From contig MHIM01000004.1 in the NCBI GenBank assembly GCA_001817505.1, forward strand, positions 6,953 to 70,952: a DNA stretch of 64,000 bases, written 5' to 3'. A program made the translations under genes and the position numbers. This document shows, piece by piece, positions 1-64,000 of the stretch (positions within the stretch are counted from its first letter, which is position 1; every line of letters starts with the position of its first letter). Source of the stretch: Candidatus Buchananbacteria bacterium RIFCSPLOWO2_01_FULL_39_33. Its GTDB lineage: Bacteria; Patescibacteriota; Patescibacteriia; 2-01-FULL-39-33. A model generated the notes under the pieces. The model did no database searches. It had not been told where the DNA came from and saw only the letters and a list, made by a program, of their open reading frames with translations.

Positions 1-79
1 GACTTTCTTGTCGAGCGTAGTGATCGCCATTGTTTTTTCTCCTGGTGTTGGTTGTTGGTTTTTTGATTGGAGATGAAAA

Positions 80-811
80 TTACATCAAATCAGTCACATC
101 AACTGACGGCTCAAACGGTTCAAGCAGGAACAAACCGCCAGAACCCTTGGCTTCGCCTTTCCTGGCATCCAAAAAAACCAGCCAGTGTCCGCCATCTTTT
201 TCTTTTGAAGTCACAAAATACATCAGGTCACCGGAATTAACACAACTATCTTCACCTTCAACTTCGGCATTAAAGGCACCAATATCAACCACTTCCCAGA
301 TCACACCTGGAGTAAGATTTTTGGGCAAAGAGTAGGGTACCGGATTGGTTTGACCATTTTCTTTGAATACTCTGGCCGGTCCAGGCGACTCATCGCTGCC
401 CTTATAAAAAGAAAGTAAGCTTGGTGTATAAATTTTTTCGCCTTTCAACCAAATTGGCTGGCCAGCTTCTTGATCGGGAATTTTAAAAATCCAAATGTCA
501 CCGGCCAAAGCTAAGGCCTTAGAAATTACACCAGTTCTGCTCCAAGGTTCACTGGACTGATGTTTAAACATTTCATTTAAAGTAATTGAGGCCCTAATAG
601 CTCTTTCCGGTTCGCCGATTAGAGTCATCGTTTGATCGGGTAAGGCCTGACATAATTGCGTCTTTTTATCCAAAGATGGAGTTTCAACCAACACACTGCT
701 TTGAGCAATATTAGCATCCCGGTTAATAACAGGAAAATTTCTAAATTTAAAAAACCAAATCAAACCCGCTACCCCCAATAAAATAATCAGAACTCCTAAG
801 GCAATATCCAT
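80..811 (-). CDS. hypothetical N-terminally membrane-anchored protein
   Basis: Complete 243-aa ORF with an N-terminal hydrophobic helix (LGVLIILLGVAGLIWFF). No family motif recognised. Confidence 0.4.
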   Translation of the reverse strand: MDIALGVLIILLGVAGLIWFFKFRNFPVINRDANIAQSSVLVETPSLDKKTQLCQALPDQTMTLIGEPERAIRASITLNEMFKHQSSEPWSRTGVISKALALAGDIWIFKIPDQEAGQPIWLKGEKIYTPSLLSFYKGSDESPGPARVFKENGQTNPVPYSLPKNLTPGVIWEVVDIGAFNAEVEGEDSCVNSGDLMYFVTSKEKDGGHWLVFLDARKGEAKGSGGLFLLEPFEPSVDVTDLM

Positions 812-843
812 ATTATCCCTTTCTCCTTTCTGAAAGCGTGGTT

Positions 844-2676
844 TTAATAGCCATAACCGTCACTGCCACTGGAACTGCTGCCATAACCATCACCATCACT
901 GGAACTGCTGGAACTTCCGCCATAGCCGTAGCTATCACTGGAACTAATAGAATTACTTGAATCGCTAAAGCTATTATTATTATTCCAACCGCTGTCATTA
1001 GAGCTGTTTAAACTACCAGAATCAAAAGTATTGCTAAAATCATTGGCTGAGTTTTGACTCTCTTGATGGGTTCGATAAGCCCGAAGAGCCCTGTTGCCAG
1101 TGCCATCAGCTAAATTAATAGCTTCTTCAGCTTTTTGAGTGGCCAATTGGTATTCTTGGTTGTTAGCCAAGAAGCGAGCTGAAGACAAACAATCATTAGC
1201 TGAGTCAAAATCTGACTTAGCACTGGGAGAATAATCGCCATAATCGGTAATGTTGCTTTCTTCATCACTAACAGCATTTTCAGCTTGGCGTTCAATGTCG
1301 GGCCAATTTAAGCGATAACTTTCCAAACTTTCAGCTAATTGAACCAGGGCCAAAATCAAGCTCTGACCTTGATCCAAAAATTGAAGGCCGCTTTGCATTT
1401 CAATGATAGCCGTTTCGTAGGCCTGGTCTATTGAAATCAAATATTCAGCTTTAGCCAAATAATCCTTAGCTTGATAATAATTTTGATTAGCCATAGAGGC
1501 ATTATTAGCCACCGCAGACCAAGTGTTTTGGGCATGGTTATGAAGCTTGTTTTGATAGGATTTTGAATTGCTGATTCTTTTTTCCAAATCAGCAATGATC
1601 AAACGTAATCCTCCTAGACCCTTAGTTGCCTCAGTAAATAAAGCGACTTGGCAATTGGCTTCTTGGATTGCTTTGTCAGCCAAGTCCAGCGCTTTTAGGG
1701 CATCACCGTAAGCCAAGGGAAAATCATATTTATTTTCCGCCGTTAACCTTCCTAAAACGACTGACGCTTCGGCCAGTATTTTTTCCGCTTGAACGATGCT
1801 TTTAAAAGCCGTTTTAAGGGACTTGGCTGGTTTAAATGGACCTTTAGCCACTAAACCATTAAGATAATCAGAAGCAATAGCAATTTTTTGTTGCGAGGAA
1901 TCAATGGTAACGCCGGCTTTGTCCGTCGCTGCACGATAAAAATTAAAATTCTTCATAACTTCATCAACAGCCGATTCAACCGCAGTTAAATTTTCCTTGG
2001 CCGTTTTCAACAATTCCATAGCAGTACTAGGATCACCCAAGCGCTCCAAATTGCTCTCAACCGGCAGAAGATTGGAAGCGTCTTGGCACTCCATTACAAT
2101 TTCAGCCAAGTCATTTTTGGCTTGAATTAATATTTTTTCGTTAAACGCGGTATATTTAGAAAGGTAATCAGGTCCTTCATTAGTTAAGCGTTTTTCGGCT
2201 AAGGCCTGATAAGAAATTGCATCAGGTATAAGCACTTTAACTTGAGCCAATTCTTGGCGGGCATCGGCAGTCATTTTTTCAAAAGCTACCAATTGGTTTT
2301 GCGCTTGAACCAGATCATCAGAAACTGTTTTAATCAAGTCCTTAGCTTTATCAGCATGGGCCCGTTTTTCTTTTGAACTGCCGGCATTTTCTGCCGCCTT
2401 GATTTCACTTTCGGCCTGAACGGATTTCTCCTGGCAAGAGGAAAGTAAAACAGTAATCGGCAAAGTATATTCTTGCTTATACCAATTAAGCGTGACTTGG
2501 AAATTGGAATTGAATTGCTTCAATTCCTTAACTTCGCTGGCTACCAACTGCTTAGCAACGATCAGCGACTTTTCAGCTCTTCGCCCCGGCGAAGAAAAAA
2601 TAAGCCAGCTACCAAAGATTACAGCCGTTATTGAGATGACCGCTAAAACCTTGCTATTGACCTTAAATTTTTCCAT
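844..2676 (-). CDS. membrane-anchored long alpha-helical/coiled-coil protein with Ser/Gly/Tyr-rich low-complexity C-terminal tail
   Basis: 610-aa ORF. N-terminal TM segment, a long region rich in A/E/K/Q/L, and a C-terminus of SSNDSG..SYGYGGSSSSSSDGDGYGSSSSGSDGYGY. Confidence 0.5.
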   Translation of the reverse strand: MEKFKVNSKVLAVISITAVIFGSWLIFSSPGRRAEKSLIVAKQLVASEVKELKQFNSNFQVTLNWYKQEYTLPITVLLSSCQEKSVQAESEIKAAENAGSSKEKRAHADKAKDLIKTVSDDLVQAQNQLVAFEKMTADARQELAQVKVLIPDAISYQALAEKRLTNEGPDYLSKYTAFNEKILIQAKNDLAEIVMECQDASNLLPVESNLERLGDPSTAMELLKTAKENLTAVESAVDEVMKNFNFYRAATDKAGVTIDSSQQKIAIASDYLNGLVAKGPFKPAKSLKTAFKSIVQAEKILAEASVVLGRLTAENKYDFPLAYGDALKALDLADKAIQEANCQVALFTEATKGLGGLRLIIADLEKRISNSKSYQNKLHNHAQNTWSAVANNASMANQNYYQAKDYLAKAEYLISIDQAYETAIIEMQSGLQFLDQGQSLILALVQLAESLESYRLNWPDIERQAENAVSDEESNITDYGDYSPSAKSDFDSANDCLSSARFLANNQEYQLATQKAEEAINLADGTGNRALRAYRTHQESQNSANDFSNTFDSGSLNSSNDSGWNNNNSFSDSSNSISSSDSYGYGGSSSSSSDGDGYGSSSSGSDGYGY

Positions 2677-2936
2677 TCCCTGATCTCCTTCTGTTGTTTG
2701 TTTTTTTCTGTTTTAATTGTCAATGGACGTTGCAAATGCCTACATTTCCAATGGAAAATAGGACACTTCATATTATAACAAAATTCTGTAAAAGTCAATC
2801 TTTTTGATTTGAGGTTTTAATAAAATAAAAAAACTCCCTGAAAGGAGTTTTGCAATCTTCACAAATCGCCAACGGCAACTTGGCGATTTGTTTCGTCCTG
2901 GGTGGCCGCCAATCCTCCCGCTTTGTCGTATAATCT

Positions 2937-3013
2937 TGGTGCGCCCAGCAGGACTCGAACCTGCGACCATCAGCTTAAAAGGCTGTTGCTCTACCGACTG
3001 AGCTATAAGCGCA
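2937..3013 (-). tRNA. tRNA-Lys (anticodon UUU), CCA encoded
   Basis: Reverse complement reads tgcgcttatagctcagtcggtagagcaacagccttttaagctgatggtcgcaggttcgagtcctgctgggcgcacca. It forms a cloverleaf with anticodon loop cTTTTaa and a GTTCGAGTC T-loop. Confidence 0.85.
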
Positions 3014-3065
3014 TATATTACTTTCTTAATTGTAACTTGATTTAAATTGTTTTTATCCGACTGGG

Positions 3066-3084
3066 CCCTGCCTGCGCAGGCAAG
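3066..3084. repeat. GC-rich palindrome ccctgcctgcgcaggcaag (member of the CCTGCCTGC..GCAGGCAGG family)
   Basis: Imperfect inverted repeat seen directly, just upstream of tRNA-Lys. Related copies lie at 22184..22205 and 61452..61473. Confidence 0.5.
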
Positions 3085-3229
3085 TATAGGCGCCTGTTTT
3101 ATTCTAACTTTAATTGCTGAATTATTTTATAACATTTGCCGAAATTATAACACATAAAATTATTTTTGACAATTATTTTTGACAATAATTAAAGCTTATG
3201 CCAAAGCATAAGCTTTATATCTCACTTTA

Positions 3230-3466
3230 CTACTTGGGATAAGTCCGTACAATTATATAACCACGTATAATTGCCATCAATATCACACCAGCAACACCAA
3301 ACATTAATTGAAAGATAGCTATAACTATCCCGAACAATAACAGGTCGTCATCTGAAATTTTTTCCGGATAAATTGAAAAACCAACTACCAAATATATCCA
3401 GGTGGGTATCAACACTGTCATTACAATTGACAAATAGACAATGAATTTCAGGGTTCTGTTTGACAT
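3230..3466 (-). CDS. small hypothetical membrane protein (two predicted TM helices)
   Basis: 78-aa ORF, strongly hydrophobic. Confidence 0.3.
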   Translation of the reverse strand: MSNRTLKFIVYLSIVMTVLIPTWIYLVVGFSIYPEKISDDDLLLFGIVIAIFQLMFGVAGVILMAIIRGYIIVRTYPK

Positions 3467-3656
3467 TATACCATCCTTTCTTCCTATACTTTCCTAAAAA
3501 AGGTCCTGCCAAAAGATTAGCAATTTACTAGTCATTTGTCAATAAGTTGGTAGCTCGCTAAGCAACTTATTTAGATAGAATAAAGTGTATAAAACCTGTG
3601 CTTGTTTTTAAAATAGTTATTAGTTAAAATGGACTAATAATTATCCTTTAATTCCT

Positions 3657-5057
3657 ATGCCTGATATCGTGTCTAATTCTTTGGCCAAGTTGCCGCCGCA
3701 AAATATTGAGGCGGAGCAATCGCTGATCGGCGCCATTTTAATTGATAAGGATGCCATCATCAAAATAGCTGATATGCTTTCTCCCAATGATTTTTATCGT
3801 GAAGCGCATGCCGCCTTATATGGAACTATTCTGGAATTATTTGAAAAGAAAGAAGCTATAGATATTTTAAGTTTAACTAGCCGGTTGGAAGAAAAAAAGA
3901 AACTGGAAGCCATTGGCGGCCGCAGTTATCTGGTAACCCTCACCAACCAAACGCCGTCAGCCGCCCACGTGGTTTCTTACGCCCAAATCATCCAAAAAAA
4001 AGCAACCTTAAGACGGTTGATTTCCGCCGCCAATAATATCCTGGAATTGGGTTACCATGAAGAAAAAGAAGTTAATGATATTTTGGACAAAGCCGAACAG
4101 TCGGTTTTTGCCGTTTCCCAGCAATTTTTAAAAGAAAAATTCATTCCTATTCAGGATGTTTTGTCGGCCGCTTTTGACAGAATTGATCAATTGCATCGGG
4201 AAAAAGGCAAATTAAGGGGCTTGCCGACCGGCTATTCTGACTTGGATAATCTTTTGGCTGGCTTTCAAAAATCGGATCTAATCGTCTTGGCCGCCCGGCC
4301 TTCGGTCGGCAAAACCTCACTAGCTTTAGATATCGCCAGGCACGTGGCTATCAAAGCCAAGAAATCAATCGGCATCTTTTCTTTGGAAATGTCCAAAGAA
4401 CAGCTGGTTGACCGCTTGATCTGCGCCCAAGCCGGAGTTGGCCTATGGAAAATGAGAACCGGCCGATTATCGGAAACAACCGATGACTTCCCAAAAATCG
4501 GTCAGGCCATGAGTGAACTTTCCGAAAGCCGTATTTATATTGATGATTTTGCCAATACTAATGTCATGGAACTGCGTACTAAAGCCCGGCGCCTGCAAAT
4601 GGAACACGGGCTGGATATGGTTATAATTGATTACTTGCAATTAATGGAAGGTAGCGGCCGCAAATCCAGCTTTGAAAATCGCGTCCAAGAAATTGCCGAG
4701 ATTTCCCGCGCTTTAAAAGGCCTAGCCAGGGAATTGGACATACCGGTTTTGGCCTTATCCCAGCTTTCTCGGGCCGTTGAACAAGCCAGTCCGGCCATAC
4801 CAAAATTATCGCATCTAAGAGAATCGGGCTCTATTGAACAGGATGCTGATGTGGTGATGTTCATTTATCGCAAAGCCGCCGACCGGAGTTTTGATATCAA
4901 CTCGCTGACTGAAGAGGAAAAAAATTCGGCTGAGATTTATATCGCCAAGCACCGCAATGGTCCGACCGGCCAAGTTAAACTGTATTTTCAAAGCGATTTA
5001 GTCAGTTTTAGGACATTAGAAACTAAACGTCAAGTGACTGAAAACCCGGAGATGTAG
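3657..5057 (+). CDS. dnaB: replicative DNA helicase DnaB
   Basis: N-terminal LPPQNIEAEQSLIGAIL, Walker A GKTSLAL, FSLEMS, and a RecA-like C-terminal domain. Length 466 aa. Confidence 0.9.
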   Translation: MPDIVSNSLAKLPPQNIEAEQSLIGAILIDKDAIIKIADMLSPNDFYREAHAALYGTILELFEKKEAIDILSLTSRLEEKKKLEAIGGRSYLVTLTNQTPSAAHVVSYAQIIQKKATLRRLISAANNILELGYHEEKEVNDILDKAEQSVFAVSQQFLKEKFIPIQDVLSAAFDRIDQLHREKGKLRGLPTGYSDLDNLLAGFQKSDLIVLAARPSVGKTSLALDIARHVAIKAKKSIGIFSLEMSKEQLVDRLICAQAGVGLWKMRTGRLSETTDDFPKIGQAMSELSESRIYIDDFANTNVMELRTKARRLQMEHGLDMVIIDYLQLMEGSGRKSSFENRVQEIAEISRALKGLARELDIPVLALSQLSRAVEQASPAIPKLSHLRESGSIEQDADVVMFIYRKAADRSFDINSLTEEEKNSAEIYIAKHRNGPTGQVKLYFQSDLVSFRTLETKRQVTENPEM

Positions 5058-5242
5058 ATAACAAAGCTAACAATTAACAAATTCTAAATATTAATATCGA
5101 AATATTGAACAAATCATAAATTAGAAACTCTAAATATTTTTAAAATTTAAGATTTGAAATTTGTTTCTAATTTGAGATTTCGAATTTAAGATTTATATTA
5201 TTAATTATTATTTTTTTATTTTATTATTTATTATTAACATTT

Positions 5243-5527
5243 ATGTTCAACAAACTTAAGCAGATACAAGAATTAAAATCCCAGGCCAACCAAATAAAAA
5301 AAGCCCTTTCAGCAGAAACAGTTGAAGGTTCTGGCGGCTGGGGCAAAATCAAAATAACCATGGACGGTAATCAGGAAATTAAAAAAGTTGAAATAAACGA
5401 TGAGCTTTTAAAAGATAAAGTTAAATTGGAAAGCGCTGTTTTGGAAGCGGCCAATGACGCCATCAAAAAGGTTCAAAGGGTGATGGCGCAGAAAATGTCG
5501 CAGTTTGGCGGTTTGTCTGGATTATAA
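5243..5527 (+). CDS. ybaB: YbaB/EbfC nucleoid-associated protein
   Basis: 94 aa with the typical YbaB pattern (GSGGWGKIKITMDGNQEI...) and a C-terminal MSQFGGLSGL. Confidence 0.85.
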   Translation: MFNKLKQIQELKSQANQIKKALSAETVEGSGGWGKIKITMDGNQEIKKVEINDELLKDKVKLESAVLEAANDAIKKVQRVMAQKMSQFGGLSGL

Positions 5528-5534
5528 AAATGAA

Positions 5535-6165
5535 AAGAGCCCCCACCTACTTATTGTTCGGTGAGGGCTGGACGCCGCCGACGGGTGTTACCCGAAGCGA
5601 CATCGGGCTTTTAGGAAGGAGTGCCGGCAGATGAAAGCCGGGAGCGGGCAGGAGAAGCGAGAAATTCATATCCCGTCCCCTGTATGTTACAGAATCAAGC
5701 GAGCCGATTGCCACTTGTTCATCTGCATGCTTGCAGCAGATCGGTTATGTCCGACGCTCAATTCCTGGCCTACTGGCTTGATACACAGACCAAACCAGAT
5801 TCCCGCCCAGCGAACTGTTCAGCCCGCCGGCACTCCAAGCTCCAAAGGAACTGGCACACTACAGTAGTGTGCCACGACCGCGAAAATTAAAATTTCGCAT
5901 ACCTGGGATTACCTCCCGGTTGGTCGCCGCCACATTAATTACAGATCAGCGGCGAGGACTGCGGTTTCAATAGCCCACCAGAGCAAAGCACCAGGCACCG
6001 GGGCGAGAGGCACCAGGCACTTAAGGAGAGAACTACACATACCCGACTGGATATTTCATCCGCACGGGTACCTCCTTTCTTTTCCCTGTTCAACTTAATA
6101 TGTATGTTCGGAGGTTGATCTTTCGCAACCTCTCTGTGAGACATTATATCACACCCATGTTTTTT
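5535..6165. ncRNA. GC-rich non-coding island, candidate structured RNA of undetermined class
   Basis: About 630 nt, far GC-richer than the flanks and full of local hairpins (e.g. cccgaagcgacatcggg). It carries only Arg-rich junk ORFs in several frames and lies between ybaB and recR. Confidence 0.3.
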
Positions 6166-6229
6166 TGTCAATGCCACTTTGTTAAAAACTATCAAAAATG
6201 ACTAAAATTAGATAAAAATTAGATAAAAA

Positions 6230-6829
6230 ATGAAATATCCTTTAATAATTCAAAACCTAATAGACCAATTTTCCAAATTACCAAGCGTCGGACCTAAAAG
6301 CGCCGAGCGTTTGGTCTTTCATCTGCTTTATCAGCCGCAAAGTGAGTTGCATGAATTTAGTCACGCTATAGACCATTTGAAAAGCAGCATTAAACAATGC
6401 CGGCTATGTTTTAATTTTTCCGAAAGTGATCCCTGCTACATCTGTAATAACAGCCAAAGGGATAAAACCCTGATCTGTGTGGTCGCTAAACCTCAAGATA
6501 TGGCCATCATAGAAAAAACCGGGTCATTTAACGGTACTTATCATATACTTGGCGGCAATATCAACCCTTTGGAAAACATCTCTCCGCACAATATAAAAAT
6601 AAAAGAACTGCTGTTGAGAATAAAAAACGACAGTATTAAAGAAATTATTTTAGCCCTCAATCCCGATATGAACGGTGAAACCACCTCGCTTTATCTCTTA
6701 AAGCTAATAAAACAATTCCCCAAGATTAAAATTACCCGGTTGGCCAGGGGTTTGCCAATGGGCGCCGATTTGGAATACGCCGATGAAGTGACCTTGGAAA
6801 ACGCGCTTAAAGATAGGAAAGAGTTATAA
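6230..6829 (+). CDS. recR: recombination protein RecR
   Basis: LPSVGPKSAERLVFHLL helix-hairpin-helix, a C4 zinc finger CRLCFNFSESDPCYIC, and a Toprim region. Confidence 0.9.
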   Translation: MKYPLIIQNLIDQFSKLPSVGPKSAERLVFHLLYQPQSELHEFSHAIDHLKSSIKQCRLCFNFSESDPCYICNNSQRDKTLICVVAKPQDMAIIEKTGSFNGTYHILGGNINPLENISPHNIKIKELLLRIKNDSIKEIILALNPDMNGETTSLYLLKLIKQFPKIKITRLARGLPMGADLEYADEVTLENALKDRKEL

Positions 6830-6857
6830 AAAAAATCCGCTGTTATAGCGGATTTTT

Positions 6858-7160
6858 TTAGATCTTGATAATTTCTATTTCATTGAATTCCTGGCGATGG
6901 CCGAATTTTTTAGCTTGCCTGGTCTTAGGTTTATATTTGACGCCCCGAACTTTATCGCTCCGATCCAATCTTAAAATAGTGCCCTCAACTTTATCAGCTA
7001 AAGTCGGCAGGCCGATTTCTACCTTCTCACCGTCAGCAATAAGCAAGGTGTCAAATTTTACTTTTTGGCCGACTGCGATGTTAAGCTTCTCAACCTTAAT
7101 CTTATCTTTGGCTTTAACCACATATTGCTTGCCGCCGGTTTTAATAACTGCCATTTTCAT
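6858..7160 (-). CDS. rplU: 50S ribosomal protein L21 (bL21)
   Basis: MKMAVIKTGGKQYVVKAKDKIKVEKL... is a typical L21 N-terminus. Length 100 aa. Confidence 0.85.
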   Translation of the reverse strand: MKMAVIKTGGKQYVVKAKDKIKVEKLNIAVGQKVKFDTLLIADGEKVEIGLPTLADKVEGTILRLDRSDKVRGVKYKPKTRQAKKFGHRQEFNEIEIIKI

Positions 7161-7286
7161 AATTTCACTGGAAAATATAATTTAAAATAACCATTTCATC
7201 TTACCTTATTTTAACCTGATTGTCAAACGCCAGCCATCCCATTTTAACCTGACTCCCAAAAGAGAGAGATTTTCCTTAATAATAAA

Positions 7287-7766
7287 TTAAATATCAAAGT
7301 CAACCTTATCACCCACTCTAATCCCATACTTTTCCACCAAACCGGCATTGATTTCTAAGACATAATTAACAAAGGCCCTGGGTTGATAAATCGGCAGATC
7401 GACCTCACCGGCAACTGGGTTGAGATTTTTTTCATAGCCCACCACCATGTCGTCTTTGATCCAAATAATATCAATGGGAAATTTCATATCTTTCATCCAG
7501 AAAGTGGGAATCAGAGACCTTTCATAAACAAATAACAAGCCATTTTTTTCTGGTAATTTTTTTCTCTGGCTTAGGCCAATAGTTTTTTCCTTGGCAGTTT
7601 TAGCTAATTCAATATTGAACTTTTGTTCGGCTATAACAACTGCCCGCTGATTGGCTGACTGGAAAAAATAATTAATCAAAAAAGATAAGACCAGCGTTAA
7701 AATGATTAATAAAAATATGATTGTAAGCCGGCTTGATAATTTTGGGTTTTTAGGTTTTGGAAACAT
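7287..7766 (-). CDS. DUF192 (COG1430) family protein, membrane-anchored
   Basis: N-terminal TM helix. The MKDMKFPIDIIWIKDDMVV and PVAGEV motifs are characteristic of DUF192. Confidence 0.5.
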   Translation of the reverse strand: MFPKPKNPKLSSRLTIIFLLIILTLVLSFLINYFFQSANQRAVVIAEQKFNIELAKTAKEKTIGLSQRKKLPEKNGLLFVYERSLIPTFWMKDMKFPIDIIWIKDDMVVGYEKNLNPVAGEVDLPIYQPRAFVNYVLEINAGLVEKYGIRVGDKVDFDI

Positions 7767-8817
7767 CTTGAGAGGATTTTTTATAAACTACCAAAATAAT
7801 TACCGACATCAGCGCTATTAGCGCTATCAAGCCGATTAATTTGCCCAAGCTGCCACTAACCACGGCCACTAAGCCAAAAATAATAGCCAATAAATAAAGA
7901 AATAGGACGGCCTCCCGATGCTTGAAACCAGCCATCAGTAACCTGAAATGAAGATGTTTTTTATCAGCGTGGGAAAAGGGTGATTCCCGCTTGATTATTC
8001 GACTAGCCATCACCAGTAAAACATCCAAAGCAGGAATGCCGACCACTAAAAGAGTAGTAGCTATTTTAGACCCTGATATTATGGATAAAACGCCAAGCAT
8101 AAAACCCATAAAAAGACTGCCGCTTTCGCCTAAAAATATCTTAGCCGGATGCCAATTAAAAAACAAAAAACCGCTTGAGGCCCCCAAAAGCAACAAGGCC
8201 CAGATACCAGTGGCCGACAAATATAAATCCCAATCCAAACTCAATGCAAAGATCATGATGGCCGCAATAGCGGTAATACCAGCCACTAAGCCGTCCAAGC
8301 CGTCTAAGAGTTTGGTAGTGTAGATAATAGCCATCAGCCAAATAAATGAGAGCGCGCCGCCTAAAACCGGAGCCAGATAGATAATGGCATTTTCAGAAGT
8401 GCCCAAAGGATTGGTAATATAAGAAATTCTGATGCCGGCTAAAACTGTCAGACCGCTGGCTAATAATGGCCAAATTATTTGTTGCCAAGGCAAAAGGCGA
8501 TATTTATCATCAAGCGTGCCGCCAATCATAATCAGTAAACCAGCTAAAAATACAACTGCTATGAATTGATCGGAAATTTTAGAAAAATCAGCCAAGTTAT
8601 ACCAGCGGAAAATAATCAAGGGAACAAAAACTGATAAAAAAACAGCCCAGCCGCCCAAAAGCGCCACGTCTTTTTTATGAATTTTCCTATCAGCCGAAGC
8701 CGGCTGGTCTAAAATCCTAAAATGAAAAGAAATTTTAATCATTAGCGGGGCCAGCGCCAAAGACATCAGTAGACTGATTGTCAGAGCTAAAAAATAAATT
8801 GGATTGATAATGGCCAT
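7750..8817 (-). CDS. glycosyltransferase family 4 polyprenyl-phosphate sugar-1-phosphate transferase (WecA/TagO/MraY-like)
   Basis: Polytopic membrane protein with DDKYRL, LDGLDGLVAG and a C-terminal HLHFRLLMAGFKHREAV motif resembling WecA/TagO. Confidence 0.7.
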   Translation of the reverse strand: MAIINPIYFLALTISLLMSLALAPLMIKISFHFRILDQPASADRKIHKKDVALLGGWAVFLSVFVPLIIFRWYNLADFSKISDQFIAVVFLAGLLIMIGGTLDDKYRLLPWQQIIWPLLASGLTVLAGIRISYITNPLGTSENAIIYLAPVLGGALSFIWLMAIIYTTKLLDGLDGLVAGITAIAAIMIFALSLDWDLYLSATGIWALLLLGASSGFLFFNWHPAKIFLGESGSLFMGFMLGVLSIISGSKIATTLLVVGIPALDVLLVMASRIIKRESPFSHADKKHLHFRLLMAGFKHREAVLFLYLLAIIFGLVAVVSGSLGKLIGLIALIALMSVIILVVYKKSSQDVSKT

Positions 8818-8936
8818 AAGATAATTATAATGGAAGATAGCCGCTCTGTTAAGCCAGCAACCGAGTCGCTCTCAAATCTGAAAAAAATTTTACTTAACCT
8901 AATTAAGCCCAACAAGCTAAATAAAAAATTCCAACA

Positions 8937-9359
8937 TCATCTGTTGGAATTTTCAAATATCAGATTTTTGCTTAATTTCCTGCGTATTTTTATACCCCAG
9001 CGGCTAACAACAGCCACTTGTTCCCGGGATTTTAAATAAACTAAAAATTCAACATTCCTTTTGGCGGCCCGACGCCTCAATGATAATATAAAAATCAGAA
9101 AATAAGTGCCTAAGGAATTCCAACTATCAGCAGCCTGTAAATTACGGCAATCCAATATCAAATGTTTAATGTCTCTTAGCCAAACTTTTTCCAACTTATT
9201 TTTAACAGTTGATAAGCCGACTGTCCAGTCCAGGGTCCCGCTGATAACCGCCAGACAGTCCTTATTCTCAAACAAAATTTCCACTCGCAAATCATTATCC
9301 TTGGGTTTTCTGGGCAGGAACACAGCAGGCCTCCTTTCTTTATCATTTAAAAAGAACAA
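8937..9359 (-). CDS. hypothetical protein, possible STAS-domain (anti-sigma-factor antagonist-like)
   Basis: LAVISGTLDWTV...HLILDCRNLQAADSWNSLG loosely fits a SpoIIAA/STAS pattern. Competing plus-strand ORFs look spurious. Confidence 0.3.
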   Translation of the reverse strand: MFFLNDKERRPAVFLPRKPKDNDLRVEILFENKDCLAVISGTLDWTVGLSTVKNKLEKVWLRDIKHLILDCRNLQAADSWNSLGTYFLIFILSLRRRAAKRNVEFLVYLKSREQVAVVSRWGIKIRRKLSKNLIFENSNR

Positions 9360-9583
9360 TCTCTATTAGTATTATACAGAAAAAATAAAATTTTTCAAGT
9401 CCGGCTAAACCGACCCGCTTGGTTTATTACAAAATCTTCCTGGGTATTAAATAAATGTATAAAGCGCTGAATAAGCACAGTACAGCCATAATTATAAAAA
9501 GGACATTAAAGCCCAAAAAAGTCACTATAAATCCGCCTAAAAATGCTCCTGAATTGGTAAAAGTAAGATTCTTAAAGCCTGGT

Positions 9584-10750
9584 TCATAATTTTCCCCGGC
9601 TTATTGCTTGGCGAATTTCCACCATTAAGGTTAAATAAAATTCCAAATTATTCAAAGTTGCCAAGCGCATAGCTAAGGGCTCTTTGGTTTTGAATAAGTG
9701 ATGCAAATAAGCCCGGCTGTATTGTTTTAGGTTAGTGTTATTGATAGGCGTTTTATCACTTCTGAACCTCGCATTAGTGATATTTATAGTAGTATAAAAT
9801 TTTCCTTCCTTTCCCAAAGAAAGACCAGGGAGAAATTGGCCGACTGTCGGCCAACCTCCCCTTAATCCCCTCCTTGGTAAGGAGGGGAAACAATATAACC
9901 GACCATGTCTGGCTTCCCGAGTCGGGATGACACAGTCAAACATATCCACACCGCGTTTGACTGCTTCAATGATATTGGCCGGCGTGCCTACACCCATTAA
10001 ATACCGCGGTTTATCCTTTGGCATGGCTGGAGTTAAATAATCCAAAACTTTATACATTTCTTTGGGACTTTCGCCAACCGCCAAGCCGCCAATAGCATAA
10101 CCGTCCCAGCCAAGCGAAACCAAGTCATTTAAACTCTTTAAGCGCAAATCTTTATATAAACCGCCTTGAATAATTCCAAAAAATAATTGATTTCTTGATT
10201 TATTGTTTTCTGGTTTTCTTGTTTTTTTGATTTCTTGACTAGCTTCCTTGGCCCAAATAGTCGTCAAATCAACCGCTGCTTTAATTTTTGATTTATTTTC
10301 TTTGGAACTCGGACAGACATCTAAAATCATAGCAATATCCGAGCCGATTATTTTTTGTATCTCTAAAACTTTTTTCGGCGTTAAAACATGCTTACTGCCA
10401 TCAATGGGCGAACTAAATTCAACACCATAGGGCATGATCTTTCTAATTTTAGCCAGAGAAAAAACCTGAAAGCCGCCGCTATCGGTTAAAATCGGGCCTG
10501 ACCAGTTCATTAATTTATGCAAACCACCGATCTTTTCTAAAACCTTTAAACCCGGCTGAAGATATAAATGATAAGTGTTAGCCAAGATAATTTCCGCTCC
10601 CAAACCCTTAACTTCATCGGCAGTCAGGTTTTTTACCGCCGCTTTAGTGGCTAGAGGCATAAAAAACGGAGTTGGGATATCTCCGTGCGCCGTTTTTAAA
10701 ATTCCCAAGCGGGCCTGGGATTTTTGGGAAGTTTTTAATAATTTATACAT
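9584..10750 (-). CDS. tgt: queuine tRNA-ribosyltransferase Tgt carrying an in-frame repeat-derived insertion
   Basis: [37 protein letters not shown] and YSRAYLHHL are all present. A 31-aa segment [31 protein letters not shown] is encoded by the palindromic repeat. Confidence 0.85.
   Translation of the reverse strand: [388 protein letters not shown]
9803..9893. repeat. GC-rich modular palindromic repeat (CCCCTCC..GGAGGGG family) inserted in-frame in tgt
   Basis: Contains cccctccttggtaaggagggg and ggccgactgtcggcc palindromes. GC-rich against an AT-rich gene. Shares modules with the copies in uvrA and uvrB. Confidence 0.6.
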
Positions 10751-10871
10751 TTCTAATTAATTTCTAATTTCCAATTTCTTCAGGCCATAGGCAGATCCCA
10801 TACCAGAGGCGGGCACGGCGCCTTTGGCGGAAAATAATTTAAAAATTAATTAATTGTTTTTTTAAATTACT

Positions 10872-12908
10872 CTACTGAACAATGCCCTTGGTCTGACCTA
10901 AAATCGGGTCGTCAAAAGCAGTGGTAATGGCTTTGACTTCTTTACTGATGGCAGCGCCGGTTTCGCTGTCTTTGGCCGTTAGATTGATATTGGAGAGTAA
11001 AATCAAAATCCGGCCCCGATCGTTGTCAGTTGGTTTGATATCAATATTAAAAGTGGCAATAACCGGCTGGGCTGACTTATCTAAATTTGAAATATTCCAA
11101 ATAACTTCACCGGCAACCGCGTTGTAAATTAAGTCACCTTGATCATGAGTTTCTCTGTTTGACCAAAAAACATTGCTTGGCAATTTGGCCTTCACTTGAA
11201 TATTCTCCGCCCGATGCAAATTATTAGATAAAGCCAATTTAATATTATAAGTTGAAAGTTCGCCAACCCGGGGTTCTATCGGCCCCAGGCCCAAGGGAAC
11301 ATTATCTTCGTTATAATACCTGGCTTCAGCTGACATGGTCAAATCGGAATTGACGGAATTAACCAAAATTTTCGTGCTAACAACCGATTCACCCGTTAAT
11401 TTTCCCGTCTGCTGCGCTTTGGCTTCAATAAAACTCTCAACACTGAACTTGCCGACATTAATATCATTGATAGCTGAGGCATCCTGAACTCTGATCTGCC
11501 AATCTATCTGTCCCTCTTCGCCAGCTCCCAATTTCAATAATTTCGGTATGCGCCGGCCGGTCCAAATTATTGAATTATCCTCCCTGACACCCTTATTTTC
11601 ATCTTTGAGAGTGTTCCAGTCCAAAATTTCGGAGTTTAAATTAGCTTTAATCTGGATATTTTCCAAATTTTCTTCGCCGGTATTTTTATAATTAAGGGTA
11701 TAAACCAGCAAATCGCCGAAACTTATCGGCTGGTCCTCGCTCGAACCATTAACAATAAGCTGCATGGATAATTGGTCTTTAATAACTTCAGTCACCAGTG
11801 TTTCTTCACTTTGGGGATAATAATCACCGTCCTTTTTAAGCTGAAGCCGAGCGGTAAAATCGCGATTGCCACCGCTTTCAGCGGCTGAATAATCACCCTT
11901 CACCTTAATTTCGCCCCTGGTTCCGGCTTTCAATTCCGCCAGATTCCAAGTGTTATTCATTTCTTTTTCCGAAGACGGCTCGGCCGAACCCAAGACGAAT
12001 GATTCCGGATAAACAGTCACTATCTGAAGATTAGTGAAATCCTCTTCGCTGGAATTTTCATATTTTATAACATACTCAACTTCCTGATTAGCCAAGGTCT
12101 TATCCGGTCCAGTTATATCCAAACCAAAAACCGAGGCAGAAACCATGACATCAACAATGGTTTCCTGCTTGAAATTGGCATTGAGATTAGCCGGCTTGAA
12201 ATTCAGCCAGCCCCTGAAGGTCTGGGTGGATTTTAAAGCAGCAATTATTTTTCCTTTTAATTCTATTTTTTGGCTTTCGCCTGATTTTAAAACGCTGAAA
12301 CTCCAGCTGTTATTTTTATCGCCGCCAGCTTTGGGGACAGCATCAAGATAAATGAAGTTCTCGGGATATAAAAGCTCCAACTCCAAATTATAAAGATCCA
12401 CTTTCTCCTTATTGGTGATAGTCACTGTATAAATGCCTTCTTGGCCGGAAATAATGGTAATCGGCGTATCTATTTTAAGAGTAATGCGCTCATTAGTGAA
12501 ATTATCGGTATTCCAGTTGCTGAAAAACCAGAAACCGGCAATTGCCACTACGAATAAAACTGAAAAAACACCGATCAAGGAATACAACAACGTCTGCCAG
12601 GGTGATTTATCGTTTTTTTCCAAGCGAGTTAAATCGGGTATCTCGCCATCGCCGTCGGTATAAACTTCCGTTAGCTTCCTTTGGATCTCACTGTTCTCCG
12701 GCTGTCTTTCCCCAGCCGGCTTAAATTCTAAAGATTTACCGGCCCGATTTTTCTTGGCCATTAGCTTGGCCAGATCATCTTGCATGGTGGTAACCAACCC
12801 TTTCTTGTTTTTATCCTTGACAGCGGTGGCAATTTTGTCCTTCTTGGATTTAATCAATGGATTCAGGGGCTGGTCGCCACTAGTTGATAGATAATTTTTG
12901 ACCGACAT
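10872..12908 (-). CDS. large membrane-anchored protein with repeated beta-sandwich (DUF11/CARDB-like) domains
   Basis: 678 aa. Lys-rich N-terminal region, one TM helix near residue 110, then repetitive T/N/K-rich beta-strand-like segments. Confidence 0.5.
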   Translation of the reverse strand: MSVKNYLSTSGDQPLNPLIKSKKDKIATAVKDKNKKGLVTTMQDDLAKLMAKKNRAGKSLEFKPAGERQPENSEIQRKLTEVYTDGDGEIPDLTRLEKNDKSPWQTLLYSLIGVFSVLFVVAIAGFWFFSNWNTDNFTNERITLKIDTPITIISGQEGIYTVTITNKEKVDLYNLELELLYPENFIYLDAVPKAGGDKNNSWSFSVLKSGESQKIELKGKIIAALKSTQTFRGWLNFKPANLNANFKQETIVDVMVSASVFGLDITGPDKTLANQEVEYVIKYENSSEEDFTNLQIVTVYPESFVLGSAEPSSEKEMNNTWNLAELKAGTRGEIKVKGDYSAAESGGNRDFTARLQLKKDGDYYPQSEETLVTEVIKDQLSMQLIVNGSSEDQPISFGDLLVYTLNYKNTGEENLENIQIKANLNSEILDWNTLKDENKGVREDNSIIWTGRRIPKLLKLGAGEEGQIDWQIRVQDASAINDINVGKFSVESFIEAKAQQTGKLTGESVVSTKILVNSVNSDLTMSAEARYYNEDNVPLGLGPIEPRVGELSTYNIKLALSNNLHRAENIQVKAKLPSNVFWSNRETHDQGDLIYNAVAGEVIWNISNLDKSAQPVIATFNIDIKPTDNDRGRILILLSNINLTAKDSETGAAISKEVKAITTAFDDPILGQTKGIVQ

Positions 12909-12928
12909 AGGATTGATAAATAAGTAAT

Positions 12929-15745
12929 TTAATATTGAAAGCCAATAAAATAAAATAAGTCATGTGTCAGCTTATCGCGGTAAATGCTCTCTTGGGCGTT
13001 ATTTTCAACTGCGCCGGGATAACTGGGATAAGTAATTTGGGAACTTAGTCCGCTGGGGTATTCAACTTGGCTGACAAAATAATCATCATCACTGCCGGGT
13101 TGTTTTTGGACTAATAAACTATAAGAATTATAAGTAAGGCGATTAAAAAAAGCCGCCTTGATTTTATCTAATAATCCGTCACTTTTATTTTCTTCGCGAT
13201 TTAAGTTAAGTCCGAAAGGCAGTTTATAAACTAATAAAACCTCCCGGTCATCACCCGGCGCCACAGTCAGCCAATTGGCAAAAACCGTCTTGCCATCTTC
13301 GTTGTATATTTTAGTTGATGTTTCCTTATCAATTAAGGCCGCCTTTTCATTGAGCAGGGCTGGATTCTCTTTTAAATAATCATCAACCGGCTTAAACTCG
13401 TTATCGGCCGGGTGTTTGAAGCCTTGGGCCTTTAAAAGTTCACTGCCCAGCGGCACATAAACCCTGATATAGCTGCGATTGGGCAGATTGGTAAAATTAC
13501 CGTCAAGCGGGCCAAAGTGACTTCGGTTGATAACCACATTGTCAATGATCGACCCATCCTCGGCAATGCTGGCTTGATGATAAATTTCTTGCCGGATGGC
13601 ACTATCGGTCTTACCGCCGCCGATGTTAGTGACAACCACATTTAAATAATCCTGGCCGGTATCTTTTAGCCGGCCATCCCAATTGTTCTCTGCCACAAAT
13701 TTTTGCTCGTTTTCATCGGCTAAATAAACCAAAATGTCTTTTTCGGCCAGGCCTTGATTCAAAGCTGAAGCCAAAGATAACATTTGATCGGGAGCAATAG
13801 CCAATATTTTTTCAATCAGCTTGGGCGCTAAATCGCTTAATATTTTTTTGGGCTGGGTTTTATCTTGGGCTTCAACTTCAATGCTTTGCTGTAATTCCAT
13901 TTCAAAATTAGTCGCTTTGATGGTTTTTTGGTAATCGGGCATTTCAATCGGGCCAATAACAGCTAATAAGCTACCCAACCAATCGGAATTTATAGCAATC
14001 ACTCCATCAATGGTAGCGCCGGCGCTGTCATTGTAAAAATACGAGATATTTTTAGCTGAAGTCGGCCAGTCGGGCCACCAATTAGCATCTTGAAATTCCC
14101 ATCTTTGATTGACTAATCTCAGCGGTTCGGGTGATTGCCATAACTTGGTCAAACCGGCTTTAAAATCATAAGTTCCGCCGGACGGTATTTCAATATTTTC
14201 AATATTCCCATTTTTAAAATCTACCAAAGCGACGCTGCCCATAAAGCCGCCGGTGGCTCGAAGTTCATTGTCATTTTGAAAAACTATCAAATACCGTTTT
14301 AAACCCTGTTCGCCCAAAAAATTCGTGATGAAACCCATCAGGTTATCGGATTTTTTCAAACTGGCTATAAACATCGGCAAATTATCTTTTAATTCAACGA
14401 ATTTATCCTGATTTTCCGCCGGCAAATGGCTTATTTTTATTTTACTAACATTTTCTTCAGCTGACTCCATTTGCCTTAAGGCCTCTTTGGTGTCCACTTG
14501 GAAATTTTTTACCCGAGATGACAAGGACAAGTCCGATTCACCGGTAAACTGGTTCAAGCCGGCTACGATAAACTCGCCGGCTTTGGTCAATTTTTCGCCC
14601 AAATCAATTAAATTCTTGCCACTGCGATAAGTATTATTCAAAGGCAAGATCTCGGCCAAAATAGTCAAAAATGATTTGATTTCAGCCAGTTGTTTCTGAG
14701 CTGAAATAAAATCATTATTAGCAGCTGATAAATAACTTTGCGCTTCGCTAAATTTAAAATCAGCCAGCGCCGATTGAGCCGAGGTTAAACTGTTTAAGGC
14801 CTCCTCGGCCTGACCCAGCACCTGGCCTTTGGTTTCTTTAGCGCTTTCTAAATAAAAATATAACCTGATGGGAATAACAATCAAAAGAGCTACTACTGAA
14901 AATGCCAACAACGGTTTTAAAGACAATTGGCTTAGTTCAAAACTTTTTATTAAGCCGCTAAAATTAATCGGGGGTAAATTAATTCTGAATCTCTTATTGA
15001 CTAAAGAATTTGTTTGGCTGGTCGGCAATGGATTTTTTTCAATTGCTATCACTTTTTTCGTCTCCAGGACAACTACCTCGTCCCGACCAATATATTGACC
15101 CACCAAATTGGCATAGAGGTGGCTGACTAAACGCCAGCCCAGGTTAAAAAGCCAGCTGATTTTGGAACTGATAAAAAATAAAAAATTAATAATTGATATC
15201 TCCTGCCAAATATCAAAACCTTGGTTGGCTTTGGCCTTTTTTTTCGCCAGCGGCAATTTGGGAGAAAAATCAATGCGCTGAAAAGGTTTTTTAACCAGCC
15301 ATGTAAATTTAGACCAGCCATACTTGAGCCAATTTAAGATTTCGCTGTTATTCAGCGCCAGAAGTTGGAAAATCTGCAATTTTTCCAAGATTTCTCCGGC
15401 CGGTAAATCCTGATAACTGACTTGAAAACTGCCATCTAAGGTCGGCTTGACTCTTTCTATGTACCGCTTCTTCGATAAATCCAAAAGATAGGGCGACGAA
15501 TATTGGTCAAGCGGGTGCTCGGCAATATTAACACCAACCGAACTGTTATAAGAAGTCCCTACGGGGATATGATGCAAGCCGCCAAATCGGTTTTCTTCAA
15601 ACATAACAATATCAAGCGACTTCTTATCGCCATCAAAAATTTTCTTCACCCTGTTTGATAAAACCGCTTTTTTCTTAGCCAGCCGTTTCTTGACCCTAAT
15701 CTTCGGGATTTTTTTATTCACCTTCATGTTTTTTTGAAGCATCAC
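12929..15745 (-). CDS. large membrane-anchored protein, DUF4012-like
   Basis: 938 aa. Basic N-terminus, TM helix, coiled-coil stretch, and the motif LIVFQNDNELRATGGFMGSVALVDF reminiscent of DUF4012. Confidence 0.45.
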   Translation of the reverse strand: MMLQKNMKVNKKIPKIRVKKRLAKKKAVLSNRVKKIFDGDKKSLDIVMFEENRFGGLHHIPVGTSYNSSVGVNIAEHPLDQYSSPYLLDLSKKRYIERVKPTLDGSFQVSYQDLPAGEILEKLQIFQLLALNNSEILNWLKYGWSKFTWLVKKPFQRIDFSPKLPLAKKKAKANQGFDIWQEISIINFLFFISSKISWLFNLGWRLVSHLYANLVGQYIGRDEVVVLETKKVIAIEKNPLPTSQTNSLVNKRFRINLPPINFSGLIKSFELSQLSLKPLLAFSVVALLIVIPIRLYFYLESAKETKGQVLGQAEEALNSLTSAQSALADFKFSEAQSYLSAANNDFISAQKQLAEIKSFLTILAEILPLNNTYRSGKNLIDLGEKLTKAGEFIVAGLNQFTGESDLSLSSRVKNFQVDTKEALRQMESAEENVSKIKISHLPAENQDKFVELKDNLPMFIASLKKSDNLMGFITNFLGEQGLKRYLIVFQNDNELRATGGFMGSVALVDFKNGNIENIEIPSGGTYDFKAGLTKLWQSPEPLRLVNQRWEFQDANWWPDWPTSAKNISYFYNDSAGATIDGVIAINSDWLGSLLAVIGPIEMPDYQKTIKATNFEMELQQSIEVEAQDKTQPKKILSDLAPKLIEKILAIAPDQMLSLASALNQGLAEKDILVYLADENEQKFVAENNWDGRLKDTGQDYLNVVVTNIGGGKTDSAIRQEIYHQASIAEDGSIIDNVVINRSHFGPLDGNFTNLPNRSYIRVYVPLGSELLKAQGFKHPADNEFKPVDDYLKENPALLNEKAALIDKETSTKIYNEDGKTVFANWLTVAPGDDREVLLVYKLPFGLNLNREENKSDGLLDKIKAAFFNRLTYNSYSLLVQKQPGSDDDYFVSQVEYPSGLSSQITYPSYPGAVENNAQESIYRDKLTHDLFYFIGFQY

Positions 15746-15901
15746 AAAAAATCTTGGTTGTTTTGAGAAATTTTCTCTTTAAATATTGCTGTTATTATAA
15801 CATAAAAGCCTAAATTCACAAAAGCACAAAAGCACAAAGTAGCACCAAGCTACTTGTTTTAAAGCTTATTTATCAACAGATCATAGATATGTTTTTGTTT
15901 T

Positions 15902-17017
15902 TTAGTTCTGTTGGTATTCTTTAAGAGTTTTTTGAGCGCAATCATCCCAAGAATATCTTTTGACATTCTCCAGGCCTTTGACTTTTAAACTAGCCAATAA
16001 TTCGGGATTATTTAAAGTATTGGTAATAACCTTAACTATCGTTTGAATATTATCAGGATCAAAATAAACAGCGCTCTCGCCCAATATTTCCGGCAGACAA
16101 GTTGAATTGGAGCTGACAACCGGCAAGCTATAACTCTGGGCTTCCAAGGGCGGCAGGCCGAAACCCTCAATTAAGCTGGGGAAAACATAGAGCTTGGCTG
16201 ACTTATAAAGGCCAGTCAATTCGTCATCGCTAAGGTAATCAGTTAGAATAACATTATTTTCTAACTTCTCTTTTTTTATTTCTTTGGCTAACCGGTTATA
16301 AAAATAATTTTTCTTACCCACCAAAACTAACTGCAAATTCGGATTATCAATAATCTTAAAAGCTGAAATTAATTTTTCCAGATTTTTATGCGGATAAGCT
16401 GAACCGACATAAAGCAAAAAATCTTTACTGATTCCCAGTTTAGTTTTTAATTCATTACAATTCATTTGACTAGTTTTGGGCAAATCAACGCCTTCATAGG
16501 TTACTATGATTTTTGCTGGTTCAATTTTTAACAGTTTAATAATATCTTTTTTAGTGTATTTAGAAACCGCAATTATTTTTTTGGCTTTTTGAGCGGCGTT
16601 TTTAATTATGACTTTATAAAAAAATAATTTGATTTTATAAACCAGAGGGTTAAGAGTAGTAGTCCGGCTATTGGGATAATGCGAAATAATCAAATCATGG
16701 ATAGTCACAATAAATTTACCTCGATAAAAAATCGGCGCGTTAAAATGGGGAAAGTGAACCAAATCTAGCTGATATTTCTTTAATAGAGGTGGAAACAACA
16801 GTTGTTCCTTTAAGCCATAAACTTTAAAGTCAGCCAAAACTTTCTGGAAATTTTTATTGCTCGGCTGATAGTCATTAAAATTGTCTTTTGATAAAAAAAT
16901 AAATAATTTAGTATTCTGATCAGTTTGCAATTCCAGCTGTTTAATTAAATTTTCCGTGTACCGTCCGATACCGCCATGTTGTGATCCATATAACCTGGCA
17001 TCTAGTCCGATTTTCAT
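15902..17017 (-). CDS. glycosyltransferase family 1 (GT4-type)
   Basis: EGFGLPPLEAQSYSLPVVSS. Overlaps the next gene's stop/start. Confidence 0.8.
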   Translation of the reverse strand: MKIGLDARLYGSQHGGIGRYTENLIKQLELQTDQNTKLFIFLSKDNFNDYQPSNKNFQKVLADFKVYGLKEQLLFPPLLKKYQLDLVHFPHFNAPIFYRGKFIVTIHDLIISHYPNSRTTTLNPLVYKIKLFFYKVIIKNAAQKAKKIIAVSKYTKKDIIKLLKIEPAKIIVTYEGVDLPKTSQMNCNELKTKLGISKDFLLYVGSAYPHKNLEKLISAFKIIDNPNLQLVLVGKKNYFYNRLAKEIKKEKLENNVILTDYLSDDELTGLYKSAKLYVFPSLIEGFGLPPLEAQSYSLPVVSSNSTCLPEILGESAVYFDPDNIQTIVKVITNTLNNPELLASLKVKGLENVKRYSWDDCAQKTLKEYQQN

Positions 17018-18132
17018 ATTATTTTTAAACTATTAAATATAGCCAAGGTTTCCTTGGCTGTCTGATGCCAACTATATTCTTTGGCTTTAGCCAAACCACT
17101 TTTAATCAGATTAGCCCTTAGGATTTTGTCTTCTAAAATAAACTCAATGGCTTTTTTAATTTCACTTATATTATAAGGATCAACCAATAAACCGGCGTTA
17201 GCGACCACTTCTGCCTGCGAAGAATTTGAGCCAGCAATGACCGGCGTGCCACAGGCCATAGCTTCAATCAGCGGCAAGCCGAAACCTTCATAATAAGAAG
17301 GGTAGACGAAAACGTCAGCTAAATTATACAATCCCTTTTTATCCTCTTCTTTAACATAACCAACTATCTTAATTTTATCATTTTCAGCCGCTAATTGCTT
17401 AATAGCTTTTGATTTCCAACCGTCGCCGCCGCCAATCACCAAATAATGATCAGTTTTCAATTGGTTAAAGGCCTCAATAATACTTTCAATGTTTTTCCTA
17501 GGTTCTAATGTCCCTAAAAATAATAAAAATCTATTCGGCAATTTATATCTCCTTTTAACTCGCTCCAATTCAATTTTATTATCAACTGGCTGGAATTTTG
17601 GGTCAACTCCTCCATAAATCACTTTTATTTTATCATCTTTGATTTTCAACAAGTGAACCAAGTCGTTTTTAGTATTGACAGAATCGGCAATAATAACATC
17701 GGACTCCTGTATTATTTTTTTAGCCATGATTATTTTATGCCAAATTATTGATTTTAAAGTAAAAAATTCCGGATACCGCCAATAGGACAAATCATGGACA
17801 ATAATCACTCGCCGGCAATAATTGGAAAAAGCCGCAGAATTAATATTGGGCATAAAAAAAACATCAACGCCGCCTATCATCTTATCTATTTTTGGCTTAT
17901 TGCCGATATGGAAAAACAAATTTAAAATTTTATTGGGATATTTAAAGCCGGCGTAGCTAACATTAGCGCTTTTAAAATCCGGCAAATTAACCGGCTTGGC
18001 ATTATTATAAAAAAGAACATATTCATTATTTTCATCTATGGCAAAAAGCGCCGTAAGCAAATTAAAAGTGTACCAAGCCACGCCGGAATAATTAGCCGCC
18101 ATTAGACACCTTACATCAATGCCGATTTTCAT
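17014..18132 (-). CDS. glycosyltransferase family 1 (GT4-type)
   Basis: EGFGLPLIEAMACGTPVIAGSNSS. Confidence 0.8.
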   Translation of the reverse strand: MKIGIDVRCLMAANYSGVAWYTFNLLTALFAIDENNEYVLFYNNAKPVNLPDFKSANVSYAGFKYPNKILNLFFHIGNKPKIDKMIGGVDVFFMPNINSAAFSNYCRRVIIVHDLSYWRYPEFFTLKSIIWHKIIMAKKIIQESDVIIADSVNTKNDLVHLLKIKDDKIKVIYGGVDPKFQPVDNKIELERVKRRYKLPNRFLLFLGTLEPRKNIESIIEAFNQLKTDHYLVIGGGDGWKSKAIKQLAAENDKIKIVGYVKEEDKKGLYNLADVFVYPSYYEGFGLPLIEAMACGTPVIAGSNSSQAEVVANAGLLVDPYNISEIKKAIEFILEDKILRANLIKSGLAKAKEYSWHQTAKETLAIFNSLKII

Positions 18133-19282
18133 AACTTAATATTTCATTTATTCTCTTTTTAAAATTATCAAGGCTGAAATTTTTAGCATGGTTCCTAATC
18201 AGCTCGGGATTATATTTAGTTTCGTCAAACCTGATGATTTTATCAGCTAATTCTTCCCACCACTGCTCTTCAAAAAATTCGCCGGTCTGGCCCGCCATCA
18301 CTGTTTCCGTAGCGCCGCCGGCTTGGTAAGCAATGACTGGCCGGCCAGAGGCCATAGCTTCAATAGCCGTGATGCCGAAATCCTCCTCTTGGGGATTCAA
18401 GTAAGCCAGACAATTGGCGAAAAGATCTCTTTTGGCTTTATCCGACACTTTGCCTAAGAACTCTATATTGTTTTTGACTCGCCCGCGTAGACAAGCCAAG
18501 TTTTTTAAATATTTCATTTCCGGACCGACACCGAAAATTTTTAAGGGTATGCCCAGACGGACAAAGGCCTTGACGGCTAAATCAATTCTCTTATAAGGCA
18601 CTAAGCGGCCGCCGGCCAAATAATATTTCTTAGGGTGATTGGAAATATAAAAATTATCAACATCCACCGGCGGATAAACCACCTGGCTGTCGCGCTGGTA
18701 ATATTTTTTAATCCTGTCTTTGACTGTCTGGGAACTGGCAATAAAAAAATCAACCTTATCGGCTGCTGACTTATCCCAAGCCCTTAATTTGTTCAAAGTA
18801 AAAGGCAAAATGATTTTGATTAGCGGGTTGACTTTTAAGCCCTCAACATAAGAATAGGCATCGCTCCATAAAAATCTGGTCGGCGTGTAGCAATAGCAAA
18901 TATGGCGGCTAAAGGGACTGGTAATCACTCCTTTAGAAAAAGCCGAGGCGCTGGAAATAACCAAGTCATAACCGGTTAAATTATGCCTTTCGGTTAAAAA
19001 TGGCATTAAAGCCAGCCACCACTGGTATTTTTTGACTCCTAAAGGAATTTTTTGTAAATAGGAAGTTCTAATTTCTTGATCAAGAAAAAATTTATTGGTG
19101 TTTTTTTTATCAATGATCAAAGTGAAAATCGGCGCCGCCGGAAATATTTCCTTGAGCGTCATCAATACTCTTTCAGCGCCGCCGTCTTGGGCTAAATGGT
19201 CATGGACTAAAGCCACTTTGGCGTTGGAAACTTGCTCACCTTGAGCAAATATGTTTGTTGTATAATTCTCATCTATTGCCAT
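18116..19282 (-). CDS. glycosyltransferase family 1
   Basis: FGITAIEAMASGRPVIAYQAGGATETV. Confidence 0.75.
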   Translation of the reverse strand: MAIDENYTTNIFAQGEQVSNAKVALVHDHLAQDGGAERVLMTLKEIFPAAPIFTLIIDKKNTNKFFLDQEIRTSYLQKIPLGVKKYQWWLALMPFLTERHNLTGYDLVISSASAFSKGVITSPFSRHICYCYTPTRFLWSDAYSYVEGLKVNPLIKIILPFTLNKLRAWDKSAADKVDFFIASSQTVKDRIKKYYQRDSQVVYPPVDVDNFYISNHPKKYYLAGGRLVPYKRIDLAVKAFVRLGIPLKIFGVGPEMKYLKNLACLRGRVKNNIEFLGKVSDKAKRDLFANCLAYLNPQEEDFGITAIEAMASGRPVIAYQAGGATETVMAGQTGEFFEEQWWEELADKIIRFDETKYNPELIRNHAKNFSLDNFKKRINEILSYENRH

Positions 19283-19525
19283 ATCAAAATTCTATATTAT
19301 TAGAGTATTTTTGGCAAATAAAAAACCGCTTTAGGTAATTGTCAAAGCGGTTTGATAAATACTAAATAATGATCTAAACTATTTTAAACTTTTTTATCGC
19401 CAGAAATTTGAATGCAGACCTTCTCATAACCCATCATTTTTCTCTCCTTCCTGATTTCGCTGATAGTTATCAGCCAGGTTGTTTAGCCCCAGTTTTAATT
19501 AGAGCTGGCTGATTGGTTAAAGAAC

Positions 19526-20929
19526 TTATTCTGTCTTACGTTTCTTTAAAACCGCCATTGGTGTTTTCAATAATATCAGCCAATCCAATTTCGGACTCCA
19601 ATTCTCCATATACCAGATATCTAACCTGATTTCTTCATTAAAGTCAAGGTCGCTGCGGCCAGCAACCTGCGCCATGCCGGTCATCCCTGGTTTGATAGTT
19701 AACACCCTTTTTTGGCGAATATTATACTTAGCCACTTCTTCTACTTCATGCGGCCTGGGGCCAACCAAGCTCATTTTACCAATCAGCACATTGAATAATT
19801 CCGGCAATTCATCCAAACTGAAACGCCTGATTATTTTTCCAACTCTGGTGATTCTGGGATCGTCTTTGAATTTTATCATCGGCGTGCCAGCCCGCAAATT
19901 TTCCTGGCTCTTTAAAAAATCCTCGTCAAATCTTTTTTGATGGGCGTTTTTTACCATTGATCGGAATTTAAAATAATTAAAGGGCTGACTGCCTTGGCCG
20001 ATCCTCTGATAAGAAAAAAAGACGCCGCCGCGGGAATCAATGATTATCAATAAAGTCATCAAAATCATCAGCGGTGAAAGTATGATTATTAAAATAAACG
20101 AGGCAAAAATATCAAAAGTTCTTTTATAGACCTTGCCCCAGCCGTCAAGGCGGGTTTTTTTAACTTCAATAATCGGCAGATTAGCCACAGTGTTAAATTC
20201 AAAATTAATTATCGGCGAATCAAAAATGCCGGCCACAAATTTCAAAGTCAAGTGATTTAAATAAGAAAAATTATTAAGTCGATTAACTTCCTCATCGGAA
20301 ATATTGGCATCCGCCACTAGGAGCTCGTCGATTTTATTTTTTTTAATCAGTTCGTATAATTGATTTTCAACTGTTTGGCTGAAATCAAAAAATTTGGCCA
20401 CAATTTTATAGCCGGCTTTAATATCTTTTTTGAAATTTTCTACCGCTTCATTGGCCAGCTGTCCTTTACCGATGATAACCACCCGATGAACGCCCAAGCC
20501 ATACCGATAAAGCCGGTGTTGGATAAAACGAATCAGGCCTCGGGTCATAATCACAAAAAGAGTGGAAAAAATCCAACCGGCAATGATAATAAAACGGGAA
20601 TCAAAAAGGTTACGGCTAAAGAAAAAAATGAACATTAAAATCGCCACAGCCGTGGAAGAACCCAGAACAATCTTATAAATTTCATCAATCGGCCGGCTGG
20701 TGCCGCGCATGGAATAAAGCCCGGCTAAAGCAAAGCCCAAAGGCCAGAGCAAAGCAATGACCCATAAAAGAGACAGGTAGGATTCAAACGACAATTCAAA
20801 AATCGCCGGTCTGATTTCTTGAACCGGCTGCCAAAAACGAATGAAGTAAGCAGCCAGGCCAGCTAAAATAACCGTCAAATAATCAATCGGCAGCAAGCTG
20901 GCGGAGATGGCTATTTCGGATTTTTTCAT
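19526..20929 (-). CDS. polyprenyl glycosylphosphotransferase (WbaP/bacterial sugar transferase family)
   Basis: Multi-TM N-terminus and a C-terminal KRTFDIFASFIL...FKFRSM...DELPELFNVLIGKMSLVGPRP. Confidence 0.8.
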   Translation of the reverse strand: MKKSEIAISASLLPIDYLTVILAGLAAYFIRFWQPVQEIRPAIFELSFESYLSLLWVIALLWPLGFALAGLYSMRGTSRPIDEIYKIVLGSSTAVAILMFIFFFSRNLFDSRFIIIAGWIFSTLFVIMTRGLIRFIQHRLYRYGLGVHRVVIIGKGQLANEAVENFKKDIKAGYKIVAKFFDFSQTVENQLYELIKKNKIDELLVADANISDEEVNRLNNFSYLNHLTLKFVAGIFDSPIINFEFNTVANLPIIEVKKTRLDGWGKVYKRTFDIFASFILIIILSPLMILMTLLIIIDSRGGVFFSYQRIGQGSQPFNYFKFRSMVKNAHQKRFDEDFLKSQENLRAGTPMIKFKDDPRITRVGKIIRRFSLDELPELFNVLIGKMSLVGPRPHEVEEVAKYNIRQKRVLTIKPGMTGMAQVAGRSDLDFNEEIRLDIWYMENWSPKLDWLILLKTPMAVLKKRKTE

Positions 20930-21034
20930 AAACTACAAAACTTACCAATCAATGATGAATTTACAAATATTAATTTTTTCATTTATCTTTATGTTAAGAT
21001 AATATCTTACCAGCTAAAATTGAAATTGTCAAAA

Positions 21035-21063
21035 TTGACAAATTAATTGCTTTATGATAACAT
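21035..21063 (+). promoter_or_regulatory. putative sigma70-like promoter for rnpB (-35 TTGACA, 17-nt spacer, -10 TAACAT)
   Basis: TTGACA at 21035..21040 and TAACAT at 21058..21063. The predicted TSS falls about 7 nt downstream, at the start of the RNase P P1 helix. Confidence 0.4.
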
Positions 21064-21070
21064 TAATAAT

Positions 21071-21596
21071 GTTCAAACAAGTTGGATGGTTGCTCTGATG
21101 CCGTCAATTGGCGGAATATCGGAGAGGAAAGTCCGAACACTCTTTGATAATTTATCAATATTTATCAATGTCATGGTAGTGGGTAACGCCCACCGGCTAG
21201 ATTGCAAAATATAGTCAGGACCAGTTCCACAGAGACAATACTAACCAGTACTACGCATTAGAAATCCTAAATCCAAAAATACAAACCCCAAATAAATTAA
21301 TTCAAAAAATAAAAATTGAATTCAAAATTGGGAGTTGGAAATTTGGTGCTTGGAATTTCCACTGCGTGGTAGTGGTAAAAGGTGAAAAGTGTTATGATGT
21401 TTTGGGATTAAGCAAGGGATATCCCCTTAGCCCAAAGCTACATGACTCAACTGTCGGCAACCGGCAGTTTGTGGTAAACTCTACCTGGTGCAACCTCAAA
21501 TATAGTAGAGGGCTGGAGCTTGCCAGCAATGACAAGCCAAGATAGATAACCATCTCCCTAACAGGAACAGAATTCGGCTTACAGGCTTGTTTGAAC
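21071..21596 (+). ncRNA. rnpB: RNase P RNA (bacterial type A) with a large AT-rich internal expansion
   Basis: P4 strands GAGGAAAGTCCGAAC and ACAGAATTCGGCTTACAGGC are present. P1 pairs gttcaaacaag (21071..) with cttgtttgaac (..21596). A GGTAACGCCCACC module is also seen. Confidence 0.8.
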
Positions 21597-21603
21597 AAAA
21601 AAA

Positions 21604-21631
21604 ATCACAACTTTAAGTTGTGATTTTTTTA
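21604..21631. terminator. rho-independent terminator hairpin (atcacaacttTAAgttgtgat + T-run), potentially bidirectional
   Basis: Perfect 9-bp stem followed by a T7 run. A preceding A-run gives symmetry for the convergent rnhA. Confidence 0.5.
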
Positions 21632-21642
21632 TCGGCTGAATT

Positions 21643-22053
21643 TTAAAACCGCTCATCAATGGCCTCATTAACCAGTTGGTCGGCTTCTTTATTATCCTCC
21701 CGAAATATATGGATGAATTTTACCTTTTTAAACTGTTGAGTCAGATTCCAAACCTGGATAAATAATGGCCTTAGACCTTCATTTTTAACCTTATACTCCC
21801 TTTTCAATTGTCTAACTACTAATTCCGAATCCAAATAGCAATCAACTTCACTGACACCGGCTTTTTTGGCTTCAGTCAAACCCAAAATCAAAGCCTGATA
21901 TTCAGCTTGATTATTGGTGGACTCGCCGATATATTTTTTAAAAATTTTTTTCTGACCGCTGATTTCCAAAACTACGCCAATACCCGCCGGTCCAGGATTG
22001 CCTCGAGCGCCGCCATCGGTGTGCAAAATCGCTTTAGACATAATGCTTAACAT
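21643..22053 (-). CDS. rnhA: ribonuclease HI
   Basis: DGGARGNPGPAGIGVV, NNQAEYQALILGL and a C-terminal REDNKEADQL. Confidence 0.8.
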   Translation of the reverse strand: MLSIMSKAILHTDGGARGNPGPAGIGVVLEISGQKKIFKKYIGESTNNQAEYQALILGLTEAKKAGVSEVDCYLDSELVVRQLKREYKVKNEGLRPLFIQVWNLTQQFKKVKFIHIFREDNKEADQLVNEAIDERF

Positions 22054-22149
22054 TTATTAATACTAAGAATATTATATTCATAGTTCGTTTCACTTATAAC
22101 ACAGTGGGGTCTTTTATTTATTATAATATAATTTTATACGAGCCTTATA

Positions 22150-22315
22150 AAATGAATTTGACTGCGGTCTAAAGACCGCAGTACCTGCCTGCCGGCAGGC
22201 AGGTCTGGGCAAATTCAGAATGACTGGTAGAGACGGGGCATGCCCCGTCTCTACCGCCGACAATATTTTTTCTCACACTGGCCTTCATCCCCTGGCTTAA
22301 AAGCCAGGGGTATTC
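22150..22315. repeat. intergenic cluster of four perfect GC-rich hairpins (REP-like)
   Basis: ctgcggtctAAAgaccgcag, acctgcctgccggcaggcaggt, ggtagagacggggcatgccccgtctctacc and cccctggcttaaaagccagggg lie consecutively. Confidence 0.6.
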
Positions 22316-22326
22316 GGCCAGCAACA

Positions 22327-22854
22327 TTATAAATTATACCAAAAGTTGAGTAAAATAAAAGCTCTTTGGGTAGTTACCAAAGAGCTAATTGATTCAATTT
22401 GACTTTTGACAGCCAAAAAGCCATGCCCTTCATGCCAAAGAAAATTGGCATAATCCAATTTCAGGCAACGCCGGTCATCATCGGTTACATCTAAGCTGGC
22501 GACCATCAAAAGATTTATGGATATTTTCCAAACGGAAGCTAAAGCGGAAATCGGCAAAGTTCTTTGTTTTTCTGGATAGCTAGCTCCCAAAGCCAAAAGA
22601 TGTTCTATTCTAGCCGAGTCATAACTTTCTAACCTCAGTCTTTCCCTAACAGCCGCTGAAGACATTTGACAATCAAAAGAAAAAATTCCCAACTCAACCT
22701 CCGGCTCTCCTTTAATTATCGGAAAATTATCTAGGGTGATATCACTATCAACCACTTGATAACGGCCAGCTGAAATCATCTGGGGCAGGGTCAACCTATA
22801 ATTAATCCTAAAGCGGACAAGCGGCCTGAAAGTGGACTTGGCACTCCTAACCAT
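22327..22854 (-). CDS. hypothetical protein
   Basis: 175-aa ORF with no recognised motif. Confidence 0.35.
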   Translation of the reverse strand: MVRSAKSTFRPLVRFRINYRLTLPQMISAGRYQVVDSDITLDNFPIIKGEPEVELGIFSFDCQMSSAAVRERLRLESYDSARIEHLLALGASYPEKQRTLPISALASVWKISINLLMVASLDVTDDDRRCLKLDYANFLWHEGHGFLAVKSQIESISSLVTTQRAFILLNFWYNL

Positions 22855-22943
22855 AGCACTTCTCCTGACTGTTTTACCCAGTTAATATCCGGTTTCTTAA
22901 AGATCTTGGTAAATTATAGCACATCCAAGATGATTGTCAATAT

Positions 22944-24671
22944 TTATATTTCGCTTTTCTTTAAATCAACAACCTTCAATTGCAATTCTCTATTATTATT
23001 CCATTCATTGATCCCGATTTCAAAAACCACATCTAGCTGGTCACCAATATCCAATTTAGTGCACCACTGGCTGAAATAAAAGCCGATAATTTTATGGCTG
23101 ACCGGATGATTGGCTTGACTAACCATTGCTCGCAAGTGCTGGCCGTCGCTGCCCACCATTTGTAGTTGTTCAATTCTTAGATTTTTTACCAAAAATAAAG
23201 GTTGGGGATTAGCCTCACCATAGGGCTCAAACCTTTTTAGCCAATTATAGAAATTCCAATCAATATCAGCTAAACTTATTGCCGCTTCAATACTTAAAAC
23301 CGGTTTTAAATCAAGCCCGGATAATTCTGCTTGAGCAATGGCTGATAATTTTTCTTTGAATTTATTAAAATTATCTTGGCCCAAAACCGTAAAGCCGCAG
23401 GCCTGGGGATGGCCGCCATATTTTTCCAAATATTTATCACTTTGCTTTAAAGCGCCAGTGATATCAAAAATATCAATACTTCGGCCTGAGCCGACGTATT
23501 TATCTCCGTCTTTAGCAACAACTATGGCCGGTAGATTATATTTATCGCTGATTTTGCCGGCCACCAAACCGACAATGCCCGGCTGCCAATTTTCCCCCAC
23601 CGCCCACAATAATTTCTCATTTTTAATAGCCTCAACTTGCCTTTCCGCTTCCCTTAAAATGGCGGCAGTAATTGATTGGCGCTCAGTGTTTTCTTTTTCC
23701 AATTGCCCGATTAATTTGGCTGACTCTTCAACGTCTTCTGAAACGATTAACCTGAAAGCTGAAGAAGCGTGATTGACCCGACCGGCCGCATTGATTCTGG
23801 GGACCAGACGCCAGCTGATATATTGGGCGTCTATTTCACCGCTGTAATGATTGACTTGTTCAATGATTTTCATCACCCCGGCGCGCCGTGTTTTATTTAA
23901 AACTATCAGGCCATACTTTACCAACACTCGATTCTCGCCCAATAAGGAAACCATATCACCGACAGTGGCAATCGCCACCAAATCCAACAGCCACTTGTCA
24001 AAACCGGCCGGAATCTTAGAGCTTAACTTAAATTCATTTTGTTTCTTCATCAGCGCCTGGACGATCTTAAAAGCCACACCAGTGCCGCAAAGATACCGGA
24101 AAGGATAAGTAGAATTTTTTAACGACGGATTGATAATAGCTAAGGCGCTATTAGGCAGTTCCAACGGCTCTTGATGATGATCGGTTATAATTACCTCAAC
24201 GCCTTGGCTTTTAAAAAGAGCGACTTCTTCTTTATTGGCAATGCCGCAATCAACGGTAATCACTAATTTATAGCCATTAGCAATAATTTCTTGGACGGCC
24301 GCCGGATTCAAGCCATAGCCCTCCTTTTCCCGAAAAGGAATCCAGACACCGACATTTATCCCTAATTTTTTCAAAGCATTGTATAGCACTGCGGTAGCGC
24401 AAACGCCGTCAGCGTCATAATCGCCATAAATCATAACTGGTTCATTATTCTTAGCAGCGGCTAAAATTCTCTTGACTGCTTTCTCCATATCGGCAAATAA
24501 AAAAGGATCTATGATTTGTTTTTCATAGTCGGGATTTAAAAAATCGTTGATTGCCCGGGGCTCGGTTAAACCTCGGTGATAAAGCAATTGCCGGATTATT
24601 TTGTTAGCCACGGGAAAATTCTCAACCAGCTGATCGGCGGCTGGTTCAAGAACTTGCCAGGTTTTTGGCAT
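22944..24671 (-). CDS. recJ: single-stranded-DNA-specific exonuclease RecJ
   Basis: DHH motifs (DYDADGVCATAVL, ITDHH), a DHHA1 region and a C-terminal OB-like domain. Confidence 0.85.
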   Translation of the reverse strand: MPKTWQVLEPAADQLVENFPVANKIIRQLLYHRGLTEPRAINDFLNPDYEKQIIDPFLFADMEKAVKRILAAAKNNEPVMIYGDYDADGVCATAVLYNALKKLGINVGVWIPFREKEGYGLNPAAVQEIIANGYKLVITVDCGIANKEEVALFKSQGVEVIITDHHQEPLELPNSALAIINPSLKNSTYPFRYLCGTGVAFKIVQALMKKQNEFKLSSKIPAGFDKWLLDLVAIATVGDMVSLLGENRVLVKYGLIVLNKTRRAGVMKIIEQVNHYSGEIDAQYISWRLVPRINAAGRVNHASSAFRLIVSEDVEESAKLIGQLEKENTERQSITAAILREAERQVEAIKNEKLLWAVGENWQPGIVGLVAGKISDKYNLPAIVVAKDGDKYVGSGRSIDIFDITGALKQSDKYLEKYGGHPQACGFTVLGQDNFNKFKEKLSAIAQAELSGLDLKPVLSIEAAISLADIDWNFYNWLKRFEPYGEANPQPLFLVKNLRIEQLQMVGSDGQHLRAMVSQANHPVSHKIIGFYFSQWCTKLDIGDQLDVVFEIGINEWNNNRELQLKVVDLKKSEI

Positions 24672-24903
24672 TTATCTAAGCTAAGTAATTAATAACTATC
24701 TCAATTTTAACAGAGATAAAAATAATTGACAATTGACAATTATTTTAATATCATTATTAGTGTTACCCTAAACTAATTTGGCATGAAAAAGCAAAAAATA
24801 CAAAAAACTATTTGGACTATCATAGTCATCCTGATGATTTTGTCAATGATAATTTTTACCTTAGCTCCCTTGCTATAAAATTGATATGGGATAAAGCCGG
24901 CTT

Positions 24904-26679
24904 TTATTTCTTCAAAACCGCCAAAAAAGCGTCGGCAGGTATATCAATTCGGCCGGTAACCATCATTTTCTTTTTGCCTTTTTTTTGCTTTTCCAAAAGC
25001 TTCTGCCTTCGACTCCAATCGCCGCCGTAAAGCTTGGCGGTAACATCTTTCCTTAAAGCCGAAATTCTTTCCGCCGCGATGATTTTGCCGCCAACTGCCG
25101 CTTGGATTTTAACAACAAATTGCTGTCTGGGCAATTTATTTTTCAGGATAGTGACTAGCCGGCGGCCCACTTCACCAGCCGAGTCCTTATAAGTTATCAG
25201 CGATAAGGCCTCAACCTTTTCTTCGGCTACCAGAATGTCCATTTTTACCGCTTCCGTTTTCTGCCAGCCGTAAAAATTATAATTTAAGCTGGCATAACCG
25301 GAAGAAATCGATTTCAACTTGTCATAAAAATCAACTATTAATTGGGTCAGGGGCAGATAATAATGCAAGATGGCCATCTCCCGGTCTAAATATTCGGTAT
25401 TGATGTAGGTCCCTCTTTTTTCGGCTGCCAGTTGCATTATTGTCCCCAAATATTGCTTGGGTGTGAAAATATCAACCTGCATCACCGGCTCTTCCACATA
25501 ATTTATAAAAGTCGGATCAGGAAATTCAATCGGGTTATAAATCATTTTTTCGCCGCCGCTCTTATAACAAACCTTGTAAGCCACACTGGGAGTGGTAACA
25601 ATCAGATCAAGGTCGAATTCGCGTTTTAATCTTTCCTGAAAAATTTCCAAATGCAGCAAGCCCAAAAACCCGCATCTAAAGCCAAAGCCCAGCGCCTGAG
25701 AATTTTCCGGTTCATACATCAGTGAAGCGTCATTGAGTTTGAGCTTTTCTACGGCCTCGCGCAACTTGGTATAATCGCTGCCGTCTTTACAAAAAACTCC
25801 GGCATAAACCATTGGTTTAATTTCCTGAAAACCCGGCCAGGGATTGACTTTGGCTTCAGCCAGTGTAATAGTATCGCCGACTTTCACTTGAGAAACATCG
25901 CGCAGGCCGGTGACTAAATAACCGATTTCCCCAGTTGTTAATCGGTTGCTTTTTACATATTGGGGAGAAAAATAACCAACTTCCAGCGCCTTAGCCAACT
26001 TATTACTGGCCACGAATTTTACCGCTTCGCCATTTTTGATTTCGCCTTCAAAAACCCTGATATAAGCAATCACTCCTTTATATTCATCATAAAGAGAATC
26101 AAAAATTAAGGCCCGAAGATTTTTTTTATCAGGGGCTATAGCCGGCGGCGGTACCTTGGCTATGACCGCCTTTAAAACACCTTCAACGCCTGCGCCGGTT
26201 TTAGCCGAAACCTTATAAATTTCCTCCTCCCGACAACCTAAAATGCTAATGATTTCCTCTTGGACTCTGTCTATCTGCGCGTTGGGCAGATCAATTTTAT
26301 TAATGACCGGTATAATCTCCAAATTCTGATCCAGCGCCAAATACAAATTGGCCAAGGTCTGGGCCTGGATTCCTTGGGTGGCATCAACCAACAGTATCGC
26401 TCCTTCAACCGACATTAAACTGCGGGAAACCTCATAAGTAAAATCAACATGGCCGGGAGTATCAATTAAATTCAATTCATAACCACCATATTTCATTCTA
26501 ACCGGCTGGAGTTTGATAGTAATTCCCCTCTCCTGCTCAATATCCATTTGATCCAGAAGCTGGGCTTTCATATGCCGCTTATCAACCGTGCCGGTAATTT
26601 CCAGCATACGATCGGCTAAAGTTGACTTGCCATGGTCAATATGAGCGATAACGCAGAAATTGCGTATTTTATTGGTCAT
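24904..26679 (-). CDS. lepA: translation elongation factor 4 (LepA)
   Basis: IRNFCVIAHIDHGKSTLADRMLE plus full GTPase and LepA C-terminal domains. Start moved to the internal Met (MTNKIRNF); the longer ORF adds an implausible extension. Confidence 0.9.
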   Translation of the reverse strand: MTNKIRNFCVIAHIDHGKSTLADRMLEITGTVDKRHMKAQLLDQMDIEQERGITIKLQPVRMKYGGYELNLIDTPGHVDFTYEVSRSLMSVEGAILLVDATQGIQAQTLANLYLALDQNLEIIPVINKIDLPNAQIDRVQEEIISILGCREEEIYKVSAKTGAGVEGVLKAVIAKVPPPAIAPDKKNLRALIFDSLYDEYKGVIAYIRVFEGEIKNGEAVKFVASNKLAKALEVGYFSPQYVKSNRLTTGEIGYLVTGLRDVSQVKVGDTITLAEAKVNPWPGFQEIKPMVYAGVFCKDGSDYTKLREAVEKLKLNDASLMYEPENSQALGFGFRCGFLGLLHLEIFQERLKREFDLDLIVTTPSVAYKVCYKSGGEKMIYNPIEFPDPTFINYVEEPVMQVDIFTPKQYLGTIMQLAAEKRGTYINTEYLDREMAILHYYLPLTQLIVDFYDKLKSISSGYASLNYNFYGWQKTEAVKMDILVAEEKVEALSLITYKDSAGEVGRRLVTILKNKLPRQQFVVKIQAAVGGKIIAAERISALRKDVTAKLYGGDWSRRQKLLEKQKKGKKKMMVTGRIDIPADAFLAVLKK

Positions 26680-26810
26680 AAAAATTAATCTAAGTGTCTT
26701 ACCGCGAAAAAAATTGACTAAAAAACCAATCAATGCTAAATTATTGTATCAGGAAGCACCTTTAAAATCAACCTGGTTAAAAACCAAAACGGCAACTTGG
26801 GAGAAAAACC

Positions 26811-27458
26811 ATGGCTAAAAAGCCGGGATTAAAAAGTAAAAAATTGTTTTTAGCCTTTTTGATTATTGGCCTATTAATAAATCCGATTGGCCTTAGCCAG
26901 TCGGCTGGTCAACCGGCAATTAAATTATTTTCCATCTTGCCTAATCTTGATAAATTATTGCGACAAAAACCGGCGCCGTATGAATTGCATACTATCTCCT
27001 TAGTTGATGCTCATCCCAGCCGGAAAAGCCTCATAGAAGTATCAATTAGGGGGGACAAAAAAGGGGTCTTCATCCATATCCGCCACAAAATCCGTCCCGG
27101 CTGGCTGAAAAGAATAAATTACCAACTCACTCTGACTGATGAACCAATAAAAACCAGTGATGGTTTTAAATTTGGCAATATCACTGAAATCAAAGCTAAT
27201 TTCTCCAATAACTACGGGCAAAATTCTCAAGGCTTGGCTATGACTGTTTCTAAAAGTGTTTATTTTGATGTTGACCAAGGGCCTTGGCCGCCGGCTATGC
27301 TGGCTGATTTGGAAAAACTTTATGATTCAGTCGCTGAGGCCATTTTAAACCAGGATAATGATTCAATCCACCAAATAACCCATCAACTCCAATTAGCCGA
27401 TTTCTTTCAAAAACACCGGCTCATCAACGAAGAAGATGTCACGGTGCGATCTAAATAA
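26811..27458 (+). CDS. hypothetical secreted protein
   Basis: 215 aa with an N-terminal signal-like hydrophobic segment. Confidence 0.4.
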   Translation: MAKKPGLKSKKLFLAFLIIGLLINPIGLSQSAGQPAIKLFSILPNLDKLLRQKPAPYELHTISLVDAHPSRKSLIEVSIRGDKKGVFIHIRHKIRPGWLKRINYQLTLTDEPIKTSDGFKFGNITEIKANFSNNYGQNSQGLAMTVSKSVYFDVDQGPWPPAMLADLEKLYDSVAEAILNQDNDSIHQITHQLQLADFFQKHRLINEEDVTVRSK

Positions 27459-27535
27459 GCCGATAATGCTCCTCTTTTTGGGGAGCTTTTATTCTTATTA
27501 TGATTAAATTGACACAACTATAAAATTATACTAAG

Positions 27536-28078
27536 ATGAATTTGGTTATTAGCACCTTTAAACCAAGGAGAAAAACAATGTCTAACAGAAAAAAGGAGTT
27601 AATTGGTTTTATCTCATTTATTCTGATGTTGCTCTTTTTACTATTAACCCTGCTCGGCACTAATCAGGAAAAAAACTTAACTATTGTCCTTAAAGAGGGC
27701 TCAATTTTACAAAAGGCCTTAATTATCGGCGACCCTAAAAAACCAATAATTAACCCGCGATCGGTTTCAACTTCGGTACTAATGGAAAATAACGAATATT
27801 ACCAAAAGTCATTGAAAGCCAAAAATGCCGGTTTATTGGGTAAGTCCGACATTTATTTCCAGTGGGCCAAAGAAACGGTAATGAAACAAATCAAGACCTA
27901 TGCTCAAACAAACAATATTGGATTCATCTTTGAAGAAGGACCGTTTTTCAAATTTTTAAGGACCAAATTGGATTTTGCCAATAAAACCAACAAGGAGTTG
28001 AGAGAAGAATTTGATCTAACCGATGCTATTATAAAATCAGTTAGGCAAGAAAAGGCCAAGGCGGCAAAGAAGCAATAA
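27536..28078 (+). CDS. hypothetical membrane-anchored protein
   Basis: 180 aa, single N-terminal TM helix, Lys-rich C-terminus. The start may be the internal MSNRKK. Confidence 0.35.
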   Translation: MNLVISTFKPRRKTMSNRKKELIGFISFILMLLFLLLTLLGTNQEKNLTIVLKEGSILQKALIIGDPKKPIINPRSVSTSVLMENNEYYQKSLKAKNAGLLGKSDIYFQWAKETVMKQIKTYAQTNNIGFIFEEGPFFKFLRTKLDFANKTNKELREEFDLTDAIIKSVRQEKAKAAKKQ

Positions 28079-28221
28079 AATGGTTTAACAAAAACCTCCT
28101 ATTAAAGGAGGTTTTATTTTTTCTCCCACTCCTTTGGCACTTCGTGCTACTCCCCCCTGCCTACCCTGACTACCGGCAGGCCGGCCGGACAAACAAGCTC
28201 GGGCAGGTAGAGATAATCAAA

Positions 28222-29922
28222 TTAAACACCCTCACCTTCCTGACTGGTATCTTCAGCCACTTTGACCGCTCTAAACAATTTTTTCTGCATCGCGCTGACA
28301 AAAACAGCCATTTCCGCCATATTAAGCAGATAACCCAAAAGCCAATAGCCCAACAAGCCAATACTGCCGGCTATAAAACCCTGGAAGAATAAACCTAAAA
28401 AGGTCTCAGTCATTACCAATTTAGCCAATAATTGCAAAGAAGCGTAAGTAAAAAGCCCGGCGCCCAATGAAGCAAAAATTATTCTCATTGACGAATCCAA
28501 TATTTTTCGGCCATCCAATCGGCCTATCTTGCGCCTTAAAGCTAATAATAAAAAGAAGAGATTGATTAAGGATGAGAAAGAAATGGCCAGCGGCATGGCT
28601 AAGACCCGCAGATCAGCCACTGACCACAAATCAGCCATTTTTAATTCAGCGATAACAAAAAATGAAAACCAATTTGGCCAACTAAAAACCCAAGCAAAAA
28701 AGACCAGTCCGGTTAAATTGGCAATCAACGCCAATAAGCCGATGTAAAACGGCGTTTTGGTGTCATGCAGGGCATAAAAGCCACGTACCAAAAGAGGCAG
28801 AGTCCCTTGGGCAAACAGGCCTAAGGCAAAGATGGCTAAGGTCGCCGCTGTCAGCCGGGTATCTAGCCAACTAAACGCTCCACTGCCTAAAATTATCCTG
28901 ACAATTTGAGCGCGCAGAACATAAAGCAAGATTGAGATTGGAATAATAAAAAACAAGGTTTGTCTAAAAGTGCTAGAAATGACCGAGACAAAATCAGCCA
29001 AGTTATTTTTAACAGCTAAAGTTGAGAGTATCGGCAAAGCCGCTACCGCTAAGGACACGCCAAAAATTCCCAAAGGAAAACTTTGTAAATTATTTGATAA
29101 ATTAAAAATGGCCAGTGAACCAACCGCTAAGGTAGAACCAACAACAGTAACCACTAAAAAATTAACCTGATTAATAATCAACGTCAAGGTCCTGGGAATT
29201 AAAAGCCGGCCGACCTTTCTGACATTTTTATCACGCCAGTTAAAAATCGCTTGATATTTATAGCCCAAAGAAAAAGTTGGCGGAATTTGCACCAGTAAAT
29301 GGAAAAACGACCCTAAAACCACACCCCAAGCCAAACCGTAAATCCCGAAATAATCAACCAAGTACAAAGCGCCAATAATAATGCCGACATTATAAAAAAT
29401 CGGCGCCAGCGAATAAACAAAAAACCGCCTAAACGATTGGAGAATTGAGCCAAAAATGGCCGATAGGCCTAAAAATATCGGGCTCAAAAACATTATCTTA
29501 GAAAGGCTGATAACCATCGCCATTTTTTCTTGGCTAAAGCCCGGCGTGATCAGTGGCATTAGGTAGGGAGTGCTCAAAAATAAAAGCGCGCAAATAACCA
29601 CGACCGCCAAAAACAATAAATTTAAAACGCTGTTTATCAGCTTCCAGGCCTCATTTTCCCCGCCGAATTTTTTAACTATCAAGCCGGTAAAAACCGGAAT
29701 CAAACCGGCCGAGATGGCTCCCAATATCAGGATATTATAAACCAAATCCGGCAAGCGGAAAGCGGCATAATAGGCATCTAAAGTATCGCCGGCGCCGAAT
29801 TGCGCCGCCAAAATCCGATCGCGGAAGATGCCTAAGATTCGGCTAATTAAAGACAGGGCGCCGATGATTATCGCCGCCGAAGTGATGGTCTTGGCCTGGG
29901 AATTGATTAACTTATTAAACAC
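28222..29922 (-). CDS. murJ: lipid II flippase MurJ/MviN
   Basis: N-terminal SRILGIFRDRILAAQFGAGDTLDAYYAAFRLPDL signature and about 14 TM helices. Confidence 0.8.
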   Translation of the reverse strand: MFNKLINSQAKTITSAAIIIGALSLISRILGIFRDRILAAQFGAGDTLDAYYAAFRLPDLVYNILILGAISAGLIPVFTGLIVKKFGGENEAWKLINSVLNLLFLAVVVICALLFLSTPYLMPLITPGFSQEKMAMVISLSKIMFLSPIFLGLSAIFGSILQSFRRFFVYSLAPIFYNVGIIIGALYLVDYFGIYGLAWGVVLGSFFHLLVQIPPTFSLGYKYQAIFNWRDKNVRKVGRLLIPRTLTLIINQVNFLVVTVVGSTLAVGSLAIFNLSNNLQSFPLGIFGVSLAVAALPILSTLAVKNNLADFVSVISSTFRQTLFFIIPISILLYVLRAQIVRIILGSGAFSWLDTRLTAATLAIFALGLFAQGTLPLLVRGFYALHDTKTPFYIGLLALIANLTGLVFFAWVFSWPNWFSFFVIAELKMADLWSVADLRVLAMPLAISFSSLINLFFLLLALRRKIGRLDGRKILDSSMRIIFASLGAGLFTYASLQLLAKLVMTETFLGLFFQGFIAGSIGLLGYWLLGYLLNMAEMAVFVSAMQKKLFRAVKVAEDTSQEGEGV

Positions 29923-29996
29923 TTGACAAATTAATTTATTTTAATTATGCTGTAAACAGTCATTAGCACCTTACAACTGAAGAAGGAGAAAAGAAT

Positions 29997-30242
29997 ATGA
30001 GAAAGAGAACTATTACTACCATTCCTAATCCCTCAGAAATGTTAGCACTGGCTAATAAACTTAGAACTGCTCTTCCCCACCCTGAACTGATTAGCAATAT
30101 AGATGTGTGTTCAATAGAAAATACCGTTAGGTTCACTTATTACTGCCGGCTATTTGAAGTATCAACTGATTTGCAGGTTCGACCAATACACGCTTATGAC
30201 GAAGTAATAGCTGTTTTAATTGAAGCGTTACTTAAAAAGTAA
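29997..30242 (+). CDS. hypothetical small protein
   Basis: 81-aa ORF, unrecognised. Confidence 0.25.
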   Translation: MRKRTITTIPNPSEMLALANKLRTALPHPELISNIDVCSIENTVRFTYYCRLFEVSTDLQVRPIHAYDEVIAVLIEALLKK

Positions 30243-30288
30243 AATAACTTTCGTTTAAAATCCTCAACAAAAGGGAAAGGAGAAAGAA

Positions 30289-30486
30289 GTGATGAAAAGA
30301 AATTACAATGTTTGGCCATTAATAATGTTTCTTCTCTCTATGCTCTGCTTGGTACTCTATGCCATTTCTGATGAGACGTATCTCGGTATTCTTATTATTT
30401 ATTTTCTGCTACTCTATGTCAAAGATGAAATAATTGATAAAATCGAAGAAATTAAAAAAGAACTCAAAAATATACAACATCACTAA
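30289..30486 (+). CDS. hypothetical small membrane protein
   Basis: 65 aa with one hydrophobic helix. Confidence 0.25.
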   Translation: MMKRNYNVWPLIMFLLSMLCLVLYAISDETYLGILIIYFLLLYVKDEIIDKIEEIKKELKNIQHH

Positions 30487-30515
30487 CCATAATAACTCCT
30501 AACGGAGTTATTTTT

Positions 30516-31697
30516 TTATTTGTTTGTTTTTTTAATTTTTTGTTTTTTTATTTCCTGGTCAACAATTTCCTTGGCTATCATCAACTCTTCATTGGCCGGA
30601 ATGATAACTGATTTAAACTGGCCTAAATGTTTGATTCTTTCCAAAATTATTTTTCTGATAATCGGGCTTCTTTCCCCGATGCCGCCGGTAAAAACAATCA
30701 AATCCAACCCTTTCATTGAGACAGCTAATTGTCCGATATATCGGACAATGTCATAAATAAAAATAGCCAGGGCCAATTGTGATTTTTTTCTTTGTGCTAA
30801 ATTAAACCGTTGGTGGCTCTGATAGCCGCTGACTTTATAACCGCTGGCCGATAATATTTCCCGCATATCCATAGTGCCAGCCACACCCAGTAAACCCGAG
30901 CGATTATTTAACAGATCGCTTATTTCTTGAGTGGACATTTTCAGCTCATCAATCAAAAAAAGCGGTATGGAAGCATCTAAGTCCCCGGCTCTGGTAGACA
31001 TTGTCAGCCCTTCTAAGGGCGTAAAACCCATAGTGGTATCAATAGCTCGGCCATTTAAAGTGGCAGTCAAGCTACAGCCGCTGCCCAAATGGCAAGTGAT
31101 AATTTTGGCTTTATGGATTTTGATATTCGCCTTTTTGGTTCCTTCCAGAGCCGAATATTTATGAGAAAGGCCATGGAAGCCATACCTTCTAATGCCTAAC
31201 TTATAAAATTTCTCCGGCAAAGCGTAACGATGAGCATACTCGGGAATAGTGGCATAATAAGCCGTATCAAAAACCGCCCAGTGTTGAACTAGGGGCAGGA
31301 TTTTTATGGCCTCTTTAGCGCCAAGCAAATTTATCGGATTATGGAGTGGCGCTAATTTATTATAACTTGCCAATTTTTTAATAATTTTATCAGTCAGCTT
31401 GGCTGGCTGGTTGAAAACGCCGCCGCCATGAACCACCCGATGGCCGACTAATTTTACGTCCGGCAAAATATCTTGGAGTTGAACTGACATTTCACCAAAA
31501 GCGGCGTTCTGGTTTTTAATTCCCTTGGGATATTTTTTAATAATTTTACTTTTGGCCGATTTTACGGATAAAAAAGAATCCTTTAAGCCAATACGTTCAA
31601 TCAGGCCGGAAATTTCTTCCTCTAAATTGACCGCCGAAAAAACCTTGAATTTCAAGGTGGCGCTGCCAGCATTAATTACCAATATTTTCTTCATCAC
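30516..31697 (-). CDS. ackA: acetate kinase
   Basis: KILVINAGSATLKF, HRVVHGG and RRYGFHGLSHKY motifs. Confidence 0.85.
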   Translation of the reverse strand: MMKKILVINAGSATLKFKVFSAVNLEEEISGLIERIGLKDSFLSVKSAKSKIIKKYPKGIKNQNAAFGEMSVQLQDILPDVKLVGHRVVHGGGVFNQPAKLTDKIIKKLASYNKLAPLHNPINLLGAKEAIKILPLVQHWAVFDTAYYATIPEYAHRYALPEKFYKLGIRRYGFHGLSHKYSALEGTKKANIKIHKAKIITCHLGSGCSLTATLNGRAIDTTMGFTPLEGLTMSTRAGDLDASIPLFLIDELKMSTQEISDLLNNRSGLLGVAGTMDMREILSASGYKVSGYQSHQRFNLAQRKKSQLALAIFIYDIVRYIGQLAVSMKGLDLIVFTGGIGERSPIIRKIILERIKHLGQFKSVIIPANEELMIAKEIVDQEIKKQKIKKTNK

Positions 31698-31915
31698 TAA
31701 CTCAATTTACTTTGAATTATCAAAACCGCCACTACCGCGATAAAAATTACTCCAATAAATAAATAAAGCATTTTTTTATTATTATTTGTTAATTTTGGTT
31801 TATAGCCCGCAGCCAGCTGTAAAATACCACTTTTTAAGGGAATCAAGCGAGTAAAACGAATAAATTTATTAATTTCTGCCTGGGATTATTAAAATCATCC
31901 CTGTTGCCGCTAGAA

Positions 31916-32518
31916 TTATGCTGATATTATTTCTCCTTGGCTACAGATGCCGGCCGGTAAAGCGGCATTGCCCTCATCGGTGTCAAGATGAACTGATAAA
32001 TCAAAATTTTTTTTCACCCGAACTACAACATTATGAAAAGTCACGCTTCTGGCGCCTAGGGTCTTAACAGCTAAACTCTGACCATCTTGCAAACCCAGTT
32101 TATTGGCTTGAGCGGGGTTGCAATGCAAATGTCTTTGGGCAATGATGATACCCTCTTTGATGTTAACTTTCCCTTTGGATCCGATTAGCATCGCTCCGGG
32201 TGTTTTTTCAATATCACCGGACAATCTAATCGGCGGATTTATTTTTAATTTTCTGGCCTCGGTCAGAGTTATTTCCACCTGGGTCTTGGGTCTGATCGGT
32301 CCTACCACCCGGACATTAGTCAATTGTCCGCCTTTGGTTTTAACCGTAATGGTCTCTTGAGAAGCAAATTCGCCAAGTTGAGACAATGGCTTAATAACTT
32401 TTAATTTATAATTTTTACCTAAAAGTTTTTGGGCATCTTGATCCGATAAATGGCAGTGGCGGGCTGAAATTTCTATTTTTATTTTATTTTTCATGACGTT
32501 TAGATGATTTATAATCAT
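31916..32518 (-). CDS. PduL-type phosphate acyltransferase (phosphotransacetylase analogue)
   Basis: Two PduL repeats, including RHLHCNP...GLQDGQ and VHLDTDEGNAA. Adjacent to ackA. Confidence 0.7.
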   Translation of the reverse strand: MIINHLNVMKNKIKIEISARHCHLSDQDAQKLLGKNYKLKVIKPLSQLGEFASQETITVKTKGGQLTNVRVVGPIRPKTQVEITLTEARKLKINPPIRLSGDIEKTPGAMLIGSKGKVNIKEGIIIAQRHLHCNPAQANKLGLQDGQSLAVKTLGARSVTFHNVVVRVKKNFDLSVHLDTDEGNAALPAGICSQGEIISA

Positions 32519-32593
32519 CTATTATATAATAACACATTCCAGGCAAATAAAAAATCCTGCAAAGCAATTTTGCTTTACAGGATACGTGCTGTA

Positions 32594-33499
32594 CTATGGG
32601 GTGGGTGGCTTTGTGGTCTGCTCCTCGTACTCAAATGAGATATCCACATAGACATCGCCCATCCATGAGGGATAGACATAAGGCACATACATAATGCCAT
32701 AAACCGCATCGAATAGATCAAAATCCAGTTGGGTGGCGTACGATTTACCATTTATATCTTGGATGGCCAAGACCGCCTGATTAAGCAAACTGTCAAAATC
32801 TAGCGGCAACCAAGCGGTGAAAATCATCGTCACCGGATCCTGGCCACCTGGGTTCTGCGGAGAGAACCAGGCGTAATAAGTTGATCCGTCGTTAGTCGTA
32901 ATAACTGCCTGGCCGTATTCGTCATATTCACCGGGCAATTCTCCCACGAAAAACCGATAGCGATAGCTCTCGGTCATGATGAAGACGACCTCGATTAGAT
33001 TTTCTCCGCCATTGACTTCAAACTTCAAATTGTCAGAGAAAAGGACATTGCCGTAAGCGTCTATGGCCTCCACCCAGATATCGTAAGTGCCGGGACGGAT
33101 CATGATTTCGGCATAGTAGCTGCCGTTTTCCACCGGCACGAAGAATGATTGGCTCTGGTTGAGCTGATCATCCCCTTGCAGGTAGAAAAAGAAATTCAGG
33201 GACGTGATCTGCCTTTTCAGTAGATCGCCGTAGTCCCCAATAGATGCCTTCGCCGCAGGGTCATACAACTGTCCGCTGACAATGACCTTACCCAATTCCA
33301 GTTCGATTACTCCGCCGCCGTTATCTGTCGATAACGTACCCGAAACCGGACAACCCGTGAAAGTGCACAGAAGCAGAAACGCAACCAAAACGCAAGCCGC
33401 GAAAGAGATGGTACTACTAAAAGTCCATTCTGTCTTCCTGATTTCGCTCATCTTATTCATGTTCATTCCTCCTTTTCCGTTGTTTTCTCTCAACCTCAC
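32594..33499 (-). CDS. hypothetical lipoprotein/secreted protein of atypical composition
   Basis: Lipobox-like LLLCTFTGC at the N-terminus. Noticeably GC-richer codon usage than its neighbours. Confidence 0.45.
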   Translation of the reverse strand: MRLRENNGKGGMNMNKMSEIRKTEWTFSSTISFAACVLVAFLLLCTFTGCPVSGTLSTDNGGGVIELELGKVIVSGQLYDPAAKASIGDYGDLLKRQITSLNFFFYLQGDDQLNQSQSFFVPVENGSYYAEIMIRPGTYDIWVEAIDAYGNVLFSDNLKFEVNGGENLIEVVFIMTESYRYRFFVGELPGEYDEYGQAVITTNDGSTYYAWFSPQNPGGQDPVTMIFTAWLPLDFDSLLNQAVLAIQDINGKSYATQLDFDLFDAVYGIMYVPYVYPSWMGDVYVDISFEYEEQTTKPPTP

Positions 33500-33709
33500 T
33501 AAGGTTAGCCGGCTTCACATTAACCAATGATTTTGTAACGTACAAAACATAATTATATCATACTTTAAAAATTTTGTCAATAGTTACGTTAATTAGATGA
33601 TATATTTAGCTAAAATTAAATAAAATATAAAAATAGAGACGCATTGCAATGCGTCTCTATAATTAATAAATTCACTAATTTCCTATTTCTAATTTTTTGT
33701 TTTCTTGTT

Positions 33710-36361
33710 TTATTGTTTTCTTTCTCTAATCACCGCTTGAGCAGCTGCTAATCGAGCAATTGGCACTCTAAAAGGCGAACAGGAAACATAATCAAAACCC
33801 TGTCCATGGCAAAATTCCACACTGCTGGGTTCGCCGCCGTGCTCGCCGCAAATGCCGATTTTCAGATCGCTTCTGACTTTCCTGCCTTTCTCCACGGCGA
33901 TTCTGATTAATTCGCCCACGCCTTCTTGGTCTAAGACCTCAAAAGGATCCCGATCATAAATGCCTTTGGCTACGTATTCTTTTAAGAATTTGCCGGCATC
34001 ATCACGGCTGAAACCGCAGCCCATTTGCGTCAAATCATTGGTGCCGAAAGAAAAAAATTCTGCTTCTTCGGCAATCTGATCAGCGGTTACAGCGGCTCTG
34101 GGCACTTCAATCATCGTGCCAATCTTATAAGGCAAATCAAGGCCTGAACTTTTAATAATGGCCTTAGCGATCTCCACCGTCCTTTGCTTTAAAATTGAAA
34201 ATTCTTTACTGTTGCCGACTAAAGGAATCATTATTTCCGGCGCAACTTGGCTTGATCGGCCACAAGTTGGACACTCTTTGGCAACCTCAATAGCCGCTTC
34301 AATTATGGCTCGGACCTGCATATCGTAAATTTCCGGATAAGTAATGGCCAGCCGGCAACCCCGGTGGCCAAGCATCGGATTAAATTCATGCAAATCGGAA
34401 ATCTTGGCTTTCAACGTGCCGGCATCAACTTCCATTTCCCTGGCTAAATCATAAATATCTTTTTCAGTGATTGGCAAAAATTCATGCAACGGCGGATCCA
34501 GCAATCTAATAGTTACCGGATAACCTTCCATAGTTTTAAATAAGCCGATAAAATCCTGTTTTTGGTAAGGCAATAATTTAGCCAGAGCTTTTTGGCGTCC
34601 CTCAACATCCGAAGCTAAAATCATTTCCCTAACTGCTTTTATTCTATCACCTTCAAAAAACATATGCTCTGTTCGACATAAGCCGATGCCTTCAGCGCCG
34701 AATTTTCTGGCTACTTTAGCATCCTGGGGGGTATCGGCATTAGTTCTGATTTTTAATTCTCTTATTTCATCAGACCAGTTCATAATAGTCCCGAAATCGC
34801 CGCTTAACTCCGGCTCTTGGGTATTTAATTTGCCTAAATAAACTTGGCCATCGCCGCCATCAAGAGTTATAAAATCACCTTCTTTGACCACCAATCCACT
34901 CTCTTTAAGAGTGAACTTCCTGCCTTTTTCATCAATCTGTATATCAGCGCAGCCAGCGATACAGCAAGTACCCAGGCCTCTAGCGACAACAGCAGCGTGT
35001 GAAGTCATACCGCCTCTGGCGGTTAAGATACCCTTAGCGCTATGCATGCCGTCAATGTCTTCAGGCGAAGTTTCAACTCTAACCAACACGACATCTAAAC
35101 CTTGTTGAGTTTTTTTATAGGCCTCGGCGGCGGTAAAAACAACTTGACCAACAGCGGCTCCCGGCGAAGCCGGTAAGCCGGTGGCTATCACTTCAGCTTT
35201 GGCTTTAGCTATTAGATCCAGTTGCTTGTGCAATAATTGATCCAATTGTTCCGGCTGAACTTTCATTAAGGCCTCGGCTTTAGTTAAAACGCCTTCTTTG
35301 ACCAAATCAACGGCAATTTTCACAGTCGCCGCCGCTGTTCTTTTGCCATTTCTGGCCTGTAAAATAAAAAGCTTACCTCCTTGAATGGTGAATTCCATAT
35401 CCTGCATATCTTGATAATGTTTTTCCACCTGATCGCAAATAGCCACCAATTCATCATAAATAGCTTTATTTTGCTCGGCTAAAGCGGAAATCGGTTGGGG
35501 AGTTCTAATGCCGGCTACCACATCTTCGCCTTGGGCATTCATCAGATATTCGCCATAAAATTTATTTTCACCGGTTGAGGGATTTCTGGTAAAGCAAACA
35601 CCAGTGCCGGAATTTTCATTTAAGTTGCCAAAAACCATGGCTTGGATATTAACCGCCGTGCCGACTAAGCCCTTGATATTATTAATTTCTCTATATCTAA
35701 TAGCCCGATAATTGTTCCAAGAATTAAAAACCGCATCAATAGATAATTGCAGTTGTTCCATTGGGTCTTGGGGAAAATCCCGACCCTTTAATTCAATGAT
35801 TTTAGCTCGGTATCTTTTAACTATGGCCTCCAGATGTCCAGCTGTTAAATCAGTGTCAGACTGGACGCCAACAGTATCTTTGACCTTTTCTAAAATTTCC
35901 TCAAATTCACTGCCCTTAATTTCCATCACCACCTCGCCAAACATTTGGATGAATCTCCGATATGAGTCCCAAGCAAACCTGGGATTATTTGATTTTTGAG
36001 CTAAGCCCTCAACTGATTGGTCATTAAGGCCTAAATTGAGAATAGTATCCATCATCCCCGGCATAGAAGCGGCCGCACCGGAACGAACCGAAACTAACAG
36101 CGGATCATTGGCCTCACCCAACTTTTTACCCATTTTATTTTCCAATTCCCGAAGCTGGTGACTGATTTGTTCTTTGACCTCACTAGGATAATTTTTGTTA
36201 TTCTGGTGATAAATATCACAAACTTCAGTAGTAACAGTAAAGCCCGGCGGCACTCTAATACCCAAGCCGCTCATTTCCGCCAAGTTAGCGCCTTTGCCGC
36301 CTAGAATGGCTTTCATTTCCCTATTCCCCTCCTCAAAAGAATAAACGTACTTCTTCTCCAT
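33710..36361 (-). CDS. ppdK: pyruvate, phosphate dikinase
   Basis: 883 aa. N-terminal MKAILGGKGANLAEM, a phosphohistidine domain (GGMTSHAAVVARG) and a PEP-utilising C-terminal domain. Confidence 0.9.
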   Translation of the reverse strand: MEKKYVYSFEEGNREMKAILGGKGANLAEMSGLGIRVPPGFTVTTEVCDIYHQNNKNYPSEVKEQISHQLRELENKMGKKLGEANDPLLVSVRSGAAASMPGMMDTILNLGLNDQSVEGLAQKSNNPRFAWDSYRRFIQMFGEVVMEIKGSEFEEILEKVKDTVGVQSDTDLTAGHLEAIVKRYRAKIIELKGRDFPQDPMEQLQLSIDAVFNSWNNYRAIRYREINNIKGLVGTAVNIQAMVFGNLNENSGTGVCFTRNPSTGENKFYGEYLMNAQGEDVVAGIRTPQPISALAEQNKAIYDELVAICDQVEKHYQDMQDMEFTIQGGKLFILQARNGKRTAAATVKIAVDLVKEGVLTKAEALMKVQPEQLDQLLHKQLDLIAKAKAEVIATGLPASPGAAVGQVVFTAAEAYKKTQQGLDVVLVRVETSPEDIDGMHSAKGILTARGGMTSHAAVVARGLGTCCIAGCADIQIDEKGRKFTLKESGLVVKEGDFITLDGGDGQVYLGKLNTQEPELSGDFGTIMNWSDEIRELKIRTNADTPQDAKVARKFGAEGIGLCRTEHMFFEGDRIKAVREMILASDVEGRQKALAKLLPYQKQDFIGLFKTMEGYPVTIRLLDPPLHEFLPITEKDIYDLAREMEVDAGTLKAKISDLHEFNPMLGHRGCRLAITYPEIYDMQVRAIIEAAIEVAKECPTCGRSSQVAPEIMIPLVGNSKEFSILKQRTVEIAKAIIKSSGLDLPYKIGTMIEVPRAAVTADQIAEEAEFFSFGTNDLTQMGCGFSRDDAGKFLKEYVAKGIYDRDPFEVLDQEGVGELIRIAVEKGRKVRSDLKIGICGEHGGEPSSVEFCHGQGFDYVSCSPFRVPIARLAAAQAVIRERKQ

Positions 36362-36513
36362 GATTTAAAAAATTAGAAATTAGAAATTAGAAATTAGAAA
36401 TTTTGGTAAAAATCTATAATTTACAATTTTCAACTTCAATTTACTTATTTTTTAGAAAAAAAATTATAGACCTGACTTGGTCTATCACCTGCCTGAACTT
36501 TAAGCAATTAACC

Positions 36514-37476
36514 TTATCTTTGGGCCAGCCGCCTTTTATCCAACAAGCCATTTTGGGCTCCAACTTTGCCAATGACGGAAGCAGAGTTTTTTATACCCCA
36601 GCTTAAAGCTGTCTTGATATTTTTACCATAAATCAAAGCGCCTGTAAAGGCCGAAGAAAAAGCATCGCCAACACCGACCGTATCCACGCTTTTCACCTTC
36701 AACGCTTTCATAAAATAATATTTATGGCCATCATAAACATAAGCGCCAGCGCTGCCATCGGTAATTACCACTATCTCTGGGCCTAAGCCCCGGATGTATT
36801 TGATCAATCCCTTAATATCCTTTAATTTTTTGAATTCTAAGGCCTCATCTTTATTCAAAAGAAACAACTTTACCTTGGGCAAATATTTTCCCATTTTGGC
36901 TAGCTGCTGCAGTTGCGCATTGCCGGGATTCCAGGCAATTTTAGATTTCGTCTTAATAACCGAAGCCATTATCCCTGCCCAGTTAATTTTAGGCAATGAG
37001 GAAATATAAAGCCAGTCGCTTGCTATCTTGTCTAACTGCAAATCTTTATTTGAGAGGGTATCACTCGCTCCCCGGTGAGCAAAAACTATATGTTCGTTTT
37101 CCGCGCCCTTAACCGTTAAAATCATGGAAAAAGCGGTTAAATTGTGCTTATCATATTTTATCAAGCTGGAATCAACTCGGTGTTTTTTCAAATTCTCCAC
37201 CGCTTTCCTGCCCTCTTCATCCCAACCAACTTGGCAGATTATGCCAGTTTTCAAACCCAAACGGGCAAAAGCCACAGCCGTATTAGCTGCTCCGCCGCCA
37301 TAGGTAGGATAAAGTTTATCAGCTATTATTTTGGCGCCATATTCAAAGGCCAATAATTTCTGCTTGGTTAAATTGTTGGTGGAAATCAATTCACCTTCAC
37401 CGGAGTAGAACATAAAATCACTGGTGGCGCCGCCAATGGAAACAACATCAAATTTTTTAATATTTCTTTTCAACAT
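36514..37476 (-). CDS. PfkB-family carbohydrate/nucleoside kinase
   Basis: N-terminal DVVSIGGATSDF and a C-terminal DTVGVGDAFSSAF motif. Confidence 0.75.
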   Translation of the reverse strand: MLKRNIKKFDVVSIGGATSDFMFYSGEGELISTNNLTKQKLLAFEYGAKIIADKLYPTYGGGAANTAVAFARLGLKTGIICQVGWDEEGRKAVENLKKHRVDSSLIKYDKHNLTAFSMILTVKGAENEHIVFAHRGASDTLSNKDLQLDKIASDWLYISSLPKINWAGIMASVIKTKSKIAWNPGNAQLQQLAKMGKYLPKVKLFLLNKDEALEFKKLKDIKGLIKYIRGLGPEIVVITDGSAGAYVYDGHKYYFMKALKVKSVDTVGVGDAFSSAFTGALIYGKNIKTALSWGIKNSASVIGKVGAQNGLLDKRRLAQR

Positions 37477-37571
37477 GCCTTAAATTATAGCAAATAAACG
37501 ATTAATTTGACAAATAATCATTAAAAAATATAAGATTAATATCAATACTTTTATTAAGAAGGAGAAAAAAG

Positions 37572-38183
37572 ATGAGATTTTTGACTTTGATTTTTGGCAC
37601 GGTTGGCTCGGGCAAGACCGCTGAACTTTTACGGCTGGTCAGCAAGCTGGAAGAACATAATAGCCGCTGCCGGCTGATTGAAAAACGAAAATTTACCGTT
37701 TTCAAACCCGTAATAGAAACCAGAAGCGATCAAATAACTATTATTTCTCGAAGCGGGCAAGCTTTTGATAAGGTGGTAGCCGTTAGCGATATTAATGATT
37801 TGGTCAGGGAGTTGGACAGGCATAATCCCGATATCATTGTTATTGAAGAATGCCAATTTTTTGAAATCGGCGCTGGCAACGAGCCGCAGGCCTTCATTCT
37901 GTTAATCAGGAAACTATTAGAGAGCAAAAAACAAGTTATTCTCTGCGGCTTAATTCAAAATTGTTACGGTGGTCAATTTGAAATTTCAAGTTCTCTCTGC
38001 CCGGAGGCAGATGAAATCATCAATCCGCACACCACCTGCCATTGCGGCCAAGTAGCTTCTCGCAGCCAAAGATTGCAAATTGGCTATTCTACGCCCATAA
38101 CTGACCCGGTATTTATAGTTGACGACGATTCCAGCCATAACTTGGGTTACAGTTACGAGCCCAGGTGCAATAACTGCTGGTAA
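37572..38183 (+). CDS. tdk: thymidine kinase
   Basis: P-loop GTVGSGKTAEL, IVIIEECQFF, and a C-terminal Cys zinc ribbon (CHCGQ...CNNC). Confidence 0.85.
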   Translation: MRFLTLIFGTVGSGKTAELLRLVSKLEEHNSRCRLIEKRKFTVFKPVIETRSDQITIISRSGQAFDKVVAVSDINDLVRELDRHNPDIIVIEECQFFEIGAGNEPQAFILLIRKLLESKKQVILCGLIQNCYGGQFEISSSLCPEADEIINPHTTCHCGQVASRSQRLQIGYSTPITDPVFIVDDDSSHNLGYSYEPRCNNCW

Positions 38184-38326
38184 TTGCCTAAAAAGCCCCA
38201 TCCGAATTTAGCGACTTTTAGAAAAATCATAGCTGAAAAATCGGCATTGGAAATTGAATTAGAAAGAATCAGCCGCCTTAAACCATAAGACAGCTTTTTT
38301 ATTTTTTACTTGACAAAGCCAACAAC

Positions 38327-39466
38327 CTATTCTTTTAATTTTACTCCGCCTCTTTTCTTAATTCCTTTGAGCGGAATGGAAACATAAAATGTCGTGCCGC
38401 CATTTTCAATTGACTCAAACCAAACCTGGCCATTTAATTTTTCCACCGCCAGTTGGACAATATAAAGACCCAAACCAGTGCCTTCAGTTAATTTTTCTTT
38501 GGCATTTTTAGCTCTAAACAATCTGCTAAATATTTGAGCTTGCTGGTCTTTGGGTATGCCAATGCCAGTATCAGCAATTTTAATTAAAAGCTTATTTTTA
38601 AGTTTATTGATACTAATAAAAACCTGGCCATTTTTAGGCGTGTACTTGACAGCGTTAGAAAGAAGGTTTTGGCCAATAATCCTGGCTAACTTAGAATCAA
38701 GAATAATGTTGGGAATTGATTTATCATACTTTTCTTCAATTCTTATTTTTTTATTCTTAATCAGAGGGAATAGTTCTGATAAAACGCTTTCAATAACCTC
38801 TTTAAAATTAACCACTTCTGGTTTGATGGTAATTGTCCCTAAATCTATCCTGGAAATATTCAAAAGATCATTTACTAATTCAATCATTCTTTGAGTGCCA
38901 TGATAAATTTCTTCAACGTATCGGTTTTGCTCTTTGGTTAATTTGCCGGTGTCACCAGTCAGCATCATCTCCGAATACCAATTAATAGTTGACAACGGCG
39001 TTCTAAGTTGATGGGAAGCCAAAGAGACAAATTCTGTCTTGGTCTGTTCAATTTCCTTATCCTGGGTGGTATCGCGAAAAATAATAAAACTGCCAATTAT
39101 TTTATCGTCTTTATCTTTAAAAGGTGTGACACTGATAGCCACCGAGACCGTCTTGCCATTGGATTTTAAAATAATGCTATTTTTATTAAAATCTCTTACA
39201 CTCTTGCCAGATTTAACTAATTTTTCAATTAAATCATTTAAATCTTTTCCAGTTTTTCCATCTACAAATCTTATGAAATTTTGTTTTTTATTAATAATAT
39301 GGCTTAGAGGCAATTCAATTAATTTCAAAGCCGTATTATTGGCATACAAAATAACGCCATCAATATTTAGAATAATAACAGCGTTAGGTGAATTATCAAC
39401 TACTGTTTTAAAAACTGATAAACCAATAACTTGGCTAGCTAAACTTCTCTTATTAAATAAAAACAT
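38327..39466 (-). CDS. PAS-domain sensor histidine kinase (soluble)
   Basis: PAS region, H-box HQLRTPLSTI, N-box NLLSNAVKYT, DTGIGIP and GTGLGL. Confidence 0.8.
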   Translation of the reverse strand: MFLFNKRSLASQVIGLSVFKTVVDNSPNAVIILNIDGVILYANNTALKLIELPLSHIINKKQNFIRFVDGKTGKDLNDLIEKLVKSGKSVRDFNKNSIILKSNGKTVSVAISVTPFKDKDDKIIGSFIIFRDTTQDKEIEQTKTEFVSLASHQLRTPLSTINWYSEMMLTGDTGKLTKEQNRYVEEIYHGTQRMIELVNDLLNISRIDLGTITIKPEVVNFKEVIESVLSELFPLIKNKKIRIEEKYDKSIPNIILDSKLARIIGQNLLSNAVKYTPKNGQVFISINKLKNKLLIKIADTGIGIPKDQQAQIFSRLFRAKNAKEKLTEGTGLGLYIVQLAVEKLNGQVWFESIENGGTTFYVSIPLKGIKKRGGVKLKE

Positions 39467-39510
39467 TACAAAATTAACTTAGGATATTAAAATTGGAAAA
39501 AATTAACTTT

Positions 39511-40047
39511 TTACCTGGTAATATTGATAGTGGCTCCACTTTCAGCATTGGGGGCAGTTATTGTCACCCGGCCGGTAGTGGCATCTTTCGAAATGGTATA
39601 ACCAGTGGTATCTCCGGCAGTAGCAGTCAAGCTGGGATCAACTGGCATAGAAACAATATAAGTGGGCACTAAATCGCCACTTAATTCAACCAAACCAGTG
39701 CAAGTTCCAGTATCTAAACAAATTGCCGTATCAGTCGTAGTTATAGCCGCTGGCAAGTAACCATTATTATCCAAAGAATACTGATAAACGGCATTTAAAA
39801 TAGTATTAACATCAACTTTTCTTTGAGCGTTTCTGGTATCGCCTAATTGTTTGCCGGGATTAATGGCAATAATGACAATACCGGCTAAAATGCCAATCGC
39901 CGCCACTACTAATAGAATTTCTAGCAGGGTGAATCCAGCACCACTTTTCTTCTTGGATAAGAAAGATACATTAAATTTATCACTTACATCACCGCTATCA
40001 AAGTGGTGCTGGGTGAAACCCCTTTGCTTTTGGAATAATTTTTTCAT
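39511..40047 (-). CDS. type IV pilin-like protein (prepilin N-terminal cleavage/methylation motif)
   Basis: KKKSGAGFTLLEILLVVAAIGILAGIVI with an unusually long (about 34 aa) leader. Confidence 0.7.
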   Translation of the reverse strand: MKKLFQKQRGFTQHHFDSGDVSDKFNVSFLSKKKSGAGFTLLEILLVVAAIGILAGIVIIAINPGKQLGDTRNAQRKVDVNTILNAVYQYSLDNNGYLPAAITTTDTAICLDTGTCTGLVELSGDLVPTYIVSMPVDPSLTATAGDTTGYTISKDATTGRVTITAPNAESGATINITR

Positions 40048-40088
40048 GTTTTTTAATTATTAATAATTATTAATATTATACCACTATA

Positions 40089-40529
40089 TTAAAAATCAGC
40101 CAATTCTTGCCAAGACAAAATATTAATTTGCGGATTAATCTGGTCAATATTTAATTTTACTTTTCTAACCGCCTTCCCAGCCTGGCCAGAGGCAATAATC
40201 AGCCGGCTTTCACTACCGGTATTAGCGACCGTAAAAGAGCAGCTGCCTTGAGTTAAAGATAAATTGCCAGAACCAGAAAAATTGATATCATTTCTTACTT
40301 CCTGAAGAGCCTGTTCAGCGCAAGCATTGGCTAAAGATTTGGCTTGAGCTGACTTTTCCAAAGACAGACTGGACTGGCTAGCGCCTAAACCTAATAAAAC
40401 CAAAGAAACTGTTATAGCCAAACCGACGGCACCGACTACTAAAACGCTAAGCAGGGTAACATAACCTTCGGTTTTGATTAATTTTTTATCTAAGCGAAGC
40501 CGAACCATAAAAGGTCTTGGTGTAATCAT
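40089..40529 (-). CDS. hypothetical pilus-associated membrane protein
   Basis: 146 aa, N-terminal TM helix, located inside the pilus operon. Confidence 0.35.
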   Translation of the reverse strand: MITPRPFMVRLRLDKKLIKTEGYVTLLSVLVVGAVGLAITVSLVLLGLGASQSSLSLEKSAQAKSLANACAEQALQEVRNDINFSGSGNLSLTQGSCSFTVANTGSESRLIIASGQAGKAVRKVKLNIDQINPQINILSWQELADF

Positions 40530-41343
40530 ACTCTTTTTTATTCTCCGGATTAATATGCTTTAAGGTAAATGTTATTCTGACAGTGCCGGGGGTATTAGTG
40601 ATAGACAAATTATCAAAATTTAAATTAGAGGATTCTATTCTAGAGGAGGTTAGATTAACCGGTAAATTAGATCCTTCGGCCATTAAAATAGCTGTGCCTG
40701 ACAAGCTAAAAATAGTCGGGCTTAATGAAATATCAGAAACATTCAAAGATAATTGCGAGGCGCTGCTACCGGCCATTGGTGAATTAATAACCTCGGAGTT
40801 GCGAATAGTTTGAGTGATTATATTCATCACCTGCCAACCCTGTTGTTCAACTTCTGAAACAACTTGGTTATCTACCCGCGATTGTAAAATTACCGATAAA
40901 AATATGGAAACAGTTAAAAGCATAGCTGATGACAGACCGATATAAAGCAATAATTCAATTAGGGTAAACCCAGCACCACTTTTATCGTTAACGATAAAAG
41001 TGGTGCTGGGTAAACCCTCAACCTCATTATTTTTTTTATTTTTATCAATATTAATATTAATCAATCCATTTCTCTTTTTTAATTCTCTTATTGCGTTGCC
41101 ATTATATTTTAATCTTTTCTCTCTAACCCTTGCTAATCGTTCTGTTTTATATGATTCATAATAAACTAAAGTCCAAGGCATATAACGCCTTGTTGATTTT
41201 TCTTTTCCACTATTATGTTTGGAAAATCTTCTTTTTAGATCTCCCGTTGAACCGATATATATCTCACTATTCATGTTATTTTTTAATAAATAAACATAAT
41301 ACATATAATTAAAAGTGGTGCTGGGTGAAACCTTTTTTATCAA
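40486..41343 (-). CDS. GIY-YIG nuclease domain (about 81 aa) fused in-frame to a prepilin-like protein
   Basis: YYVYLLKN..EIYIGSTGDLKRRFSKHN...WTLVYYESY is the GIY-YIG fold. No stop intervenes before KSGAGFTLIELLL and the pilin body. The listed start is TTG; the ATG (MYYVY) is at 41304. Confidence 0.5.
   Translation of the reverse strand: MIKKVSPSTTFNYMYYVYLLKNNMNSEIYIGSTGDLKRRFSKHNSGKEKSTRRYMPWTLVYYESYKTERLARVREKRLKYNGNAIRELKKRNGLININIDKNKKNNEVEGLPSTTFIVNDKSGAGFTLIELLLYIGLSSAMLLTVSIFLSVILQSRVDNQVVSEVEQQGWQVMNIITQTIRNSEVINSPMAGSSASQLSLNVSDISLSPTIFSLSGTAILMAEGSNLPVNLTSSRIESSNLNFDNLSITNTPGTVRITFTLKHINPENKKEYDYTKTFYGSASLR
40962..41017. repeat. 56-nt near-perfect palindrome spanning the pilin N-terminal coding region
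   Basis: gggtaaacccagcaccactttt-atcgttaacgat-aaaagtggtgctgggtaaaccc. Related arms lie at 39935..39948 and 40000..40013 (inverted pair) and 41311..41332. Confidence 0.7.
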
Positions 41344-41353
41344 TGACCATAAA

Positions 41354-43249
41354 TTAAGGAATAATATTGCTTATTAATTTAGTTGAACCGTCAAGCATAA
41401 TAAAATTTATACTCAAAGTAGTACCAGTCATATTTTTATTAAAAATAAGATAGGTTAGAGGGTAAGTAACTGATGGTAATAAAGTAAAGTTGCTGATGTT
41501 CTCGGTCGCACCCGAGTTATTGCTGCCGGTCCAAACTGAAACGGCATTAATAGTAATTCCTGTTATTTTGGTGCCACTAAATGCTCCAGTCCAAGAGACA
41601 ATCATTTGATCTAAAATTATGTCGGCGGCGCCAATATTAGAAATGGTCAAACCGATTACTCTTTTATTATTAGTAGAATCTATGCCGGCACCAGTAATAT
41701 TAACGTTTAACAAATCAGCCTGCGATTGCGCTAAAGTAGTGGCGCTGGGAACATCAGACAAAAGTGAGGTATTAGGCACTTCATCAGAGGTCTTGATGGC
41801 AAAATAATAAGTAGTGTTAGAAGACAGACCGGAAACTGTCAGAGATTGAGCAGTGCCAGCTATCAAAGGCGCTGGTTCGCCTGATACTTGAGTGGCTGTT
41901 GCCCAATTAGCTTCAGTGATCAGTGAAGTTGAATAGCGTATATCATAGGTTGTAGCCGTACCGGTATCACCATCATCACCGGGAGAAGTCCAACTTAATA
42001 AAACTGAATTCAGAGTTATATTGGAAATAGTTAAATTGGTAATAGCAGCTGGCGATGTTGTATCGACTGAAAGCGGCAAGGTAGCAACGCTGGGAACATT
42101 AGACAAAAGCGAGGTATTGGGCACTTCATCAGCGGTCTTAATGGCCAAGTAATAAATGGTTGAAGGTAATAAATTGGAAACTGTCGCTGATTGAGCAGTG
42201 CCAGCTACTTGAGGTATTGGTTCACCAGTTAATTGTAAAGCCGTTGCCCAATTGCTATCATTGATCGGATTAGTAGAATATCTAATATCATAAGAAGCGG
42301 CTGTTCCTGTATTGCCATCATCACCGGGAGCAGTCCAGGACAAATCAATTGAATCAGAAGTTGGATTAGAAACTGATAAATCAATTACCGCTGATGGCGG
42401 AGTGATATCGGCAATTGTTCCGGGAGAAAAAGTAGCGGTAGCAATTGAGCCATCAGCCATAATAAAATCAAGAGTAATGGTCGTGCCCGTCATATTCCTG
42501 TTAAAATCTAAAAAGTCAATTAGATAAACAGTATTGCCGACTGGCAGAGTAAAATCGGTAATATTTAAGGTAGTGCCTGAATTAGCGCTGCCACTCCAAA
42601 CTGAACTGCCGGCTAAATAAACATTATTTATTTTAGAACCGCCTTCTCCATTAATCCAAGAAACAACCATTTGATTAATAGTTATATCAGCTAAGCCGTT
42701 ATTTTTCAAAGTTAAACCAATTATCTTGGTATTATCTAAAGCATCAAGATCAGAAGAACTGCTATCAATAATCAAATCAGTAGCTTGAGAAGTTCCCAGA
42801 GCCATCCAATAAGTCAGATAAGTGTCTAAAGAAACACTGCCAGATCTTTGTAGATTCTGCTGCCAAGTTACAGTGGAAGTTATTTTTTTAGTATCGCTAT
42901 TGATAGGACTGATGGTAATTTGACGGGTAAAATTTCCAATAACATCACTGGAACCGGCAATATTCCAACGACCGCCGACAACTTGCAAGCCATAAGTGCC
43001 ATCAATCAAATTACTAAAATCATCATCTCTGATATTTTTAACCGCTTCCAATCCCTCCTCGGCTAAAAAAACCGCTTGAGCTCTTTGGCCAGATAAAACT
43101 GTGCTTTCTTGGCCATAAATTATAGCCCCGACCAAAGCAGTAGTTATCAGAATAAACACCGAGCTAGCCAAAATAACCTCTACCAAAGAAAAACCACGAT
43201 TAGTAACTAACCAATCCTTTGGCATTAATTGTGATAGTTTTTGAATCAT
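41354..43249 (-). CDS. large minor pilin/pseudopilin with two fibronectin type III domains
   Basis: Prepilin N-terminus RGFSLVEVILASSVFIL. Two near-identical FN3 repeats of about 95 aa (DLSWTAPGDDGNTGTAASYDIRYST...), flanked by two related beta-rich modules. Confidence 0.65.
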   Translation of the reverse strand: MIQKLSQLMPKDWLVTNRGFSLVEVILASSVFILITTALVGAIIYGQESTVLSGQRAQAVFLAEEGLEAVKNIRDDDFSNLIDGTYGLQVVGGRWNIAGSSDVIGNFTRQITISPINSDTKKITSTVTWQQNLQRSGSVSLDTYLTYWMALGTSQATDLIIDSSSSDLDALDNTKIIGLTLKNNGLADITINQMVVSWINGEGGSKINNVYLAGSSVWSGSANSGTTLNITDFTLPVGNTVYLIDFLDFNRNMTGTTITLDFIMADGSIATATFSPGTIADITPPSAVIDLSVSNPTSDSIDLSWTAPGDDGNTGTAASYDIRYSTNPINDSNWATALQLTGEPIPQVAGTAQSATVSNLLPSTIYYLAIKTADEVPNTSLLSNVPSVATLPLSVDTTSPAAITNLTISNITLNSVLLSWTSPGDDGDTGTATTYDIRYSTSLITEANWATATQVSGEPAPLIAGTAQSLTVSGLSSNTTYYFAIKTSDEVPNTSLLSDVPSATTLAQSQADLLNVNITGAGIDSTNNKRVIGLTISNIGAADIILDQMIVSWTGAFSGTKITGITINAVSVWTGSNNSGATENISNFTLLPSVTYPLTYLIFNKNMTGTTLSINFIMLDGSTKLISNIIP

Positions 43250-43649
43250 TAATAGTGGTTAAAATAAGCGTGCCAGAACTTTGCGGCCAGCCCGTGAATT
43301 TATTAAAAATTATTTCTTGATTGCCTGAAGGAGTTATGGTCTTAGCTAAATCAAAAACTTCATCAAAGCCGATATCGCGACTAAAATAACTGGCGCCTTT
43401 AAAAATTGTTATTTTATTGTTGCCAACATAAACACCCCAAGTCATGTCCCCTTCAACTGCTTGAGATAATAACTGTGCCCTTCTTAATGATTGGGCTACA
43501 GTATTGACAGCCAAATCAAGATCATTTCTGACTTGAAAGGACTGATAAACGGGTACACCAATACCAGCGATAATAGCAATCACTGCTATTGAAAGAAGCA
43601 TTTCCAGCAAAGTAAAACCAGTAATTTTATTAAACGATTTAAAACCCAT
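43200..43649 (-). CDS. pseudopilin (GspH/minor-pilin-like)
   Basis: ITGFTLLEMLLSIAVIAIIAGIG is a prepilin methylation motif. Confidence 0.6.
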   Translation of the reverse strand: MGFKSFNKITGFTLLEMLLSIAVIAIIAGIGVPVYQSFQVRNDLDLAVNTVAQSLRRAQLLSQAVEGDMTWGVYVGNNKITIFKGASYFSRDIGFDEVFDLAKTITPSGNQEIIFNKFTGWPQSSGTLILTTINDSKTITINAKGLVSY

Positions 43650-43659
43650 AATAGAATTT

Positions 43660-45132
43660 TTACTGGTTGATAAGTTCTACATAATCACCAAAGACCCAGC
43701 CAGTAGCGGCTGAAGGTAAAATTATTTCATACCAGCCAGCTTGCTCACTTTGATATTCATAAATCTCATCAGGATAAATCCTTAATAAGATACGGCCATT
43801 TAAATTGGGATTATCTCTGACATTTAAATAACCAACGGGGGTTGGTTTGATTTTTAATTTTTTAAGAGAAATAATATTCTCGGTAGTGGTAGCCAGTGGT
43901 TGTTCGGCTATTTCTTCAATTTCAATAATCGGTGAAGGCGGCAAAGGAGTTGAAGTTGATGACGACTGGCTCAAGCCGCCAATCAAGCTATAAATCGGTA
44001 AGATTACCGCCAAAGCCACCGCCACCACGCCCAGCCAGATTATTATCAAAAGAACCGGTTCAAGAATAATGGCTAAATTTTTAGTACTGATTTCTGTTTT
44101 CTCTTCAAAAATCTCGCCAATTTTTAACAAGGTCTCTGGCAGACAGCCTGATTTTTCAGCCGAACCGATCATTTGTTGAACGGGAATAGTTATTAATTTA
44201 TCACTATTTTTATAAAGGCCAAAAGTCCTATATATAGAATTGCCATTTTCAAGGCTTTTTTGTAAAAAATAAAAAAACTTTTTATAATTATAAAAAGTTG
44301 TAGCTTCAGCCAACGAGCTAATTGAATTAACAATTGGCAAGCCAGCCTTAAGCAGAGTACCTAAAATATAACCCAACTGGGCCATTTGCACTTGCTGGAT
44401 TAACTTGCCAACGCCGGGAATTTTAAAAAGAAGATACTGGCCAATGAATTTGGTCTTATAAAATATGAAGACAAAATAAATTATCAGCAGTAAAAATAAA
44501 ATTGAAATCGGAAAAAAAATAAAACCATAAACCTCTATAAATTTGCCAGTGGCTATTAAAACCTTAGTTAAAAATGGCAAGTCCAATCTTAATTGATTAA
44601 AAACGGAAGCTAAGCGGGGCAGAATAAACCAAGAAATCCCAATACCAATAACGCCAGTCAAAACTAAAACCAGCACCGGATACATCATAGCTGAATTTAC
44701 TTTTGACCTAAAAGACCTTTCTTTTTGCTGTTGGATAACTATTACCTTTAAATTATCGGCCAATTTGCCAGTTTCTTCGCCTATCCTGATCAGTGAAATA
44801 ATATGCTCGGGAAACAATTTACTTTCAATTAATGATTGGGATAAGGAAAAACCGGCATCAATATTACCTTTTAAATCACTGACTATGTCTTTTAATTTTT
44901 TTGATCTAATATCTGATTGGATGGCGTCTAAAGAAGATAAAAGATCCAGGCCTGATAATAAGAGCATAGATAAGTTTTCTATGAGATAATCTTTTTCTGC
45001 CGCCAAGCCGAAATTAGAAATAAAAGGCAGGTTAAAGCGCTTTTGATGAGTAGTTTTATATTCTTTTATGGCCTTAACCCGAGCTGGTAAAATTGTAGCT
45101 GTATTTTTTTTAACCTTTCTTTGACTAACCAT
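43660..45132 (-). CDS. pilC: type IV pilus platform protein PilC/GspF fused to a C-terminal SH3b-like domain
   Basis: Two GspF repeats with TM helices. After a Ser/Thr/Pro linker, the C-terminus reads YLNVRDNPNLNGRILLRIYPDE..GWYEIIL..GWVFGDYV, which is SH3b-like. Confidence 0.75.
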   Translation of the reverse strand: MVSQRKVKKNTATILPARVKAIKEYKTTHQKRFNLPFISNFGLAAEKDYLIENLSMLLLSGLDLLSSLDAIQSDIRSKKLKDIVSDLKGNIDAGFSLSQSLIESKLFPEHIISLIRIGEETGKLADNLKVIVIQQQKERSFRSKVNSAMMYPVLVLVLTGVIGIGISWFILPRLASVFNQLRLDLPFLTKVLIATGKFIEVYGFIFFPISILFLLLIIYFVFIFYKTKFIGQYLLFKIPGVGKLIQQVQMAQLGYILGTLLKAGLPIVNSISSLAEATTFYNYKKFFYFLQKSLENGNSIYRTFGLYKNSDKLITIPVQQMIGSAEKSGCLPETLLKIGEIFEEKTEISTKNLAIILEPVLLIIIWLGVVAVALAVILPIYSLIGGLSQSSSTSTPLPPSPIIEIEEIAEQPLATTTENIISLKKLKIKPTPVGYLNVRDNPNLNGRILLRIYPDEIYEYQSEQAGWYEIILPSAATGWVFGDYVELINQ

Positions 45133-45142
45133 TATTTATTTT

Positions 45143-46798
45143 TTAAGTTTTGTCGATAAAAGGAGGAGCGGCTACCCGCAGTAATTCTTCAATAGTCGTC
45201 TCACCCTGCTTGACTTTTATTAGGCCGTCTTCAAAAAGAGTTTGAGCGCCTTCTTTGGTGGCTAATTCCCAAATTCTCTGGGTAGATGGATTGGTTAATA
45301 TCAATTCTTTCATTTTTGGCGTTATAGAAATAAATTCAAAAATAGCTATTCGGCCTTTATAACCGGTCTGGTTGCAAACATGGCAACCCTTACCCTTATA
45401 AAGAGTGTTGGTTTTAGAAAAATATTCTTTAGCCGAAGGAAAAAATTTTGATAATTCATTAAGGCTGACAAAGTAACTATGACGACATGATTGGCAAACT
45501 TTTCTAACCAAACGCTGAGCAATTAAAACTTCCATGGTCGAAGCCAAGAGGAATGGTTCAATACCCATATCCAATAGACGAGGGATAGCGGTGGCAGCAT
45601 CATTAGCATGAAAGGTGGACAATAATAAATGACCGGTTAAAGCGGCATTAACCGCTATTTCAGCTGTCTCATTGTCTCTAATTTCACCAACTAAGATGAC
45701 ATCCGGGTCCTGACGGACAATGGAACGCAGACCTTTGGCAAAAGTTAAGTTGGTTTGCAGATTAACTTGTATTTGATTTAAACCAGCTATCCGGTATTCA
45801 ATGGGGTCTTCAATAGTAGTGATATTAATATCTATGTGGTTAAGTATTTTCAAAACGGCATAAAGGGTGGTGGTCTTGCCCGCGCCAGTGGGGCCAGTAA
45901 CCAAAATCATGCCAAAGGGCTTTTGCGAGGCCTCTTTGATTAATTTCTGATGGAGAGCGTTCAAACCCAAATCCGCCAAAGCAAAGGCCTTAACATATTC
46001 GGAGAGAAGGCGCATAACTATTTTTTCGCCCTCAATAATGGGTATGATGGAAACTCGAAAATCAATAATTCTTTCATTTTTTACAAAGTGGATAGATCCG
46101 TCTTGAGCAGCCAAATGCTCATCAGTTCTTAAATGGGCCTGAACTTTGATACGATTTAAAATATTTTCATAATAACCCTTTTTTATCCGACCCGCTTCTT
46201 GTAAAACCCCGTCTATTCTAAAGCGAATTATAACTTCCATGGCCTGCGGTTCAAAATGTATGTCAGAAGCCCGATAAAGAACAGCGTCTTCAAATATTTC
46301 TTCAAGGATCTCTGGAGCCACACGGGTTTGCATTTTAATGATTTGAGCAAAGCGAGTTGATAAGGGCTGCCGATAATTAACAAAAATATTATCAATATCT
46401 TGAGGCAATGAATAGGCCAATGTTATTTTTTTGTTGGGAAATATTTTTTCAACTTCTTTTAATATTTCTTTATTGGTCGGATCATCAGAAGCAATAATAA
46501 CGGACTTGGCCTCTTGAGAAAAAAGAACTAAGCGATGCTTTCTGGCTATATTTTCCGGTATTTTTAAGACCTGGGCGGCCGGTGGAATATTAGAATTTAA
46601 ATCAGCATAAGGCACTTTAAAAAATTCGGCTAAGGCCTGGCCCAATAAATCAAAACTAATCAATTGTTCAGTGATCAAATAATCAATTATGGAAACCTGA
46701 TTAACTGCAGCGTAATCATCGGCCTTTTTAAGATCACTCTCGGTTATATAATCGCCTTTCAAAAGGATAGCGCCTATTTTTTGGTCGTTAAGATTCAT
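45143..46798 (-). CDS. pilB: type IV pilus assembly ATPase PilB/GspE
   Basis: Walker A LVTGPTGAGKTTTL, Asp/His boxes, and a tetracysteine motif (CQSC...CHVC). Confidence 0.9.
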   Translation of the reverse strand: MNLNDQKIGAILLKGDYITESDLKKADDYAAVNQVSIIDYLITEQLISFDLLGQALAEFFKVPYADLNSNIPPAAQVLKIPENIARKHRLVLFSQEAKSVIIASDDPTNKEILKEVEKIFPNKKITLAYSLPQDIDNIFVNYRQPLSTRFAQIIKMQTRVAPEILEEIFEDAVLYRASDIHFEPQAMEVIIRFRIDGVLQEAGRIKKGYYENILNRIKVQAHLRTDEHLAAQDGSIHFVKNERIIDFRVSIIPIIEGEKIVMRLLSEYVKAFALADLGLNALHQKLIKEASQKPFGMILVTGPTGAGKTTTLYAVLKILNHIDINITTIEDPIEYRIAGLNQIQVNLQTNLTFAKGLRSIVRQDPDVILVGEIRDNETAEIAVNAALTGHLLLSTFHANDAATAIPRLLDMGIEPFLLASTMEVLIAQRLVRKVCQSCRHSYFVSLNELSKFFPSAKEYFSKTNTLYKGKGCHVCNQTGYKGRIAIFEFISITPKMKELILTNPSTQRIWELATKEGAQTLFEDGLIKVKQGETTIEELLRVAAPPFIDKT

Positions 46799-46817
46799 AA
46801 TTTAGATAAAAATTATT

Positions 46818-47198
46818 TTATTGATCCAATAACTTATTGATGTGGCCGACAACTTTGATAATTGGAGTGTTGGATTTAATAAAATAATCTTTAGCGCCCA
46901 GATTTTTGGCGCGCTGCAAATCCTCCTCCTGGCCTAAATTACTTAAAACAATAACCGGTATTTTAATGTTTTTACTTTTTAAAAATTCCATAATGCCAAA
47001 GCCATCAATTGGAGACATTACCAAATCAGTTAAAATAAGATCAAAATCTTCTTGGTTTAATAATTTAATGGCTTCTGTCCCATTAAAAACAGCTTTAGCC
47101 CGAAAATTAAGCTTATTTAATTTTAATTCTAAGGCCTGCGCCATTGGCTTTTCATCATCAACAATAAGTATCCTTTTACCCTTATTTTCCCTCTTCAT
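46818..47198 (-). CDS. stand-alone response regulator receiver domain
   Basis: ILIVDDE...LILTDLVMSPIDG is a CheY-like fold. 126 aa with no output domain. Confidence 0.8.
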   Translation of the reverse strand: MKRENKGKRILIVDDEKPMAQALELKLNKLNFRAKAVFNGTEAIKLLNQEDFDLILTDLVMSPIDGFGIMEFLKSKNIKIPVIVLSNLGQEEDLQRAKNLGAKDYFIKSNTPIIKVVGHINKLLDQ

Positions 47199-47249
47199 AA
47201 GAATTAATATAATGCTATTATTATAACATTATTTCCAAAATCAATAAAA

Positions 47250-48449
47250 TCAATTTATTTTAACAACACCGCTTCTTAAAACAATAATTTTATCATCTTC
47301 TATTTTTATCAGAGTTGAGGGTTCTGATTCTAATTTACCCTGGCCAAGGTAGAAATCTACAGTATTGCTAAAATACCTTTTAGCTTGCTTAATGGTTAAA
47401 GCCGGCTGTCGTCCTTCAGGATTAGCGCTGGGCGCTACCAGCGGACCGGTTTTTTTAAGCAGAGTTAAGAGCCACTGGTTATTAGGCAATCTAAAAGCCA
47501 AAGAATTAGTGCCACGATGCAAGTATTTTAATTTTTTATTGACTGATAGAACAATGCTAATTTGTCCTGGCCAATATTTCTGGAGAATTTTTTTGGTTGG
47601 TAAATCAATTTTTACTCCAAATTTTTTTAAGTCAAATAAAGAACTGATTAAGATAATAAATGGCTTGTCTGGTTTTCTTTTTTTGATTTTATAAATCCTC
47701 TCAATTGTTTTTTTATTTTCTGCCAAGCCGACTAAGCCGTAAAGAGTGTCGGTGGGCATAACGCCAACACCGCCATTTTTTAAAATTTTAATTTGCTGAT
47801 TCAAATATCTTTTAGCCAGATCATTAAGATTAACAACATCACCGGCTGTAAATTGTCCGACTCTGATTCTTTTTAGGCCGGTTAAATAACCGCCAACTCC
47901 CAAATCTTGACCGATATCCTTGGCCAGCGACCTGATATAAACGCCCGGACCAGTAACAACTTTTATTTTTAAATTAGGATATTGATATTTTAAAATTTTA
48001 ATATTTTTGATTTCTACCGGTCGAGATTTTAATTCAATCACTTGGCCGGCTCTGGCTAATTTATAAGCCCGCTGACCGGAAACTTTAATGGCGCTGTAAG
48101 CCGGCGGAGCTTGTTTGATTATACCAGTAAATTTCTTTAAAACATTTTCTACTTCAACTTTATGAACTTTATGAACTTTCAAACTTTTAACTTTCTGGCC
48201 TTCCCCATCATCGGTACTGCTGGTTAATCCCAGTTTTATATCAGCCAAATATTCTTTCTCTTTTTTGACTATTTGGCTTAATTGTTTGGTGGCTTCTCGC
48301 CCCAAACCCACGACTAAAATACCTTCAGCTAAGGGATCAAGTGTGCCAGCGTGACCAACTTTCTGTTCACCAGTAAGTTTTTTTATTTTAGCCATCAAAG
48401 CAAAAGAAGTCGGGCCTTGGGGTTTATAAATTGGAAAAATATTATTCAT
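47250..48449 (-). CDS. truB: tRNA pseudouridine(55) synthase TruB fused to a threonylcarbamoyl-AMP synthase (TsaC/YrdC-like) domain
   Basis: N-terminal half IYKPQGPTSFALMAKIKKL...GHAGTLDPLAEGILVVGLG is TruB. C-terminal half MPTDTLYGLVGLAENK...VAPSANPEG is the YrdC/Sua5 fold. Confidence 0.7.
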   Translation of the reverse strand: MNNIFPIYKPQGPTSFALMAKIKKLTGEQKVGHAGTLDPLAEGILVVGLGREATKQLSQIVKKEKEYLADIKLGLTSSTDDGEGQKVKSLKVHKVHKVEVENVLKKFTGIIKQAPPAYSAIKVSGQRAYKLARAGQVIELKSRPVEIKNIKILKYQYPNLKIKVVTGPGVYIRSLAKDIGQDLGVGGYLTGLKRIRVGQFTAGDVVNLNDLAKRYLNQQIKILKNGGVGVMPTDTLYGLVGLAENKKTIERIYKIKKRKPDKPFIILISSLFDLKKFGVKIDLPTKKILQKYWPGQISIVLSVNKKLKYLHRGTNSLAFRLPNNQWLLTLLKKTGPLVAPSANPEGRQPALTIKQAKRYFSNTVDFYLGQGKLESEPSTLIKIEDDKIIVLRSGVVKIN

Positions 48450-48562
48450 ATGAGTTGATAAAATAACTGGCCTTAATCTTTTATTTATTGACTAATCTTT
48501 TTATTTGCTGTAATCTTGACTTAGCACCTTGACTATAATCAAAACAGCCAAAGGAGCATAAA

Positions 48563-48895
48563 ATGGTTATGGACTGTCGTCCTGATTACGAAGTTTGCGA
48601 TTGCCAGTGCCACCGCTTTCCTGGCTTTGAACACATTATAAATTGTTGCAATAACTGCCCTTATTGCCACCGTAATATCAAAACATTTTTCTTTGATGAG
48701 CATGTGGTTGAATGCGCTCAAAAAGCATCGGGATTATTGTGTATCTCAGACAGTGAGCTCTGCGACTGTGAATACCACCAATTGCCAGCCCATTGCCGGC
48801 CACCTTGCTGTATGGAATGCCCTTATTGCAAACTGCACATCAAAAAAACCAGTTTAACAAAGCATTTAGAAAAATGCAGCAAAAATCGGCAATAA
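48563..48895 (+). CDS. small Cys/His-rich protein with an internal tandem duplication (putative zinc-binding)
   Basis: Good SD (aaaggag) upstream. Two repeats of E-x-CDC-x-[CY]-H-x-[FL]-P...CC-x2-CPYC-x3-IK...H..E/K-C. GC-richer than its surroundings. Confidence 0.5.
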   Translation: MVMDCRPDYEVCDCQCHRFPGFEHIINCCNNCPYCHRNIKTFFFDEHVVECAQKASGLLCISDSELCDCEYHQLPAHCRPPCCMECPYCKLHIKKTSLTKHLEKCSKNRQ

Positions 48896-48971
48896 GCGCC
48901 TCAAATTATTTGAGGCCTTTTTATTTACCCCGTTAGATAGGTAATTACGTTGCCAAAAAACTCCTTTCAGT

Positions 48972-50150
48972 TTATTTAACAGGGTTAACAATACTAAATC
49001 TTTTTCTTCTCCTTTGGCAGCTGGCGGCATTGCCGAAACGATGCGCTTCGTCCCGGACTTTTACCAGCATTATTCTTTGCGATTGCGCCAATTCCCTGAC
49101 GGCCTGGCTCATTTTATCAGGGAACACCATTCTATCACCAGCGAATTTAGAAAGACCGATAATCGGAATATTGAGATGGAGATCACGAAAAATTTTACTG
49201 ATATAATCAATTTGCGGTCGTCCGCCGTCAATTAAAATCAAATTAGGCCATGGCCATTCCTGGTGCTTGAATCTCCTTCTGATCATTTCTTCCAAAGCCC
49301 GCAAATCATCATTTTTGGGAGCTTCTTTGATGTTGAATAAGCGGTATTCATCCTTAGCTAACTGGCCATTAATGGCTACCGACATAGCGCCAATCGTTTC
49401 TTGACCGGTCAGATGGGAAATATCATAACCCTCAATCCGGTTTTTGACAGCCCTGGCATCAACTTCATCTTGGGTAATTAAAGTCACATCCTGGATATTT
49501 TTAAGTAGGCCGGCTAATTTCGGATTGTCTTTCTTTAATTTTTTCACTAACCTTTTCTTTTGGCCTTTGAATAATAAAACTATATTTTGGATATTTTCCT
49601 GGTAATCTTTCTGGGTAATTTCGCCAATACAAGTTCCTGGACAAAGCCCGACTTGATAATCAAAGCATGGCCGGCCTGAATTAGGCAGGCAAGTGCTGTA
49701 AGGAAAAACCCGTCGGATAATCCTTAAAGTATTTTTGAGCAAGGTGGCATTCTGATAAGGGCCGAAGATATGCACTTGGTTAGTAGGAAATTTATTCAAT
49801 TCCCGTTCGCGAACAATAATCGGATAAGCATAAGCTTTTTTAGAAATCACCACAAAAATAAAAGACCGCTGGTCTTTGTCTTTGACATTATATTTCGGCC
49901 AATGCTTTTTTATCAGATTGGCTTCCAAAATCACCGCTTCCAAGACAGTATCGGTTTTTTTATGCCTGATGCTTTTAGCCAAAGATACCATTTCAGCTAT
50001 GCGAGAATCAATATCTTTCCTAAAATACTGCAAGACACGTTTTTTCAAGCTGGTCGCCCGGCCAATATAAAGAATCTCGCCCTTTTGGCCGATGAACATA
50101 TAAACACCTGGAGATAATGGTAATTTAACTGCTTTTTCTTTCAAATTCAT
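48972..50150 (-). CDS. uvrC: excinuclease ABC subunit C, short form (GIY-YIG plus RNase H-like endonuclease domains)
   Basis: PGVYMFIGQKGEILYIGRATSLKKRV is GIY-YIG. C-terminal LILIDGGRPQ...IIGLSK...VRDEAHRFG. Only 392 aa; UVR and (HhH)2 regions are not apparent. Confidence 0.7.
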   Translation of the reverse strand: MNLKEKAVKLPLSPGVYMFIGQKGEILYIGRATSLKKRVLQYFRKDIDSRIAEMVSLAKSIRHKKTDTVLEAVILEANLIKKHWPKYNVKDKDQRSFIFVVISKKAYAYPIIVRERELNKFPTNQVHIFGPYQNATLLKNTLRIIRRVFPYSTCLPNSGRPCFDYQVGLCPGTCIGEITQKDYQENIQNIVLLFKGQKKRLVKKLKKDNPKLAGLLKNIQDVTLITQDEVDARAVKNRIEGYDISHLTGQETIGAMSVAINGQLAKDEYRLFNIKEAPKNDDLRALEEMIRRRFKHQEWPWPNLILIDGGRPQIDYISKIFRDLHLNIPIIGLSKFAGDRMVFPDKMSQAVRELAQSQRIMLVKVRDEAHRFGNAASCQRRRKRFSIVNPVK

Positions 50151-50257
50151 GATTATCTTTTAGTTTATTTCAGATAAAAAAATAATTTAATATTGATAGA
50201 CATTTTATTTTCATAATTAAATAAAAATTGCTATAATTTAATATTAAGGAGGGTGCA

Positions 50258-50449
50258 ATGATGGCGCTAATACATGACATATTATGGGCTGTCGGTTTAG
50301 CTCTAATGATAATGAGTGCTGGCTATGGTCTTAAATTATTCCAAGCAAGTCATAAAATTAAAATTCCAATTTACGTCGTCTTAATATTCATAGCCGGAAT
50401 TGTTATGTACCTTATCAGCTTCTTTTTACCAATCCCTATTGTACGCTAA
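50258..50449 (+). CDS. hypothetical small membrane protein
   Basis: 63 aa with two hydrophobic helices. Confidence 0.25.
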   Translation: MMALIHDILWAVGLALMIMSAGYGLKLFQASHKIKIPIYVVLIFIAGIVMYLISFFLPIPIVR

Positions 50450-50876
50450 TAGGGATTTTTTATCTTAAAAGTGTTCATTAAATATATTTTACCATAATCT
50501 ATTGACAATATTTTAATATTTGATAAGCTATTTACAGATTGTATTAGCGTAGTTTATTTCATAAATAAATTTAACCAGCCGATTAACAGAACACCAATCA
50601 AAACCAGGGAAAGGGAAGGTGGCTATAATGGAAGAATATGAGAATCCAGCAGGTCCTGAGGCCGACATAATCCGAAAAATTGGCGAGCAAAGAGGATTGC
50701 GAGAACCTGATCTTCAAGAACAACTTAGACGACTTCTTAGAGAAAATCAAGGACTTAGAGAAGAAAACAAGAAATTACGAAAAGAAAAATAATTCCAAAA
50801 AAATCCATAAAAACACGCTAACGCAACCAGCCAGTGAAAAACCCTGTCAACAGGAAAATATCACTGGTTTTTATTT

Positions 50877-53624
50877 TTATTTCAAATACTCTTTCAAATA
50901 TTTGCCAGTCACGCTTTTGTCATTATTTATAATTTCTTCCGGCGTGCCTTTAGCCACTAAGTAGCCGCCTCGATCCCCGCCTTCAGGTCCCAAATCAATC
51001 ACATAATCGGCAGCATGGATAATATGCATATTGTGTTCAATCACCGCAATGCTGTTTTGCCTGTCAATTAATTTGTTCAAAACTTTAAGCAGCAGCTCAA
51101 TATCATGGTAATGCAAACCGACTGTGGGCTCATCCAATAAATATAAGGTCTTGCGTCCTAAAGTATGAGTTAATTCTCTGGCTAATTTTATCCTTTGGGC
51201 TTCACCGCCGGAAAGTGTAGTGGCACTCTGGCCTAATTGCAGATAACCCAAACCGACTTCCTGCAAGACCTTCAATTTGTCGGTAATCTGATAATGGCTG
51301 TCAAAATAACCGATGGCTTCATCGATAGTTAAAGCCAGAACTTCGGAAATATTTTTGCCTTTATATTTGACTTGCAAAGTCTCGCGATTGAATCTTTTGC
51401 CGTGGCAGACCTCGCATTCAACTGTGACGGCTGGCAAGAAATGCATTTCTATTAAATTGGAGCCGGCGCCAGCGCAGGCCTCGCAGCGTCCGCCCGGCCG
51501 GTTGAAGGAAAACCGAGAAAGCGTATAACCGCGTTCGCGCGATTCCGGCAACAGCGCAAAGAATTCCCTGACGGGAGTAAAAATACCGGTATAAGTGGCT
51601 GGGTTGGAACGTGGCGTTCGGCCTATGGGCGACTGGTCAACTACCACCACTCGATTAATATATTCCGTGCCTAAAATTTTGGCGACATCTTCCAGTTCTC
51701 TCTTTCTGTAATCCTCTCCTGCCCGAAAAGAGGTGGCACGAAATGCCGAAGAGGTAGGAGCAGCCAAAGGCGGATTAGCTTTTATTTTTTGGACATTCTT
51801 ATATAAGACATCATAAAGCAAAGATGACTTGCCGCTGCCGGAAACGCCAGTCAGGCAAACCATTTTCCTAAGCGGTATATCAACTTGAACATTTTTCAAA
51901 TTATTAGCTCGGGCGCCGATAATCTTAATGGCCTCGCTGGTGGCAGTACGCCGGTGTGAAGCCGTTTCAATTACCCTTTCACCCCTTAAATATTCCAGAG
52001 TTAATGATTTTTGGGGATTATTTTTTTTGAGCAGTTCTTGAGTTTCACCAATAGCCACCACTTGCCCGCCCTGACTGCCGGCCAACGGCCCTAAGTCAAC
52101 AAAAAAATCCGAGGCCCTGATAGTTCTTTCATCATGCTCAACGATAATCACCGAGTTGCCCTGCTCTTTTAAGGATTTTAAAGTTTTAATCAATCTTTCC
52201 GTGTCCCGTTCATGCAAGCCGATTGTCGGCTCATCCAAAACATATAAAGTTTTGGACAAGTGCGAACCGATTTGCGAACCTAATCTTATCCTTTGCGCTT
52301 CGCCGCCCGATAGCGTTTCAGCTTCGCGGCTAAGCGATAAATAATTAAGTCCCACTTGCAATAAAAAATCCAAGCGGTCCGCAATTTCTATGACAACATT
52401 TTCGGCAATGTCTTTTTGTCTCGCGGTCATTTTATTATGGTAAGTAATAAAAAAGTCATAGGCCTGTTCAATAGATATAGCACTGACCTGGGCGATATTT
52501 TTGCCGCTCACTCTGACCGATAATGACTCCGGTCTTAACCTCTGGCCTTCACAAGCCTGACAAAGCTCAACAGCTTTTTCATATTGGTTCCGATACTCGC
52601 CGACTTCCTGGCCTTCTTCAGCCAGTTTCTTTTTATTTTCCCATAATTCCAATTTACCTAAGCCGTGGCATTTTTCGCAGGCGCCATGCGGGCTGTTAAA
52701 AGAAAATAATCTTGGCTCAACTTCCGGAAAAGCGAAACCGTCATGAGGACAAGTCCAATTAGATGAAAGTAGAAATTCTAATGTTATCCCCTCCTTACCA
52801 AGGAGGGGTTTCGGGGTGGTTGCCGAAATTTTTGGCCAACCCTTCCCTGCCTCCCTTTGGTAAGGGGAGGATTTTATTTTCTTCCCCTTAGTAAGGGGAG
52901 AATTATTATTAAATAAAGCAACTACCAAACCATTAGTATAATTAATGGCATTTTCCACCGCTTCCGATAATCTACTTTCATCATTAATCATCACTTTATC
53001 TATAACAATATCAATACTATGTTTGCTGTGTCTGGCTAATTTTACTTTTTCATGAAGAGAATGAAATTTACCATCAATTCTAGCTTCGGAAAATCCCAAA
53101 TTAAGATAATCATAAAGCAACTGGTAATACTCGCCTTTCCGATCAACTACTACCGGAGCTAAAATCGTCACATATTCTTCATTTAATTCTTTGGCCCGGT
53201 TTTTAATGATATCAATCATCTCATCCAGCGCCAGTTTATCAATTTTGCGGCCGCATTTAGGACAATAAACTTCTCCCAGCCGGGCGTATAAAACACGCAG
53301 ATAATCATAAATCTCCGTCAGGGTGCCGACAGTAGAACGCGGATTATGCGAAAGAGCTTTTTGGTCAATGGAAATAGAAGGCGCCAAGCCAATTATTTCA
53401 TCAACATCAGCCGGCTTCATCTGGCCCAAGAATTGTCTGGCGTAAGGCGAGAGTGATTCAATATAACGCCTCTGGCCTTCGGCAAAAATAGTATCATAGG
53501 CCAGCGATGATTTACCGCTGCCGGAAACGCCGGTAAAAACCACCAATTGGTTATGGGGTATGGCCAAGTCAACATTCTTTAAATTGTGCACCCGCGCCCC
53601 GCGGATGGTTATCTGATCTTTCAT
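50877..53624 (-). CDS. uvrA: excinuclease ABC subunit A with an in-frame repeat-derived insertion
   Basis: Two ABC modules (GVSGSGKSSL, LSGGE), the zinc-finger region and EPRLFSFNSP. A 38-aa segment PLTKGKKIKSSPYQREAGKGWPKISATTPKPLLGKEGIT is encoded by the palindromic repeat just before zinc finger 2. Confidence 0.9.
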   Translation of the reverse strand: MKDQITIRGARVHNLKNVDLAIPHNQLVVFTGVSGSGKSSLAYDTIFAEGQRRYIESLSPYARQFLGQMKPADVDEIIGLAPSISIDQKALSHNPRSTVGTLTEIYDYLRVLYARLGEVYCPKCGRKIDKLALDEMIDIIKNRAKELNEEYVTILAPVVVDRKGEYYQLLYDYLNLGFSEARIDGKFHSLHEKVKLARHSKHSIDIVIDKVMINDESRLSEAVENAINYTNGLVVALFNNNSPLTKGKKIKSSPYQREAGKGWPKISATTPKPLLGKEGITLEFLLSSNWTCPHDGFAFPEVEPRLFSFNSPHGACEKCHGLGKLELWENKKKLAEEGQEVGEYRNQYEKAVELCQACEGQRLRPESLSVRVSGKNIAQVSAISIEQAYDFFITYHNKMTARQKDIAENVVIEIADRLDFLLQVGLNYLSLSREAETLSGGEAQRIRLGSQIGSHLSKTLYVLDEPTIGLHERDTERLIKTLKSLKEQGNSVIIVEHDERTIRASDFFVDLGPLAGSQGGQVVAIGETQELLKKNNPQKSLTLEYLRGERVIETASHRRTATSEAIKIIGARANNLKNVQVDIPLRKMVCLTGVSGSGKSSLLYDVLYKNVQKIKANPPLAAPTSSAFRATSFRAGEDYRKRELEDVAKILGTEYINRVVVVDQSPIGRTPRSNPATYTGIFTPVREFFALLPESRERGYTLSRFSFNRPGGRCEACAGAGSNLIEMHFLPAVTVECEVCHGKRFNRETLQVKYKGKNISEVLALTIDEAIGYFDSHYQITDKLKVLQEVGLGYLQLGQSATTLSGGEAQRIKLARELTHTLGRKTLYLLDEPTVGLHYHDIELLLKVLNKLIDRQNSIAVIEHNMHIIHAADYVIDLGPEGGDRGGYLVAKGTPEEIINNDKSVTGKYLKEYLK
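52788..52915. repeat. GC-rich modular palindromic repeat inserted in-frame in uvrA
   Basis: Successive palindromes cccctccttaccaaggagggg, tttcggggtggttgccgaaa, cctccctttggtaaggggagg and tcccctta-gtaagggga. Confidence 0.65.
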
Positions 53625-53763
53625 TTGAATTAATAAATTTTGAATTATGAATTTTTAATCAATTTTGAAATTTTAATTTTGAATATAATTTTTATTTTTA
53701 TTAAAAATTAAATCATTAAAAAAATAAATCATCAAAAATTTATTCGAAATTAGAAATTAAAAA

Positions 53764-55746
53764 TTAGTTATTTTTCCCAATATCCAATAACTCTTCAATC
53801 TCTTTTTGGATTGTTTTAGGCGTGATTTTGTGCTTCTTGTTATAAACCAACTGCAACTGCCTCCGCCTGTCCACCACTTCCATCGCCCGCTTCATTGAAC
53901 CGGTCTTTTTATCGGCATATAAAATGACTTTGCTTGAGACATTTCTGGCGGCTCGGCCCATGGTCTGGATCAGCGATTCCTCGCTGCGCAAAAAGCCCTC
54001 ACGGTCGGCATCCATAATCGCCACCAGTGTCACTTCCGGCAAATCCAAACCCTCGCGCAGCAGATTAACGCCAACTAAAATATCAAACTGGCCTTCTCTA
54101 AACTCTCGTAAAATTTCCGTCCTTCTGAAAGTTTTGACATCACTATGCAGGTAAGCGGCTTTAAAGCCGTTCTTTTGCAGATAAGAATCCAGGTCTTCGG
54201 CCATTTTTTTAGTTAAGGTGTTAACGATGACTCGGCCGGTTTGAATATCTCCCCTCCTTTCCAAGAAGGGGCTGGGGGTGCCTGCTTGCCGGTAGGCAAG
54301 GTTGACCGAAGATTTCGGCCAACTCCTCTCTATCTCCCCTTGGTAAGGGGAGAATTTTATTTGTTTTCCTTTAGTAAGGGGAAGAAAAACTATTTTTTTC
54401 AACTCTTTGATCAAATCATCAACTTGGCTACGATTAGTTTTCTTGTCGTAAACTGAACGGATTTCAATCGGCGGATCAATTAAACCGGTCGGACGAATAA
54501 CTTGTTCTACCACTTTCTTGGAATGGCTGATTTCCCAAGCGCCGGGAGTAGCCGAAGTAAAAATCGTCTGGCCGATGCGCTTTAAAAATTCCTCAAACTT
54601 CAACGGTCGATTATCCAAAGCGCTGGGCAGTCGCCAGCCATATTTGATTAGGTTCTCTTTTCTGGCTCGATCGCCCTCATACATGCCGCGCACCTGCGGC
54701 AAACCGATATGCGACTCATCCATAATCAAAAGAAAATCTGGCCGGCTTTTTTTATCTTTAGGGAAATATGACAAGAGCGAATCAGGCGCTTCACCGGCCA
54801 ATTTGCCCGTCAGATGCCGGGAATAATTTTCAATGCCATGGCAATAGCCCAAACTCCTTAACATCTCCATATCGTATTTGGTGCGCCTCTCCAATCTTTC
54901 GGCTTCCAGATACAAATTATTTTTGGCAAAAAAATTTAATCTGTCTTTTAATTCAACTTTAATATCTTTGATGGCCCGTTCAATTTCCGGCTTAGTGGAA
55001 ATAAAATGCTTAGGCGGAAAAATAATTATATCTTTCAGGTCTTTAATGATGCGTCTGGTGATTTTATCAACTAGGCCGATATCAGAAACTTTCTGCTCGC
55101 TTAATTCTAACCGGTAAATAACTTCTTCGGCCGCCGGCATAATTTCAAAAACATCGCCCCGCACCCGAAAATGCCCGCGTTTCAACTCGCCTGGCGTTCT
55201 GGCAAATTGCATCTTAACCAATTGAGAAATCAGATCTTTTCTGACAATCGGCTGGCCGATGGATAAATGAAGCGAGGATTCGGTATAGCTGACCGGCAAA
55301 CCCAGGTTATAAATGCAGGAAACTGAAGCCACGATTATGACATCGCGCCTGGTTGAGAGAGCAGTTGTCGCCTGATGGCGCCAGCGGTCAATTTCTTCGT
55401 TGATCATCGCTTCTTTTTCTATATAAGTATCGCTTGATGGCATATAGGCCTCGGGCTGATAATAATCGTAATAAGAAACAAAATAATTAACGCTGTTTTT
55501 GGGGAAAAAATTCTTGTACTCGCGGTAAAGCTGGGCAGCTAAAGCTTTGTTTGGCGCCATTACCAAAACCGGCCGATTGAAATGCTCTATCACTTTGGCC
55601 ATAGTAAAAGTTTTGCCCGAACCGGTAACGCCCAAAAGCGTTTGAAAATCATGATTTTTTTTCAAACTGCCGATTAGCTCTTTGATGGCCTGCGGTTGAT
55701 CGCCGGCTGGAGCAAATTTGGATTTTAATTGGAATATTTTTGTCAT
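53764..55746 (-). CDS. uvrB: excinuclease ABC subunit B with an in-frame repeat-derived insertion
   Basis: FAPAGDQPQAI, GVTGSGKTFT, and helicase motifs through LLREGLDLPEV and GRAARN. A roughly 50-aa segment FLPLTKGKQIKFSPYQGEIERSWPKSS...RRGDIQT is encoded by the repeat. Start set at MTKIFQ to avoid overlapping the tRNA. Confidence 0.9.
   Translation of the reverse strand: MTKIFQLKSKFAPAGDQPQAIKELIGSLKKNHDFQTLLGVTGSGKTFTMAKVIEHFNRPVLVMAPNKALAAQLYREYKNFFPKNSVNYFVSYYDYYQPEAYMPSSDTYIEKEAMINEEIDRWRHQATTALSTRRDVIIVASVSCIYNLGLPVSYTESSLHLSIGQPIVRKDLISQLVKMQFARTPGELKRGHFRVRGDVFEIMPAAEEVIYRLELSEQKVSDIGLVDKITRRIIKDLKDIIIFPPKHFISTKPEIERAIKDIKVELKDRLNFFAKNNLYLEAERLERRTKYDMEMLRSLGYCHGIENYSRHLTGKLAGEAPDSLLSYFPKDKKSRPDFLLIMDESHIGLPQVRGMYEGDRARKENLIKYGWRLPSALDNRPLKFEEFLKRIGQTIFTSATPGAWEISHSKKVVEQVIRPTGLIDPPIEIRSVYDKKTNRSQVDDLIKELKKIVFLPLTKGKQIKFSPYQGEIERSWPKSSVNLAYRQAGTPSPFLERRGDIQTGRVIVNTLTKKMAEDLDSYLQKNGFKAAYLHSDVKTFRRTEILREFREGQFDILVGVNLLREGLDLPEVTLVAIMDADREGFLRSEESLIQTMGRAARNVSSKVILYADKKTGSMKRAMEVVDRRRQLQLVYNKKHKITPKTIQKEIEELLDIGKNN
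54249..54392. repeat. GC-rich modular palindromic repeat inserted in-frame in uvrB
   Basis: cccctcctttccaagaagggg, cttgccggtaggcaag, ctccccttggtaaggggag and ttagtaagggga. Clearly related to the uvrA copy, including the encoded PLTKGK.IK.SPYQ peptide. Confidence 0.65.
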
Positions 55747-55748
55747 AG

Positions 55749-55822
55749 TGGGCATATCCCGATTTGAACGGGAGACCTTTCGGATGTGAACCGAATGCTC
55801 TAACCAGCTGAGCTATATACCC
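55749..55822 (-). tRNA. tRNA-Val (anticodon CAC), no encoded CCA
   Basis: Reverse complement reads gggtatatagctcagctggttagagcattcggttcacatccgaaaggtctcccgttcaaatcgggatatgccca. Cloverleaf with a 7-bp acceptor stem and anticodon loop ttCACat. Confidence 0.8.
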
Positions 55823-56002
55823 TAAAAAATTTCTAATTTATAATTTTTAATTTCTTCAGGCCAGAAGCAGATCCCATCCCCAATTTCCTATTTCTTATTT
55901 CTTCTTTCTAAATATGCAAAAACGGCCGAGTGGTACGGCTTATGGGGGTAAGCATTAATCTGTAAGGGGTATCTTATAATAAAAATAATGTTTTAGCAAA
56001 TA

Positions 56003-56029
56003 AAAAAGCGAATACTTGGTGTATTCGCT
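56003..56029 (-). terminator. rho-independent terminator downstream of the Ubl operon
   Basis: The minus strand reads agcgaatacaccaagtattcgct followed by a T-run. Confidence 0.45.
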
Positions 56030-56062
56030 GTAATTTGAACTTGAAAAAAGTACGATTAAAAA

Positions 56063-64000: not shown

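Follow-up and report, generated by a model that had tools for sequence, protein, structure and literature searches.

Genomic context of the GC-rich island

The ybaB and recR genes are separated by an abruptly GC-rich, non-coding island, whose position (5535-6165) had been given correctly in a preliminary description of the window, that is, of the whole 64,000-nt stretch analyzed here. The full element including its promoter is slightly wider (5528-6171; Table 1). Measured over 200-nt intervals, the GC content was 0.525-0.56 between ~5500 and 6100, compared with 0.17 at 5100-5299 and 0.30 at 6100-6299 in the flanks, 0.398 for the whole window and ~40% for the genome. Among the remaining ORF-free gaps of the window that measure 150 nt or more, none exceeded a GC content of 0.42.

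Only four ORFs (55-89 aa) could be identified within the island. They overlapped one another, were distributed over both strands, had no Pfam match at E<=0.1 and were not kept in related genomes; they had earlier been taken for artefacts. A protein-coding gene or pseudogene was rejected on the same grounds, and comparison with relatives, in which the island ranges from 340 to >970 nt and carries many insertions and deletions that are not multiples of three, revealed no conserved long reading frame, so that the frameshifted protein gene previously considered was not found.

Table 1 Features of the ybaB-recR interval (positions in the window; parts of the RNA are predictions)
Feature	Position	Strand	Details
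ybaB	5243-5527	+	Flanking gene
recR	6230-6829	+	Flanking gene
Sigma-70 promoter	6143..6171	-	-35 TTGACA 6171-6166, 17-nt spacer, -10 TATAAT 6148-6143
Predicted primary transcript, ~609 nt	5528..6136	-	Bounded by promoter and terminator predictions
5'-terminal hairpin	6111..6134	-	GAGAGGUUG...CAACCUC
Shine-Dalgarno AAAGGAGGU	6070..6078	-	11 nt before AUG
Mini-ORF	6033..6059	-	ATG AAA TAT CCA GTC GGG TAT GTG TAG = MKYPVGYV; eight codons
RBS hairpin	6025..6075	-	5' arm: SD, spacer, AUG; 3' arm: ORF plus CUCUCC
Single-stranded conserved motif GAAACCGCAG	5959..5968	-	Family consensus AAACCGCA; in most clade-A members
Central conserved block	5853..5917	-	Hairpins Ha, Hb and Hc plus GGUCGUGG
Hairpin Ha	5905-5917	-	Central block
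Hairpin Hb	5880-5898	-	Central block
GGUCGUGG	5872-5879	-	Central block
Hairpin Hc	5853-5873	-	Central block; includes conserved CUGUAG
Long-range helix, 5' strand GGAGUGCCGGC	5826..5836	-	Covarying pairing
Variable multi-hairpin domain	5629..5825	-	Closed by long-range helix
Long-range helix, 3' strand GCCGGCACUCC	5618..5628	-	Followed by UUCC
3' hairpin CCCGAUGUCGCUUCGGG	5591..5607	-	Minus-strand fold
Intrinsic terminator	5528..5569	-	10-bp GC-rich stem, then CUCUUUUCAUUUU; local fold -19.5 kcal/mol

A minus-strand gene with predicted promoter and terminator

It is strongly supported that the island constitutes a gene in its own right, which is transcribed from the minus strand and thus has a divergent orientation relative to recR and a convergent one relative to ybaB. 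The predicted promoter (TTGACA-17-TGnTATAAT) matches the consensus at all 12 positions and has a TG extension in addition; transcription is predicted to start near 6136, and TTGACA-17-TAnnnT was found at the equivalent place in those relatives having enough upstream sequence. Hairpin plus U-run terminators also occur at equivalent sites in relatives, and in the window no U-run follows the terminator hairpin on the plus strand. On the basis of these signals, we predict an independent transcript whose own promoter and terminator are both conserved. Folding agreed with this orientation: the minimum free energy was -259.6 kcal/mol for the minus strand and -210.6 kcal/mol for the plus strand, the z-score of the minus-strand fold against dinucleotide shuffles was -6.5, and the conserved helices hold U·G pairs, which are permitted when the minus strand is read but turn into A·C mismatches on the plus strand. 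Thus, there is strong support for a minus-strand gene that encodes a strongly promoted, terminator-bounded RNA of ~610 nt with a conserved fold. Since one consensus promoter and one strong terminator are most simply explained by one transcript, the earlier suggestion that the island may contain more than one RNA is less favored, whereas its other part, a novel large non-coding RNA, was retained. A weak internal terminator-like hairpin at 5874-5852 could yield a shorter form.

Search for known RNA families

Neither the window nor 14 related loci gave any match to Rfam 15 at the gathering score, nor at E<=10 for the relevant families, and the only matches in 5400-6300 were four sub-threshold chance ones (JA04, snR5, psRNA6 and sX12). 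The search covered all families named as candidates in the preliminary description (SRP, tmRNA, 6S, OLE, raiA, ROOL/GOLLD and introns). In the absence of a covariance-model match, we rejected 6S, OLE, ROOL, GOLLD, raiA, HEARO, group I/II introns and other large non-coding RNAs of Rfam, as well as bacterial SRP RNA, for which no model matched either strand (gathering score; E<=10 in 5400-6300; the 14 related loci). ARAGORN identified two tRNAs only and no tmRNA in the window. A plus-strand tmRNA acceptor candidate found by eye (UAGCCCACCA, ~5958-5967) was also rejected; it is without a T-stem and not conserved in relatives. The tag ORF of a tmRNA, which has neither a Shine-Dalgarno (SD) sequence nor an AUG, is likewise excluded as an identity for the mini-ORF described below, which begins with an AUG, preceded by GGAGG at a distance of 6-13 nt, in each of the 20 modules.

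Several short likenesses had been reported previously, and three of them were misread because they were read on the plus strand and the gene is on the minus strand. The segment resembling helix 8 of SRP RNA (GGAAGGAGUGCCGGCAGAUGAAAGCCGGGA) corresponds, once reverse-complemented, to the 3' strand of a long-range helix (5618-5628), the segment resembling a tmRNA 5' end (5566-5585) belongs to the 3' hairpin/terminator region, where ARAGORN and the Rfam tmRNA models were negative, and the anti-SD near 6070 (ACCUCCUUUCU) is, on the minus strand, a true SD sequence (AGAAAGGAGGU) located 11 nt before an AUG. The short hairpins quoted at that time do exist: cccgaagcgacatcggg corresponds to the 3' hairpin at 5591-5607, and the ggcttt...aaagcc region contains the 3' strand of the long-range helix. 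Assignment to a structured RNA of no established class therefore stood, with no Rfam 15 match and with covariation present, and there is strong support for a family that Rfam 15 does not contain. Literature searches found no description of such an RNA or of its peptide motif.

Homologs and their distribution

A whole-island nhmmer search against 80 RecR loci gave one weak match only. Because the primary sequence evolves too fast, homologs were sought through synteny and the pattern of the mini-ORF, which revealed 17 distinct homologous RNAs; the standard mini-ORF is present in 16 of them, and the remaining one (L115; L numbers denote loci) is a variant. They are 340 to >970 nt long and their primary sequences are nearly unalignable, whereas their helices covary. 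All of them came from Buchananbacteria-like Patescibacteria, and every sequence is a metagenome assembly (groundwater and similar metagenomes); there is strong support for a family so far found only in this lineage of the CPR. Nearly all homologs are divergent from recR, in the setting dnaB-ybaB-[RNA]-recR or [RNA]-recR. In clade B the far-side neighbor is not ybaB, and one more RNA (L099) lies in a different context with no recR nearby. Tandem duplicated modules with slightly different peptides occur in L116, L111, L123 and L099, and a second module type, built around the hairpin UGCC-N6-GGCA, is present in L115 and L121.

Scanning of metagenomes with the mini-ORF pattern gave 23 matches, of which only L081, L084, L085, L093 and L099 were true members. 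The other matches (for example, L086 and L098) were rejected as out of frame, interrupted by internal stops or located in unrelated AT-rich coding contexts, and viral contigs contained no match. HMMs built from the module and from the central block detected no additional members among RecR loci L003-L080. L003 and L004 carry strongly promoted RNAs in the same position; having no HMM match, these RNAs cannot be tied to the family.

A conserved fold with covarying helices

The architecture of the RNA is strongly supported and comprises, from 5' to 3', a terminal hairpin, the SD and mini-ORF within a hairpin, small conserved hairpins, a long-range helix, 3' hairpins and the terminator (Table 1). 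Relatives also have a hairpin that starts at most ~12 nt from the predicted 5' end, its sequence being unrelated. In the central block, the stem of hairpin Hb changes yet stays paired (GCGAAA/UUUCGC, CGAUA/UAUCG, GCGAC/GUCGC and CGAGC/GCUCG), as judged by eye rather than by a statistical test. The long-range helix has 11 bp, of which five positions show compensatory changes among 10 RNAs, together with strand-specific U·G pairs, and the length that it encloses in relatives varies from 11 nt (L117) to 277 nt (L121).

Alignment by MAFFT followed by RNAalifold predicted no consensus structure, either for five full RNAs or for a nine-sequence core block, because differences in loop length misalign the stems, and cross-clade alignment is unreliable beyond the conserved blocks. 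The helices were therefore tested on anchored strands, on the well-aligned module and on three close relatives. In the last of these, a three-sequence alignment of clade B, double changes occurred at 18 of 210 pairs, compared with 8.7±2.1 in shuffles (0/500), and controls in which the partners were slid gave 2-4 pairs with double changes. Covariation, which the preliminary description had proposed to look for, was thus present in the long-range helix, the hairpin around the ribosome-binding site (RBS) and the clade-B alignment. It should be noted that, with ~17 sequences from a single lineage, these statistics are limited and phylogenetically correlated. Two further pairings, of the pre-AUG ACAG with CUGU of block 3 and of AAACCGCA with GCGGU, were not consistent among the members compared by eye. 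An alternative pairing of the SD with a 3' strand (CACUCCUUCC) was not adopted, its duplex-energy rank test being partly mis-anchored.

A conserved mini-ORF within a covarying hairpin

The best-conserved element of the RNA is the SD (GGAGG) followed by an ORF of 7-12 codons, M-x(0-5)-Y-P-S/V-G-F-x-stop, with the family consensus M-x(0-5)-[YFH]-[PAQSL]-[SV]-G-[FY]-x-stop. GGAGG is placed 6-13 nt before the AUG in every module, and none of the 20 modules has lost the SD, the AUG, the frame or the stop, a result for which the tabulating regular expression itself required an in-frame stop; it also demanded GGN and TWY, so that the apparent invariance of all three is inflated. An HMM search that ignored frame found no broken copies of the module. 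Spacing from the AUG to the Tyr codon differs by whole codons only (-3, 0, +3 and +12 nt), and the non-majority fraction was 0.17-0.61 at third codon positions vs at most 0.22 at positions 1 and 2. Moreover, the peptide core is kept in the different clades with different codons and differing local folds (CCG UCU GGA UUU; CCC GUG GGA UUU; CCC UCG GGG UUC). The final residue before the stop varies (V, E, A, P or T), which is unusual for a peptide arresting at termination.

The local fold of the RBS hairpin is -17.0 kcal/mol, and the core helix burying the AUG covaries across the 20 modules: 84% of cells were paired compared with 76% in shuffles and 28-44% in slid controls, and the covariation score was 0.366 vs 0.206 in shuffles (0/500). 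Predicted unpaired probabilities were about 0.17-0.19 for the SD and about 0.1-0.12 for the AUG, the mean of the RNA being 0.35; as both are predicted to be mostly paired, translation could be rare. Conservation of the peptide is partly forced because the Pro/Ser/Gly/Phe codons complement the AUG, the spacer and the SD, and in the window the change from F to Y is matched by a covarying spacer (GUACCC/GGGUAU). Judged by these comparisons, the longer AUG-burying hairpin is real. A plain 'AUCC-N4-GGAU' tetraloop hairpin was rejected as the explanation of Y-P-x-G-F; it is broken by Gly codons of the form GGU and by the Pro-to-Ala change (CCG to GCA) in L104 and L110, where the residue stays similar. 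The evolutionary signs (frame and stop in 20 of 20, whole-codon indels and variable third positions) favor translation of the mini-ORF, whose codons are also constrained by the hairpin.

Possible function of the RNA and competing explanations

As a conserved eight-codon frame is accompanied by its own ribosome-binding site, the molecule may serve as an RNA machine and, at the same time, as a tiny message. We give an even chance to the interpretation, drawn from comparative sequence data, that it represents a new ribosome-engaging, dual-function structured RNA. In the mechanism that we envisage, the RBS hairpin would open and a ribosome would translate the mini-ORF, and the conserved C-terminal residues of the peptide might act in the exit tunnel, where they would make the ribosome pause at the stop codon, or else in the form of a free micropeptide. 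How stable the downstream structured domain is, or how it folds, could then depend on ribosomes occupying the 5' region, and this domain would perform the function of the RNA in trans. A bolder version, which we consider doubtful, would be a stable, ornate class of CPR RNA with a structure-gated SD-AUG, on which ribosomes translate a fixed Y-P-S-G-F-x peptide. Such an RNA might be a self-initiating counterpart of tmRNA, or a ribosome-sensing RNA in which occupancy or nascent-peptide pausing switches or stabilizes a large catalytic or scaffolding domain.

It is unlikely that the peptide alone is the product, the transcript being an mRNA for a micropeptide of 7-12 residues, or for a pair of them in some relatives (for example, signals or bioactive peptides), with a 3' part that only stabilizes the message. 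Such a small gene would not be without precedent, since the heptapeptide gene mccA is known from the microcin C operon (PMC4231749), and both the retention of the peptide core despite different codons and local folds and the slightly different peptides of the tandem modules in L116, L111, L123 and L099 would be expected. However, a 3' part with conserved long-range pairing and sequence blocks is more than a stabilizer needs, the peptides differ in N-terminal length (by 0-5 residues), the RBS is predicted to be buried and the neighbors (dnaB, ybaB, recR and rplU) include no genes for maturation, export or modification.

Somewhat more improbable, in our opinion, is an untranslated RNA in which the SD-AUG hairpin is a binding motif for 30S subunits, for a nuclease or for an RNA-binding protein, its resemblance to an ORF being a by-product of an RBS-like hairpin arm. 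A hairpin gives no reason why loop-length changes are always multiples of three, why an in-frame stop (UAG or UAA only) is found in 20 of 20 copies, why the full GGAGG is kept 6-13 nt from the AUG in clades with differing hairpins, or why the third position of the Gly codon is A, G or U without a compensating partner. On the other hand, the pairing of AUG and SD in a covarying hairpin, the complementarity of the Pro/Ser/Gly/Phe codons to AUG, spacer and SD with the covarying F-to-Y change, and the hairpin-based second module type (UGCC-N6-GGCA in L115 and L121) all agree with this explanation.

Because ybaB-recR is an operon in many bacteria, cis-acting antisense or transcription interference was also considered, in which the strong convergent transcript would control read-through from dnaB-ybaB into recR, or would act on ybaB/dnaB via read-through of its terminator. 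The element sits inside ybaB-recR with its promoter back-to-back with recR, the linkage to recR is nearly constant and, the terminator being unidirectional, plus-strand ybaB transcripts would run into the element. Nevertheless, a conserved fold, covarying long-range helices and a conserved mini-ORF are all superfluous for interference, L099 has modules without recR nearby and the far-side neighbor in clade B is not ybaB, which makes this explanation very improbable. A divergent plus-strand copy of SRP RNA or tmRNA, or a decayed protein gene, is hardly credible: ffs is found near dnaX-ybaB-recR in Firmicutes and there are short plus-strand likenesses to SRP helix 8 and the tmRNA 5' end, but no SRP, tmRNA or other model matched even at E<=10, ARAGORN was negative, the motifs are not retained in that form by relatives and lie on the strand without promoter or terminator, where the U·G pairs become A·C mismatches, and a decayed gene has neither a Pfam match nor a conserved long ORF in its favor.

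The genomes of Patescibacteria are tiny and can accommodate little DNA that is not essential, and the Buchananbacteria-like lineage nonetheless retains a strongly promoted, GC-rich RNA gene of 340-970 nt at one locus. To our knowledge, very few large bacterial RNA classes have been described, we are aware of almost nothing on non-coding RNA in uncultured Patescibacteria, and the eight-codon ORF is among the shortest conserved reading frames reported. The combination of a conserved fold with a structure-gated, peptide-conserved ORF of this size is an unusual design that raises the question of whether a non-coding RNA can have the ribosome as its ligand or be regulated by it. For annotation, the ybaB-recR spacer in these genomes should be regarded as a gene, and the false SRP and tmRNA leads illustrate the effect of reading short motifs on the wrong strand.

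Comparison with known systems

OLE, ROOL and GOLLD are large 'ornate' bacterial non-coding RNAs of unknown or partly known function (PMC12286853). Like them, the present RNA is a stand-alone gene of several hundred nucleotides, GC-rich in an AT-rich host, with many covarying helices; it is also lineage-restricted and varies in size through hairpin insertion. It differs in having no match to their Rfam models, in its conserved SD-driven mini-ORF, which those RNAs lack, and in its linkage to recR instead of to prophages and tRNAs or the ole operon. Similarly to tmRNA (SsrA), it would be a stable, highly structured RNA with a short internal ORF partly buried in a hairpin, conserved C-terminal and length-variable N-terminal residues in the ORF, and a flanking domain closed by long-range pairing. 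In contrast, a tRNA-like domain (acceptor stem, T-arm and CCA) is part of tmRNA, which lacks an SD and an AUG, whereas here SD and AUG are present and a tRNA-like domain is absent. The tag peptides of tmRNA are of the ...YALAA type, which the YPSGF-x motif does not resemble.

Dual-function bacterial RNAs include RNAIII/hld, SgrS/SgrT and SR1/SR1P. The predicted single transcript with its own promoter and terminator and with a small ORF in addition to conserved structure is comparable to these, although the ORF is far shorter here (7-12 vs 26-43 codons) and the RNA, which has no established base-pairing target, exceeds both SgrS and SR1 in size. The mccA transcript is short and abundant and is ended by a terminator hairpin. 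The features that invite comparison are an ORF on the seven-codon scale, a strong SD, a short abundant transcript and ribosome occupancy that interacts with a nearby hairpin/terminator. The mccA system differs in its need for the adjacent mccB-E genes and for an invariant C-terminal Asn, where the present family has a last residue of V, E, A, P or T and the neighbors dnaB, ybaB, recR and rplU, and ~500 nt of conserved structure lie downstream of the ORF here. A microcin C-type precursor was rejected, as there is no C-terminal Asn and no mccB-type adenylyltransferase, export or immunity gene among the neighbors.

The ermC leader and STAB-SD are ribosome-dependent 5' stabilizers of Gram-positive bacteria. 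The hbs mRNA is another (PMC5737220). In these systems the downstream RNA is protected from 5'-to-3' decay either through a strong SD or through a ribosome that stays on a short leader ORF close to the 5' end, and the SD and mini-ORF might act in the same way here, where a 5'-terminal hairpin, as in such stabilizers, is also present. Known stabilizers precede protein genes, whereas the protected part would here be a non-coding structured domain, and the SD is predicted to be mostly paired, unlike theirs. A leader-peptide transcription attenuator was rejected, since no minus-strand gene lies downstream and the convergent ybaB follows directly past the terminator; the distance from the mini-ORF to the terminator is ~470 nt.

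Identification of an RNA gene on the minus strand

The preliminary description had placed a GC-rich, ORF-free island rich in short hairpins between ybaB and recR, and this was borne out by the GC profile (0.525-0.56 in 200-nt windows versus 0.17 and 0.30 directly outside), by comparison with the other ORF-free gaps of at least 150 nt, all of which had a GC content of 0.42 or less (whole window, 39.8%), and by recovery of the quoted hairpins in the island sequence. The sole ORFs inside were four overlapping frames (55-89 aa, both strands) without Pfam match; a decayed protein gene was rejected.

The suspicion of a structured RNA of unassigned class also held, as no Rfam 15 family matched the island. 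At gathering score, only RNase P RNA and two tRNAs were found in the whole window; relaxing the threshold to E<=10 over 5400-6300 gave four matches to unrelated small RNAs, all at chance level, and none to SRP, tmRNA, 6S, OLE, ROOL, GOLLD, raiA or introns. ARAGORN found no tmRNA, and Rfam searches of fourteen related loci detected tRNAs only. All three resemblances proposed previously turned out to be minus-strand features read on the plus strand: the SRP helix 8-like motif belongs to a long-range helix, as its 3' strand; the region like a tmRNA 5' end is the 3' hairpin plus terminator; and the anti-SD near 6070 is a Shine-Dalgarno (SD) sequence, AGAAAGGAGGU. Given this explanation and the absence of Rfam or ARAGORN matches, a plus-strand SRP RNA or tmRNA was rejected. 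The RNase P RNA, a class A molecule scoring 145.8 bits, measured 524 nt against a 367-nt model and has large AT-rich insertions; one of these, in the P12 region, spans about 150 nt.

A predicted promoter and terminator delimit the gene and place it on the minus strand (see table). No U-run follows the terminator hairpin on the plus strand, and the fold energy was -259.6 kcal/mol (z = -6.5) for the minus strand versus -210.6 (z = -4.3) for the plus strand. A terminator-like hairpin peculiar to the window RNA, followed by a weak U-tract, GUUCCUUUGG, could yield a shorter RNA of about 285 nt.

Features in and around the ybaB-recR island, in window coordinates
Feature	Position	Strand	Description
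dnaB-ybaB spacer	5058-5242		185 nt, GC only 13%; short AATTT/AGATTT-like repeats
Promoter-like site for ybaB	5172-5199		TTGAGA-16-TATATT
ybaB	5243-5527	+	
Terminator	5569-5528	-	10-bp GC-rich hairpin then CUCUUUUCAUUUU; -19.5 kcal/mol
Long-range helix	5836-5826 with 5628-5618	-	11 base pairs
Helix 5' strand	5826-5838	-	UUGGAGUGCC
Terminator-like hairpin	5852-5874	-	perfect 10-bp stem, GGCACACUAC/GUAGUGUGCC
Mini-ORF	6059-6033	-	MKYPVGYV
SD region	6068-6078	-	AAGGAGGUACC
Promoter	6171-6143	-	TTGACA-17 nt-TATAAT, 12/12 consensus, TG extension
recR	6230-6829	+	
RNase P RNA	21074-21597	+	class A

Distribution and conserved structure

Comparative sequence evidence shows a predicted independent, conserved and structured RNA gene whose family is absent from Rfam. 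A RecR-based scan of species-representative genomes assigned the window to Candidatus Buchananbacteria (Patescibacteria) and identified four loci with comparable islands (L001, L006, L011 and L012). Others were added by retrieving the loci of close RecR homologues through exact look-up and by scanning metagenomes for the mini-ORF pattern described below. All sequences are metagenome assemblies from a single lineage. Whole-island similarity searches among relatives failed almost totally, although RecR identity was 63-87%, and cross-clade alignment outside conserved blocks is unreliable. Homologues comprised 16 distinct RNAs with the module and one variant (L115), and a groundwater contig (L120) was identical to the window (100% over 660 nt). 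The shortest RNA measured about 338 nt (L117) and the longest more than 968 nt (L121, sequence incomplete), and TTGACA-17-TAnnnT and a hairpin/U-run were present in all members with sufficient sequence.

In clade A the gene order is dnaB-ybaB-[RNA, opposite strand]-recR; in clade B (L011, L012 and L084) the RNA is likewise divergent from recR, with a different far neighbour. One rival reading is a convergent-transcription device acting on the ybaB-recR unit. In L099 the modules sit in another genomic context: the contig has genes resembling sodA and metK and lacks recR, which shows that linkage of the module to recR is not strict.

Compensatory changes among relatives were present in the long-range helix, in clade-B pairs and in the module hairpin. 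The long-range helix, found in 10 clade-A RNAs, showed compensatory double changes at five positions (A-U/G-C, C-G/U-A, G-C/A-U, G-C/C-G and C-G/U-A). On the opposite strand, the U·G pairs of this helix would turn into A·C mismatches. Its enclosed length varied from 11 to 277 nt. Its 5' strand resembles the SD region, so the 3' strand CACUCCUUCC could pair with either, and such alternative pairing could make a switch. The three clade-B RNAs align well, and RNAalifold predicts 210 pairs. Eighteen pairs had changed on both sides (shuffled, 8.7±2.1, 0/500; slid controls, in which helix partners are shifted along the sequence, 2-4), whereas the proportion of cells paired (94.9%, versus 93.0% shuffled and 36-46% slid) is, unlike the double changes, inflated because the structure was derived from those same sequences. 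Conserved clade-A blocks were AAACCGCA, a hairpin followed by CGGUCGUGG, UUUCNGUAG and CUUUUGGGGUGCCGG; judged by eye, the hairpin stem ahead of CGG varies in sequence and keeps its pairing.

A conserved mini-ORF module

Conservation across the family is strongest in a module made up of GGAGG, 6-13 nt, AUG, 0-5 variable codons and [Y]-[P/A]-[S/V]-G-[F/Y]-x-stop, the stop being UAG or UAA. It is shown by comparison to be a conserved SD-AUG mini-ORF near the RNA 5' end, with predicted structural gating. Start, frame and stop were intact in 20/20 modules tabulated with a regular expression that itself demanded GGN, TWY and an in-frame stop; a frame-blind HMM search recovered these modules again and not a single disrupted copy. 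Tandem double modules occurred in L116, L111, L123 and L099.

An untranslated hairpin motif binding a protein or the 30S has to be weighed against translation. In favour of translation, besides the intact frames and the tandem modules, the AUG-to-Tyr distance changed by whole codons only (-3, 0, +3 and +12 nt), third codon positions were the most variable (Pro CCA/CCG/CCC, Ser UCU/UCA/UCG, Gly GGA/GGG/GGU and Phe UUU/UUC), and the peptide core was retained with differing codons across clades of differing local fold. As a caveat, the AUG forms a hairpin with the Pro/Ser codons (CAGAUGGA/UCCGUCUG and variants), with 84.2% pairing (shuffled, 76.0%; slid controls, 28-44%) and a covariation score of 0.366 versus 0.206 shuffled (0/500), while in local folds the SD and spacer pair with the Gly, Phe and last codons. 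Because of these pairings, part of the 'peptide' conservation is at the RNA level, and structure prediction leaves the ribosome-binding site mostly closed, with unpaired probabilities of about 0.19 (SD) and about 0.1 (AUG) against an RNA mean of about 0.38. A third rival is a pure micropeptide mRNA.

Possible function and relation to known RNAs

We infer that the mini-ORF would be translated upon opening of its hairpin, and that its occupancy by ribosomes, or else the nascent C-terminal YPSGF-x, would be coupled with how the downstream domain folds or how stable it is. Coupling of occupancy to RNA fate is plausible because precedents are known: on hbs mRNA, ribosomes bound at a strong SD prevent 5'-exonucleolytic decay (PMC5737220), and the extent to which ribosomes occupy the 7-codon mccA is reported to govern a terminator close by (PMC4231749).

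The element evolves like ornate large ncRNAs (PMC12286853) and is similar to them in size and composition. It is similar to tmRNA as a stable RNA with a short ORF of conserved C-terminus, and to dual-function sRNAs in logic. The defining membership tests place it in none of the named RNA families, such as tmRNA, SRP RNA, OLE, ROOL or GOLLD. Literature searches found neither such an RNA nor the peptide motif described. It was filed as a dual-function, large structured bacterial RNA with an ORF whose translation we infer; a truly new ribosome-engaging RNA class appears rather unlikely.

Additional observations at related loci

At the same spot, GC-rich, strongly promoted and terminator-bounded small transcripts were predicted in L004 (two; 3285-3960, -) and L003 (one; 3450-3905, -), more distant relatives in which RecR is about 70% identical and dnaB adjoins recR without ybaB; they matched neither the mini-ORF HMM nor that of the central hairpin block. 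L002 (RecR identity 84%) has a stretch of N exactly at the island position (3883-4000), due either to an assembly gap or to masking, so this locus is uninformative on island presence or absence. In L001 (1-290, -), about 240 nt of additional GC-rich sequence full of hairpins lie between the RNA terminator and ybaB and may be a further small RNA. The L099 region (6150-7800, + coordinates) is about 1.6 kb, GC-rich and ORF-free, with a CCCCAR...YUGGGG hairpin after each of its two modules (MGYPSGFV and MSHLSGFV). A second, SD-preceded mini-ORF type of 13-15 codons, (V/M)-K-T-R-Y-A-x-x-G-(R/K)-x-T..., lies around a UGCC-N6-GGCA hairpin; the RNA at the equivalent locus of L115 (1178-1400, -) has two tandem copies instead of the YPSGF module, and L121 has both types, the second at its 3' end.

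Follow-up and report, generated by a model that had tools for sequence, protein, structure and literature searches.

Rickettsia palindromic elements (RPEs; Ogata et al. 2000 Science, 2002 Genome Res) are short palindromic repeats, many copies of which lie in frame within housekeeping genes unrelated to one another, in a small genome densely packed with genes. They are read as selfish DNA that ends up translated (summarised in PMC10969869). In-frame palindromic elements have so far been regarded as a peculiarity almost unique to Rickettsia. The REP and MITE families of bacteria are normally restricted to one genus or species. Here, we analysed a stretch of 64 kb (the window) from a metagenome-assembled genome of Candidatus Buchananbacteria, in which tgt carries a palindromic repeat in frame. 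We consider that this repeat is probably a REP/MITE-like selfish element, present as a translated and near-neutral insertion of the RPE kind in a Tgt lineage whose zinc site had been lost earlier. The gene, the insert and its hairpins are located as follows.

9584..10750, minus strand: tgt (queuine/preQ1 tRNA-ribosyltransferase), 388 aa, reading frame intact.

9800..9892, minus strand: in-frame insert, one copy of the nested-palindrome element, Tgt residues 287-317 (nhmmer envelope 9781-9904).

9866..9888, minus strand: hairpin H1, TCCCCTCCTTACCAAGGAGGGGA on the sense strand of the gene, in which an SD-like AAGGAGG pairs with an anti-SD-like CCTCCTT.

9827..9862, minus strand: hairpin H2, AGGGGAGGTTGGCCGA-CAG-TCGGCCAATTTCTCCCT, the central palindrome.

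9803..9824, minus strand: hairpin H3, a decayed CCTCCCCTTGGNAAGGGGAGG module that reads TCTTTCTTTGGGAAAGGAAGG.

The Pfam TGT profile (PF01702) matches the protein over its full length (residues 12-388, E = 3.7e-135), and phmmer comparison with solved bacterial Tgt structures gave E = 1e-96. Window Tgt and 120/120 homologues have equivalents of the catalytic aspartates D89, D143, and D264 of E. coli. The AF2 model (mean pLDDT 91.5) is a (beta/alpha)8 barrel with a subdomain inserted between beta-8 and alpha-8, and Foldseek superposes it on Z. mobilis TGT with TM 0.86-0.90 and rmsd 2.2-2.5 A. The Cys and Val in LDVCPS and GGLAVGE, which we take to be the preQ1-specificity residues, appear to be kept. 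Profile, catalytic Asp and fold place the protein in the Tgt family, and guanine-34 exchange on tRNA Asp/Asn/His/Tyr is its putative activity.

The phmmer match to solved structures splits into residues 11-287 and 322-388 and leaves the segment between them unaligned, indicating that this segment is an insertion. It comprises 93 nt encoding 31 residues, follows ARHGRLY at its N-terminal side, and has a GC content of 53% within a gene of 40%. Two modules match exactly, CCCCTCCTTGGTAAGGAGGGG at 9867-9887 (0 matches expected from window shuffles) and GGCCGACTGTCGGCC at 9838-9852 (0.03 expected). The insert folds into three consecutive hairpins, with an RNA folding energy of -51.3 kcal/mol (z = -4.7) and a DNA fold of z = -5.7, and none of 200 shuffles matched its folding. 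H1 and H3, each the inverted counterpart of the other, flank the central stem, which in other phyla corresponds to a GGGGAGGTT...ACCCCTCC stem around a variable centre. The arm of H3 is intact in the orthologous copy of the relative L001, where it forms a perfect 18-nt terminal inverted repeat with the left end; these terminal repeats are decayed in the window copy. In the AF2 model, pLDDT falls to ~52-57 at residues 288-318, where a disordered loop without modelled contacts connects strands 284-287 and 320-323. The model thus places the insert in a low-confidence surface loop at a beta-hairpin tip, the remaining Tgt fold being predicted with confidence.

Two further copies lie in the uvrA and uvrB genes of the window.

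52787..52900, plus strand: second copy, in frame in uvrA (50877..53624, minus strand), antisense to the gene, encoding ...SPLTKGKKIKSSPYQREAGKGWPKISATTPKPLLGKEGI...

54244..54387, plus strand: third copy, in frame in uvrB (53764..55755, minus strand), antisense to the gene, with an extra GCCTGCTTGCCGGTAGGCAAGG hairpin module.

The three copies share one architecture, measure 93-144 nt and contain 3-5 hairpins each, and nhmmer recovered them with E = 3.5e-42 (uvrA), 2e-40 (uvrB), and 1.4e-33 (tgt). The exact modules, the unaligned segment and these family copies confirm the in-frame repeat copy that an earlier note had read from the tgt sequence, and the coordinates given there (9803-9893) agree with ours to within 3 nt. 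Alignment of UvrA to T. maritima UvrA leaves residues 234 to 285 unmatched at the insert, and gaps against solved structures suggest a surface position for the UvrA and UvrB inserts alike. Among UvrB homologues, 114/121 have no insert at this site, and in L123, a relative with 84% identity, the DNA shows it cleanly empty.

More than 10 bacterial phyla have both the hairpin CCCCTCCTT-N-CCAAG-R-AGGGG and the three-stem layout, and the copies there apparently are mostly intergenic. At least 120 genome stretches, representing many phyla, contain H1 (chance expectation ~2-8 by our base-composition estimate), and the three-stem layout was found in Poribacteria, Nitrospinota, Nitrospirota, Planctomycetota, Deltaproteobacteria, Acidobacteriota, and the candidate phyla radiation (CPR). 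Two inverted CCCCTCC-loop-GGAGGGG hairpins surround a GGGGAGGTT...AACCCCTCC stem whose centre varies, and RNAalifold recovered each of the three stems, 9 of the 22 pairs showing compensatory changes. Copies in Hymenobacter are near-perfect palindromes of ~125 nt with terminal inverted repeats of ~38 nt. Location differs between the two groups of genomes: 6/10 copies at CPR loci are embedded in ORFs, compared with 7/55 at loci outside the CPR whose GC is below 50% (Fisher p = 0.003), where the other 48 are not embedded in this way. The hairpin falls within a Pfam match in 6 of the 8 CPR host ORFs scanned (MgsA, beta-CASP hydrolase, MnmA, U32 peptidase, PfkB, and the C-terminal edge of PRAI), and an in-frame copy was also found in an M50 protease of other CPR genomes. 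A permissive Rfam search with the tgt, uvrA, and uvrB copies returned just sub-threshold chance matches, and a scan of the whole window at gathering thresholds detected only RNase P RNA and two tRNAs. BLAST of the uvrA copy against phage and plasmid collections gave no match. Literature searches for the hairpin sequence, and for in-frame palindromic or MITE insertions in CPR/Patescibacteria, returned nothing relevant.

Four states were observed at the same tgt codon in the DNA of relatives. The site is empty in L126 (MFE -6 kcal/mol), carries the element in the window arrangement in L001, carries the same family in a different arrangement in L125, and holds an unrelated palindrome in the syntenic L002. 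The tgt loop is therefore a recurrent permissive site, and the comparison indicates that the window insert is derived. The earlier note had considered that the segment might be conserved protein sequence in relatives lacking the palindromes; it is not, the loop of L126 being short and palindrome-free. Among the 120 nearest Tgt clusters, the loop is enlarged in 35 (~30%) and short (<=21 residues) in 85, for example in the 360-aa P0014.

The window copies (3/3) preserve the frame and are free of stops, and the same holds for the copies in L125, L001, and other CPR genes, which suggests that the insert is translated by read-through. Only 2-4 of the 6 frames are open per copy, not clearly above shuffles, so frame compatibility reflects survivorship and not element design; an "ORF-neutral design" was rejected on this count. 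Downstream of the insert, tgt codons are under purifying selection (pN 0.149, pS 0.77).

We propose that the element is a small non-autonomous nested-palindrome repeat of the REP/REPIN or MITE type, which would have entered tgt at the DNA level in the beta-hairpin-tip loop where the former Zn subdomain begins. The copy would have survived because its length is a multiple of three, its landing frame is stop-free and the loop tolerates extra residues. The ribosome would then read through it, yielding a Tgt whose fold and catalytic centre are normal apart from a disordered surface loop of 31 residues. The element itself would be selfish or near-neutral, with no adaptation of the enzyme. Persisting copies in the gene-dense Candidatus Buchananbacteria genome would be found largely in permissive loops of the essential Tgt, UvrA, and UvrB, and in larger genomes the same family appears to lie mostly between genes. 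The loss of the Cys3His site is a separate, older event, common to nearly all close Patescibacteria Tgts.

The agent that moves the element was sought in several places. A Pfam scan of 47 window ORFs detected no transposase and no RAYT-type domain. ORFs bracketed by copies in other phyla (a small sample per genome) encode TsaD, thiolase, an ABC ATPase and similar common housekeeping proteins, and one DUF559 endonuclease, with no transposase among them. Neither in the window nor between paired copies elsewhere was there an autonomous insertion sequence with the same ends that could be the parent of a MITE. As a separate observation, the only nuclease-like extras in the window are a GIY-YIG protein (40486-41343) and RNase H. 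No target-site duplication was recognisable in 25 element flanks or in the comparison of filled and empty uvrB sites, with boundaries uncertain by a few nucleotides, so a transposition-like spread is deduced from the distribution of copies only. Near-identity across phyla is unusual for REP or MITE repeats and could instead be explained by a conserved function, and site targeting, not survivorship only, might explain why the same loops are occupied repeatedly. A bolder proposal, which we hold tentatively and think somewhat doubtful, is that H1 (CCCCTCCTT-loop-AAGGAGGGG), the GGGGAGGTT...ACCCCTCC stem and H3 (CCTCCCC-loop-GGGGAGG) form a cosmopolitan constrained module whose stems mimic an SD/anti-SD duplex, and which either spreads among more than 10 phyla or persists independently in them by an undescribed mechanism. 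In Patescibacteria, it may then be, with a few other palindromic families, a major recurrent source of lineage-specific insertions that hit the same permissive loops repeatedly.

Selection might instead keep the insert for a function, either as a new interaction surface of Tgt, UvrA, and UvrB or as an mRNA or DNA hairpin acting in translational pausing for co-translational folding, as an internal SD/anti-SD decoy, or as a protein-binding site. Several observations fit such a role. Across phyla, compensatory changes preserve the stems; the perfect SD of H1 (AAGGAGG) is paired with CCTCCTTA, which resembles the 16S 3' tail; one intergenic relative overlaps the SD region of an enolase gene; and an orthologue of 76% identity has kept the insert. 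Synonymous divergence is also lower in the insert (pS 0.30, over only 31 codons) than in its flanks (0.49-0.77). This low value hints that the palindromes are maintained or are homogenised by gene conversion, and hence that the insert is not strictly neutral. However, the encoded peptide is not constant among copies, as their frame and orientation vary; the model shows it as disordered, and it evolves faster in amino acids than the rest of the protein (dN/dS ~0.57 vs 0.18). Most relatives lack the insert, and the same loop takes unrelated elements. Orientation to the gene is not fixed (sense in tgt, antisense in uvrA and uvrB), which speaks against a strand-specific RNA function. We therefore regard a selected function as unlikely, and near-neutral selfish DNA as the better account.

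The former zinc site lies in the same part of Tgt. In the canonical enzyme, a Zn-coordinating insertion organises the dimer interface (bioRxiv 10.1101/2020.09.01.277731). The corresponding positions in the window are given below.

9722..9751, minus strand: lost CxCxxC site, Tgt residues 334-343, 4-residue deletion, no Cys.

9650..9652, minus strand: N367 codon, where other Tgts have the fourth Zn ligand (E. coli H333, Z. mobilis H349).

All four ligands of E. coli Tgt (C302, C304, C307, and H333) are absent: C302 and C304 fall in the 4-residue gap, C307 corresponds to L341, and H333 corresponds to N367. The alignment thus upholds the loss of CxCxxC noticed earlier and extends it to the fourth ligand His. 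Window Tgt contains three cysteines only (146, 273, and 287) and none beyond residue 287. This Cys/His inventory rules out a shifted Zn site, the possibility that the earlier note had set against its own reading. The Cys ligands are missing in 118 of the 120 nearest homologues, with short and enlarged loops alike, and the His position is Asn in 109/120 and His in 5/120. Loss of zinc is therefore older than the insertion and independent of it, and window Tgt belongs to a Zn-less sublineage of the family rather than lying outside it. In a broader set, the full CCCH pattern is lacking in ~35/143 full-length representatives (CCCH present in 108/150). The former Zn subdomain is modelled without metal at pLDDT 94-97, so that a different structural solution replacing the Zn site is plausible on the model; close Patescibacteria Tgts appear to hold the subdomain together without metal, a Zn independence that we infer. 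A literature search for Zn-less Tgt in Patescibacteria returned nothing relevant.

The link between insertion and zinc loss suggested by the earlier note did not survive this comparison. In principle, the insert could compensate for the missing Zn site, or could have been tolerated only after remodelling of the subdomain. Both features do lie in one subdomain, between beta-8 and alpha-8 (bioRxiv 10.1101/2020.09.01.277731), and every insert-bearing Tgt seen here is Zn-less. However, 85 of the 120 homologues are short-looped in this Zn-less group, so compensation is unnecessary, and its strong form is already contradicted by these insert-free proteins. The one close homologue that keeps the Zn site, P0095, has a loop of ordinary length, although a single case proves nothing. 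The insert makes no contacts in the model, and the same element sits in UvrA and UvrB with metal sites unaltered at the insertion points. A causal link is accordingly very improbable, and two separate events remain the preferred reading.

The segment might also be absent from the mature protein, through programmed ribosomal bypassing or mRNA excision. Precedents for bypassing are the GC-rich "byp" hairpin elements of Magnusiomyces mitochondrial genes and T4 gene 60. In favour of this reading, the tgt insert is a GC-rich hairpin cluster of -51 kcal/mol (RNA) in an AT-rich gene, with identical TAT (Tyr) codons on both flanks. Yet neither bypassing nor splicing needs an open frame, and every copy listed above keeps one; the window and L001 inserts differ by an in-frame deletion of exactly 3 nt, and the flanking Tyr are conserved family residues, not special take-off and landing codons. 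We give this explanation hardly any weight. Least credible of all is an artefact, by chimeric assembly or chance survival of a tgt pseudogene: the window does come from a metagenome-assembled genome, and a Candidatus Buchananbacteria RIFCSPHIGHO2 MAG encodes a UvrB 100% identical to the one here, but the same insert is found in P0001, a 388-aa Tgt that is 99% identical, an orthologous, diverged insert is present in the independent sample ERZ4903055, the identical insert-bearing UvrB is recorded on 9 contigs from several sources, and tgt shows a full-length Pfam match, conserved catalytic residues and purifying selection downstream of the insert.

A translated selfish insertion would make this locus a second, independent case of selfish DNA within protein-coding genes, in a free-standing CPR lineage. 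With several element families and the same loops involved, insertion tolerance and protein-loop evolution become comparable across lineages. For annotation, such elements would account for many unexplained insertions in Patescibacteria proteins, and the peptide motifs PSLxRRG, PLLxKEG, and ...ATKQS...FARND should be flagged as repeat-derived, not functional. For mobile elements, the family poses the question of a hairpin module of ~100 nt present in many phyla with no mobiliser known. For Tgt enzymology, the absence from a whole lineage of the structural Zn site, a family hallmark according to the literature, offers a natural test of the purpose of that site, for example in the dimer interface or in subdomain stability.

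Compared with canonical bacterial Tgt (E. coli, Z. mobilis; PDB 1q2r, 1ozm), window Tgt shares the family, the fold and the catalytic aspartates. It differs in lacking all four structural Zn ligands (Cys3His), with the 4-residue deletion, in being ~20 residues shorter at the C-terminus, and in its extra element-derived loop of 31 residues. Zinc-independent ("C-minus"/low-zinc) paralogues of Zn proteins, such as QueD2 in the same pathway, are likewise members without the canonical site in families whose standard members require Zn (PMC9894224). In contrast to QueD2-type proteins, which are regulated backup paralogues (PMC9894224), the Zn-less, putatively Zn-independent Tgt appears to be the sole form seen in its lineage.

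Among repeats, bacterial MITEs (ERIC, Correia/NEMIS, BOX, and cyanobacterial MITEs; review PMC10969869) resemble the window element in small size, terminal inverted repeats, absence of coding capacity and occasional in-frame fusion to ORFs. The window family differs in having no identified target-site duplication or parent insertion sequence, and each end of the element is itself a hairpin. REP/REPIN repeats, mobilised by RAYT (TnpA-REP), share with the window family imperfect palindromes of 20-35 nt, inverted doublets that fold into a longer hairpin, a mostly intergenic position between operon genes in larger genomes, and compensatory changes that keep the stems. Unlike them, the family has no RAYT gene in the window or adjoining its copies and no conserved GTAG/CTAC-type flanking tetranucleotide, save CTAG in Hymenobacter. 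REP/REPIN repeats are extragenic, whereas 3/3 window copies and 6/10 copies at other CPR loci are intragenic, and their families are normally species- or genus-specific, whereas the window family is near-identical across phyla.

The closest likeness is to the RPEs. As with the RPE kind of element (~100-150 bp), a palindromic repeat lies in frame in several unrelated conserved genes, and for Tgt the AF2 model has a surface insert with an intact fold; RPEs too land in surface loops, compatible with the fold of the host protein. As a rule, each RPE family encodes a conserved peptide. Window-element copies, in contrast, are read in different frames and orientations and yield no single conserved peptide. 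The element is also shorter (~90-145 nt) and modular, made of strings of hairpins; its host belongs to another phylum, and its sequence looks unrelated. RPEs are confined to Rickettsia, whereas the window family occurs in many phyla, and here several unrelated element families strike one loop in related lineages. By analogy, we regard the window element as probably the same kind of phenomenon as the RPEs, without claiming membership of any RPE family.

The tgt gene of the window carries a nested palindrome in frame, and its 31-residue peptide lies after ARHGRLY as the earlier note had described, with coordinates differing by at most 3 nt.

The tgt gene and its insert
9584..10750, minus strand: tgt ORF, 388 aa, matching Pfam TGT over its full length (E = 3.7e-135)
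9800-9892, minus strand: in-frame insert, Tgt residues 287-317, 31-residue peptide after ARHGRLY

Both DNA modules described there were found, exact CCCCTCCTTGGTAAGGAGGGG at 9867-9887 and GGCCGACTGTCGGCC at 9838-9852, with 0 and 0.03 matches, respectively, expected from dinucleotide shuffles of the window. Solved Tgt structures match residues 11-287 and 322-388 separately and leave the segment between them unaligned; compared with the E. coli and Z. mobilis enzymes, it is therefore an insertion. The insert forms a series of three hairpins when folded as a single strand (RNA, -51.3 kcal/mol, z = -4.7; DNA, z = -5.7), and none of 200 shuffles folded equally well. Its GC content is 53%, compared with 40% for the gene. 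Elsewhere in tgt, a plus-strand T-rich tract with a period of 8 nt (10180-10235, residues ~173-190) encodes a 14-residue low-complexity loop in a variable region of the protein.

Two further occurrences of the left hairpin (H1), an exact one at 52788-52808 and one at 54251-54271 that has two mismatches, fall within long minus-strand ORFs encoding UvrA (915 aa) and UvrB (663 aa), respectively. Alignment of the three copies revealed one common architecture.

Architecture of the element, from the three-copy alignment
Left hairpin (H1): CCCCTCCTT-NCC-AAGGAGGGG
Central palindrome (H2): around TTGGCCGA...TCGGCCAA
Right hairpin (H3): CCTCCC-TTGGTAA-GGGGAGG, inverted counterpart of the left hairpin
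Optional part: extra hairpins

Searching the window with this alignment (nhmmer) recovered all three, with E-values from 1e-33 to 1e-42, and no further convincing copy. Relative to the host gene, the tgt copy is oriented opposite to the uvrA and uvrB copies, and the reading frame differs between the three, so that the peptides are FPSLPRRG..., ...PLLGKEG, and ...SPFLERRG. All 3 preserve the frame and are free of stops. Since only 2-4 of the 6 frames are open in each copy, not more than in shuffled sequence, selection acting on the host genes is the best explanation of this state.

Several other features of the window were observed. A second lineage-specific UvrA insertion, KANPPLAAPTSSAFRATSFRAGEDYRKRELEDV (51690-51790, residues ~612-646), is matched by alignment gaps in T. 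maritima UvrA, falls on a GC-rich island, and may derive from another repeat family. Four GC-rich hairpins form an intergenic string at 22160-22310. Of these, ACCTGCCTGCCGGCAGGCAGGT is found again between genes at 61461-61484 and, in diverged form, as an extra module of the uvrB insert (54280-54303), a recurrence that points to a second hairpin family recombining with the first. The intergenic hairpin CCCCTCCTGATCAGGGGAGG (63440-63475) directly precedes the start codon of the enolase gene (62180..63427, minus strand), with its G-rich arm, on the enolase strand, at the expected Shine-Dalgarno position. Between ybaB (5243-5527) and recR (6230-6829), ~600 non-coding nucleotides of 60-65% GC (5530-6130) stand in a gene-dense genome of 40% GC; this stretch showed no convincing ORF, no Rfam match, and no conservation in the syntenic relative L002 by blastn, and could be an undescribed structured RNA. 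The class A RNase P RNA (21074-21597) measures 524 nt against a model of 367 positions and has an AT-rich insertion at ~21240-21350. UvrC (48972-50150) comprises only 392 aa, with GIY-YIG and RNase H-like endonuclease domains, and Pfam detects no HhH region at its C-terminus; another GIY-YIG protein, of 285 aa, is encoded separately at 40486-41343.

The zinc-coordinating subdomain of Tgt is inserted between β8 and α8 and helps to organise the dimer interface, with the ligands C302, C304, and C307 in E. coli corresponding to C318, C320, and C323 in Z. mobilis (bioRxiv 10.1101/2020.09.01.277731). The window Tgt has cysteines at positions 146, 273, and 287 only. In the alignment to E. coli positions, a deletion of 4 residues takes in C302 and C304, L341 stands at C307, and N367 stands at H333, the histidine that is the fourth ligand (H349 in Z. 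mobilis). The loss of CxCxxC proposed in the earlier note was thus confirmed, and its suggested link to the insertion was not supported: of the 120 homologues nearest to the window Tgt, 118 lack the ligands whatever their loop length, which shows that the loss is real, old, lineage-wide, and unrelated to the insertion. The homologue P0095 keeps CDCYTC and the histidine; another, P0099, keeps the spacing with the cysteines gone and looks like an intermediate. All 120 retain the three catalytic aspartates. Among 150 more distant 50%-identity Tgt representatives (P0121-P0270), 108 carry the full CCCH pattern; about 35 of the 143 full-length ones lack it and show diverse replacements (SFLN, SCAA, T-LH, and others), suggesting that the zinc site was probably lost several times in Tgt. 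The former zinc subdomain is modelled confidently by AlphaFold2 without metal (pLDDT 94-97). A different structural solution in its place, which the note had also raised, would be plausible. The clade-wide loss merits follow-up.

The AlphaFold2 model of the whole protein (116-sequence alignment; mean pLDDT 91.5, pTM 0.90) superimposes on Z. mobilis Tgt with a TM-score of 0.86-0.90. Residues 288-318, with pLDDT ~52-57 and no secondary structure, lie where a β-hairpin has its tip and link strand 284-287 to strand 320-323. The gene was also compared with that of a close relative, L001.

Divergence of tgt, window versus L001
Upstream of the insert: dN/dS ~0.18
Downstream of the insert: pN 0.149, pS 0.77 (saturated)
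Inside the insert, only 31 codons: dN/dS ~0.57, pS 0.30 (unusually low)

These ratios indicate that tgt is still kept under purifying selection. Over the 31 codons of the insert, the peptide appears relaxed, and some constraint may act on the nucleotides.

Patescibacteria (Candidatus Buchananbacteria, Falkowbacteria, Komeilibacteria, and similar) account for all of the nearest Tgt homologues, and the window UvrB has a 100% identical counterpart in a Candidatus Buchananbacteria RIFCSPHIGHO2_01_FULL_40 MAG. DNA of four relatives revealed four states at the same tgt codon.

States of the tgt site in relatives
L126, Tgt 74% identical: short loop TRNAKRITHNGKGSF, without palindrome, MFE -6
L001, Tgt 76% identical, independent sample: same element, with an in-frame 3-nt deletion and perfect 18-nt terminal inverted repeats
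L125, Tgt 69% identical, syntenic: same hairpin type in a different nested arrangement
L002, Tgt 74% identical, syntenic Buchananbacteria: unrelated long palindrome GTCATTGCGAG...CTCGCAATGAC, encoding SLRGSRKATKQSRRLLRFARND

The loop at this site is enlarged (at least 24 residues versus 11-21) in 35 of the 120 nearest Tgt clusters, many of which show recognisable repeat-derived peptide motifs. The UvrB insert is absent in 114 of 121 homologues, and four different insert types occur among the rest. The relative L123 (UvrB 84% identical) has a clean empty site, ...ATAGTT joined directly to AAAAACGGC..., and L124 (83% identical) a related, rearranged copy. The four states in tgt and the same behaviour in UvrB argue that both loops are recurrent landing or survival sites and that the inserts are derived. 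The palindrome in the Tgt loop of L002, noted at L002:10001-11131 and in many Tgt and UvrB homologues, gives peptides such as ...ARSGATKQS...LPRFARND and ...SLAMT; judged by peptide motif, at least 17 of the 120 nearest Tgt clusters contain it, and it is present at the UvrB site as well.

In a scan of GTDB species, each represented by one genome, at least 120 stretches matched CCCCTCCTTNCCAAGRAGGGG, compared with ~2-8 expected by chance (our own estimate from base composition). The matches listed include Poribacteria, Nitrospinota, Nitrospirota, Planctomycetota, Acidobacteriota, Dehalococcoidia, Thiomargarita, Hymenobacter, Bacteroidota, deltaproteobacterial groups, and several lineages of the candidate phyla radiation (CPR). 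The scan did not demand anything beyond CCCCTCCTTNCCAAGRAGGGG, and many matches share the full layout of H1, GGGGAGGTT, a variable centre, ACCCCTCC, and H3; in more than 10 bacterial phyla (L003-L122), the copies are near-identical for the 21-nt hairpin as well as for the complete three-stem element. The three stems were all recovered by RNAalifold from 16 copies of 12 lineages, and 9 of 22 pairs show compensatory changes. Thiomargarita copies form tandem arrays with a 41-nt period, and Hymenobacter copies are ~125-nt near-perfect palindromes.

Eight of 10 CPR copies lie within ORFs of at least 200 aa. The hairpin falls within a Pfam match in 6 of these 8 host ORFs (MgsA, beta-CASP, MnmA, U32, PfkB, and the edge of PRAI); one of the remaining copies is N-terminal of an M50 protease domain, and the other is in an ORF without a Pfam match. 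Embedded copies number 6/10 in CPR versus 7/55 in non-CPR loci with GC <50% (Fisher p = 0.003), and 5 of those 7 belong to one Thiomargarita tandem array. With so few embedded copies, and with ordinary housekeeping genes bracketed by copies in non-CPR loci, the family behaves like REP elements between genes in larger genomes. No mobilising gene was identified among ORFs bracketed by copies in the loci sampled, no Rfam family covers the element, and the uvrA copy has no phage or plasmid match. The literature searched contained no report on the element or on in-frame palindromes in CPR. The conservation of the three-hairpin module across phyla merits follow-up.

Taken together, we consider it quite likely that a REP/MITE-like nested palindrome entered a permissive Tgt loop after the lineage had lost its zinc site, where it would persist as a translated, near-neutral loop. 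The earlier interpretation stands for the in-frame repeat and falls for the connection with zinc loss, the ligands being gone regardless of loop length. The inverted hairpin-bearing ends, and the perfect terminal inverted repeats of some copies, resemble those of REPINs and MITEs. No target-site duplication, parent IS, or TnpA-REP transposase (RAYT) was found in the window and the limited sequence of the loci sampled from other genomes, so we only infer mobilisation. The closest known phenomenon is that of the Rickettsia palindromic elements (RPEs), selfish palindromes found in frame in many housekeeping genes at fold-compatible positions (review PMC10969869). By analogy, the element in tgt, uvrA, and uvrB would be an RPE-like protein-coding palindrome. 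The likeness is one of kind, and we do not claim membership of an RPE family; the element differs in host and structure, and its copies are read in different frames.

Follow-up and report, generated by a model that had tools for sequence, protein, structure and literature searches.

Inverted repeats at a type IV prepilin locus as the probable ends of a small mobile element carrying a GIY-YIG nuclease gene

The prepilin locus and its inverted repeats

Two type IV prepilin genes (pilin 1 and pilin 2) lie on the minus strand of the 64-kb stretch of DNA that was analysed (the window), together with a small GIY-YIG nuclease gene (Table 1). Their prepilin sites, KSGAG/FTLIELLLY and KSGAG/FTLLEILLV (the slash marks the cleavage position), have G(-1), F(+1), E(+5) and the hydrophobic N-terminal helix all present, and the two proteins score E = 4e-4 and 9e-3 for N_methyl. 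Neither begins with a short basic leader of ~5-30 residues. The leader of pilin 1 has 38 residues and that of pilin 2, counted from the ATG of the nuclease, has 112; insert-free homologues have leaders of ~5-16 residues. No prepilin peptidase (peptidase A24) gene was found among the 26 window ORFs scanned.

The nuclease domain and prepilin 2 are encoded by one continuous ORF, with a predicted prepilin peptidase site after G112 (codon 40971-40969); the stretch from the nuclease domain to that site holds no canonical start codon in frame. In its AF2 model the fusion forms two folded modules; linker residues 85-110, just before the site at 112/113, are disordered (pLDDT <50), and the pilin part consists of a helix (115-168) plus a beta sheet. 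The GIY-YIG domain is modelled at pLDDT 83-90. Its top Foldseek matches are UPF0213 (1zg2), Slx1 (7cq3) and I-TevI (1ln0), and I-TevI and UPF0213 are its best sequence and fold matches in the PDB. A remnant of the original pilin 2 start lies further upstream; at this position L122, a relative with an empty site, has taatttATGGTTGTTAACAAAAAAGGATTTACATTAATAGAA.

A preliminary description of this DNA reported five copies of a motif encoding KSGAGFT at this locus, some of them inverted, and we recovered all five at the positions it named (expected count 0). A search with the 22-mer AAAAGTGGTGCTGGGTGAAACC, allowing ≤3 mismatches, gave matches at 39999-40020(+), 40962-40983(-), 40996-41017(+) and, near the GIY-YIG start, 41311-41332(+), with none in 100 shuffles; the fifth arm is at 39934-39948. 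Both pilin genes being on the minus strand, the three plus-strand copies are inverted arms in non-coding sense, and KSGAGFT is encoded only by the minus-strand copies 40983 to 40962 and 39948 to 39927. The stem described at pilin 1 as 14 bp is present (39935-39947/40000-40012, 13/13 complementary), and its loop measures 52 nt rather than ~51. The palindrome at pilin 2, given earlier as 56 nt, extends over 58 nt (arms 40961-40989/40990-41018) with 93% complementarity. Its unpaired triplet (TTT/TTT) is real, but this "mismatch" falls outside the inverted repeat, in a flanking 4-bp direct repeat, TTTA. Folding of the mRNA, which had also been proposed, gave -49.4 kcal/mol (z = -13) for the pilin 2 region (81 nt, 40950-41030) and -35.8 kcal/mol (z = -3.8) for the pilin 1 region (111 nt, 39920-40030).

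Table 1. Features of the prepilin locus, in window coordinates
Feature	Position	Strand	Details
Original pilin 2 start, remnant	41309..41350	-	ATG GTC ATT GAT AAA AAA GGT TTC ACC, element, TAA; product MVIDKKGFTQHHF, then stop
GIY-YIG element, target duplication, left copy	41326..41329	-	TTCA on minus strand
GIY-YIG element, left terminal inverted repeat	41311..41325	-	CCCAGCACCACTTTT on minus strand
GIY-YIG nuclease domain	41062..41304	-	81 aa, MYYVYLL...KKRNGL; Pfam PF01541, E = 3.3e-16
GIY-YIG element, right end, decayed	41015..41031	-	AATAATGAGGTTGAGGG; inferred by comparison; homologous to AAAAGTGGTGATGTTGAGGG in L128
Direct repeat separating two tandem elements	41011..41014	-	TTTA, 4 bp
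Mini-hairpin element, ORF-less	40969..41010	-	42 nt; left arm 40996-41010; palindromic loop ATCGTTAACGAT 40984-40995; right arm 40969-40983
Duplication, right copy	40965..40968	-	TTTA
Continuous ORF	40486..41304	-	272 aa; GIY-YIG domain, disordered linker and prepilin 2
Pilin 1 insertion, duplication, left copy	40014..40017	-	TTCA
Pilin 1 leader element, ORF-less	39934..40013	-	80 nt; left arm 39999-40013; interior 39949-39998; right arm 39934-39948 (AAAAGTGGTGCTGGA, reading KSGAG)
Pilin 1 insertion, duplication, right copy	39930..39933	-	TTCA
Prepilin 1 ORF	39511..40047	-	178 aa; 38-residue leader

Empty sites in relatives

L122 aligns collinearly with the window for ~4 kb (78-84% identity), interrupted by only two gaps, which are the insertions of ~361 nt and ~84 nt. 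Both are absent from L122 and from L123, which thus have orthologous empty sites. The preliminary description had proposed comparing pilin loci in relatives and took relatives lacking the inverted arm as a sign of chance duplication. L122 is such a relative, having both pilin genes without any arm, but what its empty sites indicate is insertion. Its prepilin 1 orthologue has 150 aa and a 10-residue leader (MKKLFQRQKG/FTLLE).

The inserted sequences leave the pilin frames intact. The 80-nt element in pilin 1 is read through in frame as QHHFDSGDVSDKFNVSFLSKKKSGAG, and the right arm of the mini-hairpin in pilin 2, AAA AGT GGT GCT GGG, encodes K-S-G-A-G; its terminal GGG, the TTTA that follows and a host C together give GGG TTT ACC (Gly-1, Phe+1, Thr+2). 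The duplication pairs in the window are TTCA/TTCA and TTTA/TTTA, perfect at two of the three insertions.

The arms occur at no fewer than ~90 non-pilin sites and are absent from both pilin genes of a close syntenic relative; the repeats were not created by the pilin. The earlier view that they are built on the pilin coding sequence therefore has the direction reversed: it is the right terminal inverted repeat (TIR) of an inserted element that encodes the leader residues KSGA(G). The suggestion that conservation acts on DNA and not on protein was correct, and a candidate link to the adjacent GIY-YIG element was essentially right.

The element family in other genomes

The TIRs are ~15 nt long (YCCMGCACCACTTTT / AAAAGTGGTGCKGGR), with the consensus YCC-MGCACCAC-TTTT and AAAA-GTGGTGCK-GGR, and a hairpin is laid out as CCCAGCACCACTTTT-loop-AAAAGTGGTGCTGGG within TTKA/C flanks. 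The full-length form, of ~310-340 bp, has the 81-residue GIY-YIG gene alone between TIRs; derivatives without the ORF, 30-80 bp long, amount to bare hairpins. L042 and L126 have the simplest arrangement, TIR, ATG-GIY-YIG, TIR and GGTTTA. Truncated copies were found in L130 and L137, and decayed arms also occur.

The outer dinucleotides are complementary (CC/GG or TC/GA) in 92/103 hairpins from other genomes. The 4-mers just outside the hairpin are identical in 40 of these 103, where permutation gave 4.6 on average and 12 at most; the most frequent are TAAA/TTTA (19) and TTGA/TCAA (12), and CAAG and TATA occur three times each. An 8-10-bp duplication of the Gly-Phe-Thr codons was considered and rejected: the outer CC/GG or TC/GA pairs co-vary within the inverted repeat, and only the next 4 nt are directly repeated. 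We also discarded a resemblance to a DNA uptake sequence or Chi, given the variable loops, the target duplications and the spread of the element across phyla.

In a genome scan the arms were found in at least 119 stretches from many CPR classes, of which 14, among the matches listed, are located in pilins. The same arms occupy at least ~90 non-pilin sites in other genomes. Across CPR/Patescibacteria their contexts comprise intergenic DNA, pilin genes, RNase P RNA (L101, L112), 16S rRNA (L045) and group I introns (L016, L116). The three elements of the window are all at the pilin locus, and at least five hairpin loci were seen in other MAGs, among the matches listed. Four loci of a Spirochaetota MAG have one loop in common. 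The interiors at window pilin 1 and in L148 (51 nt) are alike in length, and a three-sequence alignment shows invariant columns in both arms and scattered matches in the interior.

Scanning viral contigs with the hairpin pattern gave 0 matches, and tblastn against plasmids gave a single match, in Azospirillum. An Rfam search of 39300-41700 at a permissive threshold returned only chance matches, none at E<0.07, and the NCBIfam search returned no specific family.

Association of the nuclease clade with prepilins

An exhaustive search of 1.84 billion proteins, as cluster representatives, gave 436 representatives at E<1e-10. Between 74 and 81 of the best 100 of these 436 are fusions of GIY-YIG(1-81) to a prepilin, with the nuclease N-terminal. 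At least 24 unrelated pilin clusters are represented among the 81 fusions, and nuclease similarity does not correlate with pilin type: median identity is 58.0% between pilin clusters vs 58.8% within them, and one nuclease pair is 92.5% identical despite unrelated pilins. Among 20 metagenome loci with MYYV after a left TIR, 19 close with a right TIR and then a prepilin, either as an in-frame fusion or with an element-borne ATG such as ttATGAaagcaAAAAGTGGTGCTGGG, which encodes MKAKSGAG. Pilin-length ORFs (>=41 aa, most 130-944 aa) follow 37/38 right arms in a pilin-like reading context, with the upstream frames open through one to three hairpins; the exception (L103) is followed by a 22-aa ORF that is not a pilin. 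Survivorship, and not a preference for the target, could account for part of this abundance of fusions.

Literature searches on GIY-YIG with prepilins or CPR found nothing relevant, and a full-text search for the arm sequences returned unrelated primers only. In one study (PMC12455944) GIY-YIG appears only as a transferred gene. The prepilin-leader niche appears to be undescribed.

Interpretation and alternative explanations

We interpret the repeats as the ends of a small mobile element, copies of which, with and without the GIY-YIG gene, sit in the leaders of two intact pilins, and we consider this reading probable (about 0.8). Several observations count against it. An exact 4-bp duplication is present in only 39% of hairpins. 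The interiors of the mini-hairpins vary between copies, even inside one MAG, unlike those of a classical MITE family, which is copied as a unit. The element has no recognised transposase (DDE, HUH, Ser or Tyr), its only ORF being the 81-aa GIY-YIG domain, and no GIY-YIG protein is known to transpose DNA. Cleavage by GIY-YIG enzymes usually produces 2-nt overhangs and not a 4-bp stagger. Finally, we know of no precedent for type IV prepilin leaders of more than 100 residues, and the scan of 26 window ORFs gave no prepilin peptidase gene.

The strongest competitor, which we nevertheless judge unlikely, is a domesticated system like Ssn, in which the hairpins would be recognition sites for the nuclease on incoming or replicating single-stranded DNA, as for NTS and SsnA in Neisseria, the nuclease being co-expressed with the uptake pilus and any mobility lying in the past. 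Ssn proteins are single GIY-YIG domains, flanking hairpin repeats occur genome-wide, and the system modulates natural transformation (PMC11893778). A GIY-YIG protein of L098, whose gene lies between NTS-like hairpins, shares 41% identity with the window nuclease over 66 aa (E = 3e-11), and the clade of the window nuclease is closely associated with genes for type IV pilins. Against domestication, the insertions are polymorphic among close relatives, the clade is spread over the many unrelated pilin families without co-divergence, and truncated copies and decayed arms occur. The published SRM consensus, HGTCWYN(0-2)YYVSBRHN(0-5)WNVSBRGN(0-2)RNCYNB, is matched by 0/105 hairpins and has no match in the window. 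The two explanations are compatible; they differ in who benefits.

The preliminary description had listed other candidate roles. One was a cis-regulatory mRNA hairpin, specific to pilins, that sequesters the start of the mature pilin and so controls translation or stability. The very stable folds and the recurrence of such structures at pilin N-termini in many genomes agree with this, but the distribution contradicts it: the many non-pilin sites include rRNA, RNase P RNA and introns, the orthologous genes of L122 do without arms, copies number 1-3, loops measure 4-52 nt, the reading frame is not constant, and target duplications lie at the flanks. We consider this role largely refuted and quite improbable. 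Recombination between repeated N-termini, giving phase or antigenic variation of the pilins by inversion, cassette exchange or deletion, seems to us more improbable still. The 5' ends of two pilin genes do hold five near-identical copies of 15-22 nt in a span of 1.4 kb, and direct copies could mediate deletion, for instance of the nuclease gene, so that a solo hairpin remains. Inversion of a 58-nt palindrome that is self-symmetric, loop included, would however have no effect; silent or alternative cassettes and a recombinase gene are absent nearby, and tandem insertions account for the arrangement. Chimeric assemblies can yield perfect palindromes, but an assembly artefact or chance duplication is refuted by the shuffling, by an independent ENA contig (P0001) with the identical fusion protein and by dozens of independent assemblies with homologous arrangements.

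Proposed mechanism and implications

The mobile element inserts at TTKA/C sites and duplicates 4 bp. In prepilin genes its target is the Phe-Thr codons (TTY AC) directly after the cleavage-site Gly. As the right TIR ends in ...AAA AGT GGT GCT GGR, the TIR, the duplicated TTTA and a host C recreate K-S-G-A-G/F-T, and the pilin therefore retains its cleavage site. Upstream sequence would be turned into leader peptide, which takes in residues encoded by the hairpin in pilin 1 and the entire nuclease in pilin 2. Tandem copies are explained by the restored junction, GG-TTTA-C, which offers a target once more. Three insertions account for the window: the 80-nt ORF-less copy in the pilin 1 leader, the GIY-YIG copy in the pilin 2 leader and, in tandem with the latter, the 42-nt mini-hairpin.

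The sequence comparisons establish the insertions with their TIRs, 4-bp duplication and empty sites, the preserved reading frames and a strong association of this GIY-YIG clade with prepilins. We infer beyond this that the hairpin is recognised or cleaved by the GIY-YIG protein, acting as an Ssn-type single-stranded-DNA nuclease that mobilises the element, and that prepilin peptidase removes the ~110-residue leader of pilin 2. A more specific proposal, which we advance tentatively and rate a little below an even chance, is that a selfish GIY-YIG clade has specialised in the prepilin leader region, that its right repeat evolved to encode K-S-G-A-G, and that the nuclease "leader" is released into the cytoplasm by the host prepilin peptidase. 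If true, this would be a protein-level counterpart of intron or intein removal that depends on a host signal peptidase, and it would tie synthesis of a nuclease specific for the hairpin to the expression of the DNA-uptake pilus. It would also be a novel route to harmlessness, in which a selfish gene resides in the discarded part of a protein and supplies its own cut site.

For the mobility of GIY-YIG/hairpin modules more generally, the empty sites, TIRs and 4-bp duplication provide evidence at the sequence level. Processing of the fusions, should it occur, would mean that prepilin peptidases accept a folded leader 100 residues long, which is relevant to type IV filament biogenesis and engineering. 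The 15-nt hairpin and its nuclease are a possible addition to the toolbox of single-stranded-DNA nucleases. There are consequences for annotation too: many CPR pilins are labelled "GIY-YIG nuclease" or missed by predictors that assume short leaders, and hairpins in rRNA, RNase P RNA and introns inflate apparent lengths.

Comparison with known systems

The closest known system is Ssn (Chenal et al. 2025, PMC11893778), GIY-YIG single-stranded-DNA nucleases with NTS/SRM hairpin repeats, whose layout was noted as insertion-sequence-like. Ssn is a single-domain protein of ~94 aa in CDD clade cd10448, and NTS repeats are rarely intragenic (2%); that paper mentions neither CPR/Patescibacteria nor pilin insertion. 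The systems share a very small GIY-YIG protein, hairpin-forming inverted repeats around its gene and gene-free copies of the repeat elsewhere. They may also share a functional link to type IV pilus-dependent DNA uptake. The 5' and 3' flanking repeats of Ssn have counterparts in an arm on the 5' side (41311-41325) and a decayed arm plus a complete hairpin on the 3' side (40969-41031), but the nuclease gene is bracketed by single arms and not, as in NTS-ssnA-NTS, by whole hairpins. The 15-nt arms also differ from Ssn repeats in sequence. Further differences are the 4-bp target duplication and empty sites demonstrated here, and the location of the clade inside prepilin genes, with the nuclease translationally fused in frame to the pilin.

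Rickettsia palindromic elements (RPEs) and other in-frame MITEs (reviewed in PMC10969869) are likewise palindromic selfish elements that lie in frame within protein genes, and also in RNA genes, without destroying the host gene. RPEs are ~100-150 bp long and encode a conserved peptide; they lack an associated nuclease gene and enter many unrelated protein targets. The elements described here, in contrast, are 30-80 bp or nuclease-bearing, and their preferred site is one motif whose cleavage removes the insert.

By analogy, the element resembles homing endonuclease genes such as I-TevI, in that a selfish GIY-YIG nuclease would occupy a highly conserved host site and be removed from the final product, leaving the host gene functional. 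Unlike these, it involves neither an intron (the Rfam search being negative) nor an intein, and the ORF is continuous. The C-terminal DNA-binding module of homing endonucleases is absent, the catalytic domain being followed only by a disordered linker that leads into the pilin. The element also has TIRs and a target duplication, and its removal would use prepilin peptidase rather than self-splicing.

Hairpin-forming ends, short tetranucleotide targets and scattered ORF-less hairpin derivatives are also properties of IS200/IS605 and REP/RAYT elements; the target of IS608 is TTAC. Those elements differ in having HUH Y1 transposases, no target duplication and non-identical subterminal hairpins.

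Inverted repeats of the pilus locus

The repeats are set in a minus-strand operon for a type IV pilus. Both hairpins of the preliminary description are present. Five copies of the repeat motif fall inside 1.4 kb, with no other in 64 kb and none expected in shuffled sequence. The palindrome of pilin 2, the prepilin carrying a GIY-YIG element and a 42-nt mini-hairpin, measures 58 nt and is 93% complementary, and the hairpin of pilin 1, the prepilin carrying an 80-nt ORF-less element, has a perfect 13-bp stem and a 52-nt spacer. Folding of these 5' regions, a check proposed earlier, gave -49.4 (pilin 2) and -35.8 kcal/mol (pilin 1) as RNA, and -28.4 and -18.5 kcal/mol, respectively, as DNA. In mRNA sense pilin 2 reads GGT-TTCA-CCCAGCACCACTTTT-aattat-ATG(GIY-YIG)...GAGGG-TTTA-CCCAGCACCACTTTT-atcgttaacgat-AAAAGTGGTGCTGGG-TTTA-CCCTA and pilin 1 reads GGT-TTCA-CCCAGCACCACTTT-50 nt-AAAAGTGGTGCTGGA-TTCA-CCCTG.

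Coordinates of features in the window
Feature	Position	Strand
RNase P RNA, class A	21074-21597	plus
38-nt near-perfect palindrome	33628-33665	
Pyruvate phosphate dikinase	33710-36361	minus
Pilin-like gene (pilin 1)	39511-40047	minus
Pilin-like gene	40089-40529	minus
Pilin-like gene (pilin 2)	40486-41343	minus
Overlap of pilin 2 and next ORF	40486-40529	
Pilin 2 palindrome	40961-41018	
Pilin-like gene	41354-43249	minus
Pilin-like gene	43200-43649	minus
PilC	43660-45132	minus
PilB	45143-46798	minus
Short UvrC-like protein	48972-50150	minus

The last 44 nt of pilin 2 (its 3' end) also form the start of the following ORF, which encodes 146 aa and is PilX_N-like in relatives; L122 and L123, contigs of other genomes or metagenomes, have this overlap too. 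Elsewhere in the window, a palindrome unrelated in sequence to the pilin repeats (TAAAAATAGAGACGCATTG / CAATGCGTCTCTATAATTA) lies directly 3' of the dikinase gene. The second GIY-YIG protein of the window, unrelated to the first, is UvrC-like (392 aa, GIY-YIG and UvrC RNase H domains) and adjoins UvrA and UvrB. The RNase P RNA has 524 nt against a 367-nt model; besides smaller expansions it bears a ∼110-nt AT-rich, partly palindromic insertion at a helix tip (model position 136/137), which does not belong to the CAGCACCAC family.

Empty and filled sites in relatives

Contig L122, reached through a pilin 2 orthologue with 80% identity (database protein P0005), has the same gene order and aligns collinearly with the window at 78-84% nucleotide identity, with exactly two interruptions, both at pilin N-termini. 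The pilin 1 site is empty in L122, ...CAAAAG GGT TTT ACT CTT... (MKKLFQRQKG/FTLLE, a slash marking the cleavage site), and filled by 84 extra nt in the window (MKKLFQKQRGFT-QHHFDSGDVSDKFNVSFLSKKKSGAG/FTLLE). At pilin 2 the empty site reads taatttATGGTTGTTAACAAAAAAGGATTTACATTAATAGAA, while the window gene shares its start with L122 (taatttATGGTCATTGATAAAAAAGGTTTCACC), then runs into the element and a stop (MVIDKKGFTQHHF followed by the stop), a gain of ∼361 nt. The inverted-repeat arrangement, for which a comparison of relatives had been proposed, is thus not shared by L122. Two other contigs look like decay stages at the pilin 2 site: L124 (2239-2290) has a 9-nt GGTGCTATT remnant (KKGAIGFT), and L125 (372-440) has the right arm alone (MNFNKNISTIKSGAGFT) with a new start codon.

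Distribution and ends of the element

In a scan covering a single genome from each species, the pattern GCACCACYTT-N4-34-AARGTGGTGCKG matched at least 119 stretches. Those listed are almost all from CPR/Patescibacteria (Saccharibacteria, many Parcubacteria and Microgenomates groups, Peribacteria), with a few from Spirochaetota and others, and one MAG can contribute several loci. Among the matches listed, most lie between genes, and pilin N-termini are the site of 14 of ∼103 true hairpins. Rfam places others, all in CPR genomes, inside RNase P RNA (L101 870-919, L112 5869-5913), 16S rRNA (L045 5953-6007) and group I introns (L016 2556-2583, L116 267-312). Because the arms are mostly outside pilins, and some are in RNA genes or introns, the coding of KSGAG cannot be the reason for their conservation, and pilin coding sequence, on which the repeats had been thought to be built, is not their basis. 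In one Spirochaetota MAG (L064, L073, L079, L080) hairpins with the 13-nt arms of the window have in common a 14-nt loop, GAGGACGGGCAATC, and longer flanks, so in this other phylum the hairpin belongs to a larger repeat; there is no GIY-YIG gene near them.

Among the matches listed, 92 of 103 hairpins have a dinucleotide outside CMGCACCAC that is complementary to the one opposite (CC/GG or TC/GA), and the inverted repeat therefore includes it. The next four bases are identical on both sides in 40 of these 103 (permutation mean 4.6, maximum 12), and the identity signal peaks sharply at the 4-mer register directly outside the inverted repeat. TTTA/TAAA, TTGA/TCAA, TTCA and a few more make up the duplicated 4-mers, usually with C as the next base; the resulting TTKAC is either the start of a -35-like hexamer or Phe-Thr codons. 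The left GGN is a glycine codon of the host, and the right GGR is the element end. A duplication of 9-10 bp covering the GFT codons, considered as a candidate, gave way to the inverted repeat with its 4-bp duplication. We conclude with high confidence that this is an insertion element with terminal inverted repeats (TIRs) and a 4-bp target duplication. Among the roles suggested in the preliminary description, a footprint of the GIY-YIG element came closest to the truth; a regulatory hairpin and pilin inversion found no support.

The GIY-YIG gene and its prepilin niche

The simplest full-length copies (L042, L126) run from host M-x-GG-TTTA through TIR, ATG-GIY-YIG and TIR to TTTA-C. A metagenome scan that asked for ATGTAYTAYGT no more than 10 nt after a left TIR, and was neutral as to downstream content, gave 20 loci, 19 of which end in a right TIR and then a prepilin. 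The nuclease is fused in frame in 8 sequence families; in 5 it has its own stop, and the element brings an ATG that precedes the right TIR by a few codons (one such case reads MKAKSGAG/FTLIEL, with overlapping TTATGA). In every scanned case the element provides the means of pilin translation.

An exhaustive phmmer search of 1.84 billion cluster representatives with the 81-aa GIY-YIG domain returned 436 hits at E<1e-10. Nuclease-prepilin fusions make up 74 of the best 100 of these under a strict pattern and 81 of the best 150 under a looser one, with nuclease residues 1-81, 5-40 further residues, then G/F-T-L-I-E and a hydrophobic helix; past about rank 100 there are free-standing relatives of 80-120 aa. 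The 81 fusions fall into at least 24 pilin globular-domain clusters mutually without BLASTP similarity, nucleases are as similar across clusters (median identity 58.0%) as inside them (58.8%), and one nuclease pair on unrelated pilins is 92.5% identical. These figures speak for repeated movement from one pilin gene to another and against a single old fusion. Right arms in a pilin-like reading context precede pilin-length ORFs in 37 of 38 cases, the frame being open upstream across 1-3 hairpins; the exception, L103, has a 22-aa ORF after the arm and no pilin.

Two further small nuclease genes, each with hairpin repeats of its own, form in-frame prepilin fusions at that leader site in pilin 2 orthologues: a DUF559 gene (L146 1440-1900) flanked by hairpins CCCTCCCC...GGGGAGGG, and a PDDEXK_3 nuclease gene (L147 400-940) flanked by repeats ACGCGGATC/GATCCGCG. 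The prepilin leader of CPR bacteria therefore has the look of a safe harbour open to small nuclease/hairpin modules in general. Further small GIY-YIG genes (L057 5500-6000; L042 868-1101, minus strand) are bracketed by inverted repeats of other sequence, CCCCGCACATAAAAC...GTTTTATGTGCGGGG and CCCCGCCCTCTA...TAGAGGGCGGGG, suggesting that many nuclease/TIR pairs exist in CPR genomes.

Fusion protein and proposed mechanism

Inspection of pilin 2 found no in-frame ATG, GTG or TTG between the nuclease domain and KSGAG, so the pilin can be produced only as a 272-aa fusion. AlphaFold2, run on fusions aligned with plain orthologues, predicts three parts: the GIY-YIG module and the pilin (helix 115-168 and sheet) are both confident, the former at pLDDT 83-90, and between them residues 85-110 form a disordered linker (pLDDT below 50) coded by the decayed arm and mini-hairpin. 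Foldseek matches are limited to the nuclease module (UPF0213 BH0048, Slx1, I-TevI). The predicted topology would allow the nuclease to be released into the cytoplasm upon cleavage at G112/F113, a step we infer.

With moderate confidence, we propose that the GIY-YIG protein moves the element and, with the same confidence, that prepilin peptidase takes off the nuclease-containing leader. Together with the duplicated TTTA and the C of the host, the GG that ends the element rebuilds GGTTTAC, the target itself, which explains tandem copies in several loci: pilin 2 of the window with a pair, L001, L002, L057 and L127 with two to three hairpins each, and L114 with three. Directly repeated left arms may recombine, losing the nuclease gene and leaving a solo hairpin, a plausible origin of some mini-hairpins.

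Comparison with known systems

Of the systems described so far, the Ssn family comes closest. Its members are single-domain GIY-YIG proteins of ∼94 aa that cut single-stranded DNA beside a hairpin repeat, NTS/SRM, which flanks the ssn gene and has hundreds of scattered copies, seldom intragenic; the IS-like layout was noted, as was an influence on natural transformation (PMC11893778). In L098 a GIY-YIG gene (4060-4560) with four flanking NTS-like hairpins (TGTCATCCTGAA...TTCAGGATCGC and variants) shows 41% identity to the window nuclease; the contig also has a CAGCACCAC hairpin in a pilin (6541-6575). However, the window-type hairpin does not match the published SRM consensus, single arms bracket the nuclease gene here, and that report makes no mention of Patescibacteria, target duplications, empty sites or pilin insertion (PMC11893778). 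Rickettsia is known to have in-frame palindromic elements (RPEs, PMC10969869), but these, unlike the window element, have neither a nuclease gene nor a cleavable-leader niche. The window element is akin both to Ssn-like nuclease/hairpin modules and to in-frame palindromic elements, and its niche is specific and appears previously undescribed.

Follow-up and report, generated by a model that had tools for sequence, protein, structure and literature searches.

Triplex-type palindromic repeats lie in frame within uvrA, uvrB and tgt of a Candidatus Buchananbacteria genome

Three related G/C-rich multi-hairpin elements of 96–137 nt lie in frame inside the conserved genes uvrA, uvrB and tgt of Candidatus Buchananbacteria, an ultra-small bacterium from groundwater that belongs to the Patescibacteria or CPR, within the 64-kb stretch of DNA analyzed here (hereafter, the window). 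By sequence, these elements consist of more than simple palindromes: their modules belong to the class II intrastrand purine-motif triplex motifs, as BoxC/PIT/TMECO does. We consider it probable that they are mobile or selfish triplex-type palindromes, which survive only in frame and where tolerated, and subsequently decay.

Results

Three copies of one repeat family in conserved genes

A preliminary description of this DNA had reported that uvrA and uvrB are interrupted without frameshift or stop. Each gene is indeed a single uninterrupted ORF despite its insert, and both encode the peptides quoted there. The three host genes are:

50877–53624, minus strand: uvrA, 915 aa (ORF and translation; E = 3e-270 to T. 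maritima UvrA, 3pih)
53764–55755, minus strand: uvrB, 663 aa (ORF and translation, alignment to the solved chain)
9584–10750, minus strand: tgt, 388 aa (ORF, alignment to solved Tgt)

A homology search showed 100% identity between the window UvrB and P0001, also from Candidatus Buchananbacteria. The quoted palindromes were recovered at 52788–52808 (CCCCTCCTT-ACC-AAGGAGGGG), 52851–52869 (CTCCCTTTGGTAAGGGGAG) and 52883–52899 (TCCCCTTAGTAAGGGGA). They had been called perfect, which holds for some and not for all: CTCCCTTTGGTAAGGGGAG differs by one mismatch from the perfect uvrB version at 54334–54352, and each element has one intact and one decayed unit. The dinucleotide-shuffled window yielded no match to either palindrome pattern.

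The uvrA and uvrB copies had also been described as related in nucleotide sequence. Alignment bore this out, with 79% mean column identity and 82% identity over 77 ungapped nt, and the uvrB copy had a 20-nt nested palindrome in addition. The search for further copies proposed at that stage revealed a third in tgt (9795–9890), in the opposite orientation relative to its gene, and the same unit in frame in at least seven further genes of CPR bacteria. The three copies in the window are 79–82% identical, spacers included, and a profile built from them gave exactly three strong matches in the window (E = 2e-39, 5e-38 and 4e-29). The elements have a G+C content of ~50%, against ~40% for the window. 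Folded as single-stranded DNA, they gave z-scores of −4.0 to −5.6 with ViennaRNA, a model that leaves triplets out. The anatomy of the three copies is as follows:

52787–52902, plus strand (antisense to gene): uvrA element, 116 nt, 52% G+C; translated SPLTKGKKIKSSPYQREAGKGWPKISATTPKPLLGKEG; absent from the closest orthologue, L123
52788–52821, plus strand: uvrA unit 1, intact triplex motif; pyrimidine arm CCCCTCCTT, loop ACC, purine arm AAGGAGGGG, linker TTTC, mirror tail GGGGTGGTT (strict finder)
52818–52841, no strand: uvrA central hairpin GGTTGCCGAAA/TTTGGCCAACC, linking the two inverted units
52838–52870, minus strand: uvrA unit 2, decayed triplex motif, inverted; AACCCTTCCC-TG-CCTCCCTTT-GGT-AAGGGGAGG on the plus strand (read from sequence)
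52883–52899, no strand: uvrA third hairpin TCCCCTTA-G-TAAGGGGA, without a mirror tail; common to the uvrB copy
54250–54386, plus strand (antisense to gene): uvrB element, 137 nt, 51% G+C; translated LPLTKGKQIKFSPYQGEIERSWPKSSVNLAYRQAGTPSPFLERRG; empty site in P0002, P0003 and L121
54251–54280, plus strand: uvrB unit 1, decayed; CCCCTCCTT-TCC-AAGAAGGGG-CTG-GGGGTG, its tail shortened by the nested palindrome
54281–54301, no strand: uvrB nested mini-palindrome CCTGCTTGCCGGTAGGCAAGG, a hairpin of its own with no uvrA counterpart
54301–54323, no strand: uvrB central hairpin GTTGACCGAAGATTTCGGCCAAC (folding and coordinates)
54323–54353, minus strand: uvrB unit 2, triplex motif; TCTCCCCTT-ACC-AAGGGGAGA-T-AGAGAGGAG, 1 mismatch over 8 (strict finder)
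54366–54383, no strand: uvrB third hairpin TTCCTTTAGTAAGGGGAA (alignment and coordinates)
9795–9890, minus strand (sense orientation): tgt element, 96 nt; translated FPSLPRRGLRGGWPTVGQFLPGLSLGKEGK; orthologous decayed copy in L203
9853–9887, minus strand: tgt unit 1, intact triplex motif; CCCCTCCTT-ACC-AAGGAGGGG-ATTAA-GGGGAGGTT, 9/9 (strict finder)
9803–9854, minus strand: tgt central hairpin TTGGCCGACAGTCGGCCAA and decayed second unit TTTCTCCC..TCTTTCTTT-GGG-AAAGGAAGGA (folding, L203 comparison)

The stem sequence of the central hairpin varies among the copies while its pairing is kept. A single non-coding relative of the family was found in the window by profile and ORF map:

63448–63482, no strand: pyrimidine/purine mirror palindrome CCCCTCCTCCCCCCTCC-TGATCA-GGGGAGGAA in the spacer upstream of enolase (weak profile match, E = 0.006)

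This element is a mirror palindrome with no usable linker; we rejected it as a triplex unit and counted it as related. A second extra UvrA segment (51704–51770) was rejected as a family member, being a direct repeat rather than a mirror repeat under the mirror-rule test. A perfect palindrome similar to the uvrB nested mini-palindrome was also seen at about 22190.

Modules follow a triplex mirror rule across bacteria

Each module runs in the order pyrimidine arm, loop, purine arm, ~3-nt linker and G/T(A) tail. The tail repeats the purine arm in mirror order, with G kept as G and A either retained or replaced by T; an example unit reads CCCCTCCTTACCAAGGAGGGGTTTCGGGGTGGTT. This corresponds to the class II definition of ITxF (PMC4666352), namely 5′-pyrimidine arm, loop, purine arm, loop, reverse-Hoogsteen arm-3′, with the third arm antiparallel to the purine arm, G*G-C and T/A*A-T triplets, stems of 6–15 nt with at most one mismatch and loops of 1–6 nt. 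The class II arm order was found on one strand at 52788–52821 (plus), 9853–9887 (minus) and 54323–54353 (minus). By the triplet rule, uvrA unit 1 and tgt unit 1 each score 9/9 triplets, with loops of 3 and 4–5 nt.

The tail recurs far beyond the window. Of 156 matches to the hairpin pattern, drawn from over 100 genomes, 114 had GGGG[T/A]GGT, mostly 3 nt downstream. A perfect mirror of the own purine arm occurred in 31% of 535 hairpin-strand instances, compared with 1.9% for the direct-repeat control; since each hairpin was counted on both strands, this amounts to ~62% of hairpins. The rule was seen in 28 distinct arm sequences from many phyla (for instance, AAGAGGGG with GGGGAGAT, and GGGAGAAGG with GGATGAGGG). 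Opposite A, the third-strand base was T in 250 cases, A in 136, G in 3 and C in 2; opposite G, it was G in 1150 cases and another base in 19. Across 801 kb of CPR DNA, the strict finder detected seven motifs; each of five shuffles gave none. At the level of sequence, this cross-phylum covariation is comparative evidence for selection on the third-strand arm, a point that earlier in vivo footprinting could not establish. The motifs may form triplexes in the cell.

Coding versus intergenic location

We compared the location of the motifs between CPR and other phyla, with genes approximated as stop-to-stop ORFs. Motifs fell within ORFs of at least 200 codons in 23/28 CPR cases and in 53/180 (29%) cases from other phyla (Fisher p = 1.5e-7), a contrast that is partly pseudo-replicated, the loci having been picked by the motif itself or by uvrA and within-ORF arrays having been included. 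Such ORFs spanned 72–81% of random positions; motifs in non-CPR genomes thus avoid coding sequence (29% vs 81%). Pfam-confirmed CPR hosts besides uvrA, uvrB and tgt include mnmA, mgsA, an RNase J-like gene and trpF. The presence of three uvrA and two uvrB genes among the sampled loci had raised the idea of specific targeting of nucleotide excision repair, which we rejected: loci had been sampled around uvrA, and the remaining host genes are unrelated.

Inserts keep the reading frame

Alignment to solved chains placed the extra residues at 235–284 of UvrA, 455–505 of UvrB and 288–321 of Tgt, where the solved chains have only 10, 4 and 4 residues, respectively. In the AlphaFold model of UvrB, a poor one with a mean pLDDT of 57, the insert is coil (pLDDT 22–25) between a more confidently modeled helix and strand. 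The alignment positions and this low-confidence model are consistent with inserts that may form surface loops. Peptides encoded within inserts include SSPYQREAGKGWPK and FSPYQGEIER.

Six-frame translation of the uvrA, uvrB and tgt copies showed two to three of six frames open per element, and the frame was kept in 8/8 insertions examined in the three genes, for which the chance without constraint is ~1.5e-4. These data bear on the idea that the elements are untranslated, either removed from the mRNA like an intron or bypassed by the ribosome, so that the proteins are unaffected. Ribosome bypass has precedents in T4 gene 60 and the mitochondrial 'byp' elements, and strong hairpins (z = −4 to −5.6) together with arms resembling SD and anti-SD sequences (AAGGAGG, CCTCCTT) could stall or redirect ribosomes. 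Removed or bypassed inserts would, however, escape coding constraints, whereas all insertions examined add whole stop-free codons; the decay of the tgt copy includes a frame-keeping 3-nt deletion, and no Rfam intron or ribozyme matched the element. We regard an untranslated element as very improbable, and the inserts are presumably translated as an extra loop.

Insertion history and decay

Comparison of the inserts with orthologues, suggested at the outset, indicated that they are added repeat copies. The corresponding sites are empty in the nearest UvrA (L123, 83% identity) and the nearest UvrB sequences (P0002 and P0003, 89%), and uvrB sites are empty in P0007–P0010 and L121 as well, while the UvrA, UvrB and Tgt loops of other, more distant CPR orthologues hold different, unrelated inserts. 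Empty sites in the nearest orthologues and different inserts in distant ones therefore argue for insertions over ancestral loops, and a neighbor-joining tree cannot be reconciled with fewer than two gains at the UvrB site. It follows that lineage-specific ancestral protein loops, palindromic in DNA by chance, are hardly credible as an explanation. Such loops would fit the tgt insert, which is common to a 76%-identical orthologue, and CPR Tgt orthologues scored as empty retain 10–14 residues in the loop against 4 in solved structures. They are contradicted for uvrA and uvrB, whose nearest orthologues have no insert, and by the fact that three genes unrelated to each other contain one nucleotide family, which occurs there in both orientations and is read in different frames, with the triplex unit also present in non-coding DNA of many phyla. 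UvrB alleles that contain an insert in separate lineages, with elements from different families, have a flank change in common (KNGER to QTG-R, with loss of Glu), which simple independent insertion leaves unexplained.

In the tgt copy common to the window and L203, a different unit is degraded in each, and the L203 copy has the 3-nt deletion mentioned above. The initial proposal that the family is active or recently active finds no support, given that the uvrA and uvrB copies have diverged by ~20% and the tgt copy is decaying and present in a 76%-identical orthologue. The presence and absence of copies points to mobility.

This decay also weighs against the possibility that the elements are kept for use, as a DNA signal (replication pausing, a recombination or variation hotspot, or a G-quadruplex/hairpin switch) or as an mRNA regulator. 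The cross-phylum mirror rule implies that the folded structure has at some point been under selection. According to Holder et al., the motifs go along with local instability of the genome, which they speculate to be adaptive (PMC4666352), and Kaplan et al. 2016 propose a conserved G-quadruplex/hairpin/duplex switch for conserved G-rich motifs in E. coli, which need not be the BoxC sequences (PMC5100583). A structure required for propagation alone would, however, lead one just as much to expect a conserved rule, and mirrored placement of A/T is unnecessary for a quadruplex. One unit per pair is degenerate after insertion, with a different tgt unit degraded per lineage, the host genes are functionally unrelated, and the closest relatives live without the inserts. 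Retention for use is therefore unlikely, although it deserves some weight.

Search for a mobilizing route

No convincing target-site duplication was detected at the filled/empty junctions of uvrA and uvrB, where flanks are too diverged to give a clean junction. None of the 46 window ORFs scanned with Pfam encodes a transposase, RAYT or IS200/IS605 protein. Phage carriage between phyla was rejected, with only two matches in viral contigs. Searching Rfam with the element, by gathering or by E-value thresholds, gave no relevant family, the best matches (LLnc147, sX13 and Pedo-repair) lying far below their cut-offs.

The missing duplication and transposase would suit a local origin, in which template switching or repair at purine-rich seeds makes each copy and similarity reflects a common mutational mechanism. 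The loops hit are rich in Lys, Gly and Glu, that is, in purine-rich codons, and triplex motifs can arrest polymerases according to work cited in PMC4666352. Against this, identity of 79–82% between the uvrA and uvrB copies extends over ~115 nt, including unstructured spacers (GATTTTATTT) and the third hairpin, features that copies generated on the spot would not recreate, and stems of the same sequence are found in over 100 genomes. We judge a purely local origin improbable.

Discussion

Our preferred reading, propagation of a triplex-type palindrome followed by decay, builds on what was observed directly: the anatomy, the mirror-rule covariation, the empty sites, the repeated independent occupation of loops, the CPR coding contrast and the decay. 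The building block of the composite repeat is the class II intrastrand purine-motif triplex motif. As a single strand, a unit could form a Y:R*R triple helix by two successive fold-backs; in double-stranded DNA or in RNA it would form only a hairpin. In the Buchananbacteria genome, two such units are set head-to-head around a small central hairpin, followed by a further hairpin. Copies would be added by a copy-and-paste process, for which one candidate agent is a trans-acting enzyme recognizing the folded single strand, and another is repair together with template switching where the structure has stalled a replication fork. Because this genome has very little non-coding DNA, most insertions would hit genes. 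An insertion would survive only if its length were a multiple of three, if it were read in one of the two to three stop-free frames, and if it fell within a permissive loop; the arms are nearly stop-free owing to their composition purely of C/T or of A/G. The insert would then be translated as an extra loop and decay neutrally, its sole constraint being the frame.

More tentatively, in Patescibacteria, whose genomes leave hardly any room between genes, triplex-type and several other palindrome families might routinely colonize permissive loops of essential proteins; we see this as possible, yet doubtful. If true, palindrome colonization would make protein length vary across this group by a general route that has yet to be described. 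For annotators and structure predictors, the results carry a warning that many lineage-specific CPR protein loops may be repeat insertions. Motif gain and loss at defined sites also provides filled/empty allele pairs for working out the insertion mechanism.

BoxC/PIT/TMECO repeats have been known since the 1990s, and we know of no established function or mode of spread for them. They form triplexes as single-stranded DNA in vitro, occur in inverted pairs and mark unstable loci (Holder et al. 2015, PMC4666352; Hoyne et al. 2000, cited there). Actual triplex formation was demonstrated in vitro for the E. coli sequence only, and Holder et al. report neither an association of TMECO with mobile elements nor evidence of triplexes in vivo (PMC4666352). 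The window elements resemble these repeats in the order of parts, the ~3-nt loop, G/C-rich arms of 8–9 nt, the same triplets (G*G-C, T*A-T or A*A-T), frequent inverted pairs, unstable loci and the lack of a known function or mobilizing enzyme. They differ in their arms, CCCCTCCTT/AAGGAGGGG/GGGG[T/A]GGTT here vs CCCTCNCCC/GGGNGAGGG/GGGNGAGGG in TMECO; the strict TMECO pattern, 5′-CCCTCNCCC N3-6 GGGNGAGGG N3 GGGNGAGGG-3′, is absent from the window copies, and TMECO-like arms (GGGAGAGGG with GGGTGAGGG) occur in other loci that were fetched. TMECO is reported to be always intergenic in E. coli K-12 (PMC4666352), whereas 3/3 window copies lie inside ORFs, with units in frame in conserved genes and within a larger composite that adds the central and third hairpins.

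REP/REPIN and MITE sequences are likewise short, non-autonomous and multi-copy, and a REPIN similarly comprises two inverted units in a long hairpin. The window elements have no conserved GTAG/CGTC head and no RAYT or transposase nearby. REP/REPIN sequences are extragenic by definition and have no counterpart to the third-strand tail. As for MITEs, inverted units are present here, with no target-site duplication found consistently at the uvrA and uvrB junctions, where flanks are too diverged.

To our knowledge, a triplex mirror rule has not been described for Rickettsia palindromic elements (RPEs), with which the inserts had initially been compared. That comparison stands for the behavior, in-frame palindromic insertion into conserved ORFs that is absent from orthologues, but not for the modules, which are BoxC/PIT/TMECO-type triplex motifs found across bacteria. 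RPEs are palindromic repeats of ~100–150 bp in frame in unrelated Rickettsia housekeeping genes (Ogata et al. 2000, 2002, as summarized in PMC10969869). Common to both systems are a small genome, in-frame palindromic repeats in housekeeping genes and extra peptides that are apparently compatible with function; the likeness is one of behavior, and a relationship in sequence is not expected. The host differs, being Patescibacteria rather than Rickettsia, and the same CPR loops are colonized by several unrelated palindrome families. In-frame palindrome colonization, so far tied to Rickettsia, is thus extended to a second, very large group with reduced genomes. Our literature search on CPR palindromes and RPE-like insertion returned nothing relevant, and no report of BoxC-type units inside genes. 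BoxC-type repeats and RPE-like in-frame insertion were each known already; what is new is the combination, BoxC-type units in frame within genes.

Palindromic elements interrupt uvrA, uvrB and tgt in frame

The preliminary description had reported related palindromic repeats interrupting uvrA and uvrB without frameshift or stop, and this outline of a repeat family, inserted in frame and tolerated by its hosts, proved right; the recent activity and surface loops that it also proposed are putative. The palindromes that it quoted are present and have no matches in shuffled sequence, both reading frames are open, and the two copies are related at the nucleotide level (mean column identity 79%; 82% across 77 ungapped nt). 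G+C content is ~50% in these two elements and ~40% in the window. In a homology search, the window UvrB matched a protein of a Candidatus Buchananbacteria metagenome-assembled genome (Patescibacteria/CPR) at 100% identity. Searching the window with a profile built from the copies revealed a third strong copy, in tgt, none beyond these three, and one weak relative upstream of enolase.

Elements and host genes in the window
50877-53624, minus strand: uvrA, frame open despite the element
52787-52902: uvrA element, inside uvrA
53764-55755, minus strand: uvrB, frame open despite the element
54250-54386: uvrB element, inside uvrB
9584-10750: tgt
9795-9890: tgt element, inside tgt, oriented relative to its gene opposite to the uvrA and uvrB copies
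63448-63482: weak relative, spacer upstream of enolase

In each element, two inverted units flank a small central hairpin, and a third, tailless hairpin comes next; of the two units, one has stayed intact and one has decayed. The uvrB element also contains a nested 21-nt palindrome. All three elements fold, as single-stranded DNA, into successive hairpins (z-scores −4.0 to −5.6). Alignment to solved structures places the extra residues at UvrA 235-284, UvrB 455-505 and Tgt 288-321. The weak relative is a pyrimidine/purine mirror palindrome, CCCCTCCTCCCCCCTCC-TGATCA-GGGGAGGAA, directly before the enolase start, and on the mRNA strand it is the source of a GGAGG-rich stretch ahead of the enolase ATG.

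The repeat unit follows a mirror rule

A scan with the first hairpin, CCCCTCCTTNCCAAGNAGGGG, using one genome per species, returned at least 120 loci. Among the matches listed, the hairpin was spread over many phyla and was followed by a GGGG[T/A]GGT tail, mostly 3 nt downstream, in 114 of 156. The tail mirrors the purine arm: G is answered by G and A by T or A, the sequence expected of a third strand lying antiparallel to the purine strand in reverse-Hoogsteen pairs. In hairpins with other arms, the tail matched its own arm in 39% of strand instances, versus 15% with arms permuted among units; in the de-duplicated set, where hairpins are counted twice, once per strand, 31% of strand instances had a perfect mirror tail, versus 1.9% for a direct-repeat control. 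The rule was obeyed by 28 distinct arms. The third-strand base opposite A was T in 250 cases, A in 136, G in 3 and C in 2, that opposite G was G in 1150 versus 19 others, and the linker measured 3 nt in 139/195 cases. Judged by its sequence, the unit is a class II intrastrand purine-motif triplex motif, a type first noticed as BoxC and since described under the names PIT element and, later, TMECO (PMC4666352). The preliminary description captured the palindromes and missed both the triplex architecture and its spread across bacteria. G/C-rich class II motifs are abundant in bacteria; as single strands they form triplexes in vitro, formation in vivo is not demonstrated, and according to the authors the structure cannot form in RNA (PMC4666352).

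Orthologues with empty sites argue against ancestral loops

The alternative, that the extra segments are ancestral loops, conflicts with the nearest orthologues (P numbers denote related proteins, L numbers fetched genomic loci). The closest UvrB proteins, P0002 and P0003 (89% identity), have an empty site, and together with P0007-P0010 they read ELKVIV-KNGER-AIINTLTKK with no residues between. In a neighbour-joining UvrB tree, the window protein is sister to these empty alleles, and P0004-P0006, also filled, form another clade whose sister is the empty P0007, implying at least two gains at this site. P0004 carries another pair of triplex-type units there, unrelated palindrome families occupy the site in P0005/P0006, P0044 and P0069, and a second UvrB loop is filled in P0026, P0044 and P0065. 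The closest UvrA relative, L123 (83% identity), reads ALF-REKKQDSP-EFLLSS in place of a 45-residue stretch in the window; independent pairs of the triplex-type unit occupy the same loop in L126 and L148, and other sequences do so in L133 and L143. Nearly all CPR Tgt orthologues aligned have their own version of the loop that links HGRLY to FYxTINITNA. The window element recurs in P0122/L203 at ~80% nucleotide identity, with different units degraded in the two copies and a 3-nt deletion in L203; L204 has an independent unit pair, arranged differently. On these alignments, the elements are insertions and not ancestral loops.

One flank change, from KNGER to (Q/K)TG-R, recurs in filled UvrB alleles that fall in separate clades and have different element families inserted: P0001 (the Candidatus Buchananbacteria UvrB), P0004, P0005/6, P0069 and P0044 all lack the Glu of K-x-G-E-R after the site, and most read TG-R (alignment columns 530-590; window ~54240-54250).

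Triplex-type motifs lie mostly within ORFs in CPR bacteria

Around uvrA, 801 kb of sampled CPR DNA yielded 7 motifs with a strict motif finder, and each of five shuffles yielded 0. A motif was counted as genic when an ORF of 200 codons or more ran across it.

Motifs within ORFs of at least 200 codons
Non-CPR loci: 53/180 motifs (29%); random positions, 81%
CPR loci: 23/28 motifs; random positions, 72-81%

The genic share differed between the two groups (Fisher p = 1.5e-7), in counts from loci picked by motif or by uvrA, inflated by arrays, and with genes approximated by stop-to-stop ORFs. Many of the 53 non-CPR genic motifs lie at the extreme ORF edge. In the CPR hosts, Pfam domains flank the insert on either side, which confirms these hosts as real genes: PfkB kinase, MgsA/RarA, beta-CASP RNase, MnmA, TrpF, and peptidases U32 and M50.

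At loci with single in-frame units (L010, L013, L064, L072, L120, L095), the G-rich motif strand is the host template strand in 5/6, a number too small to test; in those cases the mRNA has the AACCACCCC-type complement, decoded as TTP, TSP or NHP. Head-to-tail unit arrays with a 41-nt period and up to at least 8 copies occur at L017 7120-7320 and L115 4620-5020 (Thiomargarita), the latter within a 226-codon open frame.

Other repeats and gene features

Other repeat families lie in frame in the same CPR loops, encoding peptides such as VIARSEATKQSR..., SLRGSRKATKQSRRLLRFARND and IATLLPATRNDS (P0005/P0006, P0044 and P0069 for UvrB; L127 and L133 for UvrA; P0123, P0135 and P0152 for Tgt), so in-frame loop colonisation extends beyond the triplex-type family. 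Three consecutive perfect palindromes, CTGCGGTCTAAAGACCGCAG, ACCTGCCTGCCGGCAGGCAGGT and GGTAGAGACGGGGCATGCCCCGTCTCTACC, lie at 22158-22253, in a spacer bounded by an RNase H gene and the neighbouring ORF. A second mini-palindrome family is suggested by ACCTGCCTGCCGGCAGGCAGGT, which resembles both the nested uvrB palindrome (54281-54301) and the 'LPAGRQG' / 'LPTGQAG' peptides that UvrA and Tgt proteins elsewhere in the CPR have acquired as inserts.

Another stretch of UvrA, PLAAPTSSAFRATSFRAGEDYR (51704-51770, residues ~619-640), is also extra: L123 reads RLATNVK there. Its DNA comprises a direct repeat, ACCTCTTCGGCA / ACCTCTTTTCGGGCA, together with a pyrimidine/purine hairpin that is weak; the segment was rejected as a triplex-type unit because it disobeys the mirror rule. 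Some 70 residues of Thermotoga maritima UvrA (3pih positions 284-368), probably corresponding to the insertion domain, have no counterpart in the window UvrA (residues 324-339); typical CPR UvrA relatives are only ~833-838 aa. The window Tgt (residues ~335-345) and all CPR orthologues aligned read PINNTNLKQYS versus the zinc-binding CDCYTC of the best-matching solved bacterial Tgt. The uvrC gene (48972-50150), adjoining uvrA and uvrB, is short (392 aa), with GIY-YIG and RNase H-like domains only, and a separate 285-aa GIY-YIG protein (40486-41343) lies in a type IV pilus/secretion gene region. An RNase P RNA match (21074-21597) spans 524 nt versus a model of 367 positions, pointing to ~150 nt extra in the gene. 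Between dnaB and recR, ~500 nt (5534-6052) reach 56-59% G+C; this stretch lacks a long ORF and gave neither an Rfam match at gathering score nor a tRNA/tmRNA call.

A proposed course of insertion, filtering and decay

Since the arms are purely C/T or purely A/G, they contain no stop codons, and 2-3 of six frames are open through each whole element. The frame was kept in 8/8 uvrA, uvrB and tgt insertions examined (chance without constraint, ~1.5e-4); this points to translation of the inserts and to selection against all other outcomes. Selection would then spare in-frame, stop-free insertions and purge the rest. As the same loops take unrelated palindrome families, the hotspots are better explained by protein tolerance than by target specificity of the elements. 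In an AlphaFold UvrB model that is poor overall (mean pLDDT 57), the insert is an unstructured coil (pLDDT 22-25) between helix 441-452 and strand 505-510, both of higher confidence. The mirror rule is kept across phyla while inserted copies decay, which fits a structure that serves propagation and not the host. No consistent target-site duplication was seen at the uvrA and uvrB filled/empty junctions, whose flanks are much diverged, and no transposase among the 46 window ORFs scanned; the motif is nearly missing from viral contigs.

Comparison with known systems

The window units belong to the same structural class as TMECO, the intrastrand triplex motif, but differ in sequence and location: in E. 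coli K-12, TMECO are always intergenic, 5/23 motifs form inverted pairs, and their loci are unusually variable (PMC4666352). In behaviour, the elements resemble Rickettsia palindromic elements (RPEs), which a 2024 review still presents as the prime example of in-frame insertion, similar cases elsewhere being only conjectured (PMC10969869). The literature searched contained no paper tying RPE-like insertion to CPR bacteria.
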